Assembly: GCA_947629975.1 (NCBI GenBank)
Contig: CANRFU010000001.1
Coordinates: 255-64,254 of the forward strand
From: an uncultured Oscillospiraceae bacterium
GTDB taxonomy: Bacteria; Bacillota; Clostridia; Oscillospirales; Oscillospiraceae
Direction of reading: 5' to 3'
DNA: 64,000 nucleotides
The translations under genes were made by a program, and so were the position numbers. Positions 1-64,000 of the stretch are shown here, piece by piece; the first letter of the stretch is position 1; each line of letters opens with the position of its first letter. The notes below the pieces were generated by a model that had not been told where the DNA came from, searched no databases, and saw only the letters and a list, made by a program, of their open reading frames with translations.

Positions 1-1169
1 GGGTACATGGTGATAAAGGTGGGCTGGATCAGCTTCTCCTCCACCTTCTGGTCGAAGCAGGCGTAGAGGGCGTTGCCCCAGGTCTTGTCGGCGGTATCGG
101 CCAGCTCCACGCCGATGGCGCCCGCCGCGGCCACCGCCTCGGCGTCGCCGGTGATGGCGCCGAAGTCCACCCCGGCGTACTCGCGTACCGCGTCCACCAT
201 GGTGAGCCTGCGCCAGCCGGGGGTCAGGTCGATGTCCTCCCCCTGCCACTGGACGTGATAATCCCCCAGGATGTTCTTCGCCGCGCCGGACAGGATGCCC
301 TCGGCGATGTCCATCATATCGTGGAAGTCGGCGTAGGCCTCGTACAGCTCGATGGTGGTGAACTCCGGGTTGTGGCGGTTGTCCATGCCCTCGTTGCGGA
401 AGATGCGGCCGATCTCGTACACCCGCTCCAGTCCGCCCACGATGAGCCGCTTCAGGGGCAGCTCGGTGGCGATGCGCATGTACATATCGATGTCAAGCGT
501 GTTGTGGTGGGTGATGAAGGGCCGGGCGGCGGCGCCGCCGGCCAGGGTGTTCAGCACCGGGGTCTCCACCTCCATATAGCCGCGCTCATCCATGTAATTG
601 CGGACGTACTGGATGAATTTTGAGCGGATCTGGAAGTTCCGCTTGACCTCGGGATTGACGATCAAATCCACGTACCGCTGGCGGCAGCGTGTCTCCACGT
701 CGGTGAGGCCGTGGAACTTCTCCGGCAGGGGCAGCAGAGACTTGGAGAGTAGTGTAATGGTTTTTACCTTTACAGAAATCTCCCCCCGTTTGGTGCGGAA
801 CACCTCCCCTTCGACGCCAACGATATCGCCGATGTCATACTTCTTGAAGGCGGCCAGCTGCTCCTCCCCCACGTCGTCGATGCGGACGTAGATCTGGATG
901 CGGCCCTCTTTATCCTGGAGGTCGGCGAATACCGCCTTGCCCATCCCCCGCTTGGACATGAGCCGGCCCGCCAGACGGGCGGTTTGCCCCTCCAGCGCGT
1001 CGAAGTTGTCTTTGATCTCCGCGCTGTGGCGGGTCACGTCGAACTTGGTGATAATAAAGGGGTCCTTCCCCTCGGCCCGGAGGGCGGACAGCTTGTCCCG
1101 CCGGATCCGGAGCAGCTCGGAAAGGGGCTGCTCCTCCTGAGGGATCTGGTTGTTGTTCTGCTCGGACAT
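1..1169 (-). CDS. lysS: Lysyl-tRNA synthetase (class II), 5' part; runs off the window start
   Basis: Minus frame read by hand: MSEQNNNQIPQEEQPLSELLRIRRDKL...GRLMSKRGMGK...RYRQRYVDLI...GGAAARPF; RBS AAGGAG upstream; follows greA. Confidence 0.95.
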   Translation of the reverse strand, partial: MSEQNNNQIPQEEQPLSELLRIRRDKLSALRAEGKDPFIITKFDVTRHSAEIKDNFDALEGQTARLAGRLMSKRGMGKAVFADLQDKEGRIQIYVRIDDVGEEQLAAFKKYDIGDIVGVEGEVFRTKRGEISVKVKTITLLSKSLLPLPEKFHGLTDVETRCRQRYVDLIVNPEVKRNFQIRSKFIQYVRNYMDERGYMEVETPVLNTLAGGAAARPFITHHNTLDIDMYMRIATELPLKRLIVGGLERVYEIGRIFRNEGMDNRHNPEFTTIELYEAYADFHDMMDIAEGILSGAAKNILGDYHVQWQGEDIDLTPGWRRLTMVDAVREYAGVDFGAITGDAEAVAAAGAIGVELADTADKTWGNALYACFDQKVEEKLIQPTFITMY

Positions 1170-1194
1170 ACCGTTTTCTCCTTTGCAGGGCCGC

Positions 1195-1668
1195 TCACCG
1201 CTGGATGGCGACCACCTTGTACTCGATATTTCCCACCGGGGCCTCCACCACGGCGATCTCGCCGATGGCCTTGCCCAGCAGGGCCTTGCCGAAGGGGGAT
1301 TCCTCCGAGATGCGCCCGTTCATAGGGTCTGCCTCCTGGGAGCCCACCACCTGATAAGTCTCCTCGTCGCCGGTCTCCACATCGGCTACGGTGATCTTGC
1401 TGCCCACGCGCACCGTGTTGGGATCGGATTCGTGCTCCTCAATGACCGTGCAGTTGGCCAGGATGTCCTCCAGTTCGGCAATGCGGGAGTAGAGTTTGCC
1501 CTGTTCGTTTTTCGCCTCGTCGTATTCGCTGTTCTCCGACAGATCGCCAAAGGAGCGGGCCTCCTTGATCTGGTCCGCGACCTCCTTCTCCCGGACGGTT
1601 TTCAGGTAAGTCAGCTCGTTTTTCAGTTCTTCCAGGCGCTCCGCACTGAGCTTATACTCTTTGGCCAT
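1195..1668 (-). CDS. greA: Transcription elongation factor GreA
   Basis: EARSFGDLSENSEYDEAKNEQ and ISEESPFGKALLG motifs; start trimmed to MAKEYKL. Confidence 0.97.
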   Translation of the reverse strand: MAKEYKLSAERLEELKNELTYLKTVREKEVADQIKEARSFGDLSENSEYDEAKNEQGKLYSRIAELEDILANCTVIEEHESDPNTVRVGSKITVADVETGDEETYQVVGSQEADPMNGRISEESPFGKALLGKAIGEIAVVEAPVGNIEYKVVAIQR

Positions 1669-1710
1669 GACGATCATCCTTTCTTTTGTTGGGCAAATTG
1701 ATTCAGAGGA

Positions 1711-1739
1711 ATTATAGTGATTTTGCCGCCGTTTGTCAA
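1711..1739 (-). promoter_or_regulatory. Sigma-A promoter of greA-lysS
   Basis: TTGACA-17 nt-TATAAT on the minus strand (perfect consensus). Confidence 0.85.
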
Positions 1740-1771
1740 GGGCTAACCTCTCTATGGTATTCGGATTTTCC

Positions 1772-2197
1772 CTAATTTTTCCGGGACGCGGGCTGGCGTC
1801 TCCTCTTTCCCCCGCCGCAGAGCAGTCCCGCCGCCGCCCCGCCGCAGAGACAGCCCGCCAACTCGACCAGGGCCTGGAGTCCCAGCGCGAAGTCGTCTCC
1901 CGTGAGCATGCCCACCGCCACAATGAGCAAAAAGCACACCAGGCCGGCCGCCAGCCCGCCTGGCAGAAAGCGGGCCCTCCAGCGAAAGCAGGTCAGCACG
2001 CCGCCGCAGAAGCACCCCAGCACGCAGGCCAGCGCCGTCATCTGCAGGGTGACCTCCTCCCGCAGAATGCCGTTGGACACCGCCACCGCTCCCAGCAGCA
2101 GCACCAACATAGCGACCCCCAGAGCAAGCAGTCCGCCCAGCGCCGCCGCCATGGTCATCTGCACCGCGTTTGCCCCCTGGACCTCCGCCTTTCGCAT
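1772..2197 (-). CDS. Small 4-TM membrane protein (TIGR04086/YrzE-like)
   Basis: Hydrophobic Gly-rich helices ending GGAAAG plus a basic tail; usual position after yajC. Confidence 0.7.
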   Translation of the reverse strand: MRKAEVQGANAVQMTMAAALGGLLALGVAMLVLLLGAVAVSNGILREEVTLQMTALACVLGCFCGGVLTCFRWRARFLPGGLAAGLVCFLLIVAVGMLTGDDFALGLQALVELAGCLCGGAAAGLLCGGGKRRRQPASRKN

Positions 2198-2261
2198 AAA
2201 AAGCACCCCTTTTCATATGGCTTGTGCTTCACCATATGAAAAGGGGCGGCGATTCATGCTG

Positions 2262-2648
2262 TCACTTGCTCTTTTTCTTGTCCTTTTCCTTGTCCTTGTC
2301 GGTGTCCTCGGTGGCGGGGACGTCCTCCATGGTCTGAGTACCCTTGCTGGAAACGGCCCACTTGGTGAACTCGATGCGTACCCGGTCGGCGCCGGTCTCA
2401 ATGACGATGGTCTTGTCCTTCACCGCGCAGATGGTCCCGGTGATGCCGCCGATGGTGGTGATATCGTCCCCCACCTTCAAGCTGTTGCGCATCTCCTCGG
2501 CTTCCTTCTTGCGCTTGTTCTCGGGGCGGATCATCAGGAAATAGAAGATGGCGATCATCACCACGATCATAATGATCGAGGGGAGAATGGATACGGACCC
2601 GGGATCGGCGGCGGCCGCCAAAGGCAGCAGTTTTGCAGAAAACGGCAT
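2262..2648 (-). CDS. yajC: Preprotein translocase subunit YajC
   Basis: FYFLMIRPENKRKK...LKVGDDITTIGGITG motif; downstream of tgt. Confidence 0.95.
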   Translation of the reverse strand: MPFSAKLLPLAAAADPGSVSILPSIIMIVVMIAIFYFLMIRPENKRKKEAEEMRNSLKVGDDITTIGGITGTICAVKDKTIVIETGADRVRIEFTKWAVSSKGTQTMEDVPATEDTDKDKEKDKKKSK

Positions 2649-2697
2649 AAGATGTTGTCCTCCATTTACATAGTTGAGCGTTCATGTGCGTAACTAT

Positions 2698-2726
2698 ATT
2701 ATAGCGTCATTGCCGCTCAATGACAA
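2698..2726 (-). promoter_or_regulatory. Sigma-A promoter of yajC
   Basis: TTGTCA-17-TATAAT; a 7-bp inverted repeat GTCATTG/CAATGAC (2706-2724) overlaps the spacer and -35. Confidence 0.65.
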
Positions 2727-2763
2727 GCCCTAATTTTCCATCCGGCGGACTTTTTGCAAAGGC

Positions 2764-3897
2764 TCACTCCGCCTTACCGGCCAGCCGCTCCGAATACTCC
2801 TCCCGGAACCCGGTGAAGGTCTCGCCGTCCAGGGCCTCCCGGATGCGCTGGGCGAGTTTGTTGTAGAAGTACAGGTTGTGCATCACCGCCAGGCGCATGG
2901 CCAGCATCTCCCCCGCCACGAACAGGTGGCGCAGATACCCCCTTGTGAACTCGCGGCACACCGGGCAGTCGCACTGTGGGTCGATGGGCCGGTCGTCCAG
3001 CTTGTACTTCTCGTTTTTGATGTTCAGGGTCCCGCTCCAGGTGAACAGCTTTCCGTGCCGGGCGTTCCGGGCGGGCATGACGCAGTCGAAGAAATCGATC
3101 CCCCGCCAGACCCCCTCAATGATGTTGGAGGGCGTCCCCACCCCCATGAGATACCGGGGCCTGTCCGCCGGCAGATGGGGTTCCACCGCCTCGATGATCT
3201 GATACATCACCTCTGTGGGTTCCCCTACAGCCAGCCCGCCGATGGCGTAGCCGTCGCAGTCCAGCTTGGCGATCTCTTTCGCGTGCCACACCCGCAGATC
3301 CTCATAGGTGGCCCCCTGGTTGATGCCGAACAGCAGCTGGCCCGGATTGACGCAGTCTGGCAAGGAATTTAACTTGTCATGCTCGGCCTTACAGCGCTCC
3401 AGCCAGCGCAGGGTGCGTTCGCAGGATGCCTTGGCGTAGTCGTAGGGGGCTGGATTCTCCACGCACTCATCGAAGGCCATGGCGATATCGCTGCCCAGGT
3501 TGGACTGGATGACCATGGACTCCTCCGGACCCATAAACACCCGGTGCCCGTCGATGTGGGAGGCGAAGGTGACCCCCTCCTCGGTGATCTTCCGCATCCC
3601 GGCCAGCGAGAACACCTGGAACCCGCCGGAGTCGGTTAGCATGGGGCCGTCCCACCGCATAAACCTGTGAAGGCCGCCCATCCGCTTTACCACATCGTCG
3701 CCGGGGCGCAGATGGAGGTGATAGGTGTTGGACAGCTCGATCTGACAGCCGATCTCCTTCAGATCAAAGGCAGACAGCCCGCCCTTGATGGCCCCCTGGG
3801 TGCCCACGTTCATGAACACCGGGGTCTGGACCTCGCCATGGGGGCAGGTGAACACGCCCCGGCGGGCGCGGCCCTCGGTTTTTAACACTTGAAACAT
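2764..3897 (-). CDS. tgt: Queuine tRNA-ribosyltransferase
   Basis: TPVFMNVGT, LTDSGGFQV, DFFDCVMP, CDCPVC zinc site. Confidence 0.98.
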   Translation of the reverse strand: MFQVLKTEGRARRGVFTCPHGEVQTPVFMNVGTQGAIKGGLSAFDLKEIGCQIELSNTYHLHLRPGDDVVKRMGGLHRFMRWDGPMLTDSGGFQVFSLAGMRKITEEGVTFASHIDGHRVFMGPEESMVIQSNLGSDIAMAFDECVENPAPYDYAKASCERTLRWLERCKAEHDKLNSLPDCVNPGQLLFGINQGATYEDLRVWHAKEIAKLDCDGYAIGGLAVGEPTEVMYQIIEAVEPHLPADRPRYLMGVGTPSNIIEGVWRGIDFFDCVMPARNARHGKLFTWSGTLNIKNEKYKLDDRPIDPQCDCPVCREFTRGYLRHLFVAGEMLAMRLAVMHNLYFYNKLAQRIREALDGETFTGFREEYSERLAGKAE

Positions 3898-3906
3898 AGC
3901 TGCTCC

Positions 3907-4929
3907 TCATGAAATAAACATGGCGTCGCCGAAGGAGAAGAAGCGATACCGCTCTTTCACCGCCTCGGCGTAGGCCGCCAGCACGTGTTCACGCCCCGCC
4001 AGGGCGGACACCAGCATGATGAGGGTGCTCTCCGGCAGGTGGAAGTTGGTGATGAGGGCGTCCAGCACCTTGAACCGGTATCCGGGGTAGATGAAAATAT
4101 CGGTCCACCCCGCCGACGCCTTCAGGGTCCCGTCCTCGGCCGCCCAGCTCTCGACAGTGCGGCAGGAGGTGGTGCCCACGCAGATGACCCGTCCCCCGTT
4201 CTGCTTCGTCTCGTTGATGACGTCGGCGGTCTCCTGGGGGATGACGCAGTATTCCGCATGCATCTGGTGGTCCCGGATGTCCTCCGCCTTCACCGGCCGG
4301 AAGGTTCCGAGGCCCACATGGAGTGTCACATAGCAGACCTTTACACCCATCTCCGCCACCTGCCTCAAAAGTTCTTTCGTAAAGTGCAGGCCCGCCGTGG
4401 GGGCCGCGGCGGAGCCGGTCACCTTGGAGTACACCGTCTGATAGCGCTCGTTGTCCCGGAGCTCCGCCTTGATATAGGGCGGCAGGGGCATTTTGCCCAG
4501 GCGCTCCAGCACCTCCAGGAAGATCCCCTCGTAGTCGAAGCGGACCAGGCGGTTGCCGCCCTCCACCTCGCCCACGATCTCGGCGGACAGCTCCCCGTCG
4601 CCGAAGGTCACCCGCGCGCCGGGGCGGAGCTTCTTCCCGGGGCGCACCAGGCACTCCCACACCTTCTCCCCCCGGTCGATGAGCAGCAGCACCTCGCAGG
4701 CGCCGCCGCCGGACCGTCTGCCGATCAATCTGGCGGGGAGCACCCGGCTGTCGTTGAGCACCAGGCAGTCGCCAGGGCGGAGCAAAGACGGAAGGTCGTA
4801 AAAATGCAGATGCCGGACCTCCCCCGTTGTCTTGTCCAAAGCCATCAGCCGGGAGGCGTCCCGCCGCTCCAGGGGGGTCTGGGCAATGAGTTCCTGCGGC
4901 AGGTCAAAGTCAAAATCGGAAGTTTTCAA
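3907..4929 (-). CDS. queA: S-adenosylmethionine:tRNA ribosyltransferase-isomerase
   Basis: [54 protein letters not shown]; TTG start. Confidence 0.98.
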
Positions 4930-4932
4930 GAA

Positions 4933-6678
4933 TCATCCCACCGTGACGCCAGTATAGTAGAATTTGAGGATCTGATCGTAAGTAAGTCCCTGCTTGGCCA
5001 TGGCGTAGGCGCCCCACTGGCTCATCCCCACGTTGTGTCCTGCCCCCCGGCCCGAGATCACAAAGATACCGTTGGTGCCGGTATACAGGCCGCTGTCCTG
5101 GCCGCCGGAGGAACCGCTCCAGCTCTCTGCGGTGGAAGTCCCGTCCCCGGTGATGACCCAGACGTCGCCCGGGAGAACAAAGGTGTCGCCGTTTCCGTCA
5201 ACGGCGTACAGACCGTCCAGCCCGGTCAGGGCCTGGGAGCCATTGACCGCGAGACCTCCGCCGGAGCCGGACGAGCCGGAGGAGGAGCCGCCACTGAGCC
5301 CGAGTTCATAGTGGTAGGATTTCAGGCCGAGGGCCCGCACCAGCTGGGCGGTCGTCTTTGAGGCCAGCAGGCGGCCGTCCGCGCCGTAAAACGCGATGGT
5401 CAGGGGATTGCCGCCGTCGGTGTATTCTGTGATCCTGGCACCCGCCGCGGTGGAGGACAGGTTGAGCTTGGAGGTCAGCTCCCGGAAGCTGCAGCTGAAC
5501 GTCCAGTAGTTGTTCACATTGATGGAGGCCTCATAGGGATCGGCCTTGCCCATGAGATAGGGGTAGTTGGTGCCCCAAACGTCTTTGGCGCTCATGGAGG
5601 CGCCGCCGTTGGAGGAGTAGTAGTTGCAGGAGGCGTAGGTCCCGTTGTACTTCACGGTGACGCCGGCGGTCTCCTCCACCGCCCGGTCAGAGTTGGCGGC
5701 GGCCCGGGCCAGGCCCGAATACGCTTGGCAGTCGGTGCTGGGGCACAGGTCAAAATGGGCGCTTCTGTGGGCGTTCAGATTGGCCAGGGCATAGGTCCGG
5801 GCGGCCACCGCCTGGGCCTTCTGCGCCTCGATGGGCCAGGAGCTGCTGACCTCGATGGGCACCACGCCCTTTAAGTAATCCCCAAGCTTGACCATGTTCA
5901 CAACGGTCAGATTGCCGCCGCCCACCCGCTCATAGCGGAAGCCGCCGTACCAGCGGTTGTTGTCCCGGCCAAACGCCTCGGTGTTGAACAGGGTGACGAA
6001 GTCCTCATCGCCGCCGGCGGCGTTGGGCATGATGCCGAGGCCGGTGCCGGAGCCCTTGTCGTCGTACTGGAACAGGATGGTGTCGGTCCCGGTGATCACC
6101 ACGCTGACGCCGTATGCGGTGGTGCCCACGATGTCGGTCACTACCCCGTCTTCGGCGAACCGCTCCTGGACGGCCAGCGCTTCGGGGCGGCTGGCGCAGT
6201 TGGCGATCCGGGCGCGGAACGCCCCGCCGATACAGGCCGGGAACCCTCCCTGATAAACGGCCGCGGCCGCCCTGGCCTCCTCAAAGGTGGCGTAGCTGTC
6301 GGGAAGCTGAAGATGGTACTCCCCCACCACCACCGATGCGCTGCCGGCCAGGGATGCGTGGTAGCTGGTATAGCCGCCCGAAGTGCCGTAGCCCACGTTC
6401 ACGGTCTCCACCACAGAGATCTTCTCCTCCGCCGTGGTCCCCAGCTGAACGAAGCGGTTGGAGTCGTCAAAATAGCCCAGGCGGAACCCGTGGCCGGTGT
6501 CGTTGGCCAGGTTGGCGCCGTCGATGGTCCTGCTCTGATAGCCGCTGTACGCCAGCCCCACTCGGATGACCCTGTCGTCCAGGGCGGCGCCGGACGCCTC
6601 GGAGGGGACTGCCGCACCCCCGGCCAGAAGACATAAAACCAGGAGAAGGGCCGCAAGTTGCACGAATTTTCGTCTCAT
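4933..6678 (-). CDS. SpoIID/LytB domain lytic transglycosylase-like protein with signal peptide and Gly/Ser linker
   Basis: YLKGVVPIEV, EAQKAQAVAARTYA, CQAY, GAGHNVGMSQWGA, ILKFYY motifs. Confidence 0.88.
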   Translation of the reverse strand: MRRKFVQLAALLLVLCLLAGGAAVPSEASGAALDDRVIRVGLAYSGYQSRTIDGANLANDTGHGFRLGYFDDSNRFVQLGTTAEEKISVVETVNVGYGTSGGYTSYHASLAGSASVVVGEYHLQLPDSYATFEEARAAAAVYQGGFPACIGGAFRARIANCASRPEALAVQERFAEDGVVTDIVGTTAYGVSVVITGTDTILFQYDDKGSGTGLGIMPNAAGGDEDFVTLFNTEAFGRDNNRWYGGFRYERVGGGNLTVVNMVKLGDYLKGVVPIEVSSSWPIEAQKAQAVAARTYALANLNAHRSAHFDLCPSTDCQAYSGLARAAANSDRAVEETAGVTVKYNGTYASCNYYSSNGGASMSAKDVWGTNYPYLMGKADPYEASINVNNYWTFSCSFRELTSKLNLSSTAAGARITEYTDGGNPLTIAFYGADGRLLASKTTAQLVRALGLKSYHYELGLSGGSSSGSSGSGGGLAVNGSQALTGLDGLYAVDGNGDTFVLPGDVWVITGDGTSTAESWSGSSGGQDSGLYTGTNGIFVISGRGAGHNVGMSQWGAYAMAKQGLTYDQILKFYYTGVTVG

Positions 6679-6717
6679 AGGTTCTCTCCATTTCTCCATC
6701 GGGATCCGTGAAATAAA

Positions 6718-6746
6718 TTGACACTTTACCGTGATGATGCTATAGT
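6718..6746 (+). promoter_or_regulatory. Sigma-A promoter of asd-dapA-dapB
   Basis: TTGACA(6718-6723)-17-TATAGT(6741-6746). Confidence 0.8.
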
Positions 6747-6876
6747 AGTAAAATGTATCCGCCGGTATCGGCAGGACGGACTCTAAAATCTCATATTAGA
6801 TTTATTATAACCCATACACCCGCCCGGTTTCAACACCATCTTTCAAATTTTTTCGGGCGGTCAGGAGGTCAACGCT

Positions 6877-7968
6877 ATGGCAGCAGAAAAGTACAAAGTG
6901 GGCGTCATCGGCGCCACCGGCATGGTGGGCCAGCGCTTCGTCACCCTGATGGAGAACCATCCCTGGTTCAAGCTCACCGTGGTGGCCGCCAGCCCCCGCT
7001 CCGCCGGCAAGCGGTATGAGGACGCGGTAGCCGGCCGGTGGGCCATGGAGCGGCCCATCCCCGAGGAGGCCAGGGATCTGATCCTGCTCAGCGCCCAGGA
7101 CGATGTGGAGAAGATCGCCGGGATGGTGGACTTCGTCTTTTCCGCCGTGGACATGAAGAAGGATGAGATCCGCGCCCTGGAGGAGGCCTACGCCAGGTGC
7201 GAGTGCCCGGTGGTGTCAAACAACTCCGCCCACCGCTGGACCCCCAACGTGCCCATGATGGTGCCCGAGATCAACCCGGAGCACATCGAGGTCATCCCCG
7301 CCCAGCGGAAGCGCCTGGGCACCAAGCGTGGCTTCATCGCCGTCAAGTCCAACTGCTCCATCCAGAGCTATGTGCCCGCCCTGTCCCCCCTCCGGGAGTA
7401 CGGCATCGAGAAGGTGTTGGTCTGCACCTACCAGGCCATCTCCGGCGCGGGCAAGACCTTCCAGACCTGGCCCGAGATGGTGGATAACCTGATCCCCTAC
7501 ATCGGCGGCGAGGAGGAGAAATCCGAGCAGGAGCCCCTGAAAGTCTGGGGCCGGGTGGAGAACGGCGTCATCGTCAACGCGGAGGGCATCTCCATCACCG
7601 CCCAGTGTCTGCGGGTGCCCGTGTCCAACGGCCACACCGCCGCCGCCTTTGTCACCTTCAAAAACAAGCCCACCATGGAGCAGATGAAGGAGGCCTGGGC
7701 CGGGTTCCGGGGCGTGCCCCAGGAGCTGGGCCTGCCCACCGCGCCCAGGCAGTTCCTCCACTACTTCGAGGAGCCCGACCGGCCCCAGGCCAGACTGGAC
7801 CGGGACCTGGAGGGCGGCATGGCCGTGTCCATCGGCCGGCTCCGCCCCGATACCCAGTATGACTACAAGTTCGTCTCCCTGTCCCACAACACCCTCCGGG
7901 GGGCCGCCGGCGGCGGCGTGCTGCTGGCGGAGCTGCTGTGCGCCAAGGGGTATATCACCCGTAAGTGA
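6877..7968 (+). CDS. asd: Aspartate-semialdehyde dehydrogenase
   Basis: VGVIGATGMVGQRF, SNCS, SHNTLRGAAGG. Confidence 0.97.
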   Translation: MAAEKYKVGVIGATGMVGQRFVTLMENHPWFKLTVVAASPRSAGKRYEDAVAGRWAMERPIPEEARDLILLSAQDDVEKIAGMVDFVFSAVDMKKDEIRALEEAYARCECPVVSNNSAHRWTPNVPMMVPEINPEHIEVIPAQRKRLGTKRGFIAVKSNCSIQSYVPALSPLREYGIEKVLVCTYQAISGAGKTFQTWPEMVDNLIPYIGGEEEKSEQEPLKVWGRVENGVIVNAEGISITAQCLRVPVSNGHTAAAFVTFKNKPTMEQMKEAWAGFRGVPQELGLPTAPRQFLHYFEEPDRPQARLDRDLEGGMAVSIGRLRPDTQYDYKFVSLSHNTLRGAAGGGVLLAELLCAKGYITRK

Positions 7969-8000
7969 GCAAAATCTTGATTGAAAGGGCTGCATCCAAA

Positions 8001-8888
8001 ATGAGGACTCCTGTATTCACCGGTTCCTGTCCCGCGCTGGTCACCCCCTTTGGAGCCAACAACGCCATCGACTACGATGCCTTCGGCAAACTCATCGACG
8101 ATCAGATTGCCGCAGGGGTCGATGCGGTGTGCGTATGCGGCACCACCGGCGAGTCCGCCACCATGTCCATCCGGGAGCACATCGCCGCGGTGGAGTACTG
8201 CGTCAAACGGGTGGACCACCGGGTAAAGGTCATCGCGGGCACCGGCAGCAACGACACCACCGCCGCCGTCTACCTGACCCAGCACGCCCAGGACTCCGGG
8301 GCGGACGCCGCCCTGCTGGTGACCCCCTACTACAACAAGGCCAGCCAGACCGGCCTCATCAAGCACTACGAATACATTGCCGACCGCGTGGACATCCCCA
8401 TGATCCTGTACAACGTGCCCTCCCGCACCGGCATCACCTTCACCGCCGAGACCTACAAGACCCTGTCCCAGAACCCCAAGATCAACGGCGTCAAGGAGGC
8501 CAGCGGCAACTTCTCTCTGCTGGCCCACACCCGGTTCCTCTGCCCCGACGACTTCTACATCTGGTCCGGCAACGACGACCAGGTGGTCCCCATGATGGCC
8601 CTGGGGGCCAAGGGCGTCATCTCGGTGGCCTCCAACATCATCCCCGAGGTGATGGTGAAGATGTCCCACCTGTGCCTGGAGAACGACTTCGCCTCCGCCT
8701 CCAAACTCCAGATCCAGTACATGGACCTGATCGACGCCCTGTTCATCGAGGTCAACCCCATCCCCATCAAGGCGGCCATGAACCTGATGGGCATGAACGC
8801 CGGCGCCCTGCGGCTGCCACTGTGCGAGATCTCCCCCAAGAACCTGGAAACCCTCCGGGGCGCCATGACCCGCATGGGTCTGTTGTAA
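8001..8888 (+). CDS. dapA: 4-hydroxy-tetrahydrodipicolinate synthase
   Basis: CGTTGES, YNVPSRTG, GVKEASG, NPIPIKAA. Confidence 0.97.
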   Translation: MRTPVFTGSCPALVTPFGANNAIDYDAFGKLIDDQIAAGVDAVCVCGTTGESATMSIREHIAAVEYCVKRVDHRVKVIAGTGSNDTTAAVYLTQHAQDSGADAALLVTPYYNKASQTGLIKHYEYIADRVDIPMILYNVPSRTGITFTAETYKTLSQNPKINGVKEASGNFSLLAHTRFLCPDDFYIWSGNDDQVVPMMALGAKGVISVASNIIPEVMVKMSHLCLENDFASASKLQIQYMDLIDALFIEVNPIPIKAAMNLMGMNAGALRLPLCEISPKNLETLRGAMTRMGLL

Positions 8889-8898
8889 GAGGACGCCC

Positions 8899-9654
8899 AT
8901 GCGAAAGATAATCATCTCCGGCTGCTGCGGCCACATGGGCCGGGTGGTGGCCGACATCTGCGCCGTCGACCCCGATGTGGAGGTCTCCGCCGGCATCGAC
9001 ATCCTGTCCCGCCCCATGGAGGGCTTCCCGGTATTCTCCTCCCCCGCCGCCTGCACCGCCGGGGGCGACGCGGTCATCGACTTCTCCCACCCCTCCGCCC
9101 TGGAGCCTCTGCTGGACTTCTGCGTGGAGCGGAAGCTCCCCGTGGTGCTGGCCACCACCGGGTACAGCGCGGAGCAGCTTGCCCTTATTGACCGGGCGGC
9201 CCGGTCCATTCCCGTGTTTCGCTCCGCAAATATGTCCCTGGGGATCAACGTGCTGATGGATCTTGTGAAGCGGGCTGCCTCCCTTCTGGGCGCGGACTAC
9301 GACGTGGAGATCGTGGAGCGGCATCATCGCCGCAAGCTGGACGCCCCCAGCGGCACCGCCCTCATGCTGGCCGACGCCGCTGCGGAAGGGCTGCCCTACG
9401 AGCCGGAGTATGTCTTCGACCGACACTCCGTCCGCAAGGCCCGGGACGGCCGGGAGATCGGCGTGTCCTCCGTGCGGGGGGGCACCATCGTGGGGGACCA
9501 CACCGTAATCTTCGCCGGCCGGGACGAGGTCATCGAGATCAGCCACCACGCCGCCAGCCGGGAGATCTTCGCGAGCGGAGCCGTGCGCGCGGCCAAGTTC
9601 CTGGCCGCGGCGGGTGAGCCTGGGCTGTACAGCATGGCCGACATGGTAAAATAA
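8899..9654 (+). CDS. dapB: 4-hydroxy-tetrahydrodipicolinate reductase
   Basis: GCCGHMG, ATTG, ERHHRRKLDAPSGTA, RGGTIVGDH. Confidence 0.97.
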   Translation: MRKIIISGCCGHMGRVVADICAVDPDVEVSAGIDILSRPMEGFPVFSSPAACTAGGDAVIDFSHPSALEPLLDFCVERKLPVVLATTGYSAEQLALIDRAARSIPVFRSANMSLGINVLMDLVKRAASLLGADYDVEIVERHHRRKLDAPSGTALMLADAAAEGLPYEPEYVFDRHSVRKARDGREIGVSSVRGGTIVGDHTVIFAGRDEVIEISHHAASREIFASGAVRAAKFLAAAGEPGLYSMADMVK

Positions 9655-9667
9655 ATGGAACGCAAAA

Positions 9668-9691
9668 ACCGGACGCCGCAAGGCGTCCGGT
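9668..9691. terminator. Hairpin terminator after dapB
   Basis: ACCGGACGCC-GCAA-GGCGTCCGGT with an A-tract on the left. Confidence 0.7.
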
Positions 9692-9702
9692 CTGTTCTGC
9701 CG

Positions 9703-9746
9703 AAAAAGTCTGCCCGAGGAGAGGACTTCGTAAGGAAGTCCTCTCC
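9703..9746 (+). repeat. REP-like unit, left copy
   Basis: AAAAAGTCTGCCC-15 nt-TAAGGAAGT, containing the 12-bp hairpin GGAGAGGACTTC/GAAGTCCTCTCC; inverted copy at 17388-17431. Confidence 0.7.
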
Positions 9747-9815
9747 GTCATTTTGTCAAGTCATCCGAATGTGATTGAGTTGCAAGGAAATTCAACTTTT
9801 TGGAGGACTATAACT

Positions 9816-10184
9816 ATGGAAAAGTCACTGTTTGAGAAAATGGGTGGAACTTACCATTTGGAAGGCGATTATCTTCTTCCTGATTTGTCGATGCCGGAGA
9901 TTGTTCCTATTGGCCCGTGGGGACAACGACACCTGCGGTACATCTGTAAGAACAAACAAGGACTTTATGCCGCGCTGCTAAGCACGGGTAAGCTAAACAG
10001 CTATCTGACTGATATTGATCGACAGGCGGAGACCACATTCTCCCAGCTGGTAGAGCAGATGGCCCAATGTCAAGGGGTGACGGAGCAACTCAAGGCGGAG
10101 AATCAGATGGCTTGGATCGGGAGGATGAACAATATTCAGGCGGCGGCAATGGAAATCGTCAATTCAGAAATCATTTACGCATAA
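9816..10184 (+). CDS. tnpV: TnpV family protein
   Basis: SLFEKMGGTY..GDYLLPDL...IGPWGQRHLRY...EQLKAENQMAWIGRMNNI; RBS GGAGG at 9802-9806. Confidence 0.88.
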   Translation: MEKSLFEKMGGTYHLEGDYLLPDLSMPEIVPIGPWGQRHLRYICKNKQGLYAALLSTGKLNSYLTDIDRQAETTFSQLVEQMAQCQGVTEQLKAENQMAWIGRMNNIQAAAMEIVNSEIIYA

Positions 10185-10187
10185 ACG

Positions 10188-10223
10188 AGCTATGGCGGCG
10201 GGAGCAATCCCGCCGCCATAGCT
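10188..10223. terminator. Bidirectional terminator between tnpV and the permease gene
   Basis: AGCTATGGCGGCGGGA-GCAA-TCCCGCCGCCATAGCT (16-bp stem) followed by TTT. Confidence 0.8.
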
Positions 10224-10244
10224 TTTGACCTGCCTTGATTCAGT

Positions 10245-11450
10245 TTATTTCCCAGCCACCGCCCACCGCCGCCAGCACAGCCAGCAGAGGGCCAGCAGCA
10301 CAATGGTGATGACCGCGTATAGCATCGCCCCAGACTGGAAAATCTCCAACGGCCCTAACATATGGCCGTTATATAGAGATTGAGAGGAGATCAGATTGTA
10401 GGGCAACCAGTCGGGCCACCGCCCCGTAGGATGTCCCCAGGCCATCATATAAATCATCGCCAGACCAGGGAGAAAGGAGATTGCCAACGCGATCGTTGAA
10501 TTACCGATGGCGGACAGAAGCATGACAAAACCGCCACACAATACACTGTATAGTACCATTAGGCCCGACATTGTCAGCAGCGCGCCGCCGACGGACAAGG
10601 TCAGCCCGCTCTGCGGCTCACAGAGTTGGATCGGTGTGCCAAAGCCCAATTTACCGCCCAAGAGTATCAGCTCGGTTGCAATCGTCGTGGCGACCGCTGC
10701 CGCCGCAATACCCCCCGCCGTCAGACTGCCCGCTAAAGTTTTGGCCAATGCCAGGGGGAAGCGGCTCTTAGATGCAACAAAAAGAATTGGCCCGGTTTTG
10801 TCGCGGCGTTCCTCCGAAAATACTCCACAGAGCGCCGCCGCGATCCCAAACGGAAGAATGATCGCTACACTTTGCAAACGTGCAATGGCATATTTGGCCC
10901 CTTTGCAGTATTCATATGTGAAGGGTTCGTCTATTTTCTTCGCCTGGGCTTCCCAATGGGAGGTTTCCGCTGCTGTCAGCTCCTGCCCCGCAAGATTGCT
11001 ACGCGCAAGTTCCCGACGTGCCTGATAGAACTCCCCGGCGGTGACGGTATCCGGGTCCAACCCCAGTGTCCACACCATATCAACCGGTGCGAAATAGGTG
11101 GGGTCTACCAGATACAAATAGCTGTTTAGCTGAAAAGAGTTTTCCCCCACTTGAGGCAAAGAGCGGTGCATGACCTTAAAAAAGTCCTCGTCCCACATCT
11201 GTCCATCCAACTTTGACCCGTTTTTCCCTTCTCTGGTGGACTGGTCATAAGCGGTAAGAAACGCCGAATACTCCGTACCGTCCTCCGTTGTATAGGTGAA
11301 TTGGAACCCGTTAGCCCCTCGCCCTGTCCACCAAAACAGTGAGGCGTTTACCATACACACAACTACCACGAGGGCCGTAGCCACCCAAGTGAGTTTGCGC
11401 ATCCAAATCTTCGTCATTTCATAGCGGAATAACATACCAAGGTTCTTCAT
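10245..11450 (-). CDS. ABC transporter permease (N-terminal TM, extracytoplasmic loop, multiple C-terminal TMs)
   Basis: FRYEMTKI start, FSEERRDK motif, hydrophobic segments; coupled to the ATPase gene. Confidence 0.8.
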   Translation of the reverse strand: MKNLGMLFRYEMTKIWMRKLTWVATALVVVVCMVNASLFWWTGRGANGFQFTYTTEDGTEYSAFLTAYDQSTREGKNGSKLDGQMWDEDFFKVMHRSLPQVGENSFQLNSYLYLVDPTYFAPVDMVWTLGLDPDTVTAGEFYQARRELARSNLAGQELTAAETSHWEAQAKKIDEPFTYEYCKGAKYAIARLQSVAIILPFGIAAALCGVFSEERRDKTGPILFVASKSRFPLALAKTLAGSLTAGGIAAAAVATTIATELILLGGKLGFGTPIQLCEPQSGLTLSVGGALLTMSGLMVLYSVLCGGFVMLLSAIGNSTIALAISFLPGLAMIYMMAWGHPTGRWPDWLPYNLISSQSLYNGHMLGPLEIFQSGAMLYAVITIVLLALCWLCWRRWAVAGK

Positions 11451-12148
11451 TCTCTCTCGCCTCCAAACTCCTCCAGATAAAGTTGCTCCAAATCAGTGCG
11501 GCTCTTGTCCCAGGACTCGTCCAGAATGATATGTCCCTCGGACATCATCAGCATATGATCCGCGATGTGTTCCACGTCGGACACGATATGGGTGGACAGC
11601 AGTACGATGGAATCATGGCCCAGGTCGGCCAGCAGGTTGCGGAACCGCACCCGCTCTTTGGGATCAAGCCCCGCTGTGGGCTCGTCCACAATGAGCAGTC
11701 GGGGATCGTTCAGCAATGCCTGGGCGATGCCCAGCCGCTGCCTCATGCCGCCGGAATAGGTCTTGATCTTCTTTTTGCCCACATCGGCCAGGCCCACCAG
11801 TTCCAGCAGCTCCGCTGACTTTCGTTTGGCGTGGGGCCGGGACAGCCCTTTCAGCGCCGCCAGATACAATAGGAAGTCCAGCCCGGTGAAGTCCGGGTAG
11901 TAACCGAAGTCCTGGGGCAGATAGCCCAGCACCGCCCGGTAGTCCTCGCTGGACACGTCCATTCCGTCCAGAGCCACGGACCCCGCTGTGGGCTTCAAAA
12001 TGCCGCAAAGCATCCGCATGAGGGTGGTCTTGCCCGCGCCGTTGGCCCCCAGCAGGCCGTTGATCCCCTCTGTGAGCCGGAGGGATACCCCGTCCACCGC
12101 CTTTTTGTCCTTGTAGTGCTTGCTCAGTTCTCGCACAGTCAGTTCCAT
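11447..12148 (-). CDS. ABC transporter ATP-binding protein
   Basis: Walker A GANGAGKTT, signature YSGGMRQR, IVDEPTAGLD, H-loop STH. Confidence 0.95.
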   Translation of the reverse strand: MELTVRELSKHYKDKKAVDGVSLRLTEGINGLLGANGAGKTTLMRMLCGILKPTAGSVALDGMDVSSEDYRAVLGYLPQDFGYYPDFTGLDFLLYLAALKGLSRPHAKRKSAELLELVGLADVGKKKIKTYSGGMRQRLGIAQALLNDPRLLIVDEPTAGLDPKERVRFRNLLADLGHDSIVLLSTHIVSDVEHIADHMLMMSEGHIILDESWDKSRTDLEQLYLEEFGGERE

Positions 12149-12849
12149 TGTAATTCCTCCGTTTCCTTTACGGTCTTGACGAACTCAAAGGCGGACGCCG
12201 CCAAGGTGAGGGCCAGGGCCGCCCACCAGAAGGGGGCGTTCTCCGCATGGTACAACTCTGGCCGGGTCCCCCACGCCCACATCCCCAGGGCGCACATCAG
12301 GAACGCGGCGGCGGCGCAGGCCAGCAGGCCCTCCTGCCCCCGCACCCGGCGGGACGCCTCCATCCCGATGGCGGCGGTGAGCAGATAAGGGGTCAGCAGA
12401 TATACTCCCGCTTGCAGCATCTTTCCGCCGCCCCGAAGGGCCAGGACCGGCGTGGCCAGCCCCAGCAGGAGCAGATGGAGCAGACCCACAGCGGCCATCC
12501 GGGCCAGCAGCGCAGAGCGGAGTGGCATCCGGCAGGCCAGTTCCAGCTCCTCCATGCCGTACCGCCGGGACCGGCCCCACTCGGCCACCGCGATCAGGGC
12601 CAGCAACGGAGTCAGGGCCGAGGCCGTCCACACCGCCCCCGGCTCCCGCCCCGCCGCCAGGACCAGGATAACGGCAAACAGGGCGGCAGACCCCGCCCAC
12701 GTCCACCAGCGGACATATCCCGCCTGGGTCAGTAGCAACTCGGCGGGGCCCAGCTCCCGGCGGCGGTGGACCCGCAGAAAGGCGGCCTTTCGCTCCGGGG
12801 GCGGGGCGGAAAAGGCCATATCCAGCGCAGTTTTCAGCTTTTTGTCCAT
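12139..12849 (-). CDS. Membrane protein, putative anti-sigma/accessory factor
   Basis: Multi-TM; YGMEELELAC motif; directly downstream of the ECF sigma gene. Confidence 0.6.
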   Translation of the reverse strand: MDKKLKTALDMAFSAPPPERKAAFLRVHRRRELGPAELLLTQAGYVRWWTWAGSAALFAVILVLAAGREPGAVWTASALTPLLALIAVAEWGRSRRYGMEELELACRMPLRSALLARMAAVGLLHLLLLGLATPVLALRGGGKMLQAGVYLLTPYLLTAAIGMEASRRVRGQEGLLACAAAAFLMCALGMWAWGTRPELYHAENAPFWWAALALTLAASAFEFVKTVKETEELQWN

Positions 12850-12852
12850 ACG

Positions 12853-13293
12853 CTATCCCTCCAATCGCTGACGCAAACGCTTCAAAACGCCTCTCAAGCG
12901 CCGGTACAGGGCAAACCGGCTCACCCCGTACAGCCTGCACAGCACGCCTACGGGCACCTCGTTCACCACCCGCAGCAGCACCAGCTCCCGGTCCTCCGGG
13001 GACAGCCGGTCCAGCTCGCTCCGCAGGGCTATGGACAGCAGCGGGTCGTCCGGCTCCGCCGGCAAATCCTCCGGCAGAGGTTCAGTGCCGGGCCTCCGGC
13101 CCTCGTCGGTGCAGAGGTTCCGGGCGATGGTGTAGAGATACTGGAGCGTCTGCCCGGTGTCCCGGTAGGTGTCGCTGGAAAGCCAGCGCAGAAAAGTCTC
13201 CTGGGTCACGTCCTCCGCCCGATGCCGGTCTCGGAGGCGGAAATAGCAGTAGCGATAAATTCTATCGTACTGCGCTTCAATGTCTATTGCCAC
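12853..13293 (-). CDS. ECF-type RNA polymerase sigma factor
   Basis: YDRIYRYCY...AEDVTQETFL...YLYTIARN region 2 and an HTH region 4; GTG start after AAAGGAGG. Confidence 0.92.
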   Translation of the reverse strand: MAIDIEAQYDRIYRYCYFRLRDRHRAEDVTQETFLRWLSSDTYRDTGQTLQYLYTIARNLCTDEGRRPGTEPLPEDLPAEPDDPLLSIALRSELDRLSPEDRELVLLRVVNEVPVGVLCRLYGVSRFALYRRLRGVLKRLRQRLEG

Positions 13294-13451
13294 AGTCAAC
13301 CTCCTTTCGACGCACCTCACTATGTATAACGGTTGAAAAAGCAAAATGTGCGGTAATAAGTAAAAAAATTCAATCTTTAAGTTGCAAATTTTCTAAACCG
13401 AATAGGATACCCGCTGTTCCAAAAAAATATACAAAACTTCGCAAAAAGCTC

Positions 13452-13700
13452 TTGACAAACATCCGTTCTATGTTGTAATATAAAATACTCTCCATAGGAG
13501 AGCCATAATTACATAGCATGAGAGGATCACCTCTCCGCCTCCGAAACTGCTTTGGACTGTCGGCAGTTGGAGGTAAGAAAGACAGTCTCGACTTTGTATC
13601 TCAAAGCCGGTTACATCAATGTGAAAAACGACTTCAGCAACACAAAGGGGGTAGTCTATCCCTTCGCGGGTCGGTACACATTGGTGTGCCGGCTTTTTTG
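13452..13700 (+). ncRNA. Candidate structured RNA/attenuator with its own promoter (TTGACA at 13452) and terminator (about 13671-13698)
   Basis: Several hairpins, a possible H-type pseudoknot and a terminator with U-tract; no convincing ORF. Confidence 0.4.
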
Positions 13701-13956
13701 TTGCCCAAAAACGCCGGTCACAACTGAATGACCGGCTGAACAGGATATGTTTTTGGTGAAGTACGCCGTGACCTTCCGAAAGGAAAGAGCGTACCGGGAA
13801 AACAAAACGCCGCGGTGAGATTCCGGGGCAGGAACGGTGTTCAGACAAAACGGCAAAAGTTTCGGCGGGGTGCAGGGTGCCCTTTTCAAAGGGCGGCCCT
13901 GCCGGGAGAGCGATCCGCAGATCGCGGGGGCAGCGCCCCCATTCCCCCTCGGAGAG

Positions 13957-14028
13957 CCCACTGACATCTTTGCAGCCGTAAGGCTGAAAGTGTCATAGTG
14001 GGTTAGATACTTTGAAAAAGTATCTAAC
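13957..14028 (+). other. oriT (RSA-like site) for the MOB-V relaxase
   Basis: ATAGTGGGTTA (13995-14005) resembles the pMV158 nick region TAGTGTG/TTA; lies at the foot of a long hairpin (13957-14002) and is followed by GTTAGATACTTT-GAA-AAAGTATCTAAC; just upstream of the mob gene. Confidence 0.75.
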
Positions 14029-14065
14029 AAGAACGGCGCAGGTAAGTGCAGAAAGGAGGTTATAA

Positions 14066-15298
14066 ATGGAGAAAACAAATTTCACCGTAGCGAGAGTCGT
14101 CACCCACACGAGAGCGGGCGTGGGTAAGTGCGAGCGCCACAACGAGCGAAAAAATGAAAATTACGGCAACATGAACGTGGATCTGGAGCGCACCCCTATG
14201 AATATCCACTTCAAGGACTGCGGCGGCGCGACCTACAATGAGACATTGGACAGGCTGGTGGCCGCCGGGGAGGTATCCCTCCGGGGCCTGAAGGCCGACG
14301 CCAGGGTGTATGACGAGATGATCCTGGATGTGAATACGGACTACTTTGAGCGGCACGGGGGCTACGACTTTGCCCAGCGGTTCTATGGGGAGGCGTACCG
14401 TTTCGCCTGTAAGCTGTACGGAGAACAGAACATCCTCTCCGCTGTCATGCACGCCGACGAGATCAACCTGGCCCTGACGGAGCGGTACGGATACCCTGTC
14501 TACCATTACCACCTTCACATTGTAGCACTCCCGGTGGTGGAAAAGCAAGTGCTGTGGTCCAAGCGGTGCAGGGATAAGGCGCTGGTCGGCACGGTCAAAG
14601 AGACCGTCCAGCAGGTCAGTCATTCAAAGAAGTGGAAGTCCCAGCGGGCTTTGGACGAGAATGGCAAACCTGCCTTTGATGATAAAGGCAGGCCCAAGCT
14701 GCTTCCATCCTACAGCGTTTTGCAGGACGAGTTCTGTGATCACATGAAGGAGGCCGGATTCACTGATTTCATCCGAGGGGAACGGGGTAGCACGGAGGAC
14801 AATCTCTCCTGTCTGCAATATCAGATCAAGAAGGACACGGAACGCTTGGAAGCGATACGGGAGAAAATCAGAGCGGAGGAAGTCGAGTACGCGGTCGTTC
14901 ATTCTGTCCACAAGACCCACGCGGAAATCGACGACATGGGCAGGAAAACGCTGACCGGCAAGGTCACAGTGTCTCAGGCAGACTACGATGCCCTTACGCA
15001 GCTTGCCAAGGAAGGGGTTTCTGAACGGGGGCAGCTCGACCGGCTGAAGGAGGAAAACCGTCAGCTCCAGGCCAGGGTCTGGAACCTACAAAGCAGCTTG
15101 AACCAGTTGGAAAGGCAGTTCGATGAGTTGGTGGAACGGTGCCGGCCTTATCTGGAAGCGGTCAGGGCCATGCCGGAAAAGGTGAAGGAATTTTTGGACA
15201 GTATTCTGGCCCCGGTCCGCAGACAAAGGGAAGAACAGAGCCGGTCCATCATGTATGGGAAAAGCAAAACACGGGAAAGGAGGGATGACACCAGATGA
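14066..15298 (+). CDS. MOB-V/Mob-Pre family relaxase (TnpZ-like)
   Basis: HNER, MHADE...HYHLH relaxase motifs and a coiled-coil C-terminus. Confidence 0.9.
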   Translation: MEKTNFTVARVVTHTRAGVGKCERHNERKNENYGNMNVDLERTPMNIHFKDCGGATYNETLDRLVAAGEVSLRGLKADARVYDEMILDVNTDYFERHGGYDFAQRFYGEAYRFACKLYGEQNILSAVMHADEINLALTERYGYPVYHYHLHIVALPVVEKQVLWSKRCRDKALVGTVKETVQQVSHSKKWKSQRALDENGKPAFDDKGRPKLLPSYSVLQDEFCDHMKEAGFTDFIRGERGSTEDNLSCLQYQIKKDTERLEAIREKIRAEEVEYAVVHSVHKTHAEIDDMGRKTLTGKVTVSQADYDALTQLAKEGVSERGQLDRLKEENRQLQARVWNLQSSLNQLERQFDELVERCRPYLEAVRAMPEKVKEFLDSILAPVRRQREEQSRSIMYGKSKTRERRDDTR

Positions 15299-15549
15299 GT
15301 ATCGTTTTAGAGTTGACAGAAAAAGAGCGGGAGATCGTCGATGAGGTACTGGAGCGGCTGGACAACACAGCGGAATATCTTGCCGGCCTGTCCCATGAGG
15401 AACGTCTGAACTGGCTGAGAACGCATCAGTTTTACCACCCGATCAGCTTTGAGCGGGAGATCGACGGTACCGTTTATTCCGTCAACGCCCATTTCAGTGA
15501 CAAAAATACCGAGACCGTCGAGGGGAAAGTCATGCGTATCCTCGACTGA
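15295..15549 (+). CDS. tnpW: TnpW family protein
   Basis: C-terminal REIDGTVYSVNAHFSDKNTETVEGKVMRIL; sits between mob and the recombinase. Confidence 0.7.
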   Translation: MSIVLELTEKEREIVDEVLERLDNTAEYLAGLSHEERLNWLRTHQFYHPISFEREIDGTVYSVNAHFSDKNTETVEGKVMRILD

Positions 15550-15568
15550 AATATCGCACATTAAAGTG

Positions 15569-15597
15569 TTGAAGTTTTGCGCCGGATGTGGTATGAT
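15569..15597 (+). promoter_or_regulatory. Sigma-A promoter of the recombinase gene
   Basis: TTGAAG-17-TATGAT with a TG extension. Confidence 0.65.
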
Positions 15598-15647
15598 GAC
15601 AGTACCTTGCAATCCATATCACATTCGGCTGCGGAAAGGAGTAACTT

Positions 15648-17333
15648 TTGAAGAAAAAGCAGCCAGAACAACAGAGGATCACGGCGCTATATGCCAGACT
15701 GTCCCGCGACGATGAAAAGGATGGTATTTCGGGCAGCATCCAGAACCAGCGGGCCATCTTGGAGAAATACGCCGCCGACAACCACCTGCCTAACCCCCGA
15801 TTCTTTTACGATGACGGTTACTCAGGAGTCACGTTCACAAGGCCGGCCTTCATGGAGATCATGGAGCTGGCCGAGCAGGGCCTTGTGGCCAATCTGGTGG
15901 TAAAGGATCACTCCCGGCTGGGACGGAACCGGCTGGTGGTGGGCCAACTGCTGGAGGAAGATTTTGTCCGTTTGAACGTGCGGTATATCGCCATCATGGA
16001 CAACATCGACACGGCCAACGGCGTCAGCGACATCGTGCCCATGCAGGACCTGTTCAACGAGTGGCACGCGAAAAACACCAGCGACAAAGTGCGCCGGGTC
16101 ATGCAGAGCCGGGGAAATGCCGGGATACCCCTCACCACCAACCCGCCCTTTGGGTACAAAAAGGACCCGGAAGATAAAAACAAGTGGCTGGTGGACGAAC
16201 CGGCGGCAGAGGTGGTAAGGCGCATCTTCCAGATGTCCGTGAGCGGCCTGGGGCCAACGCAAATCGCCAAGAAGCTGCGGTCGGACGGTGTGATGACCCC
16301 CAGCGAGTATCTGCACAGCATCGGCGTCAATTGCTCTGCCAAACTCCCGGCGTATCCGCACAACTGGTGTTCTGATACCGTGGCGGCCATTCTGGACCGG
16401 CAGGAGTACACCGGGGACACCGTAAATTTCCGCTCCTTCAGCCAGTCCTTCAAGCAGAAGAAACGGCTGGACAAGCCCCAGGAGGAGTGGAAAGTGTTCC
16501 CCGACACCCACCCGGCTGTCATTGACCGGGAGACCTTCGACCTTGTCCGGGAACTCCGCCAGCACCGTCGCAGGCCCACGAAAAGCGGCATTGTCAGTAT
16601 GTTCTCAGGGTTGCTGTACTGTGCCGACTGCGGAGAAAAGTTATATTACAGCGCCTTGGGAAATTACAAGCGGGAGCAGGCCAACTTCTTTTGCTCCAGC
16701 TACCGCAAGACCCCTGGCGTATGCACCGCCCACTTTATTCGGGAACGTGCGGTGGAGCAGTTGGTATTGGAGGGCTTGCAGCGGCTATTGTGGTACGTCC
16801 AAGTTTTTGAGCCTGTGTTTGCCAGGGATCAGATGGAGCGGTTTGGCCTGCAGGAGAAGAAAGAACTGGCGGCCAAGCGGCGGGAGTTGGACCGAGCTAA
16901 ACAGCGGGTATTGGAGATCGACCGGCTCGTCCAGAAGAGCTACGAGGATATGTCCAGGGGCCTGCTGTCCGAGGAACGCTTTGCCACATTGACGGTATCG
17001 CTGGAAACCGAGCAGAAGCAGTTGAAGGCAATGATTCCAGAGATGGATGCCAGCCTGGAGACTACTACGGATAAGGCCGCTGACCTTCAGCGGTTTATTG
17101 AGCGAGCCAGACAGGTGACCCGGCTGACGGAACTGACGCCTGAAATCGTCCATGAGTTCATCGAAAAAATCGTGGTACACAGCCCGGAAAGAATAGACGG
17201 CAAGCGCCATCAGACTGTGGACATCTACTACAACACTATCGGTCTGTGGACCGTACCCGACGTCGAGAAATTGGAACAGCAATTTCTGACCCACTACAAA
17301 GCCATGCAGAAGCGTAGAAAAAAGACGGCGTAG
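15648..17333 (+). CDS. Large serine recombinase (TnpX/TndX family)
   Basis: ALYARLSRDD catalytic Ser, DDGYSG, KDHSRLGRN, recombinase domain, Zn ribbon LLYCADCG...FFCSSY...C, DUF4368-type tail; TTG start. Confidence 0.95.
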   Translation: MKKKQPEQQRITALYARLSRDDEKDGISGSIQNQRAILEKYAADNHLPNPRFFYDDGYSGVTFTRPAFMEIMELAEQGLVANLVVKDHSRLGRNRLVVGQLLEEDFVRLNVRYIAIMDNIDTANGVSDIVPMQDLFNEWHAKNTSDKVRRVMQSRGNAGIPLTTNPPFGYKKDPEDKNKWLVDEPAAEVVRRIFQMSVSGLGPTQIAKKLRSDGVMTPSEYLHSIGVNCSAKLPAYPHNWCSDTVAAILDRQEYTGDTVNFRSFSQSFKQKKRLDKPQEEWKVFPDTHPAVIDRETFDLVRELRQHRRRPTKSGIVSMFSGLLYCADCGEKLYYSALGNYKREQANFFCSSYRKTPGVCTAHFIRERAVEQLVLEGLQRLLWYVQVFEPVFARDQMERFGLQEKKELAAKRRELDRAKQRVLEIDRLVQKSYEDMSRGLLSEERFATLTVSLETEQKQLKAMIPEMDASLETTTDKAADLQRFIERARQVTRLTELTPEIVHEFIEKIVVHSPERIDGKRHQTVDIYYNTIGLWTVPDVEKLEQQFLTHYKAMQKRRKKTA

Positions 17334-17387
17334 CCATATAGCTACACCGCCTCTAATCAGATAATTTTCACTTACAAGAGCCGCCTT

Positions 17388-17431
17388 GGGGGACACTTCC
17401 TTATGGAGTGTCCCCCGAGGGCAGACTTTTT
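17388..17431 (-). repeat. REP-like unit, right copy (inverted relative to 9703-9746)
   Basis: Reverse complement reads AAAAAGTCTGCCC-15 nt-TAAGGAAGT, with hairpin GGGGGACACT...AGTGTCCCCC. Confidence 0.7.
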
Positions 17432-17466
17432 TTGACCGAACCGCCCGCCGGCGGGAACTTGCGCGT

Positions 17467-17496
17467 AAAAAAGCGCCGGGGCATCGCTGCCCCGGC
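17467..17496 (-). terminator. Intrinsic terminator of the exoA-thiE/thiD-thiN operon
   Basis: GCCGGGGCA-GCGA-TGCCCCGGC followed by GCTTTTTT on the minus strand. Confidence 0.75.
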
Positions 17497-17587
17497 AGAA
17501 AAGGATGGAGGATAGAATGAAAAAGAAAATCGCCTCTTGCGATTCTTAGGATAGGCGCGAAGTGTTACGGAACTTCGAGAACAATTA

Positions 17588-18235
17588 TTAAAAAAGCGTT
17601 AAATCTGCCTGCGGTTTCCGCACCCGCACCAGCAGCAGGCGGCCCGTTCCCACGGAGATCCGCGCGATCCGCCCCGGCAGCACCTCGTTGCTGACGCCAT
17701 AGGCGTACTCCGCCGTGATCTCCGCCCCGGTCAGCGGCCACTTTGCCCCGGTGACGGCGATCTGCCCCGCCGGACCGTCCACCGCCAGCAGGGAAAAATA
17801 CGGCCAGTCCTCCGTGACGGAGGCGGGGCGGCTGGACACGATCTCCATCTCCGAGAAGTCGTCGGCCAGCAGAGCCCGCTTTCCTAGGCTGTCAAGCCAC
17901 AGCAGCAGCCCCAGATTGGCCAGAGTGTGGTCCACCCTGCCCCCGGCGCAGCCCAGCAGGAGGAAGTCCTCAAAGCCCCGTTTGACCGCCTCTCTGGCGG
18001 CGTACACCGTGTCGGTGTCGTCCTTCTCCCGGGGCAGGGCGATGGTCTCCGCCTCCGTCTCCGGCCGGGGGTGGGAGTCGAAGTCCCCCACGATCAGATC
18101 CGGGGCGGCCCCGAGCCCCTCCCGATGGAACAGGCCGGCGTCGCAGTAGAGGAAAAAATCCCCGGCGCGGAGACAGCTCCTGGCGCTGCCGTAGTCCCCG
18201 ATGGGCGCGCCGCCCACGATGACGCACCGCCTCAC
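17588..18235 (-). CDS. thiN: Thiamine diphosphokinase
   Basis: YCDAG, LIVGDFDS, EKDDTDT, GGRVDHTLAN, GVSNE. Confidence 0.93.
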   Translation of the reverse strand: MRRCVIVGGAPIGDYGSARSCLRAGDFFLYCDAGLFHREGLGAAPDLIVGDFDSHPRPETEAETIALPREKDDTDTVYAAREAVKRGFEDFLLLGCAGGRVDHTLANLGLLLWLDSLGKRALLADDFSEMEIVSSRPASVTEDWPYFSLLAVDGPAGQIAVTGAKWPLTGAEITAEYAYGVSNEVLPGRIARISVGTGRLLLVRVRKPQADLTLF

Positions 18236-19689
18236 CGCTCCGCCTCCTGCCTGAAGTAGCCCCGCAGGTCAAAGGCGTGATCCATAGGCCCGCTGCCCGC
18301 CCCCAGATCCAGCATGGCGGCCAGCGCGCCGGAGAGATAGTCCTTCGCCCGGCGGATGGACTCCGGCAGATCGAAGCCCTTGGCCAGGTTGGCGGTGATG
18401 GCGCTGGACAGAGTGCAGCCGGTGCCGTGTGTGTTGGGATTGCGGATGCGCACTCCCCGGAACCAGGTGAATGTCCCGTGATCGTACAGCAGATCGTCGG
18501 CGTCGCAGAGACTGTGGCCCCCCTTGCAGAGGACGGCGCAGCCGTACCGGTCCCCGATCTGTTCCGCCGCCCGCTCCATGTCCCCTGGCGTGCGGACAGA
18601 CAGCCCGGACAGGGCCTCCGCCTCCGGGATGTTGGGGGTGATGACCGAGGCCAGCGGCAGCAGTTCCGCTTTCAGGGTGTCCACGGCGTCATCGGAGATC
18701 AGTCTGGCTCCGCTGGTGGCTGCCATCACCGGGTCCACTACGATGTTTTTGGCCCCGTAATACCGCAGCCTGTCACCGATCACCCGGATCAGGGCGGCGG
18801 AGGAAACCATGCCGATCTTTACCGCGCCGGGCCGGATGTCCCCGAACACCGCGTCGATCTGCTTTTTCAAGAACTCCGGCGTGGACTCCAGGATGCCGGT
18901 GACGCCGGTGGTATTCTGGGCGGTGAGGGCTGTGACAGCGCTCATGGCGAACACGCCGTTCATCGTCATGGTCTTCAGATCCGCCTGGATGCCCGCGCCG
19001 CCGCTGGAGTCGCTGCCGGCGATGGCGAGGGCGACGGGCCTGGTCCTTCCGGCGTTTACCGCCTCCATCACCCGGAGCCTCAAGGTCCTGGCTGCCCGCC
19101 CGATGTCCGGCTGGCCGAAGATGCCGCCGATGGCCGCCGCGCCGCTGATCCCCGTGCCGGCCAGTTCCCTCACGTTGTCCGCATTTACCCCGCCGATGGC
19201 CGCCACCGGGATGGACACCGCGGCGCAGATGGCCTTCAGCGTCTCCCGGTCCATGGGTCTGGCATCCGCCTTGGAACCTGTGGAGAACACCGCCCCGGAG
19301 CCCAGATAGTCGGCTCCGGCAGCCTGGGCGGCCCTGGCCTGTTCCACCGTTCGGGCGGACACGCCGATGACGGCCCAGGGGCCCAGCAGCCTTCTCGCCT
19401 CGGCCGGGTCCATGTCCCCCTGCCCCAGGTGGACGCCGTCGGCGCCGGAGGCCAGGGCGACCTCCACGCTGTCGTTGACGATGAGGGGCGCGCCATAGGC
19501 GTGGCACAGGACGGCCAGTTCCCTGGCCTGGGTGATACAGGCGTCCCGGTCCAGCCCCTTCTCCCGGAGCTGGACCATGGTCACGCCCCCCTCCAGCGCC
19601 CGGCGCACATGCTCCGTCAGGGATTCTCCCCCGAGCCAACGCCGGTCGGTGACGGCGTACAGCAGGATATGTTCTCTCAGGTCTCTCAC
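18232..19689 (-). CDS. thiE-thiD: Fused thiamine-phosphate synthase / hydroxymethylpyrimidine(-phosphate) kinase
   Basis: N-terminal VTMVQLREK, LIVND, GVHLGQGD, AIGG; C-terminal IAGSDSSGGAGIQADLK, VVDPVM, TPNIPE, THGTGCTLSS. Confidence 0.93.
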   Translation of the reverse strand: MRDLREHILLYAVTDRRWLGGESLTEHVRRALEGGVTMVQLREKGLDRDACITQARELAVLCHAYGAPLIVNDSVEVALASGADGVHLGQGDMDPAEARRLLGPWAVIGVSARTVEQARAAQAAGADYLGSGAVFSTGSKADARPMDRETLKAICAAVSIPVAAIGGVNADNVRELAGTGISGAAAIGGIFGQPDIGRAARTLRLRVMEAVNAGRTRPVALAIAGSDSSGGAGIQADLKTMTMNGVFAMSAVTALTAQNTTGVTGILESTPEFLKKQIDAVFGDIRPGAVKIGMVSSAALIRVIGDRLRYYGAKNIVVDPVMAATSGARLISDDAVDTLKAELLPLASVITPNIPEAEALSGLSVRTPGDMERAAEQIGDRYGCAVLCKGGHSLCDADDLLYDHGTFTWFRGVRIRNPNTHGTGCTLSSAITANLAKGFDLPESIRRAKDYLSGALAAMLDLGAGSGPMDHAFDLRGYFRQEAER

Positions 19690-19707
19690 GGGCGCGGTCC
19701 CCCCTGT

Positions 19708-20463
19708 TCAGTCCTTTAGGATCAGCGATACCGGGCAGTGGTCACTGCCATAGATATCGGAGTGGATGGCGGCCCCTTCCACCCGGTCCATGAGCCGCTC
19801 AGACACGATAAAGTAGTCGATGCGCCATCCGGCATTGTTCTCCCTGGCGTGGAAGCGGTAGCTCCACCAGGAATAGGCGCCGGTCAGGTCCGGGTGCAGC
19901 CGCCGGAAGGCGTCCGCGAATCCGGACGACAGCAGCCGGGTCATTTTGGCCCGCTCCTGGTCGGAGAAGCCGGCGTTTCCCCGGTTGGTCCTGGGATTTT
20001 TCAGGTCGATCTCCTCATGGGCCACGTTCAGGTCCCCGCAGTAGATCACCGGCCTGGTTTTGTCCAGGCTTTTCAGGTAGTCCAGCAGGTCGTCCTCCCA
20101 GTTCTCCCGGTAGTCGATGCGGGCCAGCCCCTCCTGGGCGTTGGGGGTGTAGCAGTTCACCAGCCAGAAGTCCGGATACTCCAGGGTGATGAGCCGCCCC
20201 TCGTGATCGTGCCTGTCCACGTCCATGCCGTATGACACGGACAGGGGCGCCTCCCGCGTGAAAACGGCGGTGCCCGAGTAGCCCTTCTTCTCCGCCGAGT
20301 TCCAGAACTCATGGTAGCCTGGCAGGTCCACCTCCGCCTGCCCCCGCTCCATCTTGGTCTCCTGGAGGCAGATCACATCGGCGTCCAGGGCGGCGATAGA
20401 CTCCGGAAAGCCCTTTTTCAGGCAGGCCCTCAGGCCGTTCACATTCCATGATACCAGCTTCAC
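19708..20463 (-). CDS. exoA: Exodeoxyribonuclease III / AP endonuclease
   Basis: SWNVNGLRA, LQETK, CGDLNVAH, GWRIDYF, SDHCPV. Confidence 0.96.
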   Translation of the reverse strand: MKLVSWNVNGLRACLKKGFPESIAALDADVICLQETKMERGQAEVDLPGYHEFWNSAEKKGYSGTAVFTREAPLSVSYGMDVDRHDHEGRLITLEYPDFWLVNCYTPNAQEGLARIDYRENWEDDLLDYLKSLDKTRPVIYCGDLNVAHEEIDLKNPRTNRGNAGFSDQERAKMTRLLSSGFADAFRRLHPDLTGAYSWWSYRFHARENNAGWRIDYFIVSERLMDRVEGAAIHSDIYGSDHCPVSLILKD

Positions 20464-20544
20464 AGCGCTCTCCCCTTTCGCGATGTCATTTTAAATCCTG
20501 ACCGCGCGCGTTGTCAATCCCCGCCGTCTGTTTTGGGCTGGGTG

Positions 20545-20573
20545 TTGACTTTTTCTCCGGGAAGCCGTATTCT
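20545..20573 (+). promoter_or_regulatory. Sigma-A promoter of asnB; a divergent exoA promoter lies at 20488-20517
   Basis: TTGACT-17-TATTCT; on the minus strand TTGACA-18-TAAAAT. Confidence 0.6.
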
Positions 20574-20635
20574 AATAGAAGTTATGCGCGGCTCCGTTTC
20601 CGAACGTTCAACACCCAATGGGAGGTCTTTTACCT

Positions 20636-22507
20636 ATGTGCGGCATCACCGGCTTCGTATCCCGCTCCGCCCCCGACGTGGACGCCCTCCATGCCATGGG
20701 CGACACCATAAGGCACCGCGGTCCCGACGGCGAGGGCTACTATGTGGACGACCACTGCGCCATCGCCCACCGGCGGCTGTCCATCATCGACCTGGCGGGC
20801 GGCAGTCAGCCCATGTACAGCCCGGACGGGCGGTACGTCATCGCCTACAACGGCGAGATCTACAACTACCGGGAGCTGCGGGAGGAGTTGAAGGCGGCGG
20901 GCGTCCCCTTCTCCACCAACTGCGACACCGAGGTCATCCTGATGGGCTACGCCCACTGGGGCGTCGAGGTCACCAAAAAACTCCGGGGCATGTTCGCCTT
21001 CGTCATCTGGGACAAGGAGAAGCGGGAGCTGTTCGGCGCCCGGGACCCCTTCGGCATCAAGCCCTTTTATTACGCCCCCATGGGGGATTACTTCTTCTTC
21101 GGCTCCGAGTGCAAGAGCTTCCTCCCCCACCCCGCCTTCAAAAAGGAACTGAACGGCGACGCGCTGAAACTCTACCTCACCTTCCAGTACTCAGCCCTGA
21201 ACGAGTCCTTCTTCAAGGGGGTATACCGGCTGCTGCCGGGGCATTACTTCCTCCACCGGGACGGGATCACCGAGTTCTACTCCTACGCCAAGCTGACCTT
21301 TGACCCGGAGAACATGCCCCTGGAGGAGCGCACCAAACAGATCCGGGAGACCGTCTCCCGCTCGGTGGAGGCCCACCAGATCAGCGACGTGGAGGTGGGC
21401 GCCTTCCTGTCCGGCGGCATCGACTCCAGCGTCATCACCGCCCTGTCCCGGCCAGACAAGACCTACTCCGTGGGCTTCGAGCGGGAGGGCTTCAACGAGA
21501 CCCACGAGGCCCAGGAGCTCTGCAAGGAACTGGGGCTGAAGAACTACTCCAAGGTCATCACCGCCCAGGAGTTTTTTGACGTGCTGCCCACGGTGCAGTA
21601 CTTTGCCGACGAGCCAAACGCCAACCTGTCCACTGTGCCGCTGTACTTTTTGTCCCGGCTGGCGGCCCAGGACGTGAAGGTGGTCCTCTCCGGCGAGGGA
21701 GCGGACGAGCTGTTCGCGGGGTATGAGACCTACCACACCACCCGGCTGTTCCGGGCCTGGCGCAGGATGCCCAAATTGATGCGCAAGGCCGCCGCGGCGG
21801 CGGCGTCCAGGCTGCCCAAGTTCCACGGCCAGGGCTTTTTGAAAAAGGCGGCCAAAGAGGTCCGGGAGTACTTCGTGGGGCAGGCGTTCATCTTCGATAA
21901 CGACGAGGCGGAGCGGGTGCTGGCTCCCAAGTACCGCAGCGTCCTCACCTGGCGGGACGTGACCGGCCCTTATTTCGACGCGGTAGAGGACGCCGACGAT
22001 CTCATCAAGATGCAGTACCTGGATCTGCACCTGTGGCAGCCCCTGGACATCCTCCGCAAGGCGGACCGGATGACCATGGCCAACGCTCTGGAACTGCGGG
22101 TGCCCTACCTGGACCGGGAGGTATGGGCGGTGGCCCGCGCCATCCCCAGCAGCCAGAAGATGCGGGGCAGGATGGTGACCAAATATCCCCTGCGCATGGC
22201 CGCCGTCCCCCTGCTGCCGGATGACTGGGTCAACCGGCCCAAGGCGGGCTTCCTGGTGCCCTTTATCGCCTGGCTGCGGGAGGAAAAGTACTACAACTGG
22301 GCCAAGGAGATCATCAATCGGGAGTACGTCTCCGAGTTCTTCGACCGGGACTATCTGCTGGACCTGCTGGAGCGCCACTACTCCGGAAAGGAAAAGACCC
22401 ACCGGAAGCTGTACACGGTGCTGTCCTTCCTGATCTGGTATCAGGTGTACTTCCCCGAAAAGTGCGGCGCCGGGGCCTTCGTGCCGCCGGAACCTCCCAG
22501 ACGCTGA
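20636..22507 (+). CDS. asnB: Asparagine synthase (glutamine-hydrolysing) family amidotransferase
   Basis: N-terminal MCGI, HRGPDG, HRRLSIID, NGEIYN, FLSGGIDSS, SGEGADE. Confidence 0.95.
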   Translation: MCGITGFVSRSAPDVDALHAMGDTIRHRGPDGEGYYVDDHCAIAHRRLSIIDLAGGSQPMYSPDGRYVIAYNGEIYNYRELREELKAAGVPFSTNCDTEVILMGYAHWGVEVTKKLRGMFAFVIWDKEKRELFGARDPFGIKPFYYAPMGDYFFFGSECKSFLPHPAFKKELNGDALKLYLTFQYSALNESFFKGVYRLLPGHYFLHRDGITEFYSYAKLTFDPENMPLEERTKQIRETVSRSVEAHQISDVEVGAFLSGGIDSSVITALSRPDKTYSVGFEREGFNETHEAQELCKELGLKNYSKVITAQEFFDVLPTVQYFADEPNANLSTVPLYFLSRLAAQDVKVVLSGEGADELFAGYETYHTTRLFRAWRRMPKLMRKAAAAAASRLPKFHGQGFLKKAAKEVREYFVGQAFIFDNDEAERVLAPKYRSVLTWRDVTGPYFDAVEDADDLIKMQYLDLHLWQPLDILRKADRMTMANALELRVPYLDREVWAVARAIPSSQKMRGRMVTKYPLRMAAVPLLPDDWVNRPKAGFLVPFIAWLREEKYYNWAKEIINREYVSEFFDRDYLLDLLERHYSGKEKTHRKLYTVLSFLIWYQVYFPEKCGAGAFVPPEPPRR

Positions 22508-22529
22508 ACTCAATGTGGACGGATACAGG

Positions 22530-22558
22530 AAATCCCTCTCGTCTTTTGAGAGGGATTT
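22530..22558. terminator. Hairpin between convergent genes
   Basis: AAATCCCTCTC-GTCTTTT-GAGAGGGATTT. Confidence 0.65.
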
Positions 22559-22562
22559 CCTG

Positions 22563-23993
22563 TCACACGGAGGCGGAAGGCCCCTCCGTCGGCCCTGCTG
22601 CGCAGCGCCTGATTTCCATCGCCAGCGCCGCTGCGCCGAACCCCAGCGCGATCAGCATGGACAGGGCCTCCAGCCCCATGACGAACTGATACCTGCCCAG
22701 GGTGAGCACATAATTGTATTTCAGACGCAGATAGACAAAATAAGAGGCCAGGGACGCGCCCTCCGCCAGGACGGCCGCCGGGAGCCGCCGCCAGCCGGCG
22801 CAGGCCCAACACAGGCAAATCGTGTCCGCCAGGATGAAATACCGCTCGTGCATATGGGGCAGCAGGAAGGGGACGCCGATGACCAGCACTACGGCCATGG
22901 CCATTGCCGCGCCGCCGTCCATCCGCCGGCCCAGCCGCAGGGCGACGCCCAGCAGGACCAGTACCAGCGCGAAGGCCGCCAGGACGCCGACCCGGGCCGC
23001 CAGTCCCCTGTCCACCTCCGCGCCCGCGGGGATGAACTGATACGCCGACGGGGCGTTCAGCACCAACCGGTCGCTGTACTCCCCCATCTGCCCGAAGTAG
23101 ACCCCCAGGATATCCTCCAGCGGCTTGCCCAGGCGCAGCGCGGGCAGGATGGTGACCAGATAGGCCAGCGGGAACACCATCAACTCCCGGAATCTGACCC
23201 GTTTGGACAGCCACAGCGCCCCCCACAGGGGCATGAGGAACACCGTCTGGAGCTTGAAGGAGAAGGCGACGGCCAGCAGGACCACCGAGGGGACGTTTTT
23301 CCCCTCCAGCGCCAGGGCCAGGGCGTGGACGCACAGGGCGGCGTAGATGGCGTCGCATTGGCCCCAGAGGGAGCCGTTGAGCACCACCGTGGGCAGGAGC
23401 AGGAGGACCGCGTAGGCGGCGAAGGGGGCCCTGTCCCCCGCCCGCTTTCCCCGCAGGACATTGACCAGCCGGAACCCGCCCCAGGCCAGCAGCACATCGA
23501 ACAGGATGGAGAACAGCTTGATGACATACAGGTCGGGCAGTTTCAGGTAGGACGCCGCCGCCAGAAAGTACAGGTAGGGCACATTGTAGTCCCCTACGCT
23601 GCCGGCGATGGCCGCAAAGCCGCCGTTGGCGCGAAAATACTCCATCCAGTGGGACAGGAAGTTGTTGAAGTCCCCGCTGACGTAGTCGAGGCACACCGCC
23701 CGCAGCAGCAGGGCCGCCCCGATGGGCAGCAGCATGGTCATCCGCTCGGAGCGGTCCGCCCCCTCCAGGATCAGCAGGAACAGGGCCAGCACCCCCAGCA
23801 GGCCCAGCATGACGGCGGCCGCGATCCGGTCGCCGGCGCTCCCCAATGGCGGGCCGAACTGGCCGATCCCGTTGTTGAACCACTCCAGCCAGTCCAGGTC
23901 CAGATTCACCGCCGCCTGGACCGCCGCGGCCAGACAGAGCAGGCCCAATACCCCGCACAGCGGGGCCGGTCTGATGGTTCTGCGCTGCTCCAT
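22563..23993 (-). CDS. GT-C fold membrane glycosyltransferase-like protein (GT87/DUF2029-like)
   Basis: Many TMs with loop motifs SGDFNNFL, DYNVPYLY, WGQCDAIY, HERY. Confidence 0.65.
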   Translation of the reverse strand: MEQRRTIRPAPLCGVLGLLCLAAAVQAAVNLDLDWLEWFNNGIGQFGPPLGSAGDRIAAAVMLGLLGVLALFLLILEGADRSERMTMLLPIGAALLLRAVCLDYVSGDFNNFLSHWMEYFRANGGFAAIAGSVGDYNVPYLYFLAAASYLKLPDLYVIKLFSILFDVLLAWGGFRLVNVLRGKRAGDRAPFAAYAVLLLLPTVVLNGSLWGQCDAIYAALCVHALALALEGKNVPSVVLLAVAFSFKLQTVFLMPLWGALWLSKRVRFRELMVFPLAYLVTILPALRLGKPLEDILGVYFGQMGEYSDRLVLNAPSAYQFIPAGAEVDRGLAARVGVLAAFALVLVLLGVALRLGRRMDGGAAMAMAVVLVIGVPFLLPHMHERYFILADTICLCWACAGWRRLPAAVLAEGASLASYFVYLRLKYNYVLTLGRYQFVMGLEALSMLIALGFGAAALAMEIRRCAAGPTEGPSASV

Positions 23994-24178
23994 TGGGATG
24001 CTCCTCTCCGCAGATTTCGTCAAAAGTCGGCTGCCATTCATAAATCTGCTATTGAAAATGCCCCGCCGATTCTATATAATGTCTTGTTGGGGCAATTCGC
24101 TCCCTTGATTATGCAATAAACCGATTTCATTGTCAAGCTTCCACAGGAGGCGGGACAATGGTCTGAGAGGTGCGATCT

Positions 24179-27109
24179 ATGATCCTTCGCGTCGGCATCG
24201 ACATCGGCTCCACCACCGTGAAGGTGGTTGTGCTGGACGAGGACAACAAGCTGCTGTTCCGCTCCTACGAGCGGCACTATTCCAAGGCCCGGGAGCGGGC
24301 CTGCGAGACCCTGCGCTCCATCGAGGATATGCTGAAGGGCCGGGACGTGCGCCTGGTCATCACCGGCTCCGCCGGCCTGGGCGTGGCCAAGGCCGCCGGG
24401 CTGGACTTCGTCCAGGAGGTGTACTCCACCGCCGCCGCCGTCAACCAGTTCATCCCGGACACCGACGCCGTCATCGAGCTGGGCGGCGAGGACGCCAAGA
24501 TCATCTTCTTTGGCGGGGCGCTGGAGGAGCGGATGAACGGCTCCTGCGCCGGCGGCACCGGGGCCTTCATCGACCAGATGGCCACATTGATGAACGTCAC
24601 CGTGAACGAGCTGGACGAATTGTCCCTCAAGCACGAGAAGATCTATCCCATCGCCTCCCGGTGCGGCGTGTTCGCCAAGAGCGACATCCAGCCCATCCTG
24701 AACCAGGGCGGGCGGAAGGAGGACGTGGCCGCCTCCATCTTCCAGGCGGTGGTGGACCAGACGGTGGCCGGTCTGACCCAGGGGCGGGAGCTCAAGGGCA
24801 AGATCGTGTTCCTGGGCGGGCCGCTGCACTTCCTCATGGGCCTGCGGGAGCGGTTCGTGGAAACGCTGCAATTAGACGAGGACCACGCCATCTTCCCGGA
24901 GGACGGGGACTGCTTCGCCGCCATCGGCGCGGCGCTGTGTTCTTCCGACTACCCCGTGCGGCCCTTCGACGAGCTGTTCAAGCTACTGGAGGAGAGCCGT
25001 GGGGCCACCTCGGTGGTGGACACCATGCCCCCCCTGTTCGCCAGCCGGGAGGAGTACGACGCCTTCACCGCCAGGCACAATTCCTCCACCCCGCCCAAGG
25101 CGGACATCAACACCTACACCGGCGACGCGTACTTAGGCATCGACGCCGGCTCCACCACCACTAAGATGGCCCTCATCGCCCCCGACGGCGGGCTGCTGTA
25201 CACCTACTACCACTCCAACCAGGGCAACCCCGTGGCCATCGTGCTGGACCAGCTGAAGACCATCTACGGCCTCTGCGGGGACCGGATCGTCATCAAGGGC
25301 TCCGCCGTCACCGGCTACGGCGAGGACCTCATCAAAAACGCCTTCTCCTGCGATTTGGGACTGGTAGAGACGGTGGCCCACTACCGGGCTGCCGCCCACT
25401 TCAACCCCGACGTGGACTTCATCATCGACATCGGCGGCCAGGACATGAAGTGCTTCAAGATCCGCAACGGCGCGGTGGACTCCATCATGCTCAACGAGGC
25501 CTGTTCCTCCGGCTGCGGCTCCTTTATCGAGACCTTCGCCAAGGCCCTGGGGTACGACATCGCCGACTTCGCCAAGCTGGGCCTGTTCACCAAAAAGCCG
25601 GTGAACCTGGGCTCCCGCTGCACCGTGTTCATGAACTCCAGCGTGAAGCAGGCCCAGAAGGACGGCGCCTCGGTGGAGGACATCTCCGCCGGCCTCTCCA
25701 TCTCCATCGTGAAGAACGCCATCTACAAGGTCATCCGGGCGGCCAACGCCGACGACCTGGGCAAACACATCGTGGTCCAGGGGGGCACCTTCTACAACGA
25801 CGCGGTGCTCCGCGCCTTCGAGCAGGAGCTGGGCAGGGAGGTCACCCGCCCCACCATCGCCGGCATCATGGGGGCTTTCGGCGCCGCCCTGGCCGCCAAG
25901 AAGCTGGGCCTGGAGAAGTCCAATCTGTTAAGCCTTGACGCCTTACAGTCCTTCACCCACACGGCGCGGCCCGTCACCTGCGGTCTCTGTACCAACCACT
26001 GCTCCCTCACCGTCAACACCTTCGACGGGGGGCGGCGGTTCATCTCCGGTAACCGCTGCTCCCGGCCCCTGGGCAAGGAGAAGATCGAGCTGCCCGACCT
26101 GTACCGCTACAAGTACAAAAAGCTCCGTGCCCTGGAGGGCAAGGGGAAGGGTGACGGCTCCCGGGGCCGCATCGGCATCCCCTTCGGGCTCAATATGTAC
26201 GAGAACCTGCCCTTCTGGTTCGAGCTGTTCACCCGGCTCAACTTCGAGGTGGTCCTCTCCCCCGAGTCCTCCCGGAAGCTGTACATCAAGGGCCAGCGCA
26301 CCATCCCGTCGGACACGGTGTGCTACCCCGCCAAGCTGCTCCACGGCCACGTGGAGGCCCTGGTGGAGGCGGGGGTGGACGCCATCTTCTACCCCTGTAT
26401 GTCCTACAACTTCAACGAGAAGATCTCCGACAACCACTACAACTGCCCGGTGGTGGCCTACTATCCCGAGCTGCTGGCCGCCAACATCCCCGACCTGAAA
26501 AAGACCCGCTTTCTGAATCCCTACGCCGGCCTCCACCGGCCCCACGACTACGAGCGCATCGGCTCCCAGTGGTTCGCCGACACCTTCGGCGTCCCCCGGC
26601 ACGAGGCGAAGGAGGCTATTCGGGCCGCCTATGAGGCGTATCACGCCTACGAGGAGGACGTGCGGGCCACGGGCAAAGCCTACATCGAGGAGGCCCGGGC
26701 GGCGGGCAGGCCCATCATCGTGCTGGCGGGCCGGCCCTATCACATCGACCCGGAGATCAACCACGGCATCGACGAGCTCATCGGCTCCTTCGGCTTCTAC
26801 GTGGTCAGCGAGGACGCGGTGGCCTACCTGGAGGACTACGCCCCCCGGAAGGTGCTGAACCAGTGGACCTTCCAGGCCCGGATGTACAACGCTGCCCGGT
26901 ACGTCTGCACCCAGCCGGATATGCAGCTCATCCAGCTTGTATCCTTCGGCTGCGGCACCGACGCCATCACCGGCGACGAGGTCCGCTCCATCCTGGAACA
27001 GGGCGGCAAGCTCTACACCCAGCTGAAGATCGATGACATCAGCAACCTGGGCGCCGTCAGGATCCGGGTGCGCTCCCTGATGGCCGCCATGGAGGAGCGA
27101 AAGGCGTGA
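24179..27109 (+). CDS. 2-hydroxyacyl-CoA dehydratase activase-like protein (two ASKHA domains plus a DUF2229-like domain)
   Basis: GIDIGSTT / GIDAGSTT, ELGGED / DIGGQD, CAGGTG / CSSGCG, CGVF / CTVF, SFGCG. Confidence 0.85.
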   Translation: MILRVGIDIGSTTVKVVVLDEDNKLLFRSYERHYSKARERACETLRSIEDMLKGRDVRLVITGSAGLGVAKAAGLDFVQEVYSTAAAVNQFIPDTDAVIELGGEDAKIIFFGGALEERMNGSCAGGTGAFIDQMATLMNVTVNELDELSLKHEKIYPIASRCGVFAKSDIQPILNQGGRKEDVAASIFQAVVDQTVAGLTQGRELKGKIVFLGGPLHFLMGLRERFVETLQLDEDHAIFPEDGDCFAAIGAALCSSDYPVRPFDELFKLLEESRGATSVVDTMPPLFASREEYDAFTARHNSSTPPKADINTYTGDAYLGIDAGSTTTKMALIAPDGGLLYTYYHSNQGNPVAIVLDQLKTIYGLCGDRIVIKGSAVTGYGEDLIKNAFSCDLGLVETVAHYRAAAHFNPDVDFIIDIGGQDMKCFKIRNGAVDSIMLNEACSSGCGSFIETFAKALGYDIADFAKLGLFTKKPVNLGSRCTVFMNSSVKQAQKDGASVEDISAGLSISIVKNAIYKVIRAANADDLGKHIVVQGGTFYNDAVLRAFEQELGREVTRPTIAGIMGAFGAALAAKKLGLEKSNLLSLDALQSFTHTARPVTCGLCTNHCSLTVNTFDGGRRFISGNRCSRPLGKEKIELPDLYRYKYKKLRALEGKGKGDGSRGRIGIPFGLNMYENLPFWFELFTRLNFEVVLSPESSRKLYIKGQRTIPSDTVCYPAKLLHGHVEALVEAGVDAIFYPCMSYNFNEKISDNHYNCPVVAYYPELLAANIPDLKKTRFLNPYAGLHRPHDYERIGSQWFADTFGVPRHEAKEAIRAAYEAYHAYEEDVRATGKAYIEEARAAGRPIIVLAGRPYHIDPEINHGIDELIGSFGFYVVSEDAVAYLEDYAPRKVLNQWTFQARMYNAARYVCTQPDMQLIQLVSFGCGTDAITGDEVRSILEQGGKLYTQLKIDDISNLGAVRIRVRSLMAAMEERKA

Positions 27110-27166
27110 TGCGCCTCGCCTCAGCGGCGCTTACGGGTCTTTCCCCGGCGAAAGGAGTTTCGATAC

Positions 27167-28468
27167 ATGGCTAAACTGGTTTTCGACAAGGACGGACGTC
27201 TCCTGTTCACCAAGGAGATGAAGGAGGAATACACCATCCTCATGCCCCAGATGCTCCCCGTCCACTTCGGCATGTTCCGGCAGCTGCTGATCCTGGAGGG
27301 CTACAAGGTGGATATGCTCACCTCCAACCACCGGGGCATCGTGGACGAGGGGCTGAAATACGTCCACAACGACACCTGCTACCCCGCCCTGCTGGTCATC
27401 GGTCAGCTCATCGACGCCATCAAGCACGGCGGGTACGACCCCCACAAGGTGGCATTGTGCATCACCCAGACCGGCGGCGGCTGCCGGGCCTCCAACTACA
27501 TCCATCTGCTCCGCAAAGCCCTGGTGAAGGCGGGGCTGGAGTTCGTGCCCGTCATCTCCATCAATCTGTCCGGCCTGGAGCACAACCCCGGCTGGTCCCT
27601 GACCCTCCCCCTGCTGCGGAAGATCATCTACGCCATGATGTACGGGGATCTGATCGTCAACGTGGCCAACCAGGTGCGGCCCTACGAGCTCAATAAAGGG
27701 GACGCCGACGCCATGGTGGAGCGCTGGGAGGAGAAGATCACCCAGGGCTTTCAGAAGGGCAAGGGCATGACCCGCAAGGAGATGCTCTCCCTGTTCGACC
27801 AGATCATCGCGGAGTTTGCCACCATCCCGGTGCGGGACGAGCAGAAGATCCGGGTGGGAGTGGTCGGCGAGATCTACGTGAAGTTCTCTCCCCTGGGCAA
27901 CAACAATCTGGAGGACTTCCTCCTGTCCGAGGGGGCGGAGCCGGTGGTGCCCGGCCTCACCGACTTCATCATCTTCAAGGTCTACAACCGCATCGTGGAC
28001 GTGGACATCTACGGCGGGCTGTGGATCAAGAAAAAGGCGTGCCAGGTCCTGAAGGGCTTCATCGAGAACTGCCAGAAGGACATGATCGCCGCGCTTAAAA
28101 AGAGCCGCTTCCGGGCCCCCGGCACCTTCGAGGAGATGCACAAGCTGGTCCACGGGTACCTGGGGGACGGGAACAAGATGGGCGAGGGGTGGCTGCTCAC
28201 CGGCGAGATGCTGGAGCTCATCCACTCCGGGGTACCCAATATCGTCTGCACCCAGCCCTTTGGGTGCCTGCCCAACCACATCGTGGGCAAGGGGATGATC
28301 CGCCGGCTGAAGGACGACTACCCCAACTCCAACATCGTGGCCATCGACTACGACCCCGGCGCCACCAAGATCAACCAGGAGAACCGCATCAAGCTGATGC
28401 TGGCCAACGCCCGGCAGCTTGCCAAGCAGGCCGCGGCGGAGGAGGAAAAAGAGCTCGTCCACACGTAA
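27167..28468 (+). CDS. Dehydratase-like partner subunit of the activase
   Basis: NDTCYPA, TGGGCRASNY, GEGWLL, QPFGCLPNHIVGKG, DYDPGA motifs. Confidence 0.75.
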   Translation: MAKLVFDKDGRLLFTKEMKEEYTILMPQMLPVHFGMFRQLLILEGYKVDMLTSNHRGIVDEGLKYVHNDTCYPALLVIGQLIDAIKHGGYDPHKVALCITQTGGGCRASNYIHLLRKALVKAGLEFVPVISINLSGLEHNPGWSLTLPLLRKIIYAMMYGDLIVNVANQVRPYELNKGDADAMVERWEEKITQGFQKGKGMTRKEMLSLFDQIIAEFATIPVRDEQKIRVGVVGEIYVKFSPLGNNNLEDFLLSEGAEPVVPGLTDFIIFKVYNRIVDVDIYGGLWIKKKACQVLKGFIENCQKDMIAALKKSRFRAPGTFEEMHKLVHGYLGDGNKMGEGWLLTGEMLELIHSGVPNIVCTQPFGCLPNHIVGKGMIRRLKDDYPNSNIVAIDYDPGATKINQENRIKLMLANARQLAKQAAAEEEKELVHT

Positions 28469-28495
28469 AAACGTCTGACAAAGGAGAGATTTCCC

Positions 28496-28945
28496 ATGAA
28501 ACTGGCAGAGGCATTGCAGGAGCGGGCCGACCTGAACCGGAAGGTCCAGCAGCTGAGAAGCCGCCTGACGGATAACGCCCTGGTGCAGGAGGGCGAAAAG
28601 CCCGCCGAGGACCCGGCGGAACTGCTAAAGGACTACGACGACGCCATGGACGCCCTGGAGACCATCACGGCCAAAATCAATCTGGCCAACTGCCGGACAG
28701 TGGTGAAGGGCAGGACCCTCACCGAGCACATCGCAAAGCGTGATATGCTGACCCAGAAGACGGCGGCTTACCGGGACCTGGCCCGCGCGGGCAGCGCCCT
28801 CACCCGGCGCGCCACCCGGGGCGAGATCAAGATTTTAAGCGCTGTCAACGTGAAGGAGCTGCAAAAGCGGGCCGATGAACTGGCCCGGGACCTGCGGCTG
28901 CTGGACAACCTGATCCAGCAGACCAATTGGACGGTGGAGCTGTAA
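28496..28945 (+). CDS. DIP1984 family helical protein
   Basis: MKLAEALQERADL...VQEGEKPAEDP...IAKRD...LLDNLIQQTNWTVEL signature; RBS AAGGAG. Confidence 0.88.
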   Translation: MKLAEALQERADLNRKVQQLRSRLTDNALVQEGEKPAEDPAELLKDYDDAMDALETITAKINLANCRTVVKGRTLTEHIAKRDMLTQKTAAYRDLARAGSALTRRATRGEIKILSAVNVKELQKRADELARDLRLLDNLIQQTNWTVEL

Positions 28946-28958
28946 AGCAGGATCGCTT

Positions 28959-29151
28959 TGCGGCGGGCCGGTAGGCCCGGGGTGTGGATGCATCTCTTCC
29001 GGCTGAGAATGAACCGGACTAAATGGTGGCGCCATCGGGCAGGCGCGAGGGAGTTCGATCCTCCCGCCGCATCGTCACGCCCAGCACCGCGCACATCGGT
29101 ATCGTGATGCCTTCGGGGCAGTTTATCATTTACTACCGCGCATCTACCCGG
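28959..29151 (+). ncRNA. Candidate structured ncRNA with a tRNA-like T-arm, downstream of DIP1984
   Basis: GGGAG-TTCGATC-CTCCC T-arm, TGCGGC/GCCGCA helix, GGTAG/CTACC closing helix and further hairpins; see findings. Confidence 0.6.
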
Positions 29152-29184
29152 GACGAGGGCGGGGACGGGGACGCCCGCCGCTTT

Positions 29185-29210
29185 GACCCGCCCGGAAGGG
29201 CGGGTCTTTT
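29185..29210 (+). terminator. Intrinsic terminator after the DIP1984/ncRNA unit
   Basis: GACCCGCCC-GGAA-GGGCGGGTC-TTTT. Confidence 0.85.
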
Positions 29211-29227
29211 GTTGGGGGACGATCTTT

Positions 29228-29782
29228 GTGGAGGAACTGCACATCGTGGACGCCTGCCGGGAGGAACACTTCCGGGCCATGTCCATGATCCACGCCCGGG
29301 CGTGGAAGGTCAGCTACCGGGGCGCGGTGCCCGACGACTTTCTGGACGCCATCGGCGACGACCACTGGCTGGACGCCTTCCGCACCAACTACGAAACACA
29401 GAACGGCATTAAAGGGCTCCTACTTTACAGAGGCAGTATCCCGGTGGCCTGCGTCAATTACTGCCGGGCCCGGGGGGACAACTTCAACAGCGCCGAGTGC
29501 CAATTCCCCAACGAGGGGTACGAGGACTGGGGAGAGCTGGCCTCCTTCTACACCCTGCCGGGAGAGCAGGGCAAGGGGTATGGCTCCATCCTCATGGCTG
29601 AGGCATTGAAGCGGCTGAAAGCGGACGGATTTGCCAACTGCTTTGTGTTCGTCCTCCGGGAGAACGAAGGGGCGCGCCGGTTCTACGCCCGCCACGGCTT
29701 TGCCTGGGACGGCACCTTTGCCGGGATCCCCTTCCCCCATGACACGGTGTGCGTCGATCTGCGGTATGTGCGGGCCCTGTGA
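29228..29782 (+). CDS. GNAT family N-acetyltransferase
   Basis: IHARAWKVSY, YTLPGEQGKGYGSILM, NEGARRFYARHGF; GTG start after GGGGG. Confidence 0.88.
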   Translation: MEELHIVDACREEHFRAMSMIHARAWKVSYRGAVPDDFLDAIGDDHWLDAFRTNYETQNGIKGLLLYRGSIPVACVNYCRARGDNFNSAECQFPNEGYEDWGELASFYTLPGEQGKGYGSILMAEALKRLKADGFANCFVFVLRENEGARRFYARHGFAWDGTFAGIPFPHDTVCVDLRYVRAL

Positions 29783-29818
29783 ACCCCCGCCGAATAGACG
29801 CGAAAACGCCCCGGACGG

Positions 29819-31321
29819 TCACGTCCGGGGCGCGTTTTTATGGGGTGCGGCGCCGGGAAGGTCGGAGACAGCCAGCACGCCGCAGGCGATGATGACCGGC
29901 GCGAAATTGGAGAAATACCGGCAGTTGGTCTCCCACCACATCAGGAACAGCCACAGCCCGAACACGGCCAGATACAGGGGCAGCCGCCGCCATCCCTCCC
30001 GCCGGGACCTGCCCGCCGCGAACCGCCACGCCGCCCACAGCATCCAGGCCATCAGCGCCACATGGAGGGCCGAGGTATACCCCCGGTAGAAACCGTAATA
30101 CGCCCCATCCTGGAGCAGGAACCGGTGGAGGACGGTGTCCCCATGGGGCGGTATCTTCAAAAAATCGTCCGCGCCGTAGGTGCCGTTGCCGAAATCCGCC
30201 GCCGATTTCCGGGCGGCCAGCTCCAGCATCCCGCCGGGCCCCCGCTGCCGGACCCGGTGGATGATCTCGTCCAGCAGGACCTGATTTCTCCCCTCCGCCG
30301 GCAGGGAGCGGGTGAAGTCATAGTCCTCCGGGTTGTAATAGCCGTCCCCCTTCAGGCCCATCATGACCCAGTGGAGCAGCGGCGTGTTGTTCTCCCTGGC
30401 CTCCTCCCGGCTCAGCTGGGTGGAGTACAGCGTCCCGTTCAGCGACAGGCCGATGACCGCCGTGATCCCAAAGGCGCACAGGGCGACCTTCAGCGCGTCG
30501 GCGGGCTTTTTCCGCAGGAGGGCGTCCAGCAGCGCGGCGATGGCCGCGATCAGCACCGTGAACTTGATCTGGCTCCCGATCCCCATGGCCAGCCCCATGG
30601 TCAGCAGGAGGACCGGCCGGTTTCCCCTGCCGTCCCGAAACCTCAGATAGCAGTAGAAAAACAGCGCGGGGAACAGCATGGACAGCACGTCGGTATAGAC
30701 CGCCCCGCCCAAAAACCAGAACTGGGGGCTGAGGGCAAAGACGGCCAGGGCCAGCACCCCGGCGGAGGCGCCCGCCAGCTCCCGGCAGATCAGCGACGCG
30801 AGGGCCATCGCCCCGGTGAGCATCAGGCAGGCGGCCAGCGAGGCCGCCGCGTAATAGTCGGTGAAGCCCACCCAGGAGGCCAGCCTGAACACCGCGTACA
30901 GGAAGGTCATCCCCCCGAGATTGTTGGGAAAATAGCCGTAGTATTCGTAGTAGCCGGAAAAGGCGCCTGTCCCCACCCACTCCACCGCGCCGCCGAAAAT
31001 GGCGGCCGCGTCGTACCACGTCCCGTGCCGCAGGGCAAGGGCAAAGAACAGCTCCGCCAGGAACATGGCGATGGAGAAGGCCCACAGGATGGCCCGATAG
31101 CGCCCCTCGATCTGGCCGGAAAACCGGTCCAGCAGACCCTTGACGAGCCAGACGACGGCCGCGCACACCGGCACCCCCAGCGCCGTGAGGAGCAGCTCCA
31201 CACCGCCGCGGCCCCCGTTCAAAATCACGCAGCTCATCACCACAAGGGTGAAGCACGCCGCGAACAGGACGTAAAACGCCCGGACCAGCCGGTCCCCAAC
31301 GGTGCGCCCCGCGCTATCCAT
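29819..31321 (-). CDS. GT-C fold (ArnT/PMT-like) membrane glycosyltransferase
   Basis: About 12 TMs, YYGYFPNNLG, YTDV, WVMMGLKGDGYY, WETNCRY. Confidence 0.65.
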   Translation of the reverse strand: MDSAGRTVGDRLVRAFYVLFAACFTLVVMSCVILNGGRGGVELLLTALGVPVCAAVVWLVKGLLDRFSGQIEGRYRAILWAFSIAMFLAELFFALALRHGTWYDAAAIFGGAVEWVGTGAFSGYYEYYGYFPNNLGGMTFLYAVFRLASWVGFTDYYAAASLAACLMLTGAMALASLICRELAGASAGVLALAVFALSPQFWFLGGAVYTDVLSMLFPALFFYCYLRFRDGRGNRPVLLLTMGLAMGIGSQIKFTVLIAAIAALLDALLRKKPADALKVALCAFGITAVIGLSLNGTLYSTQLSREEARENNTPLLHWVMMGLKGDGYYNPEDYDFTRSLPAEGRNQVLLDEIIHRVRQRGPGGMLELAARKSAADFGNGTYGADDFLKIPPHGDTVLHRFLLQDGAYYGFYRGYTSALHVALMAWMLWAAWRFAAGRSRREGWRRLPLYLAVFGLWLFLMWWETNCRYFSNFAPVIIACGVLAVSDLPGAAPHKNAPRT

Positions 31322-33125
31322 CCTGGGACCCCTTCAGCTTGCTGAAATAGCGCTGGTGGGCCGTCTGGTACTCCCGGTTGAATTCCTCGTCCCGGCCCGC
31401 GTGGAGCTGAGAGGTGTAGTCGTGGACCTGATGCTTCAGCTCGGGCATGGCGCGGGCCACCGTGGCCACGCCGATGTTGGAGCAGGCGTCGGAGATCCGC
31501 TCCGCCTCGGAAAGCAGGTTCATAAAGGCGTTTCCAGCGTAGGTGGAGCACTCCTTGGCGCGGATGCGCTCCATGTGGTTGTCCTTCATGGCGCTGACCA
31601 TGTCGTCCACCACCTGTTCCAGCGGCTCGATGCGCCGGGCGGCGTCCACGTCCCGCCGCTGGAAGGTCTGGCCGGCGTCGTCCAGGATCCGGTCGATGAG
31701 TCCGCGCAGCACCGCCAGCTCCCGCTGGGCGGCGTCGGGCAGGACCTCGTTCCTGTCCCGCAGGTCCTGGGCGGTCTCCGTGATGTTCACCGCGTGGTCA
31801 CTGAGCCGTTCGAACTCGGTGACCACGGCGTAGTAGTGATTCATGATCTCCACATGGTTCTCCGCGGTCAGGTGGGCGGAGATCTGCACCAGATAGTTGC
31901 TGATCCGGTCAGCGAACAGGTCCACCGTGTCCTCGTCCTCCTGGATTCGGGCGGCGGCCTGCCCGTCGTATTTGGCCACTACGTCGAAGGACCGATCGAT
32001 GTTCTTCCGGGCCACCTCATACATGGTGAGCAGGGCGTCGTAGCAGCGGCCCAGGGCGATGGCCGGCGTGCTGAAGAACACCGGGTTGAGGGCGTCCAGT
32101 TGCTCGCTGTACTTGTCGGTTGGAGCGGGGACATCGCGGATCAGCCTGCAGCTGAGCTTCTCCAACAGGCCCAGCAGCGGGAAGAGGGCCACGGCGCTGA
32201 TGAGGTTGAACACAGTGTTGGCGTTGGCGATGCCGCCGGAGTCGATGGGGGCGCTCCAGATCCCCGCCAGGGCGCCCACATGGTAGAGGACGAACACCCC
32301 CGCCAGCACCAGCGCGGTCTTGCACAGGTTGAAGATGATATTGACGCAGCCCACCCGCTTGGCGCTGGGTTTGGCGCCAATGTTGATGACGATGGCGGTG
32401 GTGACGCAGTCCCCCAGGTAGATGCCCGCCAGCACCGCGTAAATGGCGCTGAACGTCAGCTGTCCCGATGTGGAGAACGCCTGCAAAATGCCGATGCTGG
32501 CCGACGAACTCTGGAGCACGAAGGCCACCGCCGCGCCGATGGCGTAGCCCAGCACGGGGCTGTCCCCCAGCTTGGCGAACAGGCCCTCGATGACGCCGGA
32601 CTCGGTGAGTACGTCCACGGCGCTTGTCATGGTCAGCAGGCCGGAAAACAGGATGCCGAAGCCGATGACGATCTGGCCGGTCTTGACGGGGCCGGTCTGC
32701 TGAAAGCCCATGAGGATGACGATCCCGATGATGAGGGCCAGCGGCGCCAGCGTGGACGGGGTGAAGATGCGCAGAACGGAGGTGCCGGAGGAGTCCAGGT
32801 CCAGCAGACGGATGATCTGGCCGGTGACCGTGGTGCCCACGTTGGCGCCCACGATGATGCCCAGGGACTGGTGCAGGGAGATGACCCCCGCGGCCACAAG
32901 GCCCGAGGTGATGACGATGGTGGCGGTGGAGGACTGGATCACCGCCGTCATGGCAAGGCCCAGGAGGAAGGCCTTGACAGGGGTGCTGGTCAGCATCTCC
33001 AGGGCCTTTTTCAACGGGCCGGAGGAACTCTCCTTCAGCGCATCCCCCATGACACGCATACCGTAGAGGAACATGGCCAGGCCGCCAAGCAGCGTGATGA
33101 TGTCAAAAATACTGATGATCCTCAC
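31314..33125 (-). CDS. Na+/Pi cotransporter family protein with PhoU domains
   Basis: GGLAMFLYGM, IQSSTAT, GANVGTT, LQSSSA, ERLSDHAVNI, ERISDACSNI. Confidence 0.93.
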   Translation of the reverse strand: MRIISIFDIITLLGGLAMFLYGMRVMGDALKESSSGPLKKALEMLTSTPVKAFLLGLAMTAVIQSSTATIVITSGLVAAGVISLHQSLGIIVGANVGTTVTGQIIRLLDLDSSGTSVLRIFTPSTLAPLALIIGIVILMGFQQTGPVKTGQIVIGFGILFSGLLTMTSAVDVLTESGVIEGLFAKLGDSPVLGYAIGAAVAFVLQSSSASIGILQAFSTSGQLTFSAIYAVLAGIYLGDCVTTAIVINIGAKPSAKRVGCVNIIFNLCKTALVLAGVFVLYHVGALAGIWSAPIDSGGIANANTVFNLISAVALFPLLGLLEKLSCRLIRDVPAPTDKYSEQLDALNPVFFSTPAIALGRCYDALLTMYEVARKNIDRSFDVVAKYDGQAAARIQEDEDTVDLFADRISNYLVQISAHLTAENHVEIMNHYYAVVTEFERLSDHAVNITETAQDLRDRNEVLPDAAQRELAVLRGLIDRILDDAGQTFQRRDVDAARRIEPLEQVVDDMVSAMKDNHMERIRAKECSTYAGNAFMNLLSEAERISDACSNIGVATVARAMPELKHQVHDYTSQLHAGRDEEFNREYQTAHQRYFSKLKGSQDG

Positions 33126-33307
33126 CCCCTAAACTTGTCCATGGTATATCTTACTACATCCCGCCGCAAAAATCCACTCTTTTTTGCAGCGCCCCTGCGG
33201 CGGACACTGCCGCCTATGCCCTCTCAAGCCGCAGACGGCCGCCCCGCCGCCTGTACGGGGCAGAACGCGGCCCCCGTTTCACTTCAAACAAATGTTTCAG
33301 TTCCCCC

Positions 33308-33336
33308 TTGACTTGCCGGGGCGAATCGGATAGAAT
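33308..33336 (+). promoter_or_regulatory. Sigma-A promoter of the SLOG gene
   Basis: TTGACT-17-TAGAAT. Confidence 0.7.
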
Positions 33337-33357
33337 AGGGCGAGAAGAGAGGAGGCG

Positions 33358-33903
33358 ATGGCCGTGGACATCCGGCGGGACGTCAGCTGCTGCTTCACCG
33401 GCCACCGCCCGGATAAGCTCCCCTGGGGCTTTGACGAGAGCGACCCCCGGTGCGCGGCGCTGAAGGGCAGCATCGGCCGGGAGCTGGAAAAGCTGTACGA
33501 AAAGGGCTACCGGCACTTCATCTCCGGCATGGCCCGGGGCTGCGACCTGTACTTCGCCGAGGCCGCCCTGGCCCTGCGGGAACGGTACCAGGACGTGACG
33601 GTGGAGGGGGCGGTCCCCTGCCCCACCCAGGCGGACCGCTGGCCGGAGGAGGACCGCCGCCGCTGGCGGGCCATCCTGGACGCCTGTGATCTGGAGACGG
33701 TGGTCCAGCGGGAGTACGGCAGGTTCTGTATGCTCCGGCGGGACCGGTATCTGGTGGACCGCTCCGCCGCCATCCTGGCGGTGTTCGATGGGACCACCGG
33801 CGGTACCCACTACACCCTGTCCTACGCGGTGGGCAAGGAGAGGGAGATCTGGCTGCTGGACCCCGCCCGCCCGGAGGCGGAGGCCGTCCGGCTGGAGCTG
33901 TGA
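33358..33903 (+). CDS. SLOG superfamily protein (DUF1273/YpsA-like)
   Basis: CCFTGHRP, FISGMARGCD, RDRYLVD, GGTHYT. Confidence 0.85.
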   Translation: MAVDIRRDVSCCFTGHRPDKLPWGFDESDPRCAALKGSIGRELEKLYEKGYRHFISGMARGCDLYFAEAALALRERYQDVTVEGAVPCPTQADRWPEEDRRRWRAILDACDLETVVQREYGRFCMLRRDRYLVDRSAAILAVFDGTTGGTHYTLSYAVGKEREIWLLDPARPEAEAVRLEL

Positions 33904-33920
33904 CGACCACTTATCCCCCA

Positions 33921-33968
33921 AAAACGACCGGCTGTCCGCCAGAGATTGACGGACAGCCGGTCGATTTG
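33921..33968. terminator. Long hairpin after the SLOG gene
   Basis: CGACCGGCTGTCCG ... CGGACAGCCGGTCG flanked by A and T runs. Confidence 0.6.
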
Positions 33969-34005
33969 TTATGCTGGAGACACCAAGGAAAGGAGGCGCG
34001 CCCCC

Positions 34006-34533
34006 ATGAAGCGCATGGAAGCGAGATCCCTGGACCGCCTGCTGACGGCGGGCTTTGCCGTGGCCGCCGCGCTGTACGCCCTGCTGTTCTGGATCTTCGG
34101 GCGGGCATCCTCCAACGCACTGGCGGCGACGCTGCTCTCCGCCCACGCCCTGCCCATGTTCCTGCTCCAGTGGCGGCTGTGCCGGGTGGAGCGGCGGCGC
34201 TGGCCCCGCTGGGCGCCGCTGGTCCTGGTGGCCGTGATCGCGTTGATCGGCGCGCTGTATCTGTTCGGCGACCTGGGCGGCGGCTGGGACGCTCTGTTCG
34301 GCGGCCTCCTCCTGTGCTGGTGCGCCGCCCCGGCCGCCGGCATCTGCCTGGGCTGGATGGCGGGCGGCGGACATACCGCCAAACGGATTGCGGGGGCCGG
34401 CCTGCTGGTGATGCTGGCCGTCTACGTGGGGCTCAAGGCCCTGGGCTTCCCCCTCTGGTGGACGTTCGTGCCGCTGGACGTCCCCGCCCTGGCGGTGCTG
34501 GCGGCGGGGTTCTGGCTGTTCTTCAAAAAGTGA
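34006..34533 (+). CDS. Hypothetical multi-pass membrane protein
   Basis: RBS AAGGAGG, several hydrophobic helices, host-like codon usage. Confidence 0.7.
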   Translation: MKRMEARSLDRLLTAGFAVAAALYALLFWIFGRASSNALAATLLSAHALPMFLLQWRLCRVERRRWPRWAPLVLVAVIALIGALYLFGDLGGGWDALFGGLLLCWCAAPAAGICLGWMAGGGHTAKRIAGAGLLVMLAVYVGLKALGFPLWWTFVPLDVPALAVLAAGFWLFFKK

Positions 34534-34589
34534 ACAGAGACAAAATGGCCGCCCGGCGCAAACCGGGCGGCTGATGTATGCGGGCAACG

Positions 34590-34874
34590 TCAAATCACGT
34601 GCAGGACCTCGTCGCAGGGCAGAGTCAGGCGGTAGCGCTCCATCCGCTCCCCTTCCTCCCCGTTCTGAGCTGCTCTCACAAGAAAGACACCCTTGTCGGT
34701 CATTTCCACATCGTAGTCGGAAGCGGGAGGCAGGGAATGACCCATGAATTCCCAATCCAGCCATTCTCCCTCCCTCTCCTGCCGGGAGTAGAAATCCATC
34801 TTGCATCTGGCGCGCTCATAGGCGCTCATGCCCATAAGTTTGTCGATTTCCTCTTTTTTGACAGTTTTCTTCAT
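34590..34874 (-). CDS. Small hypothetical protein
   Basis: RBS AAGGAGG; own promoter TTGACA-18-TATAAT (34907-34936); AT-richer than its flanks. Confidence 0.7.
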   Translation of the reverse strand: MKKTVKKEEIDKLMGMSAYERARCKMDFYSRQEREGEWLDWEFMGHSLPPASDYDVEMTDKGVFLVRAAQNGEEGERMERYRLTLPCDEVLHVI

Positions 34875-35068
34875 AGCTCAGCCCTCCTTTTTTGTGAGAT
34901 GAGCTAATTATACTCCCGGCCGCACAGGCTTGTCAACCCATATTTTTGTAAAATTGGCCCCTTGCTGGAAAAACCGGCAAGGGGCTAAATTGATGGCGGA
35001 TCTGCAATTTTGCAAGTTCCGATCTGTTTTGATTTATTTTCGGGACGTCCCGCAGAGCTGCCGCGTCC

Positions 35069-36292
35069 TCACGCGAGGACCGCCCGGTGGAACACCTTTT
35101 TCCCCTTTTTGATGACCAGCCCGCCCTCAAAGGCGGCCTTGTCGTAGTAAAGGTTGGGGTCGGTGACCTTAGCGTCGTTGACGGATACGCCCCCCTGCTG
35201 GACCAGCCGCCGCGCCTCGCCGTTGGAGGCGGCCAGGCCGCACTTGACCATCAGGGCCAGCACGCCGATCTTGCCGTCGGTGAAATCGCCGCCGGCGAGC
35301 GTGGTGGAGGGCATATTGGCGTCCTCCCCAGCCCCGGAGAACAGGGCCTTGGCGGCGGCCTGGGCCTTGTCGGCCTCCTCCCTGCCGTGGACCATATTGG
35401 TCAGCTCCCAAGCCAGGATCTCTTTGGCCCGGTTCAGCTCGCTGCCCTGCCAGTGGTCCATCTCGTCGATCTGCTCCAGGGGCAGGAAGGTGAGCATCCG
35501 GATGCACTTCATCACGTCGGCGTCGTCCACGTTCCGCCAGTACTGGTAGAAGTCGTAGGGGCTGGTCTTGTTGGCGTCCAGCCAGACGGCGTTGCCGGCG
35601 GTCTTGCCCATCTTCTTGCCCTGGGAGTCGGTGAGCAGGGTGATGGTCATGGCGTGGGCGTCCTTGCCCAGCTTCCGGCGGATGAGCTCGGTGCCGCCCA
35701 GCATATTGGACCACTGGTCGTCCCCGCCGAACTGCATATTGCAGCCGTAGTGCTGGAACAGATAGTAGAAGTCGTAGGACTGCATGATCATATAGTTGAA
35801 CTCCAGGAAGGACAGGCCCTTTTCCATCCGCTGTTTATAGCACTCGGCCCGGAGCATATTGTTCACGGAGAAGCAGGCGCCCACCTCCCGGAGGAGCTCC
35901 ACATAGTTGAGGTTCAAAAGCCAGTCCGCGTTGTTGATCATCATGGCCTTGCCCTCGCCGAAGTCGATGAACCGCTCCATCTGGCGCTTGAAGCACTCGG
36001 CGTTGTGGGCGATGTCCTCTTTGGTGAGCATCTTGCGCATATCGGTGCGGCCGGAGGGGTCGCCGATCATGGTGGTGCCGCCGCCGATGAGGGCGATGGG
36101 CTTGTTGCCGGCCAGCTGGAGGCGCTTCATCAGCGTCAGGGCCATGAAGTGGCCCGCAGTGAGGCTGTCGGCGGTGCAGTCAAAGCCGATGTAGAAGGTG
36201 GCCTTGCCCTGGTTTATCATATTTCGGATCTCGTTCTCATCTGTGACCTGGGCGATGAGGCCCCGGGCCCCCAGTTCTTCATAGAGCTGCAT
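35069..36292 (-). CDS. tyrS: Tyrosyl-tRNA synthetase
   Basis: YIGFDCTADSLTAGH, QFGGDDQW, KMGKT, C-terminal S4 domain. Confidence 0.98.
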   Translation of the reverse strand: MQLYEELGARGLIAQVTDENEIRNMINQGKATFYIGFDCTADSLTAGHFMALTLMKRLQLAGNKPIALIGGGTTMIGDPSGRTDMRKMLTKEDIAHNAECFKRQMERFIDFGEGKAMMINNADWLLNLNYVELLREVGACFSVNNMLRAECYKQRMEKGLSFLEFNYMIMQSYDFYYLFQHYGCNMQFGGDDQWSNMLGGTELIRRKLGKDAHAMTITLLTDSQGKKMGKTAGNAVWLDANKTSPYDFYQYWRNVDDADVMKCIRMLTFLPLEQIDEMDHWQGSELNRAKEILAWELTNMVHGREEADKAQAAAKALFSGAGEDANMPSTTLAGGDFTDGKIGVLALMVKCGLAASNGEARRLVQQGGVSVNDAKVTDPNLYYDKAAFEGGLVIKKGKKVFHRAVLA

Positions 36293-36316
36293 GGTATCTT
36301 CTCTCCTTTAGAGTAA

Positions 36317-36937
36317 TCAGCCGTTTTGGGGGGCGAGGACCAGCACCTGCCGGGGCGTGTCCCCGGTGAGATCGAACGAACTGCCGCCCCGCTCCACCCG
36401 GTCGAACAGGCCGATGAAGTCCTCCAGCGGGGCGATGACGTCGAACCCGCCGTACTGTGAGCGGTAGTGCATAGGGACGGTGACGCGGGGCTTCACCCGG
36501 TCCACGATCTCCTTTGCCGCCGCCGCGTCGATGGTGAAGAAGCCCCCTACGGGGATCAGCAGGCAGTCCACACCGGACAGCTTTTCGTACTCCCCGTCCG
36601 TGGGCAGCCGGCCCAGGTCGCCCAGATGGGCCACACGGAGGGAGCCGAATCGGAAGATCCGCACCGTGTTTTTGCCCCGCTTGGCGCCGCCCGCGTCGTC
36701 GTGGTCGGTCTCCAGCTCCTCCAGCTCAAAGGCGGGGGCGGCGGGCTTGATGGTCACGCCGGCGGTGAAGCCGTGGTCGTGGTGGAAGTGGCTGCAATAG
36801 ACGAACTCCGCCTCCAGCCGCACGTTTTTGAGCCCCGGCACCGAGCCGTCCTCGTAGGGGTCCAATACGATCCGCTGGCCCTCATACGCCAGCACAAAGC
36901 AGGAGTGGCCGATATAGGTGATCTCTGCCCTGTACAT
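36317..36937 (-). CDS. Metallo-beta-lactamase-fold hydrolase (UPF0173-like)
   Basis: YIGHSCF, SHFHHDH, HLGDLG, PVGG, PMHY motifs. Confidence 0.88.
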   Translation of the reverse strand: MYRAEITYIGHSCFVLAYEGQRIVLDPYEDGSVPGLKNVRLEAEFVYCSHFHHDHGFTAGVTIKPAAPAFELEELETDHDDAGGAKRGKNTVRIFRFGSLRVAHLGDLGRLPTDGEYEKLSGVDCLLIPVGGFFTIDAAAAKEIVDRVKPRVTVPMHYRSQYGGFDVIAPLEDFIGLFDRVERGGSSFDLTGDTPRQVLVLAPQNG

Positions 36938-36954
36938 GATATTACCTCCTTCGA

Positions 36955-37215
36955 CAAAAAACGTCCTCCGCTCCCAATGGAGCAGAGGACGCCGGAATGA
37001 CGTGTTACCACCTCTGTTCGCCCTTTTCTCACGAAAAGAACCTCACGGGGTCGTTGACCCCTCGCGCGCTATCGGGCGCACCCGTCCGCCCCTACTGTAA
37101 TCGTCCGTTCAGGGGGCCGCTCCAAGGTGTATTCGCCGGCCTCCCTCTCCCCCTTTCACCGTCCGGGGGCTCTCTGAGCAGGGTGTGTGCCGACTACTAT
37201 TCCTCTTCAATGCGT
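36955..37215 (-). promoter_or_regulatory. T-box riboswitch with Tyr specifier (TAC)
   Basis: Minus strand: AGAGAG and GGTGAA stem-I motifs, GAA-TAC specifier (37129-37131), T-box AGAGGTGGTAACACG (37001-37015), terminator with U-tract (about 36955-36991); promoter TTGACA-17-TATCAT (37223-37251). Confidence 0.93.
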
Positions 37216-37320
37216 TGTGTGCATGATAACACAGGAAACCGGGCTTGTCAAACCTTTTTTGCCTTTTGCCGGCCTATTGGATCCTCCCTCCCGGAACAGG
37301 CATATGTGTTAAAAATATAT

Positions 37321-37349
37321 TTGCAAAAAGGGGTTTGACGTGCTATCAT
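37321..37349 (+). promoter_or_regulatory. Sigma-A promoter of the DegV gene
   Basis: TTGCAA-17-TATCAT. Confidence 0.6.
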
Positions 37350-37405
37350 AATACCAATTACAGAGCCGCGTCCGCGGCCCAAGAATTTGGAGGTCTTTCG
37401 CCACT

Positions 37406-38281
37406 ATGAGCGACTATGTCATTATCACCGATTCTTCCGCCGATCTGTCCGCTTCCATGGTCAGGGACCTGGGGGTGGAGGTCCTTCCCCTGGCCTTCAC
37501 CATCGACGGCAAGACCTACCTCAACTATCCCGACAACCGGGATATGACCCCCGATGAGCTGACCCGCCGGCAAAAGGCAGGCTCCATGGCCACCACCAAC
37601 GCCGTCAACGTGGGTCAGGCGGTCGAGGCCTTAGAACCCTATCTGAAAGCCGGCAAAGATGTGCTGGTGCTGGGCTTCTCCTCCGGCCTCTCCACCACCT
37701 GCAACTCCTTTATGATCGCTGCGGAGAGCCTCCGGGAGCAGTACCCCGACCGGAAGATCTATGTAGTGGATACCCTCTGCGCCTCCCTGGGCCAGGGCCT
37801 GCTGGTCTATCTGGCCGCCAAGGAGAGGGCGGCCGGCAAGTCCATCGAGGAGGTGCGGGACTGGACGGAGGCCAACAAGCTCCACCTGTGCCACTGGTTC
37901 ACCGTCAACGACCTGTTCTTCCTCAAAAAGGGCGGCCGGGTGTCCGCCGCCACCGCCGTGGTGGGCACCATGCTCCAGATCAAGCCCATCCTCCATGTGG
38001 ACGACGAGGGCCACCTGATCAAGGTGACCACCGCCCGGGGCCGCAAGGCGTCTCTCGCCGGGCTGCTGGACAAGATGGCGGAACTGGCCGACCCGGACCC
38101 CGCAGGCCAGGTGGTCTTTATCAGCCACACCGACTCCTACGAGGAGGCCGATCAGCTGGCCGCCGAGGTCAAGGCCCGTTTCGGCGTGAAAGAAGTCGTC
38201 ATCAATCACATCGGCCCCGTCATCGCCGCCCACACCGGCCCCGGCTGCATGGCCCTGTTTTTCCTGGGAAAACACCGTTAA
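37406..38281 (+). CDS. DegV family fatty-acid-binding protein
   Basis: ITDSSADL, FSSGLSTT, DTLCASLGQG, KGGRVS, IKPIL, GPVIAAHTGP. Confidence 0.93.
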   Translation: MSDYVIITDSSADLSASMVRDLGVEVLPLAFTIDGKTYLNYPDNRDMTPDELTRRQKAGSMATTNAVNVGQAVEALEPYLKAGKDVLVLGFSSGLSTTCNSFMIAAESLREQYPDRKIYVVDTLCASLGQGLLVYLAAKERAAGKSIEEVRDWTEANKLHLCHWFTVNDLFFLKKGGRVSAATAVVGTMLQIKPILHVDDEGHLIKVTTARGRKASLAGLLDKMAELADPDPAGQVVFISHTDSYEEADQLAAEVKARFGVKEVVINHIGPVIAAHTGPGCMALFFLGKHR

Positions 38282-38317
38282 ACCGCCGCACCCGAAAATT
38301 CAAAGGAGGGAACCGCT

Positions 38318-39043
38318 ATGAAAGCTCTGCGCGCAAATTTCGGATTCATCATCCTGTGCCTGGTGGAGCTGGCCATCGGCATCGTCCTGCTGATCGACCC
38401 GGACCGATTCACCCGCACGGCGCTGTTCCTGGTGGGTATTGTGCTGCTGGCGGCCGGCGCCGTCTGCGTGGTGCGCTACCTGGTCTCCCCGCCGGAGCGG
38501 GCCGCCGAGGAGAAGAACCTTGCCATCGGCCTGCTGTGCCTGATCGCCGGCGCCCTGTTCGTGTTCCGCAACAGCCTCTTCCCTTCGCTCACCCACATCT
38601 ACGGCATCGCGCTGCTGGTGGTGGGGGCCGTCAAGTTCCAGCAGGGCTTCGACCGGCTCCGCTTCCACCTGCCCTACTGGTATCTCACGGTCATCAACGC
38701 GCTGATCGCCCTGGTCATCAGCGTGCTGATCCTGATCGACCCCTTCAAGGCCCTGGAGATGCTGTGGCGCATCGTGGCCATCGCGCTGATCGTGGAGGCC
38801 GTTCTGGACCTGGCCGCCATCGTCACCGGCATCAAGGCCGGTCCCGTGCCCAGCGGCCCGCCCCTGGGGCAGGTGCCCCAGCGGTTCACCTCCGGCAAGA
38901 GCGCCGCGGCTCCTTCCGCCGGATCCGATCCCGACTTCCGGCCCGTCCCTCCCGACGCCCCCGCGAACGGGACGCCCTCCGCCCCGGCCCCCTCTCCCTA
39001 TACGGCCGAGGATATGAAACCGGTGGACCCCGACGGGAAATAG
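38318..39043 (+). CDS. HdeD/DUF308 family membrane protein with a Pro-rich tail
   Basis: Repeated helical-hairpin TM pattern, LIDP motifs. Confidence 0.7.
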   Translation: MKALRANFGFIILCLVELAIGIVLLIDPDRFTRTALFLVGIVLLAAGAVCVVRYLVSPPERAAEEKNLAIGLLCLIAGALFVFRNSLFPSLTHIYGIALLVVGAVKFQQGFDRLRFHLPYWYLTVINALIALVISVLILIDPFKALEMLWRIVAIALIVEAVLDLAAIVTGIKAGPVPSGPPLGQVPQRFTSGKSAAAPSAGSDPDFRPVPPDAPANGTPSAPAPSPYTAEDMKPVDPDGK

Positions 39044-39057
39044 TAAATGACGATAGA

Positions 39058-39085
39058 ACAAGCCCCGCCGTTCGGCGGGGCTTGT
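39058..39085. terminator. Bidirectional terminator
   Basis: ACAAGCCCCGCC-GTTC-GGCGGGGCTTGT. Confidence 0.75.
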
Positions 39086-39129
39086 CTTATGCCGCCCGGT
39101 CCAACGGACCCGGCGCCGGTCTGATCGTG

Positions 39130-40824
39130 TCAGCGCAGTTTTTCCGCCTTGTACGCCTCCGCCGCGGACAGCAGTTCCTCCGCTCCCCGGAGCATGGCGC
39201 CGGTGACGGCTCCGCCGCTCAGACGGGCGATCTCCTCCTTGCGTCCCTCCCGCTCCAGGCGGGTCACTTCGGTATAGGTGCGTCCGTCCCGCTCCCCCTT
39301 TTCCACGGAGAAGTGCACGTCTCCCATGGCGGCGATCTGGGGCAGATGAGTCACGCACAGCACCTGCCGCCCCCTTGACACCTGGAACAGTTTCCGCGCC
39401 ACCTTTGCCGCCGCCCGGCCTGACACCCCGGCGTCCACCTCGTCGAAGATGAGGGTGGACACCTCCTCCGTCTCGGCCAGCACGTTTTTCAACGCCAGCA
39501 TGATCCGGGACAGCTCGCCGCCGGAGGCGATCCGGTTGATGGGCTTCAGATCCTCCCCCACGTTGGCGGACATGAGGAACCGCACCGTGTCCATGCCGGT
39601 ATCGTCCATGCCGTCGGGCGCGTCCTTGGGGGAGAACTCCACCTGAAAACGCACCTTGGGCATATCCAGCTCCGTCAGTTCCGCCTGGATGCGGGCCGAC
39701 AGGGCGCCGGCGGCCTTCCGGCGCTCCCCGGAGAGCTTTTTGCCCTCCTCCGCGGCCCGCTCCAGGGCCGTTTTCAACTCCTGCTCCAGTCTGGCGGTCC
39801 GCTCCTCGGAAAACTGGATGGCGTCCAGTTCCGCCTTGCACTTCGCCAGGTAGTCCAGCATCTCCCCGGTGGTGCCGCCATATTTCTTTTCCAGCCGGTA
39901 GAGCCGGTCCAGCCGCGCCTCCACCTCGTCCAGCTCGCCGGGATAGAAGTCGAAGGCGCTCCGGGCGTCCCGCACCCGCTCCGCCAAATCGTCCAGATCG
40001 CAGCGAAGCCGGGTGGCCGCCTGGGCCAACTCCCGCAGCTCGGCGCTGTGCCTGCCGCCGGCGGCCAGGTGGCCCTCCGCCTCCATCAGGAGCGACAGCG
40101 CCCCGTCCCCGTCCTCGCCGCCGGTGAGGGCCGCCCAGGCCCCCTCTACCGAGGAGGTGAGGCGCTCCGCGTTCCGGAGGATCTCCCGGCGGTCGGACAA
40201 CTCCTCGTCCTCGCCGGGGCGGAGGCCGGCCGCCTCCAGCTCGTCGATCTGATATTCCAGCGTGTCGATCCGCCGGGCCTTCTCCGCGTCGTCCATCCGG
40301 AGGGCGGAGAGGGTCCCACGGATCTCCTTCACTCTGCCGTAGGCGGCGGCAAAGGCGGCCCTCCGCTCCCCTGTCCCGCCGAAGCTGTCCAGATAGTCCA
40401 GGTGCCGGTCCTCGTCCAAAAGCTGCTGGCCGTCGTGCTGGCCGTGGATGTTCAGCAGCCGCAGCCCGAGCTCACGGAGCTGGCCCACCAGCATGGGGAC
40501 GCCGCCCACCCGGCAGACGTTCCTGCCATCCCCCTGAATGACGCGCTCCAGCAGCAATTCGCCGTTCTCGTCGGGGCCGACGCCGGTCTCGTCGAACCAG
40601 GCGAGGGCGGGGAGATCCCGGAACACCGCCGTCACCCGGGCGGACTTTGCCCCGGTGCGGATCAGATCCCGGCTGGTGCGCCCCCCCAGGACGGCCCCGA
40701 TGGCGTCGATGACGATGGACTTGCCCGCGCCGGTCTCGCCGGTGAGGACGTTGAATCCCCCGTCAAAGGAGATGTCCGCCCGGTCGATGACCGCGATATT
40801 CTCGATGTGCAGCAGAGACAGCAT
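39130..40824 (-). CDS. recN: DNA repair protein RecN
   Basis: LTGETGAGKS, ASGGELSR, IFDEVDAGVSG, CVTHLPQIA. Confidence 0.97.
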   Translation of the reverse strand: MLSLLHIENIAVIDRADISFDGGFNVLTGETGAGKSIVIDAIGAVLGGRTSRDLIRTGAKSARVTAVFRDLPALAWFDETGVGPDENGELLLERVIQGDGRNVCRVGGVPMLVGQLRELGLRLLNIHGQHDGQQLLDEDRHLDYLDSFGGTGERRAAFAAAYGRVKEIRGTLSALRMDDAEKARRIDTLEYQIDELEAAGLRPGEDEELSDRREILRNAERLTSSVEGAWAALTGGEDGDGALSLLMEAEGHLAAGGRHSAELRELAQAATRLRCDLDDLAERVRDARSAFDFYPGELDEVEARLDRLYRLEKKYGGTTGEMLDYLAKCKAELDAIQFSEERTARLEQELKTALERAAEEGKKLSGERRKAAGALSARIQAELTELDMPKVRFQVEFSPKDAPDGMDDTGMDTVRFLMSANVGEDLKPINRIASGGELSRIMLALKNVLAETEEVSTLIFDEVDAGVSGRAAAKVARKLFQVSRGRQVLCVTHLPQIAAMGDVHFSVEKGERDGRTYTEVTRLEREGRKEEIARLSGGAVTGAMLRGAEELLSAAEAYKAEKLR

Positions 40825-40830
40825 TTCTCA

Positions 40831-41289
40831 TCACCCTCGATCCAGCAGGCCGCCGATCAGTTTGCACAGCCGCTCGGCGGCCTGATTGGTCCGCATAATG
40901 AGCAGGACGGTGTCGTCCCCGGCCAGGGAACCCACCAGCCCGTCCACCTCCATGCCGTCCAGGGCCGCGCCGGCGGCGGGGGCCAGCCCCGGCATGGTCT
41001 TGACCACCACCAGGTTCTGCGCGCAGTCGTAGGAGGTGACCCCCTCCTTGAAGATGCTCTGCATCCTCCCCGCCGTCCGGCGGACAGGCGCCCCGGAAGA
41101 GGCCACATAGCGGTAGCGGCCGTCCTCCGCCGGCTGCTTCACCAGGTTCAGCTCCTTGATATCCCGGGAGATCGTGGCCTGGGTGGCCCGGATGCCGGAG
41201 GCCCTCAGCAATTCCAGCATCTGCTCCTGGGTCTCCACATCCCGCTCCGAAATGATGCGCAGGATCTCCGCCTGCCGGTTGGATTTCAT
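40831..41289 (-). CDS. argR: Arginine repressor
   Basis: TQATISRDIKEL, KTMPGLA, LAGDDT. Confidence 0.95.
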   Translation of the reverse strand: MKSNRQAEILRIISERDVETQEQMLELLRASGIRATQATISRDIKELNLVKQPAEDGRYRYVASSGAPVRRTAGRMQSIFKEGVTSYDCAQNLVVVKTMPGLAPAAGAALDGMEVDGLVGSLAGDDTVLLIMRTNQAAERLCKLIGGLLDRG

Positions 41290-41293
41290 GCCC

Positions 41294-42163
41294 TCACACC
41301 TTTCCCAGTTTCTGATTGATGCGCTCATAAAAGCTTCGGCCCGTCAGCTTCACCAGCTTGGTCTCCTGCCTGGACCGGCGGCATTCCACCCAGTCCCCCG
41401 GCTGGATGCGGAAGGCCCTGCCCCCGTCCACCGACAGGTAGGCGGACTTCTTGCCGCCCGCCGCGGACATCCGCACCCCTACCGCGCGGTCGGCGTTCAG
41501 CACAAAGGGCTTGGCGTGGAGGGAGTGGGCGCAGATGGGGGATACGATGATATTCTCCGCCGTCGGCTCCACGATGGGTCCCCCCGCCGCCATTGAGTAG
41601 GCGGTGGAACCGGTGGGGGTGGCGATGACCACCCCGTCCCCGGAGAAGGAGGAGATGGTCACTCTGTCGCCGGTGACCTCCAGATCCAGCACCCGGGCCA
41701 CCGCCCCCTTGGTGATCACCGCGTCATTGAGGGCGGTCTCGGAAAACACCTGCCGCCCCTCCCGCCGGACGCGCACATCCAGCATCATCCGCCGCTCCAC
41801 GCCGAAGCGCCCGCCGGCCAGCTTGGACAGCAGGGACAGCTCCCCCTGTTCCAGTTCCGCCATGAACCCGATGCTGCCCAGGTTCACCCCCAGCACCGGG
41901 ATATTCCGGGGGGTGGCCTCCCGGGCCGCGTGGAGAATGGTGCCGTCCCCGCCGAAGCACACCAGCACATCGGCCGACTCCAGCTCGGACTCTATGGGGC
42001 GCAGTTCCGCCTCCGCCGGCAGTTCCAGATGGCTGTTCTCATCCAGTTCAAAGGGCAGGCAGATCACCGCCTGGACGCCGCTCTTTTCCAATATGCTCCG
42101 GGCGGTCATGGCCGCCTTGAGGCCCCGGTCCCGATAGGGATTGGGGCTGAGCACTACTTTCAT
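41294..42163 (-). CDS. nadK: NAD kinase
   Basis: GGDGT, LND, TPTGSTAYS. Confidence 0.95.
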   Translation of the reverse strand: MKVVLSPNPYRDRGLKAAMTARSILEKSGVQAVICLPFELDENSHLELPAEAELRPIESELESADVLVCFGGDGTILHAAREATPRNIPVLGVNLGSIGFMAELEQGELSLLSKLAGGRFGVERRMMLDVRVRREGRQVFSETALNDAVITKGAVARVLDLEVTGDRVTISSFSGDGVVIATPTGSTAYSMAAGGPIVEPTAENIIVSPICAHSLHAKPFVLNADRAVGVRMSAAGGKKSAYLSVDGGRAFRIQPGDWVECRRSRQETKLVKLTGRSFYERINQKLGKV

Positions 42164-42966
42164 GTCGATCCCTCCAATGCCGCGTGGGAGCGCTCCACCA
42201 GATTTCTCAGGTCAACGGCGGCGTCATCCCCGCCGCCGGCCGTCAGGAAGCCCAGGTACTCGATGTTTCCCTCCGGCCCCCGAATGGGTGAAAAGTCGAT
42301 TCCCTTTACAGAAAAATCCGCCTGCGCGGCGTGCTTCAAAAACCGTTCCAGCACCTCCAGGTGGACGGCGGGGTCGCGGACGACCCCCTTTCTGCCCACC
42401 TTCTCCCGGCCCGCCTCGAACTGTGGCTTGATGAGGGCCGCAACCTGTCCGCTCTCCTTCAGCAGAGGCCGCAGGGCGGGCAAAATCAGCCCCAGGGAGA
42501 TGAAGGACACGTCGATGGAGGAAAAGTCCAGAGGCTCCGGGATCTGTTCTTTTGTGAGATACCGGGCGTTGGTGCGCTCCAGACACACCACCCGGGGGTC
42601 CTCCCGCAGCTGCCATGCCAGCTGCCCGTAACCCACGTCCACGGCGTAGACTTTGACCGCGCCGTTTTGCAGCATACAGTCGGTGAAGCCGCCGGTGGAG
42701 GCGCCGATGTCCGCCGCCACCTTCCCCTCCAGGGTGATGGGGAAGCACTTCATGGCCTTCTCCAGCTTCAGGCCGCCCCGGCTCACATATCTGAGCGTCT
42801 GGCCGCGGATCTCCAAAGGCGCGTCCGCATCCATGGCCATGCCGGCCTTGTCGCACCGGCGCTCCCCGGAATACACCTGTCCCGCCATGATGACCGCCTG
42901 GGCCCTCTGCCGGCTCTCCGCAAGGCCGCGCTCCACCAGGAGCACGTCCACCCGCTTTTTAGCCAT
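42160..42966 (-). CDS. tlyA: TlyA family rRNA methyltransferase
   Basis: S4 domain, YVSRGGLKL, DIGASTGGFTD, DVSFISL, IKPQFEAG. Confidence 0.96.
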   Translation of the reverse strand: MAKKRVDVLLVERGLAESRQRAQAVIMAGQVYSGERRCDKAGMAMDADAPLEIRGQTLRYVSRGGLKLEKAMKCFPITLEGKVAADIGASTGGFTDCMLQNGAVKVYAVDVGYGQLAWQLREDPRVVCLERTNARYLTKEQIPEPLDFSSIDVSFISLGLILPALRPLLKESGQVAALIKPQFEAGREKVGRKGVVRDPAVHLEVLERFLKHAAQADFSVKGIDFSPIRGPEGNIEYLGFLTAGGGDDAAVDLRNLVERSHAALEGST

Positions 42967-44797
42967 GGGCGATCACCTCCATGGCCCGCCTGGCGATGGA
43001 CGCCCCGTCGATGCCGCAGAGCTGGCGCAGTTCCGCCACGGCGCCGTGCTGGACGAACCGGTCCCCCAGGTTGACGAGGGTCACGGACACGCCGGACAGC
43101 CCCCGAAGGGCCAGTTCCGAGGCGAGCCGCCGGCCCACGGAGCCGGTATCCACACACTCCTCCGCCACGATGAGCCGCCCGGTGCGCTTCACGCAGTCCA
43201 CGACGGCATCCGCATCCAGCGGGGAGATGCTGTTCAGCTTCACGATCTGGGCCGAGAGGCCGCTCTTCTCCAACAGTCGGGCGGCGGCCAAAGCCTCGTT
43301 GACCATCGTTCCGTAGACGGCGACGGTCACGTCCCTGCCGTCCCGGAGGATGGATGCGCCCTCGATGCCGCTCATGGCGGTATATTCCCCCTCGCCGCCC
43401 CGGGGATAGCGCACCGCCGCCGGCCCACGGCACTTGGCCACGGCATACCGGAGCATGGCGCGCAGTTCCTCAAAGCTGGCGGGGCAGTATACCTTCATGC
43501 CGGGGACGGAGTTCAGATAGGCCACGTCGAACACGCCCTGGTGGGTCTCGCCGTCCTCTCCCACCAGGCCCGCCCGGTCCACGGCCAGCACCACATGGAG
43601 GTTCTGGATGGCAATGTCGTGGAGGAGCATATCATAGGACCGCTGCAAAAAGGTGGAGTAGATGGCCGCCACCGGAACGGAGCGCTGTTTTGCCATACCG
43701 GCGGCCATGGAAACGGCGTGGCCCTCGGCGATGCCCACGTCGAAAAACCGGTCCGGGAACTGTTTTGCAAACTCCGTCAGGCCGACGCCGTCGGGCATAG
43801 CGGCGGTGATGGCGCACACGTCCTCCCGCTCTGAGGCGAGGCGGCACATGGTCTCCCCAAACACGGAGGAGAATGTGGGACATCCGTTGGGGGCCACAGG
43901 GGTGCCGTCCTCCGGGTGGAAGGGGCCAACGCCGTGGAAACGGTCCGGCTCCCGCTCCGCCGGTGCATAGCCTTTTCCCTTTACAGTCTTGATGTAGAGC
44001 AGGACAGGGCCGTTTATCTCTTTGGCGTATTTCAGCAGCTGGGTGAGATAGGCCACATCGTGGCCGTCCACCGGGCCCAGGTAAGTAAAGCCCATATCCT
44101 CGAACATGCTGCAGTGGAGCACGGCGCTCTTGATGGCCTGCTTCACTTTGTGGGTAAATCGGTACAGCGCCCGTCCCACGGGATTGCCGCCGGTGATGCG
44201 GCGGTAAAACTTTTTGAACCGCAGGTATTGGGGCTTCAGCCGCTGCTTTGCCAGATGGCTGGCCACCCCGCCCACGTTCTTAGTGATGGACATCCCGTTG
44301 TCGTTCAGAATGACGATGATCCGTTCCCCGCTCTGGCCCGCGTCGGACAGACCCTCATAGGCCAGGCCCCCGGTCATGGCGCCGTCCCCCATCAGGGCCA
44401 GCACGCTGTAGTCCTCCCGGTTCCGGGTGCGGGCGCGGGCCATCCCCAGGGCCACAGAGACCGAGTTGGAGGCGTGGCCGGCGATAAAGGCGTCGGAGCG
44501 GTGCTCCCTTGGCTTGGGGAAGCCGGACAGGCCGCCCAGCTTCCGCAGGGAACCCATCTCCCTGCCCCGGCCGGTGAGGAATTTGTGGGCGTAACACTGG
44601 TGTCCCACGTCGAACACCAGCCGGTCGGTGTCCAGATCGAACACCCGGTGGACGGCTACGGTGATCTCCACCGCTCCAAGGCTGGAGGCCAGATGGCCGC
44701 CGGTCCTGGCGACGCTGTCAATGATCTCCCGGCGCAGCTGGTCGCACAGCAGCTTCGCCTGGGCATCGGTGATCTGGCTTAGATCATCCGGGAACAT
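42959..44797 (-). CDS. dxs: 1-deoxy-D-xylulose-5-phosphate synthase
   Basis: GGHLASSLG, FDVGHQ, GDGAMTGG..E, NDN, GIAE, DRAG. Confidence 0.97.
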   Translation of the reverse strand: MFPDDLSQITDAQAKLLCDQLRREIIDSVARTGGHLASSLGAVEITVAVHRVFDLDTDRLVFDVGHQCYAHKFLTGRGREMGSLRKLGGLSGFPKPREHRSDAFIAGHASNSVSVALGMARARTRNREDYSVLALMGDGAMTGGLAYEGLSDAGQSGERIIVILNDNGMSITKNVGGVASHLAKQRLKPQYLRFKKFYRRITGGNPVGRALYRFTHKVKQAIKSAVLHCSMFEDMGFTYLGPVDGHDVAYLTQLLKYAKEINGPVLLYIKTVKGKGYAPAEREPDRFHGVGPFHPEDGTPVAPNGCPTFSSVFGETMCRLASEREDVCAITAAMPDGVGLTEFAKQFPDRFFDVGIAEGHAVSMAAGMAKQRSVPVAAIYSTFLQRSYDMLLHDIAIQNLHVVLAVDRAGLVGEDGETHQGVFDVAYLNSVPGMKVYCPASFEELRAMLRYAVAKCRGPAAVRYPRGGEGEYTAMSGIEGASILRDGRDVTVAVYGTMVNEALAAARLLEKSGLSAQIVKLNSISPLDADAVVDCVKRTGRLIVAEECVDTGSVGRRLASELALRGLSGVSVTLVNLGDRFVQHGAVAELRQLCGIDGASIARRAMEVIAHG

Positions 44798-44840
44798 GGA
44801 GGTCCTCCTCTCTTTGGCTCTCGTGCAGTCGGGCTTGTCC

Positions 44841-45284
44841 TCAGCGGTAGGCCAAAAGGCCGCCGATCACGCCGACGGCGATCCCCAGAACGGCCCCCAC
44901 CAGCACCTGCAGCGGGGTGTGGCCCAGCAGCTCCTTCAGCTGCCTGTCCATGACCTCCGGCGGGATGTCATCCCAGTCCTTGGTGATATAGTTCAGGATC
45001 TTGGACTGCCTGCCCGTCTCCCGGCGGACGTTGGCGGCGTCATACATGACGATGAAGGAGAACAGCGTCACGATGGCGAACAGCGGCGAGGAGAGGCCGG
45101 TGGCGAAGGCCGTCCCCGCGGAACAGGCGCACACCAGCGCCGAGTGGGAGCTGGGCATGCCGCCGCCGGTGTAGAGATACTGGATGTCCACCTTGCGGAA
45201 CGCGATGATGGAGATGATGAATTTCAGCACCTGGGCAATGGCCCAGGCGGAGATGCCCATGATGAGGATCGGGTTGATGAACAT
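44841..45284 (-). CDS. Divergent PAP2 family (YuiD-like) protein
   Basis: GGMPSSHS, VMYDAANVRR, LGHTPLQV. Confidence 0.9.
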   Translation of the reverse strand: MFINPILIMGISAWAIAQVLKFIISIIAFRKVDIQYLYTGGGMPSSHSALVCACSAGTAFATGLSSPLFAIVTLFSFIVMYDAANVRRETGRQSKILNYITKDWDDIPPEVMDRQLKELLGHTPLQVLVGAVLGIAVGVIGGLLAYR

Positions 45285-45307
45285 GGCCGACGCTCCTTCC
45301 CATTCGC

Positions 45308-46189
45308 TCAGTGTCTGCGGCCGGCCAGCAGGTCTGCCATCCGGCACAGAAACTCCGGATCGGGCAGCGCCCGGGCCGCCGCTTTGGCCCCCTCGGTGAG
45401 GCGCGCTACCATTTGCGCACACTTCTCCGCCCCGTACAGCGTCATAAAGGTGGTCTTGCCCTCCGCCCTGTCCGAGCCGATGGGCTTGCCCAGCTCCGCC
45501 TCGGTGGAGAGCTCGTCCAGCATATCGTCCCGGATCTGGAAGGCGGCCCCAATAAAAGCGCCGTACCGCATGGCGGCGTCCTCCTGCTCCTCTGTGCCTC
45601 CGGCGGCCAGGACGCCCATCCGGCAGGCGGCGGTGAGCAGACTGCCCGTCTTGCGGCTCTGCAGTTCGGTGACCTCCTCCTCGGACAGGATACGCGTCTC
45701 GCTGTCCATGTCCATGAACTGGCCGCCGCAGATGCCGTCCACCCCGGCGGCGTCGGCCAGGGCCTCGGCGCAGGCGGCCCTCCGCTCTGCCGGGAGGGAG
45801 GAGCGCAAAACGGTCCCGAAGGCCTCGGCCTGGAGCGCGTCCCCCGCCAGCACGGCGGTACACTCCCCGAAGACCTTGTGGTTGGTGGGCCTGCCCCGGC
45901 GGAGGTCGTCGTCGTCCATGCAGGGCAGATCGTCGTGGATGAGGGAGTAGGTGTGGAGCATCTCCACGGCGCAGGCCGCCGGCAGGGCGGCGTCCACGTC
46001 TCCGCCGCAGGCACGGCAGAACTCCAGCACCAGCACCGGCCGGATGCGCTTGCCCCCGGCCATCAGGCTGTAATCCATGGCCTCCATGAGCCCGTCGAAC
46101 CGGAACCCCCGCTTGTCCTCCCCAAAATATCGGGACAGCGCGCCCTCCACCTTCTCCCGGAGGGCGCTGTACTCCTGTTCAAAGTCCAT
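45308..46189 (-). CDS. ispA: Polyprenyl (farnesyl) diphosphate synthase
   Basis: GGKRIRP, LIHDDLPCMDDDDLRRG, KT, FQIRDD. Confidence 0.95.
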   Translation of the reverse strand: MDFEQEYSALREKVEGALSRYFGEDKRGFRFDGLMEAMDYSLMAGGKRIRPVLVLEFCRACGGDVDAALPAACAVEMLHTYSLIHDDLPCMDDDDLRRGRPTNHKVFGECTAVLAGDALQAEAFGTVLRSSLPAERRAACAEALADAAGVDGICGGQFMDMDSETRILSEEEVTELQSRKTGSLLTAACRMGVLAAGGTEEQEDAAMRYGAFIGAAFQIRDDMLDELSTEAELGKPIGSDRAEGKTTFMTLYGAEKCAQMVARLTEGAKAAARALPDPEFLCRMADLLAGRRH

Positions 46190-46192
46190 GGC

Positions 46193-46417
46193 TCAGCCCT
46201 CCTTGGTCTCAAAGGGAACCTCGCTGCCGTCCGCCAGCAGGAGGTTCACCTTCTGCTCCGCCCTGTCCAGCTGCTCCTCGCACTGGGCGGCCAGCTTCGC
46301 CCCCTCCTCGAACAGCTTCAGGGATTGGTCCAGGTCGCAGTCCCCCCGCTCCAATTTGGAGACGATCTCCTCCAGGCGGCCCATGGCCTGCTCAAAGGTC
46401 TGCTTTTTCACCGCCAT
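46193..46417 (-). CDS. xseB: Exodeoxyribonuclease VII small subunit
   Basis: FEQAMGRLEEIV..LE...L..SLKLFEEG. Confidence 0.95.
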   Translation of the reverse strand: MAVKKQTFEQAMGRLEEIVSKLERGDCDLDQSLKLFEEGAKLAAQCEEQLDRAEQKVNLLLADGSEVPFETKEG

Positions 46418-47634
46418 GACCTCTCCTCCTTCTCTCTCACTTCGCATCGGATCACGCCGTCGGAGACAGCCACATCCAGCCTGTCCCCGATCTCAGCCTG
46501 CCTGATGGACGACACAACAGTCTCTCCCCGACCGGCGATGGCGTACCCCCGACCCAACACCTTCAGCGGGCTGAGGGCGTCCAGCCCAGCGGCCCATCTG
46601 GAAAGGGCGGCCCGCCGATCCTTCATCTGTCCGTCAAAGGCGGCCGCCAGCCGGCGGCGCAGGCTGTCGGTGAGCATCCGCCGCTCCTGGATGGGGGCGG
46701 CCAGGCCCCCCAGGGCCCGGCTGGACCTGAGCCGGTCCAGTTCCCGGCGGCTGTCCTCCAGCCTGCCCCGGATGGACATGCACAGCCGGTAGTTCAGATC
46801 GGCCAGCCGCTCCCCCTGCTCCGCCCGGTCGGGCACCGCCAGCTCGGCGGCGTTGGAGGGAGTGGAGGCCCGCAGGTCTGCCGCGTAGTCGGCGATGGTC
46901 ACGTCCGGTTCGTGGCCCACGGCGGAGATCACCGGGATGTTGGACACATAGATGGCCCTAGCTACGATCTCCTCGTTGAAGGCCCACAGCTCCTCCATGG
47001 AGCCGCCGCCCCGGCCGGTGATGACGAGGTCGATATCCGCCCGGTTGTTGATGCTGTGGATGGCGGCGGCGATCTCCTCCGCCGCCCCCTCCCCCTGGAC
47101 CCGGACGGGGACCACCAGCACCTCCGCCAGCGGCCACCGTTCGCCCAGGATGCGGATCATGTCCCTCACCGCCGCCCCCGCCGGTGAGGTCACCAGCGCG
47201 ATCTTCTGGGGATACTCCGGCAGAGGGGTCTTGTGGCCCTCGTCGAACAGGCCTTCGGCCTCCAGGCGGGCACGGAGCCGCTCGAAGGCCTCGTCCAGCG
47301 CCCCCCTGCCGTCGGGCAGCAGGTCGGCGCAGTAGAGCTGATAGGCCCCGTCCCTGGGAAATACGGACACATGCCCGAAGGCCACCACCCGCATGCCGTT
47401 CTCCGGCCGGAAGCGGAGATGGGCGGCCTCCCCCCGGAACATGACGCACTTCAAAACGCCTGTCTCGTCCTTCAGGGAGAAGTAGTGGTGCCCCGACGGA
47501 TAGCGCTTATAGTTTGAGATCTCCCCGCGGACCAGGATGCTCCGGAGCAGCAGGTCGTCGTCCATCAGGTCCCTCACGTACTCGTTCACCTGTGTGACGG
47601 AATAGACCGGCACGTTGGACAGATCCAGTCTCAT
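46408..47634 (-). CDS. xseA: Exodeoxyribonuclease VII large subunit
   Basis: GEISN, GHHYFSLKD, RGGGSMEEL, AVGHEPD, TPSNAAE, LSPL..L.RGY. Confidence 0.96.
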   Translation of the reverse strand: MRLDLSNVPVYSVTQVNEYVRDLMDDDLLLRSILVRGEISNYKRYPSGHHYFSLKDETGVLKCVMFRGEAAHLRFRPENGMRVVAFGHVSVFPRDGAYQLYCADLLPDGRGALDEAFERLRARLEAEGLFDEGHKTPLPEYPQKIALVTSPAGAAVRDMIRILGERWPLAEVLVVPVRVQGEGAAEEIAAAIHSINNRADIDLVITGRGGGSMEELWAFNEEIVARAIYVSNIPVISAVGHEPDVTIADYAADLRASTPSNAAELAVPDRAEQGERLADLNYRLCMSIRGRLEDSRRELDRLRSSRALGGLAAPIQERRMLTDSLRRRLAAAFDGQMKDRRAALSRWAAGLDALSPLKVLGRGYAIAGRGETVVSSIRQAEIGDRLDVAVSDGVIRCEVREKEERSWR

Positions 47635-48578
47635 AGGGCCGCCCCCCTCTCCAGCGCCCGGTGGGCCAGGATGGCCACCCCCAGGGCGTTGTCGGTGGAG
47701 TACCGGGGCTGGGCGAACACGGCTCCGCAGGCCCGCTCCATGGCGGAGCGCAACTGCCGGTTGGAGGCCACTCCGCCGGAGCACAGCACCGGCAGGCCGG
47801 GCCAGCGGCTCATGGCCGCCTCCGTGGCCCGGAGGACCACGCCGATCACGGTGTCCAGGGTGAATCTGGCCACGTTGGCGGGGCTGTCCCCCCGCTCGGC
47901 CCGCTCCCTCACCTGGTTCTCCACGCCGGACAGGGAGAAGGTCAGGCCGTTCAGCTTCACCTTGAAGGGCCCCACCGGTTCATCCGCCTGGGGATACAGC
48001 CCGTCCAGCGCCTTTCCCGCCGGGAAGGTCAGGCCCAGCAACACCCCGGCCCGGTCGATCAGCTGGCCGGCGGAGATATCGGAGGTGCCGCCCACGATCT
48101 CCACCCGGACAGTGTGCCCCTCCGGCTCGACGTACAATAATTCCGTGGTGCCGCCGGACAGGTGCCAGGCCAGGTGGGGCCTGTCCAGCAGGTCCTCCCT
48201 GCCGGCGGACCAGGCCGCGGCGGCGATGTGCCCCTGCTGGTGGGAGCAGGGGTAAAAGGGCGCCCCCAGCGCGGCGGCCAGGGACCGGCCCTGGCCCTCC
48301 CCCACCAGGAAACAGGGCATATAGGACCCCTCCGCCTCCCGGGGGCGGGTGGAGGCCCCCACGGCGGCGATCCGTCCCAGCAGGCCGTCCGCGCGGAGCT
48401 GTTCCACCATGAGATGGAGGCGCTTCACATGCTGGAACAGGGCGTCGCTCTGGCGGAGGCCCAGCGCCCCCTGGGGCACGGTGAGCAGCTGCCCCCGGTT
48501 CTCCCCGGTCTCCCCGTCAAACACGGCGGCAGAGGTGGTGTAGTTGCTGGTGTCCAGGCCCAGACACAGTTCCCCCAT
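47631..48578 (-). CDS. TsaD/Kae1-like ASKHA-fold protein (peptidase M22 family)
   Basis: LGLDTSNYTTS, HQQGH, LSGGTT, IDRAG, SGGVASN, TDNA. Confidence 0.8.
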   Translation of the reverse strand: MGELCLGLDTSNYTTSAAVFDGETGENRGQLLTVPQGALGLRQSDALFQHVKRLHLMVEQLRADGLLGRIAAVGASTRPREAEGSYMPCFLVGEGQGRSLAAALGAPFYPCSHQQGHIAAAAWSAGREDLLDRPHLAWHLSGGTTELLYVEPEGHTVRVEIVGGTSDISAGQLIDRAGVLLGLTFPAGKALDGLYPQADEPVGPFKVKLNGLTFSLSGVENQVRERAERGDSPANVARFTLDTVIGVVLRATEAAMSRWPGLPVLCSGGVASNRQLRSAMERACGAVFAQPRYSTDNALGVAILAHRALERGAAL

Positions 48579-48579
48579 A

Positions 48580-49044
48580 TCAGCCCTCTCCCGGCCCCTC
48601 GGGGAACCTGTCCCGGACGAAGGAGCCCAGGATCCCGTTGATGAACTTCACCACGTCCTCATCCACATAGTTCTTCGCGATCTCCACCGCCTCGTTGATG
48701 GCGGCGCTGTTGGGCACATCGGGCATATACAGGATCTCGTACAGGCACACCCGCATGATGGCGGCCGCCACCCGGTCGATGCGCTTCACCCTCCAGCCTC
48801 TGGCGTACTGGCCGATGGCGTTCTCCAACTCGGCGGCGTGCTCCTCCACGCCGGTCACCACCCGGGTGATGTAGGCCATCGACCCGCTGTCGGGAAACTC
48901 CCCGTACAGCGGCTCCGCCCCGGCGCGGAGGGCGAAGCTCTCCTCGTTCAGCTCCCGCTCCAGCAGTTCCCCGGCGGGGACGCCGGTGAACATCATCTCA
49001 AAAACCAGGTGCATGGCGATCTCTCGGGCTGTGGTCCTGTTCAT
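48580..49044 (-). CDS. nusB: Transcription antitermination factor NusB
   Basis: RTTAREIA, IDRVAAAIMR, INEAVEIAK, FINGILG. Confidence 0.95.
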   Translation of the reverse strand: MNRTTAREIAMHLVFEMMFTGVPAGELLERELNEESFALRAGAEPLYGEFPDSGSMAYITRVVTGVEEHAAELENAIGQYARGWRVKRIDRVAAAIMRVCLYEILYMPDVPNSAAINEAVEIAKNYVDEDVVKFINGILGSFVRDRFPEGPGEG

Positions 49045-49182
49045 AAAGGGCCTCCTTCTCCGGCGCCGGCCGGTCCTCTCATGGGCACACACGCCCATTT
49101 TGTATATTCAATCTATTATACACGCGGCCGGCGAAAAAGGAAACCCCTTTTTTGCGGATCGGAGGTCAAATTTGCGTGGGCA

Positions 49183-49210
49183 AAAAAAGAGCCGGGCATT
49201 CCAGCCCGGC
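49183..49210 (-). terminator. Terminator after asp23
   Basis: GAGCCGGG...CCCGGCTC with a 7-A run (U-tract on the minus strand). Confidence 0.7.
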
Positions 49211-49229
49211 TCCGCCGCCTGCGCAAAGG

Positions 49230-49601
49230 TCACTTCTGGAAGGTGACGCCGGTCACCGCCACATTGACGGCGGCCACATTCAGCCCGCTGGTGCTCTCCA
49301 CCGCGTTGAACACGTTCTCCTGCACCGCCTTGGCCACGTCGGTGACGACGTAGCCGTACCGCACGAGGATGGTCACGTCCACCGTCACCTGCTCGCCGTC
49401 CACGGCCAGGCGAATGCCCTTGGCCAGGCTCTTGCGGTTGTTGACCACAGCCGCCGCGTCGCTGTTGAGGGTGGAACCAAGGGCGCTGACCCCCTCCACA
49501 TCCAGGGCCGCCGCGCCGGCGATAACGGCCAACACCTCCTCGGAGATGCTGATGCTGCCCAGGTCCTCCCCATGGGAGATGTATTCCTTGTTGTCGGCCA
49601 T
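49230..49601 (-). CDS. Asp23/Gls24 family protein (YqhY-like)
   Basis: ISEEVLAVIAGAAALDVEGV, VAKAVQENV, VNVAVTG; promoter TTGTAT-17-TATAAT (49635-49663). Confidence 0.9.
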   Translation of the reverse strand: MADNKEYISHGEDLGSISISEEVLAVIAGAAALDVEGVSALGSTLNSDAAAVVNNRKSLAKGIRLAVDGEQVTVDVTILVRYGYVVTDVAKAVQENVFNAVESTSGLNVAAVNVAVTGVTFQK

Positions 49602-49680
49602 ACCGCCCACGCTCCTTTGTTTGAAACTGACGCTATTATAACACCGGCATTCAGAAAATACAATCCCATTTTTTATTCGC

Positions 49681-50313
49681 TCAGGGTTCCGCCTCGATGA
49701 TGTTGATGGTCTCGGCGGTCAGGCCCGTCTCCTCTTTGACGATCTCCAGGATCTTGGCGGTGTCGCTCTCGGTGAGGCCGCCGTCGATGGCGGATACCAC
49801 CACGCTGGCGCTGCCGTCGTTGATGAAGCAGACGCAGTCCCCGTAGCCCTTGGCGGTGACCAGGTTCTCCACGTTGGCCTCCGACATGGTGAAGGTGGCC
49901 ATGGCCTGGATGGAGGTGTTGGCGTCGTCGATGACCTCCTGGGCGGCGTTCTCGTCGGCGGCGGCCTGCTGGAGCAGCTGCAGGGCGCTGTCGCGGGCCT
50001 GCTGCCGGTTGAGGCGGGCGGCGGCGAAGTAGCCGGTGGTCTGGGCGGGGGCCTGGGTACCGTCCCCGGTCCCGGCGCTGGGCTGAACGGACGGCGCCGC
50101 GCTGCCCATGGCCCCCGCGGCGGGCGAGTTGGCGGGAGCCGCGCTGGCGTCGGTGCCGTTGACCAGCCCCGCCTGGCCCAACACCTTTCCGGTCTCGCTG
50201 GCGGCGGGGTCGTCCGCCGTCTGCTGGTGGTTGTAGGACCAGTTCAGATACACCGCCGCCCCCACGAACAGGACGATGGCCACCACCACCGCGTTTCGTT
50301 TCCATACACTCAT
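49681..50313 (-). CDS. spoIIIAH: Stage III sporulation protein AH
   Basis: N-terminal TM AVYLN, YFAAARLNRQQAR, ENLVTAKGY; last gene of the operon. Confidence 0.9.
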   Translation of the reverse strand: MSVWKRNAVVVAIVLFVGAAVYLNWSYNHQQTADDPAASETGKVLGQAGLVNGTDASAAPANSPAAGAMGSAAPSVQPSAGTGDGTQAPAQTTGYFAAARLNRQQARDSALQLLQQAAADENAAQEVIDDANTSIQAMATFTMSEANVENLVTAKGYGDCVCFINDGSASVVVSAIDGGLTESDTAKILEIVKEETGLTAETINIIEAEP

Positions 50314-50350
50314 TCTGTTTCCCTCCGTCATTGATTTGATTGAACGGGAG

Positions 50351-50872
50351 TTATCCTCCCTTGCATACGGTAATGCGGTCCGCGCCCAGCCCCGTCAGGG
50401 CGGACACCGCCTGGGTCAGCAGCAGGCGCACATTGGCGTCGCCGGCCCCCGGGCACACGACTACCGCCCCCTGGAAGGTGGGGTAGTTCTGGGAGAGAAG
50501 CACCGTCTCCTCCCCCGCCTCCCCGTCCAGGATGACCGTCTCGGTGGTCCAGGAGCCGCGGCCGTTCTGCTCGGCGGAGGTCTCCCGGTCGGAGGCCAGC
50601 ACCCGCTCCATGCCGCTTTTCAGGGTGAGGGCCACCGTCACCTCCCCCGCCCCCTCCACCTGAGAGAGGACAGAGGACATCTTCTCCTCCAGCGCCTCCA
50701 GATCGAAGTCCTCCCGGACGGCGGGGAGGCCGGTCTCTCCGCTCCGGGAGATCTCCCGCCCGGAGGGCCACAGCAGGAGCAGGATCCCTGCCGCGATGAC
50801 GATGAACACATATTTGTACTCCCAAAAAAAGCGCCTGATCTTCTCCGTATCCGGCCGCCTGATCTCCCTCAT
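50351..50872 (-). CDS. spoIIIAG: Stage III sporulation protein AG
   Basis: LSQVEGAGEVTV, GAVVVCPGA, AVSALTG. Confidence 0.88.
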   Translation of the reverse strand: MREIRRPDTEKIRRFFWEYKYVFIVIAAGILLLLWPSGREISRSGETGLPAVREDFDLEALEEKMSSVLSQVEGAGEVTVALTLKSGMERVLASDRETSAEQNGRGSWTTETVILDGEAGEETVLLSQNYPTFQGAVVVCPGAGDANVRLLLTQAVSALTGLGADRITVCKGG

Positions 50873-51360
50873 GGTGAACTCTCCTCAAAATACTGCCGCT
50901 CCGGCGGGACTCCCAGATCGTTCTCCATGACCCGGGCCAGGGCCTCCCGCCCTTCCGCCGTCCACTCTCCCCGGGCGGTGACCGCCCAGGGGCACAGCGC
51001 TCCGTTCCCGTCATAACCGATGGTCACCTCCGCCCGGCAGGAGATGCCCATCTCCTCCGCCTTGTCCACAATATATGCGGCGGTCCGCTCCGCTATGATG
51101 GTTTTATAGCGCTCCTCGCTCTGTTCCGCCAGCGCCTCCTCGCAGGCACCCAACTCCGCCCGGTATCCCGCCAGGATATCGCCGATTTCCCCTCCGTCCA
51201 GCCTGACCACCGGGCTGACCGCCGCCAGCAGCAGGGCCAGTCCTCCCGCCAGACGGCACACCTTCTTCCCCGTCCCAGCGGGGACGAGCCCTTCGATCAG
51301 CGCCAGCGCCATGGCAGTGCAGGTGACCGCCATGAGCCAGTCCCTCAGCCAGCCTGTCAT
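50869..51360 (-). CDS. spoIIIAF: Stage III sporulation protein AF
   Basis: Operon position; N-terminal helical hairpin ending SPV. Confidence 0.8.
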   Translation of the reverse strand: MTGWLRDWLMAVTCTAMALALIEGLVPAGTGKKVCRLAGGLALLLAAVSPVVRLDGGEIGDILAGYRAELGACEEALAEQSEERYKTIIAERTAAYIVDKAEEMGISCRAEVTIGYDGNGALCPWAVTARGEWTAEGREALARVMENDLGVPPERQYFEESSP

Positions 51361-52451
51361 GCCGCCGCCACCGAGACGGAGGACACCAGGGCGATGAGCA
51401 GCAGCAGGCAGCTGGCCCCGGTCATGCCCAGGATCAGGCCGAAGGCGCTCCCCAGCTGCTCCACCAGGACCTGGACCCGTCCCTGCCCCACCGTGGAGGC
51501 CAGGGCCGCCGCCAGCTTATAGACCAGATAGTGGATCGCCAGCTCCAGTACCGGCGCCAGGCAGATGGCCAGCACCGTCATCATCCCGAACACCCCCACC
51601 GTCCCCCGCAGGACGCCCGCGGAGGCCAGCACCGTCTCCGCCGCCTCGGACAAAATGCCCCCCACCACCGGAATAGCCCCGGAGATGGCGAATTTCGCCG
51701 CCTTCACCGAGGCGGCGTCCGCCGTCCCGGCGATGACCCCGCTGGCCGTCAGATAGCCCACAAAAGCCAGCATCACGGCGGTGAGCACCGTGGTCACCAC
51801 CCATTTCAGCAGGGCCGCCAGCCGCTTCAGTCCCTCGTTGCCCACGGCGGCCCAGGCCACCGAGGCGGCGATGTACCCATACAACACCGGCACCAGCAGC
51901 CCGTCGATCAGGTTCATCAGCACATCGGAGAACAGCACCGCCGCCATCTGCCGCGCCGCCGCGCCGGTGATGGCCCCGGTGGCCGCCGTCACCGCCGCCA
52001 CCGCCGGCAGCAGCACGTTGGCAAAGGAGCGCATGTCGTCCAGCGCGCCGGCCCCCATCCCCATGAGGGAGTTCACGTCGGCCACCGCCACCGCCGTCAC
52101 CGCCAGGGCGCCCGCCAGGGTCACGGCGGGGCCTCCCTTTTGGCCCAGCCCCTCCTGGACGGTGTCCGCCAGCCCCACCAGCAGCAGGATGGCCAGCAGC
52201 AGCACCCCGGACCGCACCGCCCGGCGGATGATCCCGTGAATCTCCCGGCTGCCGGTATCCAGCAGGGCCTCGATCCCCTCGTCCAGGCTGAGGCCGTACT
52301 CCATCCCGGAACCGCTGTCCTCCGCCGCCCGCTCCAGGCCCTCCACGTCGATGATGTCCCCACCCTCGATCTCCGCCGCCCGCGCCGGGGTGATGAGGGC
52401 CAGCAGCAAGAGGATTGCCGCCAGCAGCGTCAAAAAACCGTACTGTCTCAT
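51357..52451 (-). CDS. spoIIIAE: Stage III sporulation protein AE
   Basis: Multi-TM, IPVVGGILS..AETV, KLAAAL. Confidence 0.9.
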   Translation of the reverse strand: MRQYGFLTLLAAILLLLALITPARAAEIEGGDIIDVEGLERAAEDSGSGMEYGLSLDEGIEALLDTGSREIHGIIRRAVRSGVLLLAILLLVGLADTVQEGLGQKGGPAVTLAGALAVTAVAVADVNSLMGMGAGALDDMRSFANVLLPAVAAVTAATGAITGAAARQMAAVLFSDVLMNLIDGLLVPVLYGYIAASVAWAAVGNEGLKRLAALLKWVVTTVLTAVMLAFVGYLTASGVIAGTADAASVKAAKFAISGAIPVVGGILSEAAETVLASAGVLRGTVGVFGMMTVLAICLAPVLELAIHYLVYKLAAALASTVGQGRVQVLVEQLGSAFGLILGMTGASCLLLLIALVSSVSVAAA

Positions 52452-52460
52452 GTTCTCCCC

Positions 52461-52847
52461 TCACAGGAGGCCGGTCATCAGTTCCAGCGCCGCCGACATC
52501 AGCGGCAGCGCCGCCGCCAGGGCCAGCGCCGTCCCGGCCAGTTCCACCGCCGAGGCCAGAGCGCTCTCCTGGGCGTCCCGGCAAAAGGCCGCCGCCAGGT
52601 GAGTGACGACGGCGATGCCAGCCGTCTTCAACACCGGTCCCAGCACCGCCGCCGACAGTCCGCCGACCGCGGCCAGCTTGTCCAGAAAGGCCGCCGCTGA
52701 GCTCAGCGCCCCGGAGCAGAACAGCACCACCAGCGCCCCGGCGCACACCCCCAGGGCCAGTGCGATCTCCGGGGCCTGCCTGCGGATCACCACAGCGCAG
52801 ATGGCCGCGATGATGGCCGCCGCCCCCACCCGTACCGCGTCGCTCAC
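52461..52847 (-). CDS. spoIIIAD: Stage III sporulation protein AD
   Basis: LKTAGIA...FCRDAQE..LASAVELAG; GTG start overlapping the spoIIIAC stop. Confidence 0.88.
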   Translation of the reverse strand: MSDAVRVGAAAIIAAICAVVIRRQAPEIALALGVCAGALVVLFCSGALSSAAAFLDKLAAVGGLSAAVLGPVLKTAGIAVVTHLAAAFCRDAQESALASAVELAGTALALAAALPLMSAALELMTGLL

Positions 52848-53038
52848 AGCCCGAACAGATCCTTGACCAGATCGAACAGGTCGCTGATCTGCTGTACCAC
52901 CAGCATGAGCACGACGACCAGTCCCACCAGCGTGGTCATGGTGGCCATCTCCTCCCGGCCGGAACGGGACAGCACCTGGTTGAGCACCGACACCAGAATG
53001 CCGATGGCCGCGATACGAAAGATCAAATCCACATTCAA
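52844..53038 (-). CDS. spoIIIAC: Stage III sporulation protein AC
   Basis: MNVDLIFRIAAIGILVSVLNQVL..SGREE. Confidence 0.95.
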   Translation of the reverse strand: MNVDLIFRIAAIGILVSVLNQVLSRSGREEMATMTTLVGLVVVLMLVVQQISDLFDLVKDLFGL

Positions 53039-53083
53039 GGCAACGTCCTCCTCTTATGTAATGTGTGATTCCTTTATAAGGGC

Positions 53084-53596
53084 TCAAAACAGCAGGATGA
53101 CCAGCAGCAGTCCGCCGCCGGCGCCTAGAATACCGTACAGCCTGCCCAGCCGGTCCCGGCGCTCCACAGCCCGCTCCCGCTGACCCGCCAGCCGCTCTGC
53201 CGCCCGCTCCAGGGCCTGCCGCTGGCTGTCTCCGTCGTACCGGCCCAGGACCGAACCAAGCTCCGCAAGGATGGCGGCGTCCTCCCGGTCCAGACACAGC
53301 TGGGCATCTCCGATGCACGCCGCCCAGACCTGCCGGAAGGATCTGCCGTTCAGCCGGGCCGCCTCCTCCGCGCACAGCCGGAACAGCCGCGCCGTCCCCC
53401 CTGCGGCGCCCTCTGCCGCCCGCAGCAGTCCCTCGGGCAGGGGAGCCAGCCGCCAGCCCAGCTCCCGCTCCAGGGTCTCAACGGCGCTCTCCAGCTCCCG
53501 CAGGTCCCGCACCCGGGCCGACAGGCGGCCCGCAGCCGCCAGCCCCAGGCCCAGCCCGCCCAGGATCAGGAGCGCCGCGCCCACAAAGCGTACCAT
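53084..53596 (-). CDS. spoIIIAB: Stage III sporulation protein AB
   Basis: Operon position; LGRYD, C-terminal LLLVILLF. Confidence 0.88.
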   Translation of the reverse strand: MVRFVGAALLILGGLGLGLAAAGRLSARVRDLRELESAVETLERELGWRLAPLPEGLLRAAEGAAGGTARLFRLCAEEAARLNGRSFRQVWAACIGDAQLCLDREDAAILAELGSVLGRYDGDSQRQALERAAERLAGQRERAVERRDRLGRLYGILGAGGGLLLVILLF

Positions 53597-54504
53597 CACA
53601 GTCCCTCCACCCGAACGGCCCGTCCGCCCCTTCGCCGCTCGATCACTACCAGCCGCCGGAACACGCCGGCCTCCAGCAGGCCCCGATAGACCGGCCTTTT
53701 CTGTAAAGTCTCTTTCCTTGCTCCATGGGCCGTCGCAATCAGTTCCACCCCGCACCCCGCCGCCCTGACAAGGGCCTCAGCGTCCTGCGGGTCGGTGATC
53801 TCATCGGCGGCCAGCACCTGGGGATTCATTCCCCGGAGCAGGATAGACAGCCCCTGGGCCTTGGGGCAGCCGTCCATCACATCGGTGCGGCGGCCCACGT
53901 CCAGCTGCGGCTCGCCCCGCCACAGGGCGGCGATCTCCCCCCGCTCGTCGGCCACCCCCACCCGGTGCGGGCCGATCCCCTCACCGTCGGACAGGACACG
54001 GATCAGATCCCGCAGCAGGGTCGTCTTCCCCGCCCCCGGCGGGGCCAGGATCAGGGTGCTGACAATCCGCCCGTCCTCCGTCAGTTCCGGCAGCAGCTTG
54101 GCGGCCTGTCCCCTGATCTGGCGCGCGATCCGGATGTTCAGCGACGACAGGTACCGCAGGGTGACGATCTCCCCTTCCTTACAGGCCGCCGTGCCGCAAA
54201 GGCCGATCCGGTGGCCCCCTCTCAGCGTCACGAAGCCCTGCCGCACCCTGTCCAGCACGGTGTGGGCCGACGCCTGGGTGGCGTTCTCCAGCACCTGCCG
54301 GAGATGGTCCTCCGTAACGGCGGGGCCGCCGGTCTCTGTCTCCCCCTCCGGCAGCAGCACGGTCATGGGGGACCCCCGGCGAAGGCGGTATTCCTCTGCG
54401 CTCTCCAGGCGCCCGTCCCCCAGCGCGGAAAGGCCCTCCAGCAGCGGCCGCGGCAGGATCTGCGCCGCCTGTCTCCAGGGCATTTGCTTGTCCAAGACCG
54501 CCAC
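53596..54504 (-). CDS. spoIIIAA: Stage III sporulation protein AA (ATPase)
   Basis: GGHRIGLCG, APPGAGKTTLLRD, DERGEIA, NPQVLAADEI. Confidence 0.96.
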   Translation of the reverse strand: MAVLDKQMPWRQAAQILPRPLLEGLSALGDGRLESAEEYRLRRGSPMTVLLPEGETETGGPAVTEDHLRQVLENATQASAHTVLDRVRQGFVTLRGGHRIGLCGTAACKEGEIVTLRYLSSLNIRIARQIRGQAAKLLPELTEDGRIVSTLILAPPGAGKTTLLRDLIRVLSDGEGIGPHRVGVADERGEIAALWRGEPQLDVGRRTDVMDGCPKAQGLSILLRGMNPQVLAADEITDPQDAEALVRAAGCGVELIATAHGARKETLQKRPVYRGLLEAGVFRRLVVIERRRGGRAVRVEGL

Positions 54505-54520
54505 CCGCCTTTCTGCAATG

Positions 54521-54549
54521 ACTATATGAGCGCCCGCCGCCCTTTATGC
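54521..54549 (-). promoter_or_regulatory. Sigma-E promoter of the spoIIIA operon
   Basis: GCATAAA-14 nt-CATATAGT, matching the established sigma-E consensus and spacing. Confidence 0.8.
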
Positions 54550-54646
54550 CTGAGGGGCGGCGTTTGCAGTTTCGTTACAAATTCTTGCTGACTTCGTTGC
54601 ATCTTCGTGCTATACTGTGGAAAAACGACAGGAGGGGGCGAGCGCT

Positions 54647-55306
54647 GTGGCCCATATTCTCATCGTGGAGGATGAGCGGCATATCGCGAAAATGATCGAG
54701 GCCACCCTGGCCCTCGGCGGCCACACCAGCGCCTGGTGCGACGACGGCGCCGCCGCCCCGGAGCGGGTGGAGGATGGCGGCTTCGACCTGGTCCTGCTGG
54801 ACGTGATGCTCCCCGGCCTGGACGGTTTCGCCGTCATGGAGCAGATCCGGGGCCTGAACATCCCGGTGATCTTCCTGTCCGCCATGCAGGAGGTGGCCGA
54901 CAAGGTCCGGGGCCTGCGGCTGGGGGCGGAGGACTACATCGCCAAGCCCTTCGAGCCGCTGGAGCTGCTGGCGCGGGTGGACGTGGTCCTCCGCCGGAGA
55001 GGCCGGGGGACCGACGTGCTGGAATACGGCCCCATCCGCCAGGATCTGGGCAGCCACACCGTCACCCTGGACGGAACTCCGGTCTCCCTCTCCCCCAAGG
55101 AGTTCGATTTGCTGAAGGTATTCCTCCAGCACCAGAACCTGGCCCTCAGCCGGGACAGGCTGCTGTCCATGGTGTGGGGGTATGAGTTCGCCGGGGAGAG
55201 CCGCACGGTGGACATCCACGTCCAGCGGCTCCGCCAGAAGCTGGATCTGGCCGACCGGCTGGTCACCCTGCCCAGGGTGGGCTACCGGCTGGAGCGATAC
55301 CAATGA
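54647..55306 (+). CDS. OmpR-family response regulator
   Basis: IVEDE, LLDVMLPGLDG, GAEDYIAKPF, RTVDIHV, GYR. Confidence 0.96.
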   Translation: MAHILIVEDERHIAKMIEATLALGGHTSAWCDDGAAAPERVEDGGFDLVLLDVMLPGLDGFAVMEQIRGLNIPVIFLSAMQEVADKVRGLRLGAEDYIAKPFEPLELLARVDVVLRRRGRGTDVLEYGPIRQDLGSHTVTLDGTPVSLSPKEFDLLKVFLQHQNLALSRDRLLSMVWGYEFAGESRTVDIHVQRLRQKLDLADRLVTLPRVGYRLERYQ

Positions 55307-56757
55307 GGCTGTGGCAGAAGATCTTCCTGACCACCCTGGCCCTGATGGTGCTGTCCACCACCCTGGTGTCCTCCCTGCTGCTGAAGTCCAGCCGGGACGC
55401 CCTGTGGCAGCGGGAGTATCAGCGGGCGGTGAGCCAGCAGCAGTACCTGGCCGGGATGCTGCGGGCGGGGGTGGTGAGCCACCGGCTGCAATTGGGCACG
55501 GTGCAGCTGGAGGAGGAGGACGCCCGGCAGGCCGCGGCCCAGATCCTCGCCCGGCAGGCCATGGACGACTACCTCATCGCGCTGGCCCTGCTGGACCCCG
55601 GGGATCAGCCCATCTACAGCTCCCAGGAGCCCCCGGAGATCCTGGACGGGCGGACCGGAGATGCCTCCGATACCGTATACCGGCTCCGGCCCGGGGTTGG
55701 AGAGGGCCAGTGGTTTCTTGACGTGTCCATGCCGCTGACCCTGGAGTCCCTCCAGTGCCGCCTGACCGCGGTGTACGACGTCAGCGACCTCCAGCGGCAG
55801 CTCACCGCCCAGGCGGAGCGCACCGTGCTGCTCTGTCTGGCCTCCAGCCTCATCGGCGCGGGGGTGCTGCTGGCCCTGGTGTGGTTCCTGCTGCGGCCCC
55901 TGGCCGCCCTGGACCGCAGCGCCCGCCGGGTGGCGGAGGGCCGCTATGACGAGCGGCTGGACGACTCCGGCTCCGACGAGCTGGCCGGCCTCGCCCGGGA
56001 CATGAACGCCATGGCCGGGGCGGTGCAGGACCGGGTGGAGCAGTTGGAGCGGGTGGCGGAGGACCGAAAGGCCTTTATCGGCAACCTGGCCCACGAGATG
56101 AAGACCCCCCTCACCAGCATCCTGGGCTTCGCCGACCTGCTCTACCTGCCTAAGGAGCTGGACGAGGGGGACCGGGTGGAATACGCACGGGTCATCTCCG
56201 AGGAGGCCAAACGGCTCCGCTCCCTGTCCGGCAAGCTGCTGGAGCTCATCACCCTGGGCAGCGCCAACATCGAACTGGCCCCCGCCCCCCTCCGGGAGGT
56301 GGTGGAGGAGGTGGCCGTGAGCCTCCGGCCCGTCCTGGAGCAGAGCGGACTCACCCTGGGCCAGGTGTGCTCCAACGTGTGGGTGGACATGGACCGGGAG
56401 CTGTTCAAGTCCCTGCTGTACAACCTGCTGGACAATGGCCGGAAGGCCAGCGAACGGGGCGGCCGCCTGGACCTGGCCGCCAGGGCCGAGGGGGACGCCG
56501 CCGTCATCCTGGTGCGGGACTACGGCCGGGGCATCCCCCAGGCGGAGATCAACAAGATCACCCAGCCCTTCTACATGGTGGACAAGAGCCGGGCGCGGAA
56601 GGCCGGCGGCGCGGGCCTGGGGCTGGCACTCTGCCGGGAGATCGTGGAGGTCCACCTGGGGACCATGGAGATCCAGAGCATCGTGGGGGAGGGCACCCTG
56701 ATCCGGCTGACCTTCCCCCTCAGCACGCCCCCGGAGGAGGGAGAGGCCCATGCGTAA
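55303..56757 (+). CDS. Sensor histidine kinase (2 TM, HAMP)
   Basis: HEMKTPLTSI, NLLDN, DYGRGI, FYMVDKSR, GAGLGL. Confidence 0.96.
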   Translation: MRLWQKIFLTTLALMVLSTTLVSSLLLKSSRDALWQREYQRAVSQQQYLAGMLRAGVVSHRLQLGTVQLEEEDARQAAAQILARQAMDDYLIALALLDPGDQPIYSSQEPPEILDGRTGDASDTVYRLRPGVGEGQWFLDVSMPLTLESLQCRLTAVYDVSDLQRQLTAQAERTVLLCLASSLIGAGVLLALVWFLLRPLAALDRSARRVAEGRYDERLDDSGSDELAGLARDMNAMAGAVQDRVEQLERVAEDRKAFIGNLAHEMKTPLTSILGFADLLYLPKELDEGDRVEYARVISEEAKRLRSLSGKLLELITLGSANIELAPAPLREVVEEVAVSLRPVLEQSGLTLGQVCSNVWVDMDRELFKSLLYNLLDNGRKASERGGRLDLAARAEGDAAVILVRDYGRGIPQAEINKITQPFYMVDKSRARKAGGAGLGLALCREIVEVHLGTMEIQSIVGEGTLIRLTFPLSTPPEEGEAHA

Positions 56758-57862
56758 CGTGAAGTTCATCCTGTCCGCCATCGCCATCCTGCTCACCGGG
56801 GCTATCGCCGCGGGGCTGGCGGCCCGGGCCGTCACTGCCCCCGACGGGGAGGGGGTCCGCTCCGCCGGAACGGTGTCCATCCCCGCCGTGCTGGGCCAGA
56901 CCGCCGAGGAGGTATTGTTTTACCCCTGGTCCCTGTACGACACCGAGGCCCTCTCCCACATCCCGGAAAACTATCTGACCGATTTTTTCCACCTTTCCCC
57001 GGAGGAGCCGGCCCTTTCGGACTTTGAGACCATCGGGGATCTGCGGGATTTTTATGGCGAGACCTGCAATGACATGAGCGCGGCCATGTTCCTGTTCCCC
57101 TTTGAACTGCCCGCCGGGCCTGTGAAATGTGATATCCCCGCCCTGCTCCGGGCGCTGGAGTGGAACCTGACCGCAAACGACCGAGCGCCCGCCGGGGGCG
57201 AGCACTACTATCTGGCGGACTTCCCCGCCGTCCTCCGGGAGGGCGAGGTTCCCGTCACCCTGAGCATGGCCCTGAGCGTCGCCGGCTCAAGAGGGGACTA
57301 CAGCTTCCTCATCCGCCCCGCGAAGCCGGCGGAGCTCACCGAGGAGGACCGGCAGGCCGCCCTGGCCCGGGTGAAGGAGGAGCTGCTGGAGCTGCTGCTG
57401 AACGCCCCTTACTTCAATTATGAGCTCACCGACGAGGAACTGTATCACCTCTGGCTGGTGAAACCGGACGAGATCGCGCCGGACGCCGCGGAGGGGATGC
57501 CCGCCGAATCCGGCGGAGCCGGCATAACGGCCACCCGGCCGGACGAGGGCAGCGCGCTGGGCCGGATGCTGCGGGACTATCTGCGCCCGGACGGCGGCTA
57601 TATCCCCATGCGCGCCGCCCTGGAGCTGCAGAGCTTTTTTACCACCACGTCCGACGATTACGTCCGGGCCCTCTACGGGAAGGAGCCCACCCTGGACGAC
57701 GTGCTGGACGCCTTGCCGGAGCTGGGCATCTCCGTGCAGATCATCACCACCCAGGACCAGATCGTGGTGCTGTTCGCCCAGTCCGCGGGCATCATCCTGG
57801 GCCTGTATTACGACGTCCAGCTGGGCCGCTGGTCGGGCGTCGGCTGGCGGGCCGATCTGTAG
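56750..57862 (+). CDS. Membrane-anchored hypothetical protein coupled to the histidine kinase
   Basis: N-terminal hydrophobic helix; start overlaps the kinase stop; RBS GGAG. Confidence 0.7.
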   Translation: MRNVKFILSAIAILLTGAIAAGLAARAVTAPDGEGVRSAGTVSIPAVLGQTAEEVLFYPWSLYDTEALSHIPENYLTDFFHLSPEEPALSDFETIGDLRDFYGETCNDMSAAMFLFPFELPAGPVKCDIPALLRALEWNLTANDRAPAGGEHYYLADFPAVLREGEVPVTLSMALSVAGSRGDYSFLIRPAKPAELTEEDRQAALARVKEELLELLLNAPYFNYELTDEELYHLWLVKPDEIAPDAAEGMPAESGGAGITATRPDEGSALGRMLRDYLRPDGGYIPMRAALELQSFFTTTSDDYVRALYGKEPTLDDVLDALPELGISVQIITTQDQIVVLFAQSAGIILGLYYDVQLGRWSGVGWRADL

Positions 57863-57980
57863 CCCCGCGCCGGAGGCCGCGCGGGAACATTTACAACTCC
57901 GAAACAATTTAGTGGATGACTTCGTGCTCCTTTCCGGGCGATGATGGGACCGTTCCCTCCCCCGGAAAGGAGTCCTTTTT

Positions 57981-58733
57981 ACGCGTATCACACAGAGCCT
58001 TGCGGCCGCCCTGGCCGCCCTTCTGCTGCTGAGCGGCTGCGCCGCGCCGCCGGCCTCCGGCTCCCCCGCCCATTCCGCGCCCCTGTCGGCCCCTTCCCAG
58101 CGCACGGAGGAGACGCCCCCGCCCGGCCTGTTCCCCGGCGGCTTCCCACTCATCCTCCAAAAACCCGAACTGCCCAACGGGTGCGAGGTCACCAGCCTTG
58201 CCATGCTGCTGCGTCAGGCGGGGTACGACGCCGGCAAGGTCGATCTGGCGGAAAACTATCTGCCGCGAAAGGACATTACCGAGACGGATGGAGTCCGTCT
58301 CGGTCCCGATCCGGATCGGGCTTACGCCGGCGACCCCGCCACCGACAAGGGCTGGTACTGCTTCGAGGGTCCGATCCTCGCCGCCGCCCAAAGGTATCTG
58401 GCGGGCCATGGTGGCGGTCGGCTGGCGGTCTCCCTCACCGGTCTGGATCTGAACGGCCTGCAAACCTATCTGGACGCCGGGACCCCCCTGGCCGTATGGG
58501 TGACCATCGGCTACGAGGAGCCGAAACGGGGCCCCGTCCCCTGGCGGCTGCCCGACGGCTCCGAGTACTATCCCTATACCAACCTCCACTGCGTGGTGCT
58601 GGCCGGCCAGGACGGCGGCGACTTCCTGGTGGCCGATCCCTTAGAGGGCTGGCGGCGGATCCCGAAGGGGGTCCTCATGTCCAGCTTCCTGGCCATGGGC
58701 AGCCGCGCCGTGGCTCTGCTCAAGGCCGGATGA
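57981..58733 (+). CDS. C39-like peptidase lipoprotein with an apparent ACG start
   Basis: In frame upstream of ORF 58203: RITQSLAAALAALLLLSGC lipobox, Q..ELPNGCEVTSLAM, HCVVL, DP; SD AAGGAG at 57967-57972. Confidence 0.75.
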   Translation, partial: TRITQSLAAALAALLLLSGCAAPPASGSPAHSAPLSAPSQRTEETPPPGLFPGGFPLILQKPELPNGCEVTSLAMLLRQAGYDAGKVDLAENYLPRKDITETDGVRLGPDPDRAYAGDPATDKGWYCFEGPILAAAQRYLAGHGGGRLAVSLTGLDLNGLQTYLDAGTPLAVWVTIGYEEPKRGPVPWRLPDGSEYYPYTNLHCVVLAGQDGGDFLVADPLEGWRRIPKGVLMSSFLAMGSRAVALLKAG

Positions 58734-58772
58734 GCGCCCGTCACATCCTACACGAAAGAGAGTCGATCCACC

Positions 58773-59609
58773 ATGCCCCAGCTGTACGATCAATTTCACG
58801 GCGGTGAGAACACCCCGCCCCGCCGGACCGGTCCCGCCGGCAGCGGCTACCCCATGACCCCCTCTCCCCTGGGCCGGCGGCCCCACCGGGAGCGGCGGAG
58901 GGCCCTCTCCCTGGCGCCCGTCCTGCTGATCCTGCTGGTCCTGGCCGCAGTCCTGACCCTGGTGCTGTGGGGACCCTCGGACGCCCCGCCCGACCCCTCC
59001 GGGGCCGTCAGCGCTCCGCCCGCCGCCTCCGACGCCCTCGCCACCGCCGGACCCACCCCAGCCGGACCGGACGGGTCCGCCGCCCCCACCCCAAACAACC
59101 TGAGGGATATCACGGCACCCCCCTGGATTACCCAGGAGTTCCTGCCGCTGAACGAGTGGTCCCGGCCCGGCGACCCCCTGCCCCAGGTGAATGGGGTGGT
59201 GATCCACTACGTGGGCAACCCCGGCACCACGGCGGAGCAGAACCGCAGCTACTTCGAGCGCCTGGCGGAGAACCACGAGGCCTACGCCAGCAGCCATTTT
59301 CTGGTGGGGCTGGACGGCGAGGTCATCCAGTGCGTCCCACTCAGCGAGATCTCCTACTGCTCCACCGTCCGCAACGCGGACACCATCGCCATCGAGTGCT
59401 GCCACCCGGATGCCGAGGGCAAGTTCACCGAGGAGACCATGGCGTCGCTGGTAAAACTGGTGGACTGGCTCATCGAAACATACGATCTCGGGCGGGAGGA
59501 CGTGATCCGCCACTACGACGTAGCCGGCAAGGAGTGCCCCATCTACTACGTCCGCAACCTGGACGCCTGGGAGGACTTTCTGGACCGGCTAACCTTCCCT
59601 GATCCGTAA
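58773..59609 (+). CDS. Membrane-anchored N-acetylmuramoyl-L-alanine amidase (Amidase_2/PGRP-like)
   Basis: VVIHY, SSHFLVG, IECCH, IRHYDVAGKECP. Confidence 0.9.
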   Translation: MPQLYDQFHGGENTPPRRTGPAGSGYPMTPSPLGRRPHRERRRALSLAPVLLILLVLAAVLTLVLWGPSDAPPDPSGAVSAPPAASDALATAGPTPAGPDGSAAPTPNNLRDITAPPWITQEFLPLNEWSRPGDPLPQVNGVVIHYVGNPGTTAEQNRSYFERLAENHEAYASSHFLVGLDGEVIQCVPLSEISYCSTVRNADTIAIECCHPDAEGKFTEETMASLVKLVDWLIETYDLGREDVIRHYDVAGKECPIYYVRNLDAWEDFLDRLTFPDP

Positions 59610-59618
59610 AAGAGCGCG

Positions 59619-59657
59619 AAAAACCGGCCTGTGGATTGCTCCACAGACCGGTTTTTT
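59619..59657. terminator. Bidirectional terminator
   Basis: AAAAACCGG-C-CTGTGGA-TTGC-TCCACAG-A-CCGGTTTTT. Confidence 0.8.
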
Positions 59658-59730
59658 GCTTTATATTGACGGAAAAACTGCCGTCGCCGCGCGAAAACGG
59701 CGGGATCGAACACGTTTTCAATGCGGCTTA

Positions 59731-59767
59731 AAGTTCTTTTTGATCCTTTCCTTTCAAGAAAAAGGAT
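59731..59767. repeat. REP-like AT-rich imperfect palindrome
   Basis: AAGTTCTTTTTGATCCTTTCCTTTCAAGAAAAAGGAT (ATCCTT/AAGGAT arms) abutting the dapL stop. Confidence 0.45.
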
Positions 59768-60984
59768 TATAGCACAGACTTGATGCGCTCTACGGCCTCT
59801 CTGGTGGCCTCCGCGTCGCCGAAGGCGGTGACCCGAATATAGCCCTCCCCGCTGGGGCCGAAGCCCGCGCCGGGGGTGGTGACCACGCAGGCCCTTTTCA
59901 GCAGGGTGTCGAAGAAGTCCCAGGAGCCCACGCCCTCCGGGGTGCGGAACCAGATGTAGGGGGCGTTGGTCCCGCCGTAGACGGTGAGCCCCGCGGCGGT
60001 GAGGCCCTCCCGGATGACCCTGGCGTTGTTCAGGTAGTAGTCGATGGACTGCCTGATCTGGGCCCTGCCCTCAGGGGTGAAGGTGGCCTCGGCGGCCCGC
60101 TGGATCACATAGGCCACGCCGTTGAACTTGGTGCCCTGCCGCCGGTTCCACAGGGCGTTCAGGGAGGCCCCCTCCCGCTTCAGCGCCTTGGGGACGACGG
60201 TGTAGGCGCAGCGGTTGCCGGTGAAGCCCGCCGTCTTGGAGAAGGAGCGGAACTCGATGGCGCAGGTCCTGGCCCCCTCCACCTCGTAGATGGAGTGGGG
60301 CACCCCCTCCTCCCGGATGAACGCCTCATAGGCGGAGTCGTAGAGGATGACGCTGTCGTGGGTGTTGGCGTAGTCCACCCAGACCTTGAGCTGTTCTTTG
60401 GTAGCCGCCGCGCCGGTGGGGTTGTTGGGGGAACAGATGTAGATGAGGTCAGGTGCCCGGCCCTTCGGCAAATCGGGGAAGAAGCCGTTTTCGGCGGTAC
60501 AGGGCAGGTAGATCAGGTTGCTCCACTTCTCCCCGTCGTGGTCCCCCGCCCGGCCCGCCATGGCGTTGGTGTCCACGTACACCGGGTACACCGGGTCGCA
60601 CACCGCCACCACGTTGTCCGCTGAGAAGATGTCCCCGATGTTGCCGCAGTCGCTCTTGGCCCCGTCGGACACGAAGATCTCGTCGTCGGCGATGTCCACG
60701 CCCTTTGCCTTGTAGTCGTCCCGGATGGCGAAGCGGAGGAAGTCGTAGGCCCCGCAGGTCTCCTCGCAGTAGCCCCGGAAGGTCTCCTTATGGCCCATCT
60801 CCTCGGTGGCCTTGTGCATGGCCTCGATGACCGCCGGGGCCAGGGGCAAGGTCACGTCGCCGATACCCAACCGGATCAGGGGCATGGGGGTGCCCTTCGC
60901 CGAGAAGGCCCGCACCCGCCGTCCGATCTCCGGGAACAGATAGCCGCCGGGCAGCTTCAAAAAGTTCTGGTTGATGTGCGCCAT
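59767..60984 (-). CDS. dapL: LL-diaminopimelate aminotransferase
   Basis: [32 protein letters not shown]; promoter TTGACG-17-TACAAT (61021-61049). Confidence 0.96.
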
Positions 60985-61096
60985 TTGCGCTCCCTCCTGT
61001 TGCAAAATCAAAGTGAAACCATTGTACAACAGAGCGCTTTTGCCGTCAACCGGCAGGATGGCACGATTTTTCCTGCAAACCGGGGCGATTTCCGGC

Positions 61097-61888
61097 CTAT
61101 CCGTCAACTTCGCCCCAAAACACCTCAACGGCGGGCCCGGTGAGCAGGGCGCAGCTCTCCCCGGTGAGGGTCACCAGCAGCTCCCCGCCGGGGAGGCGGA
61201 CGGTCACGTCCCGGCCGCACTTCCCCGCCCGGTGGAGGGCGGCAACGGCGGCGCAGGCCCCGGTGCCGCAGGCCAGGGTCTCCCCGCTGCCCCTCTCCCA
61301 CACCCGGGCGGTCAGACGGGTCTCATCGTCCACCCGGACGAACTCGGTGTTGGTCCGGTCCGGGAAATAGGGCCAATGCTCAAAGACGGGGCCGACGGTC
61401 TCCAGGTCCAGCGCCTCCGGGTCGTCCACCTCCACCACGGAGTGGGGATTGCCCATGGATACCGGAATAGATGTATAGTTGATTCCCTTTACCGTGATTT
61501 GAATGGGCGGCTCTATGACCGGCTCCCCCATATCCACCGTGGCGGACACGACTTTGCCCCCCTCCAGCCACAGGTTCATCCGCCGCTCCCCCGCCGCCGT
61601 CTCGATGACAAGGCCGGTCTTGTCCGTCAGCCCGCTGTCGTAGAGGAACTTGCCCAGACAGCGGATGCCGTTGCCGCACATGGCCCCCTCCGAGCCGTCG
61701 GCGTTGAACATGACCATTTTTAAGTTCGCCGTCTCCGACGGAAAGGCGCAGATCAGCCCGTCGGCCCCCACGCCGAAGTGCCGGTCGGACAGGCGGCGGG
61801 CCAGGCCCGGCAGGTCCTCCGGGGCCCCCTCCAGGCAGTTCAAAAAGATGTAGTCGTTGCCGCAGCCGTGGAGCTTGGAAAATCGCAT
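61097..61888 (-). CDS. dapF: Diaminopimelate epimerase
   Basis: [30 protein letters not shown]. Confidence 0.97.
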
Positions 61889-61953
61889 TTCGGTCCCCTC
61901 CCCGTTGGTTTCAGCGAATCTTATGCGGGAGGCAACCGAAAGTTGCCGGACAG

Positions 61954-61982
61954 TTGATTTTTCCGTGCTTGTATGGTATATT
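61954..61982 (+). promoter_or_regulatory. Sigma-A promoter upstream of the GNAT cassette
   Basis: TTGATT-17-TATATT with a TG extension. Confidence 0.6.
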
Positions 61983-61999
61983 TTTTCATTAGCAGCAGG

Positions 62000-62016
62000 C
62001 CGACAAAACGGAATTT
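62000..62016 (+). repeat. Inverted half-site, left of the GNAT gene
   Basis: CCGACAAAACGGAATTT; 14/17 identical to the reverse complement of 62590-62606. Confidence 0.6.
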
Positions 62017-62032
62017 ACCGAGGTGAAAGTTA

Positions 62033-62584
62033 GTGGTTTTCAAAGAAACAAAGTTTGAATTAAAAGATGGCAGGGAGGCATTGCTTCGGAGCCCTTGCGA
62101 AAAGGATGCGGAGCAAATGTTGCGGTTTATCATCAGAGCATCTGGTGAGACGGATTATCTGAATATGTACCCGGAAGAATTTGCAGATTTCACTCTGGAG
62201 CAGGAAACGTCTTTCATCAATAAGAATTACTGCAATCAGAATGAGATGATGATTGCTTGCTTTGTGAACGGAAAGATAGCCGGGAATTGTCAGATTTCTT
62301 TTCGTACCAGAATGAAAGACCGCCATAGAGCTTCCGTTGCAATTGCAATCCTTCAAGAGTATTGGAACCTTGGAATTGGAACAAAGATGTTTGAGAAAAT
62401 GATTCAAATTGCAGAAAAACGCGATGGCGTCTGCCAGATCGAACTGGATTTCATAGAGGGAAACACCAGGGCAAGAAGGCTGTATGAGAAGATGGGGTTT
62501 CGTATTACGGGAATTAAACCGGATGCGATACGGTTGAAAGACGGCACTCTTGTAAATGAGTACATGATGCTGAAACGGCTGTAA
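62033..62584 (+). CDS. GNAT family N-acetyltransferase (AT-rich, probably acquired)
   Basis: IAILQEYWNLGIGTKM, NTRARRLYEKMGF; RBS GAGGTG, GTG start. Confidence 0.9.
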   Translation: MVFKETKFELKDGREALLRSPCEKDAEQMLRFIIRASGETDYLNMYPEEFADFTLEQETSFINKNYCNQNEMMIACFVNGKIAGNCQISFRTRMKDRHRASVAIAILQEYWNLGIGTKMFEKMIQIAEKRDGVCQIELDFIEGNTRARRLYEKMGFRITGIKPDAIRLKDGTLVNEYMMLKRL

Positions 62585-62589
62585 TCTGC

Positions 62590-62606
62590 AAATTCCAGTT
62601 TATCGG
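62590..62606 (-). repeat. Inverted half-site, right of the GNAT gene
   Basis: AAATTCCAGTTTATCGG, 5 nt after the stop codon. Confidence 0.6.
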
Positions 62607-62790
62607 GCGCCGGGCGGCCTTTCCTATCCTGCCGTTCTCCCACAGCGGACCCGGTCTGTCAAACCCGCGAAAAATTTTCCTCCGCAGCCGATCCCGGCCA
62701 AACTATATCTTGACAATCCCCCTCATTTTGATAGAATATTGTGTGTCAATTAAGCCTGTCCCCACACTGTTTTTTGGAGGTATGATAACT

Positions 62791-64000
<1,210 letters not shown>

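Follow-up and report, generated by a model that had tools for sequence, protein, structure and literature searches.

A low-GC acetyltransferase gene of an uncultured Oscillospiraceae bacterium is probably a mobile, promoterless one-gene cassette bounded by two inverted sites

The stretch of DNA analysed here (the window, 64,000 nt of one contig of an uncultured Oscillospiraceae bacterium) carries a gene for a GNAT-type acetyltransferase between dapF on the reverse strand and ppdK on the forward strand (Table 1). The protein matches PF00583 above the curated family cut-off (E = 1e-15, 58.5 bits vs. 20.7), no NCBIfam equivalog reaches its cut-off (weak RimI and AAC(6') matches fall below), and the nearest solved structure (PDB 2i79, E = 4.9e-22) is itself a GNAT of unassigned function. 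Its 2442 relatives come for the most part from gut Clostridia. As noticed in the original prediction, the gene is AT-richer than its neighbours, with a GC content of 0.40–0.45 vs. 0.61–0.76 for dapF and ppdK, the genome standing at 0.643. Two inverted arms, complementary at 14 of 17 positions, hug the RBS and the stop codon; they were found exactly as predicted, they recur around the same gene elsewhere, and a repeat search lengthens the pair to 22 nt at 77% (I1). Neither an integrase nor a transposase adjoins the gene in the window, again in line with the prediction.

Table 1 Features of the dapF–ppdK interval in the window.
Feature	Position	Strand	Basis or remark
dapF, left host flank	61097–61888	−	Pfam DAP_epimerase, E = 4.7e-58
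Outside promoter TTGATT-17-TATATT, TG-extended −10, part of platform B	61954–61982	+	Promoter scan
Leader specific to the window, from host-homology break to 5' site	61957–62000	+	blastn vs. G010; alignment with L087/L088
Left arm CCGACAAAACGGAATTT	62000–62016		Coordinates and letters verified exact
5' site CGACAAAACGGAATTTACCG, imperfect 7-6-7 palindrome	62001–62020	+	Cassette alignments
RBS GAGGTG and spacer, unchanged in all GNAT copies	62020–62032	+	Block TTA[CA]CGAGGTGAAAGTTA invariant from −18
GNAT N-acetyltransferase ORF, 183 aa, GTG start, GC 0.43	62033–62584	+	Pfam PF00583/PF13302
3' site CTGCAAATTCCAGTTTATCG	62586–62605	+	Cassette alignments, consensus, metagenome unitigs
Right arm AAATTCCAGTTTATCGG	62590–62606		Coordinates and letters verified exact
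Short tail specific to the window	62606–62630	+	Comparison with relatives
ppdK promoter (62710–62737) and ppdK (from 62791), right host flank	62710–64000	+	Pfam, promoter scan

The −35 element of the outside promoter spans ~61956, the point at which homology with the closest relative (G010) stops in blastn comparisons, and homology with relatives restarts at ~62631–62641 in the region upstream of ppdK. The promoter region, which we call platform B, is homologous to sequence 5' of the GNAT cassette in three other loci (L087, L088, and L090) and also in L125, where it precedes a different cassette encoding a 211-aa membrane protein. As originally proposed, the promoter lies outside the left site; in this lineage, however, promoter and cassette move together, the former as a small platform that also occurs at other loci. 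In G010 the dapF–ppdK interval is occupied by genes for an XRE-type HTH membrane protein, an anti-sigma factor and an ECF sigma factor, and the alignments indicate that in the window genome the cassette and its promoter take the place of this three-gene block, i.e., a replacement and no clean insertion. Adjacency of dapF and ppdK is not conserved, and no contig on record carries an exact DapF match that would mark a conspecific strain. The outer flanks of the window hold no second site, although a weak 5'-like stretch at ~62650–62675 is conserved in relatives.

Of 1500 crude ORFs in the genome, 0.4% have 50-nt flanks that match each other in inverted orientation at 14/17 or better, compared with 0.07% of shuffles of the GNAT gene's own flanks. 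Because the same 951-nt region carries other chance inverted repeats of comparable quality (I2 and I3), these figures, applied to one gene out of 64 kb, are suggestive but not decisive. A coincidental pair flanking a gene gained by horizontal transfer would also agree with the near uniqueness of the motif in the window genome. However, conservation of both arms, position by position, extends over more than 25 cassettes and more than ten contexts, and the enrichment over controls is strong, which refutes this explanation and leaves it a negligible probability. We judge the pair to be real because the arms recur in more than ten other contexts and around other genes.

The same GNAT (87–96% amino acid identity) occurs in at least eight unrelated contexts, with homology ending inside the sites. 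Besides dapF and ppdK in the window, these include a polysaccharide deacetylase-like gene and a membrane protein gene (G009), ArsP and a metallophosphatase, a position 3' of tnpX-tnpV, several loci in rabbit-gut MAGs, and a Lachnospiraceae MAG. Only one of 36 same-genus genomes (G009) has the gene, and there at a different locus, which excludes a GNAT that is fixed and syntenic across the genus. An order-wide DNA search of 400 genomes gave no additional near-identical copy, and the cassette DNA had no match among PLSDB plasmids. Around the ORF, pairwise homology among the copies reaches only from ~−31 to ~+20 nt. The stretch from −18 to +12 does not vary, the outer halves of the sites agree with the consensus only, and further out the sequence is unrelated. 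The inner half of the 5' site adjoins the RBS and runs into the beginning of the invariant block peculiar to the cassette, and the outer half (62001–62009) differs by context; in the 3' site the inner half and TTCC are unchanged among GNAT copies and the outer half (~62597–62605) again differs by context. At a second group of loci (platform A), the platform stops at ...CGACAAATC and restarts at GTTTGTCG... irrespective of the cassette in between.

From 26 cassettes we derived a consensus for the 5' type (CGAYAAATCGGRATTT) and the 3' type (AAATTCCNGTTTRTCG) of site. The former, CGAYAAA-TCGGRA-TTTG.., adjoins the RBS and the latter, ..CAAA-TTCCNG-TTTRTCG, overlaps or adjoins the stop codon. Both types represent a single consensus in opposite orientations, but their central bases are consistently different, which gives each cassette a polarity. 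Other low-GC cargo is enclosed by the same sites, namely further GNATs, NUDIX, HIT, DUF3781, PPase-like, ASCH, and DUF4256 proteins, an HTH protein, an a/b-hydrolase, and an ABC-F protein. The statement in the original prediction that accessory genes of gut Clostridia are often followed by a CAAATTCCAGTTTGTCG-like motif is borne out: the motif lies directly 3' of stop codons and directly 5' of RBSs of low-GC genes, exceeds its reversed control by 33 vs. 1 in 11 related rabbit-gut MAGs and by 60 vs. 9 in one genome with many sites (G549), and, of 401 genomes from the family, 279 contain it. Many of the matches lie 50–400 nt from contig ends. The own arms of a cassette do not covary significantly compared with cross pairs (permutation p = 0.10), which would fit protein-recognised sites better than RNA pairing. 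Pairing of the 5' UTR with the 3' UTR of the same cassette was dropped as a candidate on this ground.

Alternative and empty alleles, by which the original prediction was to be judged, were found at the thiF–thiG locus, where two species carry different cassettes, a GNAT-like gene in L103 and a NUDIX gene in L122. Their flanks including both sites are 89–92% identical, the interiors are unrelated, and in eight relatives thiF and thiG adjoin each other with neither cassette nor site. At dapF–ppdK, however, no empty or alternative allele was found, and metagenome contigs show occupied junctions only. Arrays of 3–7 cassettes in one orientation occur in gut and rumen contigs, with four units behind a single promoter in L130, ~7 genes within 6.5 kb in L209, and further examples in L183, L215, L223, L206, L210, and L226. 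Their spacers measure 12–16 nt and their ends are half-junctions, i.e., a lone 5' or 3' site. A junction within an array (3' site, spacer, and next 5' site, ~47 nt) is predicted to fold as single-stranded DNA into a hairpin with a 17-bp stem and a 14–15-nt loop (dG −13.1, z = −4.3; z range −3.1 to −4.3) and single sites do not fold; the palindrome expected from joined half-sites is thus present. In three rabbit-gut sequencing runs the k-mer depth of the cassette was 62–438 vs. 0.7–36 in its immediate flanks (4–40×), and metagenome unitigs branch at ~62014 and 62596–62605 into several alternative flanks. Neither a recombination event nor a circle nor an excision junction was observed in assembled contigs.

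Comparison across genomes and metagenomes documents a discrete unit that is mobile between contexts, with alternative and empty alleles, arrays, motif enrichment, and hybrid sites. We consider it probable that the GNAT gene is a mobile promoterless one-gene cassette, moved by site-specific recombination through a recombinase acting in trans, and it appears to be a member of a large family of such cassettes in gut Clostridia. We infer the following as to how recombination proceeds, where crossover takes place, and which enzyme acts. The cassette would comprise the RBS, the ORF, and a few flanking nucleotides at either end, and two imperfect palindromes of ~20 bp would bound it as recombination sites. 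Crossover would occur near the site centres, so the ORF-proximal half of each site would stay with the cassette and the distal half would be supplied by the recipient locus. Because a cassette carries its two sites in inverted orientation, a simple exchange between them would flip the gene and not excise it, and at no locus was a cassette met in the opposite orientation between the same flanks, as an inversion switch would produce. Units would instead be excised or inserted, and same-orientation arrays built, by what we infer to be like-with-like recombination (5' × 5' or 3' × 3', which are direct repeats in arrays). Expression would depend on an outside promoter, in the window presumably that of platform B. 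A candidate for the trans-acting enzyme is a host-encoded tyrosine recombinase, Xer-like as for the dif modules of Acinetobacter; another is a serine recombinase of the TnpX family, whose integrative mobilizable elements (IMEs) carry such cassettes as cargo.

A co-occurring recombinase, which the original prediction anticipated, was indeed found for some cassettes, which are preceded by a large serine recombinase and TnpV, but for most of them tblastn with TnpX and TnpV found none within 10 kb. Array neighbours identified with Pfam are housekeeping genes, with no IntI-like or Y1 HUH gene beside the arrays, and the ~60 sites of G549 do not adjoin any of its 20 recombinase genes. Across these comparisons no recombinase stood out as a consistent partner. 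TnpX and TnpV characterise the Tn4451/Tn4453 family of IMEs, in which TnpX is described as acting at the element ends on a GA dinucleotide and not at internal cargo borders (PMC5704250, PMC3158075). Several cassettes, including the GNAT (L037, L042, and L089), lie as cargo in Tn4451-type elements, between tnpV and the oriT region. The position between tnpX-tnpV and oriT-mob was recognised in L037, L163, and L172 and not for the window copy; the Campylobacter coli plasmid pCOS502 is one Tn4451-type example with a cassette in the cargo position. A Tn4451-type element also lies on the window contig at ~9.7–17.4 kb, 45 kb away from the cassette, and holds no sites. Some members of the family, e.g., OY725856.1, are likewise without them. 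The literature searched yielded nothing on cargo-flanking repeats in Tn4451 or on a Clostridial cassette system.

Integrons, the textbook route for bacterial capture and expression of single genes, are marked by an adjoining IntI tyrosine integrase with attI and Pc, by an attC (R''-L''...L'-R', GTTRRRY core) at the cassette 3' end, and by the cassette start TTRRRY. To our knowledge, they are essentially confined to Gram-negative lineages and essentially absent from Bacillota. The Clostridial cassettes resemble integrons and CALINs (attC clusters without an integrase) in being promoterless RBS and ORF units of foreign composition served by an outside promoter, in forming same-orientation arrays behind a common promoter (L130, L209, L183, L215, and L223) with palindromic, hairpin-forming junctions, in the appearance of the same cassette at different places and of different cassettes at one place, and in their small-enzyme cargo (GNATs, NUDIX). 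Unlike integrons, they adjoin no IntI and show neither the attC layout nor the GTTRRRY core: the left boundary reads CGAYAAA... and the right one ...TTTRTCG. Breakpoints fall in both of the ~20-bp sites that a cassette possesses, junctions measure ~47 nt, and the cassettes are mostly single and dispersed over the chromosome instead of gathered in one platform. The original prediction of an integron-like single-gene cassette is supported, the checks run along its lines all favouring a cassette, but the resemblance to integrons is one of organisation only and the cassette is not a member of the integron family.

Another point of comparison is provided by the Acinetobacter dif (pdif) modules, which are moved by XerC/XerD (PMC6449649, PMC13141974, PMC9947245). 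As in these modules, one or few genes stand between two short, inverted imperfect-palindrome sites, the site halves are of different origin, the units are shuffled between replicons, and no dedicated recombinase adjoins them, the enzyme acting in trans. In contrast to the 28-bp 11-6-11 dif site (XerC-spacer-XerD), the Clostridial site comprises ~20 bp (7-6-7), neighbouring units are parted by two sites and a spacer and not by a single shared site, and the units are mostly chromosomal. The site sequence CGACAAATCGGGATTTGTCG is also unlike the dif consensus. No described system matching the Clostridial cassettes was found in the literature searched.

The inverted ends could alternatively belong to a non-autonomous transposon, i.e., a MIC or MITE with a passenger gene and 16–17-bp terminal inverted repeats, mobilised in trans by the DDE transposase of a related IS. 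MICs and MITEs are marked by terminal inverted repeats, target-site duplications, and conserved tips, normally the most conserved part of a transposon, and REP and REPIN sequences by high-copy extragenic palindromes together with a RAYT (Y1 HUH). The Clostridial units share with all of these their shortness, the inverted repeats (present at both unit ends in every context), the lack of an own transposase, and dispersal in many copies in some genomes, including non-coding versions in G549; a MIC or MITE would not require an adjoining enzyme. However, among ~20 insertions inspected there was no consistent target-site duplication (GGC in the window and TGTT in L089 stand alone), and the outermost arm bases are the least conserved among copies of the same cassette. 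The ends are moreover polar, with consistently different centres in 5' and 3' sites, the arrays are ordered, their spacers being short and fixed and their units all pointing one way, and at none of the loci did an IS with these ends turn up, nor was a parent IS or RAYT identified there. We therefore regard a transposon of this kind as unlikely. The related reading of junction hairpins as small MITEs between resident genes was rejected because of the lone half-sites at the ends of arrays and single cassettes and because both sites arrive together with the gene at thiF–thiG.

A similarly low probability attaches to REP/REPIN-like palindromes or regulatory hairpins (mRNA stabilisers, processing sites, or operators). 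Such elements would mark boundaries only because genes tend to be recombined, lost, or gained where they lie, and would have no part in gene mobilisation. Like REPs, array junctions form stable hairpins directly after stop codons, and both arms of the window cassette fall within the transcript predicted from the outside promoter. High site copy numbers are seen in some genomes only (~60 in G549 vs. two cassettes in the window genome), and the dispersed sites of G549 also bound repeated non-coding modules of ~390 nt, joined in all four combinations, which look more like REP or MITE behaviour. Nevertheless, single cassettes have outward-facing half-junctions only, in which single sites are unfolded, and the same RBS and ORF unit changes context with breakpoints inside the 20-bp sites. 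At thiF–thiG the sites come with the gene and are missing from the empty alleles, arm–arm covariation is lacking, and Rfam gave no relevant family for the window region, the cassette junctions, the oriT-like region or the G549 modules. Slightly less probable still is a single-strand mechanism, integron-like or of the HUH type, in which the junction folds like attC in ssDNA and a tyrosine or HUH enzyme recombines it as the DNA is replicated or transferred by conjugation. The junction hairpin, the integron-like layout of arrays and promoterless cassettes, and the location of some cassettes beside the oriT region of IMEs, where ssDNA arises, are in its favour, but complementarity between a cassette's own arms is not kept by compensatory change, breakpoints fall in both sites and not in one core, and the arrays have no IntI-like or Y1 HUH gene beside them.

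If the Clostridia that dominate animal guts do have a cassette system of their own, this would explain the spread of small AT-rich accessory genes (acetyltransferases, NUDIX/HIT enzymes, and resistance-type genes) among high-GC Oscillospiraceae, would account for one class of assembly breaks in gut metagenomes, and would supply a 20-bp signature for mining the mobile gene pool of uncultured gut Clostridia. With the substrates defined, identification of the recombinase is now testable. We tentatively suggest that gut and rumen Clostridia (Oscillospiraceae and relatives) may hold a previously undescribed, integrase-independent cassette system, in which two-site units are captured, exchanged, and stacked by a recombinase that acts in trans and may be encoded by the host. 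Such a system would be a Gram-positive functional analogue of integrons and would supply cargo, with ABC-F and aminoglycoside-resistance genes among it, to the Tn4451-type elements found as far as Campylobacter plasmids. As an ABC-F gene is present in the TnpX-TnpV element of L163, and an aminoglycoside-resistance cluster in that of the C. coli plasmid, cassettes could pass from commensal Clostridia to elements reaching food-borne pathogens, a link of relevance for resistance surveillance. The second cassette of the window genome encodes a PPase-like protein on contig C62 and has a different context in G443.

The gene for a GNAT acetyltransferase between dapF and ppdK had been read as an integron-like single-gene cassette, and the observation behind this reading is confirmed. 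Two arms that are 14/17 complementary hug the RBS and the stop codon in inverted orientation, the promoter lies outside the left arm, and GC is 0.40–0.45 along the gene vs. 0.61–0.76 in dapF and ppdK (genome GC 0.643; 1.86 Mb, 98 contigs). By chance statistics such a pair is uncommon and by itself not decisive, as comparable inverted matches between 50-nt flanks occur for 0.4% of this genome's crude ORFs and 0.07% of shuffles. Comparative data support the cassette interpretation, and the unit is very probably discrete and mobile. The GNAT has no NCBIfam equivalog at or above cut-off, its closest solved structure (2i79) is without assigned function, and no terminator was found between the gene and the ppdK promoter.

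Coordinates of the cassette, its sites and related loci (window positions unless a locus or contig is named)
Feature	Location	Strand	Remark
Promoter TTGATT-17-TATATT, TG-extended -10	61954–61982		upstream of 5' site
Left arm CCGACAAAACGGAATTT	62000–62016	+	sequence inspection
RBS GAGGTG	starts at 62020	+	
GNAT acetyltransferase ORF, GTG start, 183 aa	62033–62584	+	Pfam PF00583, 1e-15
Stop TAA of GNAT ORF	62582–62584	+	
Right arm AAATTCCAGTTTATCGG	62590–62606	+	begins 5 nt past TAA stop
ppdK promoter	62710–62737		promoter scan
Tn4451-type mobilizable element	~9.7–17.4 kb (9753–17333)		window's contig; GC 0.53–0.58
TnpV homologue	9753–10184		46% identical to L037 TnpV
Large serine recombinase	15648–17333		37% identical to L037 TnpX
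Second cassette of window's genome, PPase-like 114-aa ORF	contig C62 ~1240–1630	reverse	outside window; GC ~0.41
ECF sigma factor, anti-sigma factor, XRE-type HTH membrane protein	L085 (G010:C9) 1741–4050		three-gene block
ABC-F (ARE-type) protein, 493 aa, upstream leader	L163 (G397:C31) 2428–4545		2.1-kb cassette between two sites
Large serine recombinase, TnpV, platform-A promoter, 5' site, AAA ATPase, APH-family kinase, peptidase C15, duplicated 5' site, aph(3')-VIIa, 3' site, oriT-like region	L172 = pCOS502 (NZ_CP018901.1) 714–7100		
Conserved ~250-nt region	L116, L119, L129, L151, L163 (4546–4800), L171 (~4140), L172 (~7050)		

The GNAT is not fixed at its present locus. Only one of the 36 genomes from the same genus, G009, has a close copy (96% aa), and there its neighbours are a polysaccharide-deacetylase-like gene and a membrane-protein gene instead of dapF and ppdK. 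Other copies, at 87–96% identity, include one between an ArsP permease and a metallophosphatase, one directly after the genes for a large serine recombinase and TnpV, and those of several rabbit-gut Oscillospiraceae MAGs; a Lachnospiraceae MAG holds a more diverged copy (81%). Across 17 contexts, pairwise blastn places the homology from ~31 nt upstream of the start to ~20 nt past the stop, with both arms found in every context. Column-wise comparison of the copies reveals an invariant block from -18 to +12 around the ORF and only consensus-level conservation in the outer arm halves (-33 to -19 and +13 to +21), which vary by context; sequence outside them is unrelated. Around more distant GNATs (74–78%) in still other contexts no recognisable arms are left. 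One genome with a full copy (L087) also carries a decayed or truncated one (L098, G436:C38 ~3001–3160), in which unrelated sequence runs directly into codons 139–183 and the 3' site.

At the thiF–thiG interval the cassette differs between two species, GNAT-like in L103 and NUDIX in L122, with unrelated interiors between flanks that are 89–92% identical including both sites, and in eight relatives thiF directly adjoins thiG without any site. Alternative and empty alleles thus exist at this interval, but no empty dapF–ppdK allele was found in the rabbit-gut metagenome contigs, which drop rare variants. Two promoter regions recur upstream of various cassettes, the platform–cassette boundary being the site centre. 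Platform A (...TTCACA-N17-TGGTATAAT...CGACAAATC at the boundary) precedes, depending on the locus, the GNAT, a lipoprotein-like gene, an ABC-F gene, an aminoglycoside cluster or an array of four units; platform B, which includes window positions 61954–61999, precedes the GNAT here and in L087, L088 and L090, and a 211-aa membrane protein in L125. In the four-unit array, L130, one platform-A promoter stands ahead of all units, and the neighbours are mutY and a response-regulator gene. A junction pattern scan of metagenome contigs found arrays of 3–7 units in gut and rumen-type contigs. Within every array, L130 included, the units share one orientation and have 12–16-nt spacers, and lone half-junctions form the ends. 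In three rabbit-gut runs, k-mer depth was 62–438 in the cassette vs. 0.7–36 in its immediate flanks, a contrast repeated in a fourth run, from another organism. Unitigs of the rabbit-gut runs branch at ~62014 and 62596–62605 into several alternative flanks, among them the platform-A right flank, and the same data also show the occupied junctions on the dapF and the ppdK side.

In G010, the nearest relative for this region (ppdK 97% aa), dapF is followed by genes for an XRE-type HTH membrane protein, an anti-sigma factor and an ECF sigma factor, then ppdK; the sigma/anti-sigma pair adjoins ppdK in G009 too. The three-gene block is missing at this locus in the window's genome, the only one among those compared in which dapF and ppdK are adjacent. 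Homology with G010 ends at 61956 and starts again at ~62631–62641, so that ~675 bp (platform-B promoter, cassette and short tail) stand where G010 has the 2.1-kb block, a replacement rather than a clean insertion. A stretch 5' of the ppdK promoter (GTCTGTCAAACCCGCGAAAAATTTTCC, ~62650–62675), conserved in G009 and G010, bears a loose likeness to a 5'-type site (..GTCAAAC..G.GAA..TTT) and may be a secondary target or just coincidental.

Rarity of the motif had been a concern, and it is indeed nearly unique within the window's genome, yet 279 of 401 family genomes have at least one match. The anticipated enrichment was borne out in 11 GNAT-bearing rabbit-gut MAGs, where AAATTCCNGTTTRTCG (<=1 mismatch) gave 33 matches vs. 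1 for the reversed control, the GNAT accounting for only ~1 per genome. About half of the non-GNAT matches are cassette-associated, lying 1–13 nt past a stop codon or at array junctions; the ORFs preceding the post-stop matches are mostly low-GC, and wherever a locus spans both ends a 5'-type arm lies directly before the RBS of the same ORF. Remaining matches resemble chance matches within genes. The first 40 of the 401 family genomes yielded 66 matches vs. 15 for the control, many matches sit close to contig ends (a few hundred bases or less), and opposed pairs 500–660 nt apart, family-wide, likewise enclose low-GC ORFs on either strand. Besides other types of GNAT (PF00583, PF12746, FR47-like), the cargo identified includes NUDIX, HIT and DUF3781 proteins, a protein resembling pyrophosphatase, membrane proteins and unknowns. 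In metagenome arrays there are also ASCH and DUF4256 proteins, an HTH and a transglutaminase-like protein and, judged from the sequence by eye alone, an a/b-hydrolase and a CPBP protease. The second cassette of the window's genome, flanked by a degenerate 5' site and by AAATTTCCGTTTGTCG, follows a gltD-like gene and recurs in another context, after a purB-like gene, in G443 (L114).

Over 26 cassettes the consensus is CGAYAAATCGGRATTT for the 5' site and, on the opposite strand, CGAYAAAC-N-GGAATTT for the 3' site; the two ends thus share a consensus, though their centres differ in a consistent way. In full, a site forms an imperfect 7-6-7 palindrome of ~20 bp, the ORF-proximal half being degenerate and overlapping the RBS or stop codon, and no Rfam family matches the sites. 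The inner half-sites are invariant, the outer ones vary with context and the platforms end at site centres, a pattern that points to reciprocal recombination inside this core, and we consider it fairly probable that the unit moves by site-specific recombination there, through a trans-acting enzyme. The centre difference implies polarity and suggests that like sites recombine with like; as direct repeats in arrays, like sites could allow units to be excised or inserted without inversion, and no inverted cassette allele was seen at the loci examined. An attC-like single-strand route is conceivable, as array junctions fold as 17-bp ssDNA hairpins (dG -13.1, z -4.3; L130 junction -8.7, z -3.1). 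The palindrome predicted for joined sites therefore holds for arrays, but the hypothetical circle joint of the window's cassette folds weakly (-6.2, z -1.7), and single sites do not fold. Complementarity between arms is no greater within a cassette than between cassettes (p = 0.10), which argues for protein-recognised sites over RNA pairing.

A recombinase co-occurs with some cassettes only. In L037, in L163 and on pCOS502, a plasmid of Campylobacter coli, genes for a TnpX-like large serine recombinase and for TnpV come before the cassettes; in all three, the two sites surround the cargo and a conserved region upstream of DUF3847/MOBQ relaxase genes follows. The literature on Tn4451-family elements has TnpX driving them, the crossover spanning 2 bp (GA) at their ends and TnpV as putatively Xis-like, and makes no mention of cargo-flanking sites (PMC5704250, PMC3158075). 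No recombinase lies near most chromosomal cassettes and arrays, the Tn4451-type element on the window's contig has zero cassette sites, and in another family genome, G549, the sites adjoin none of the 5 tyrosine and 15 serine recombinase genes. Given this lack of linkage, a trans-acting enzyme conserved in the host, comparable to XerC/D for Acinetobacter dif modules (PMC6449649, PMC13141974, PMC9947245), appears at least as likely as TnpX. After their last cassette, platform A loci have the conserved non-coding region of ~250 nt (..AAACCCTTTAGGAACTAAAGGGCGCACTTCTATAC..), which matches no Rfam family; in OY725856.1, a circular record of 8.5 kb, it stands ahead of the DUF3847 and MOBQ relaxase genes, which makes it the probable oriT of these IMEs. 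The ABC-F cassette of L163, inside a tnpX–tnpV element, is probably antibiotic-resistance cargo, and pCOS502 places the Clostridial platform and sites on the plasmid of a food-borne pathogen.

The units resemble integron cassettes and arrays in organisation, but adjacent IntI, attC and the GTTRRRY core are all absent; they are equally akin to dif modules but without the 28-bp dif-like site, and they are not simply Tn4451 cargo, since most copies lie outside such elements. A full-text literature search of incomplete coverage found no such Clostridial system, and an earlier description may exist. We place the finding with site-bounded gene cassettes.

A chance inverted pair is excluded by the comparative data. 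Derivation from a DDE transposon (MIC/MITE) is disfavoured by the missing target duplications, variable tips, polar ends and ordered arrays. REP/REPIN-like elements or regulatory hairpins are suggested by G549 (2.1 Mb; L136, L139, L140, L141; 60 matches vs. 9 for the control at <=2 mismatches), where ~60 sites join repeated non-coding modules of 350 to ~390 nt in all four site combinations, sometimes in tandem, but they leave unexplained the outward-facing half-sites around single foreign genes and the thiF–thiG alleles. In behaviour the modules, which have no long ORF or Rfam match, resemble empty or non-coding cassettes or else MITEs. Bacterial RNase P RNA adjoins one site copy in L136 (290–668).
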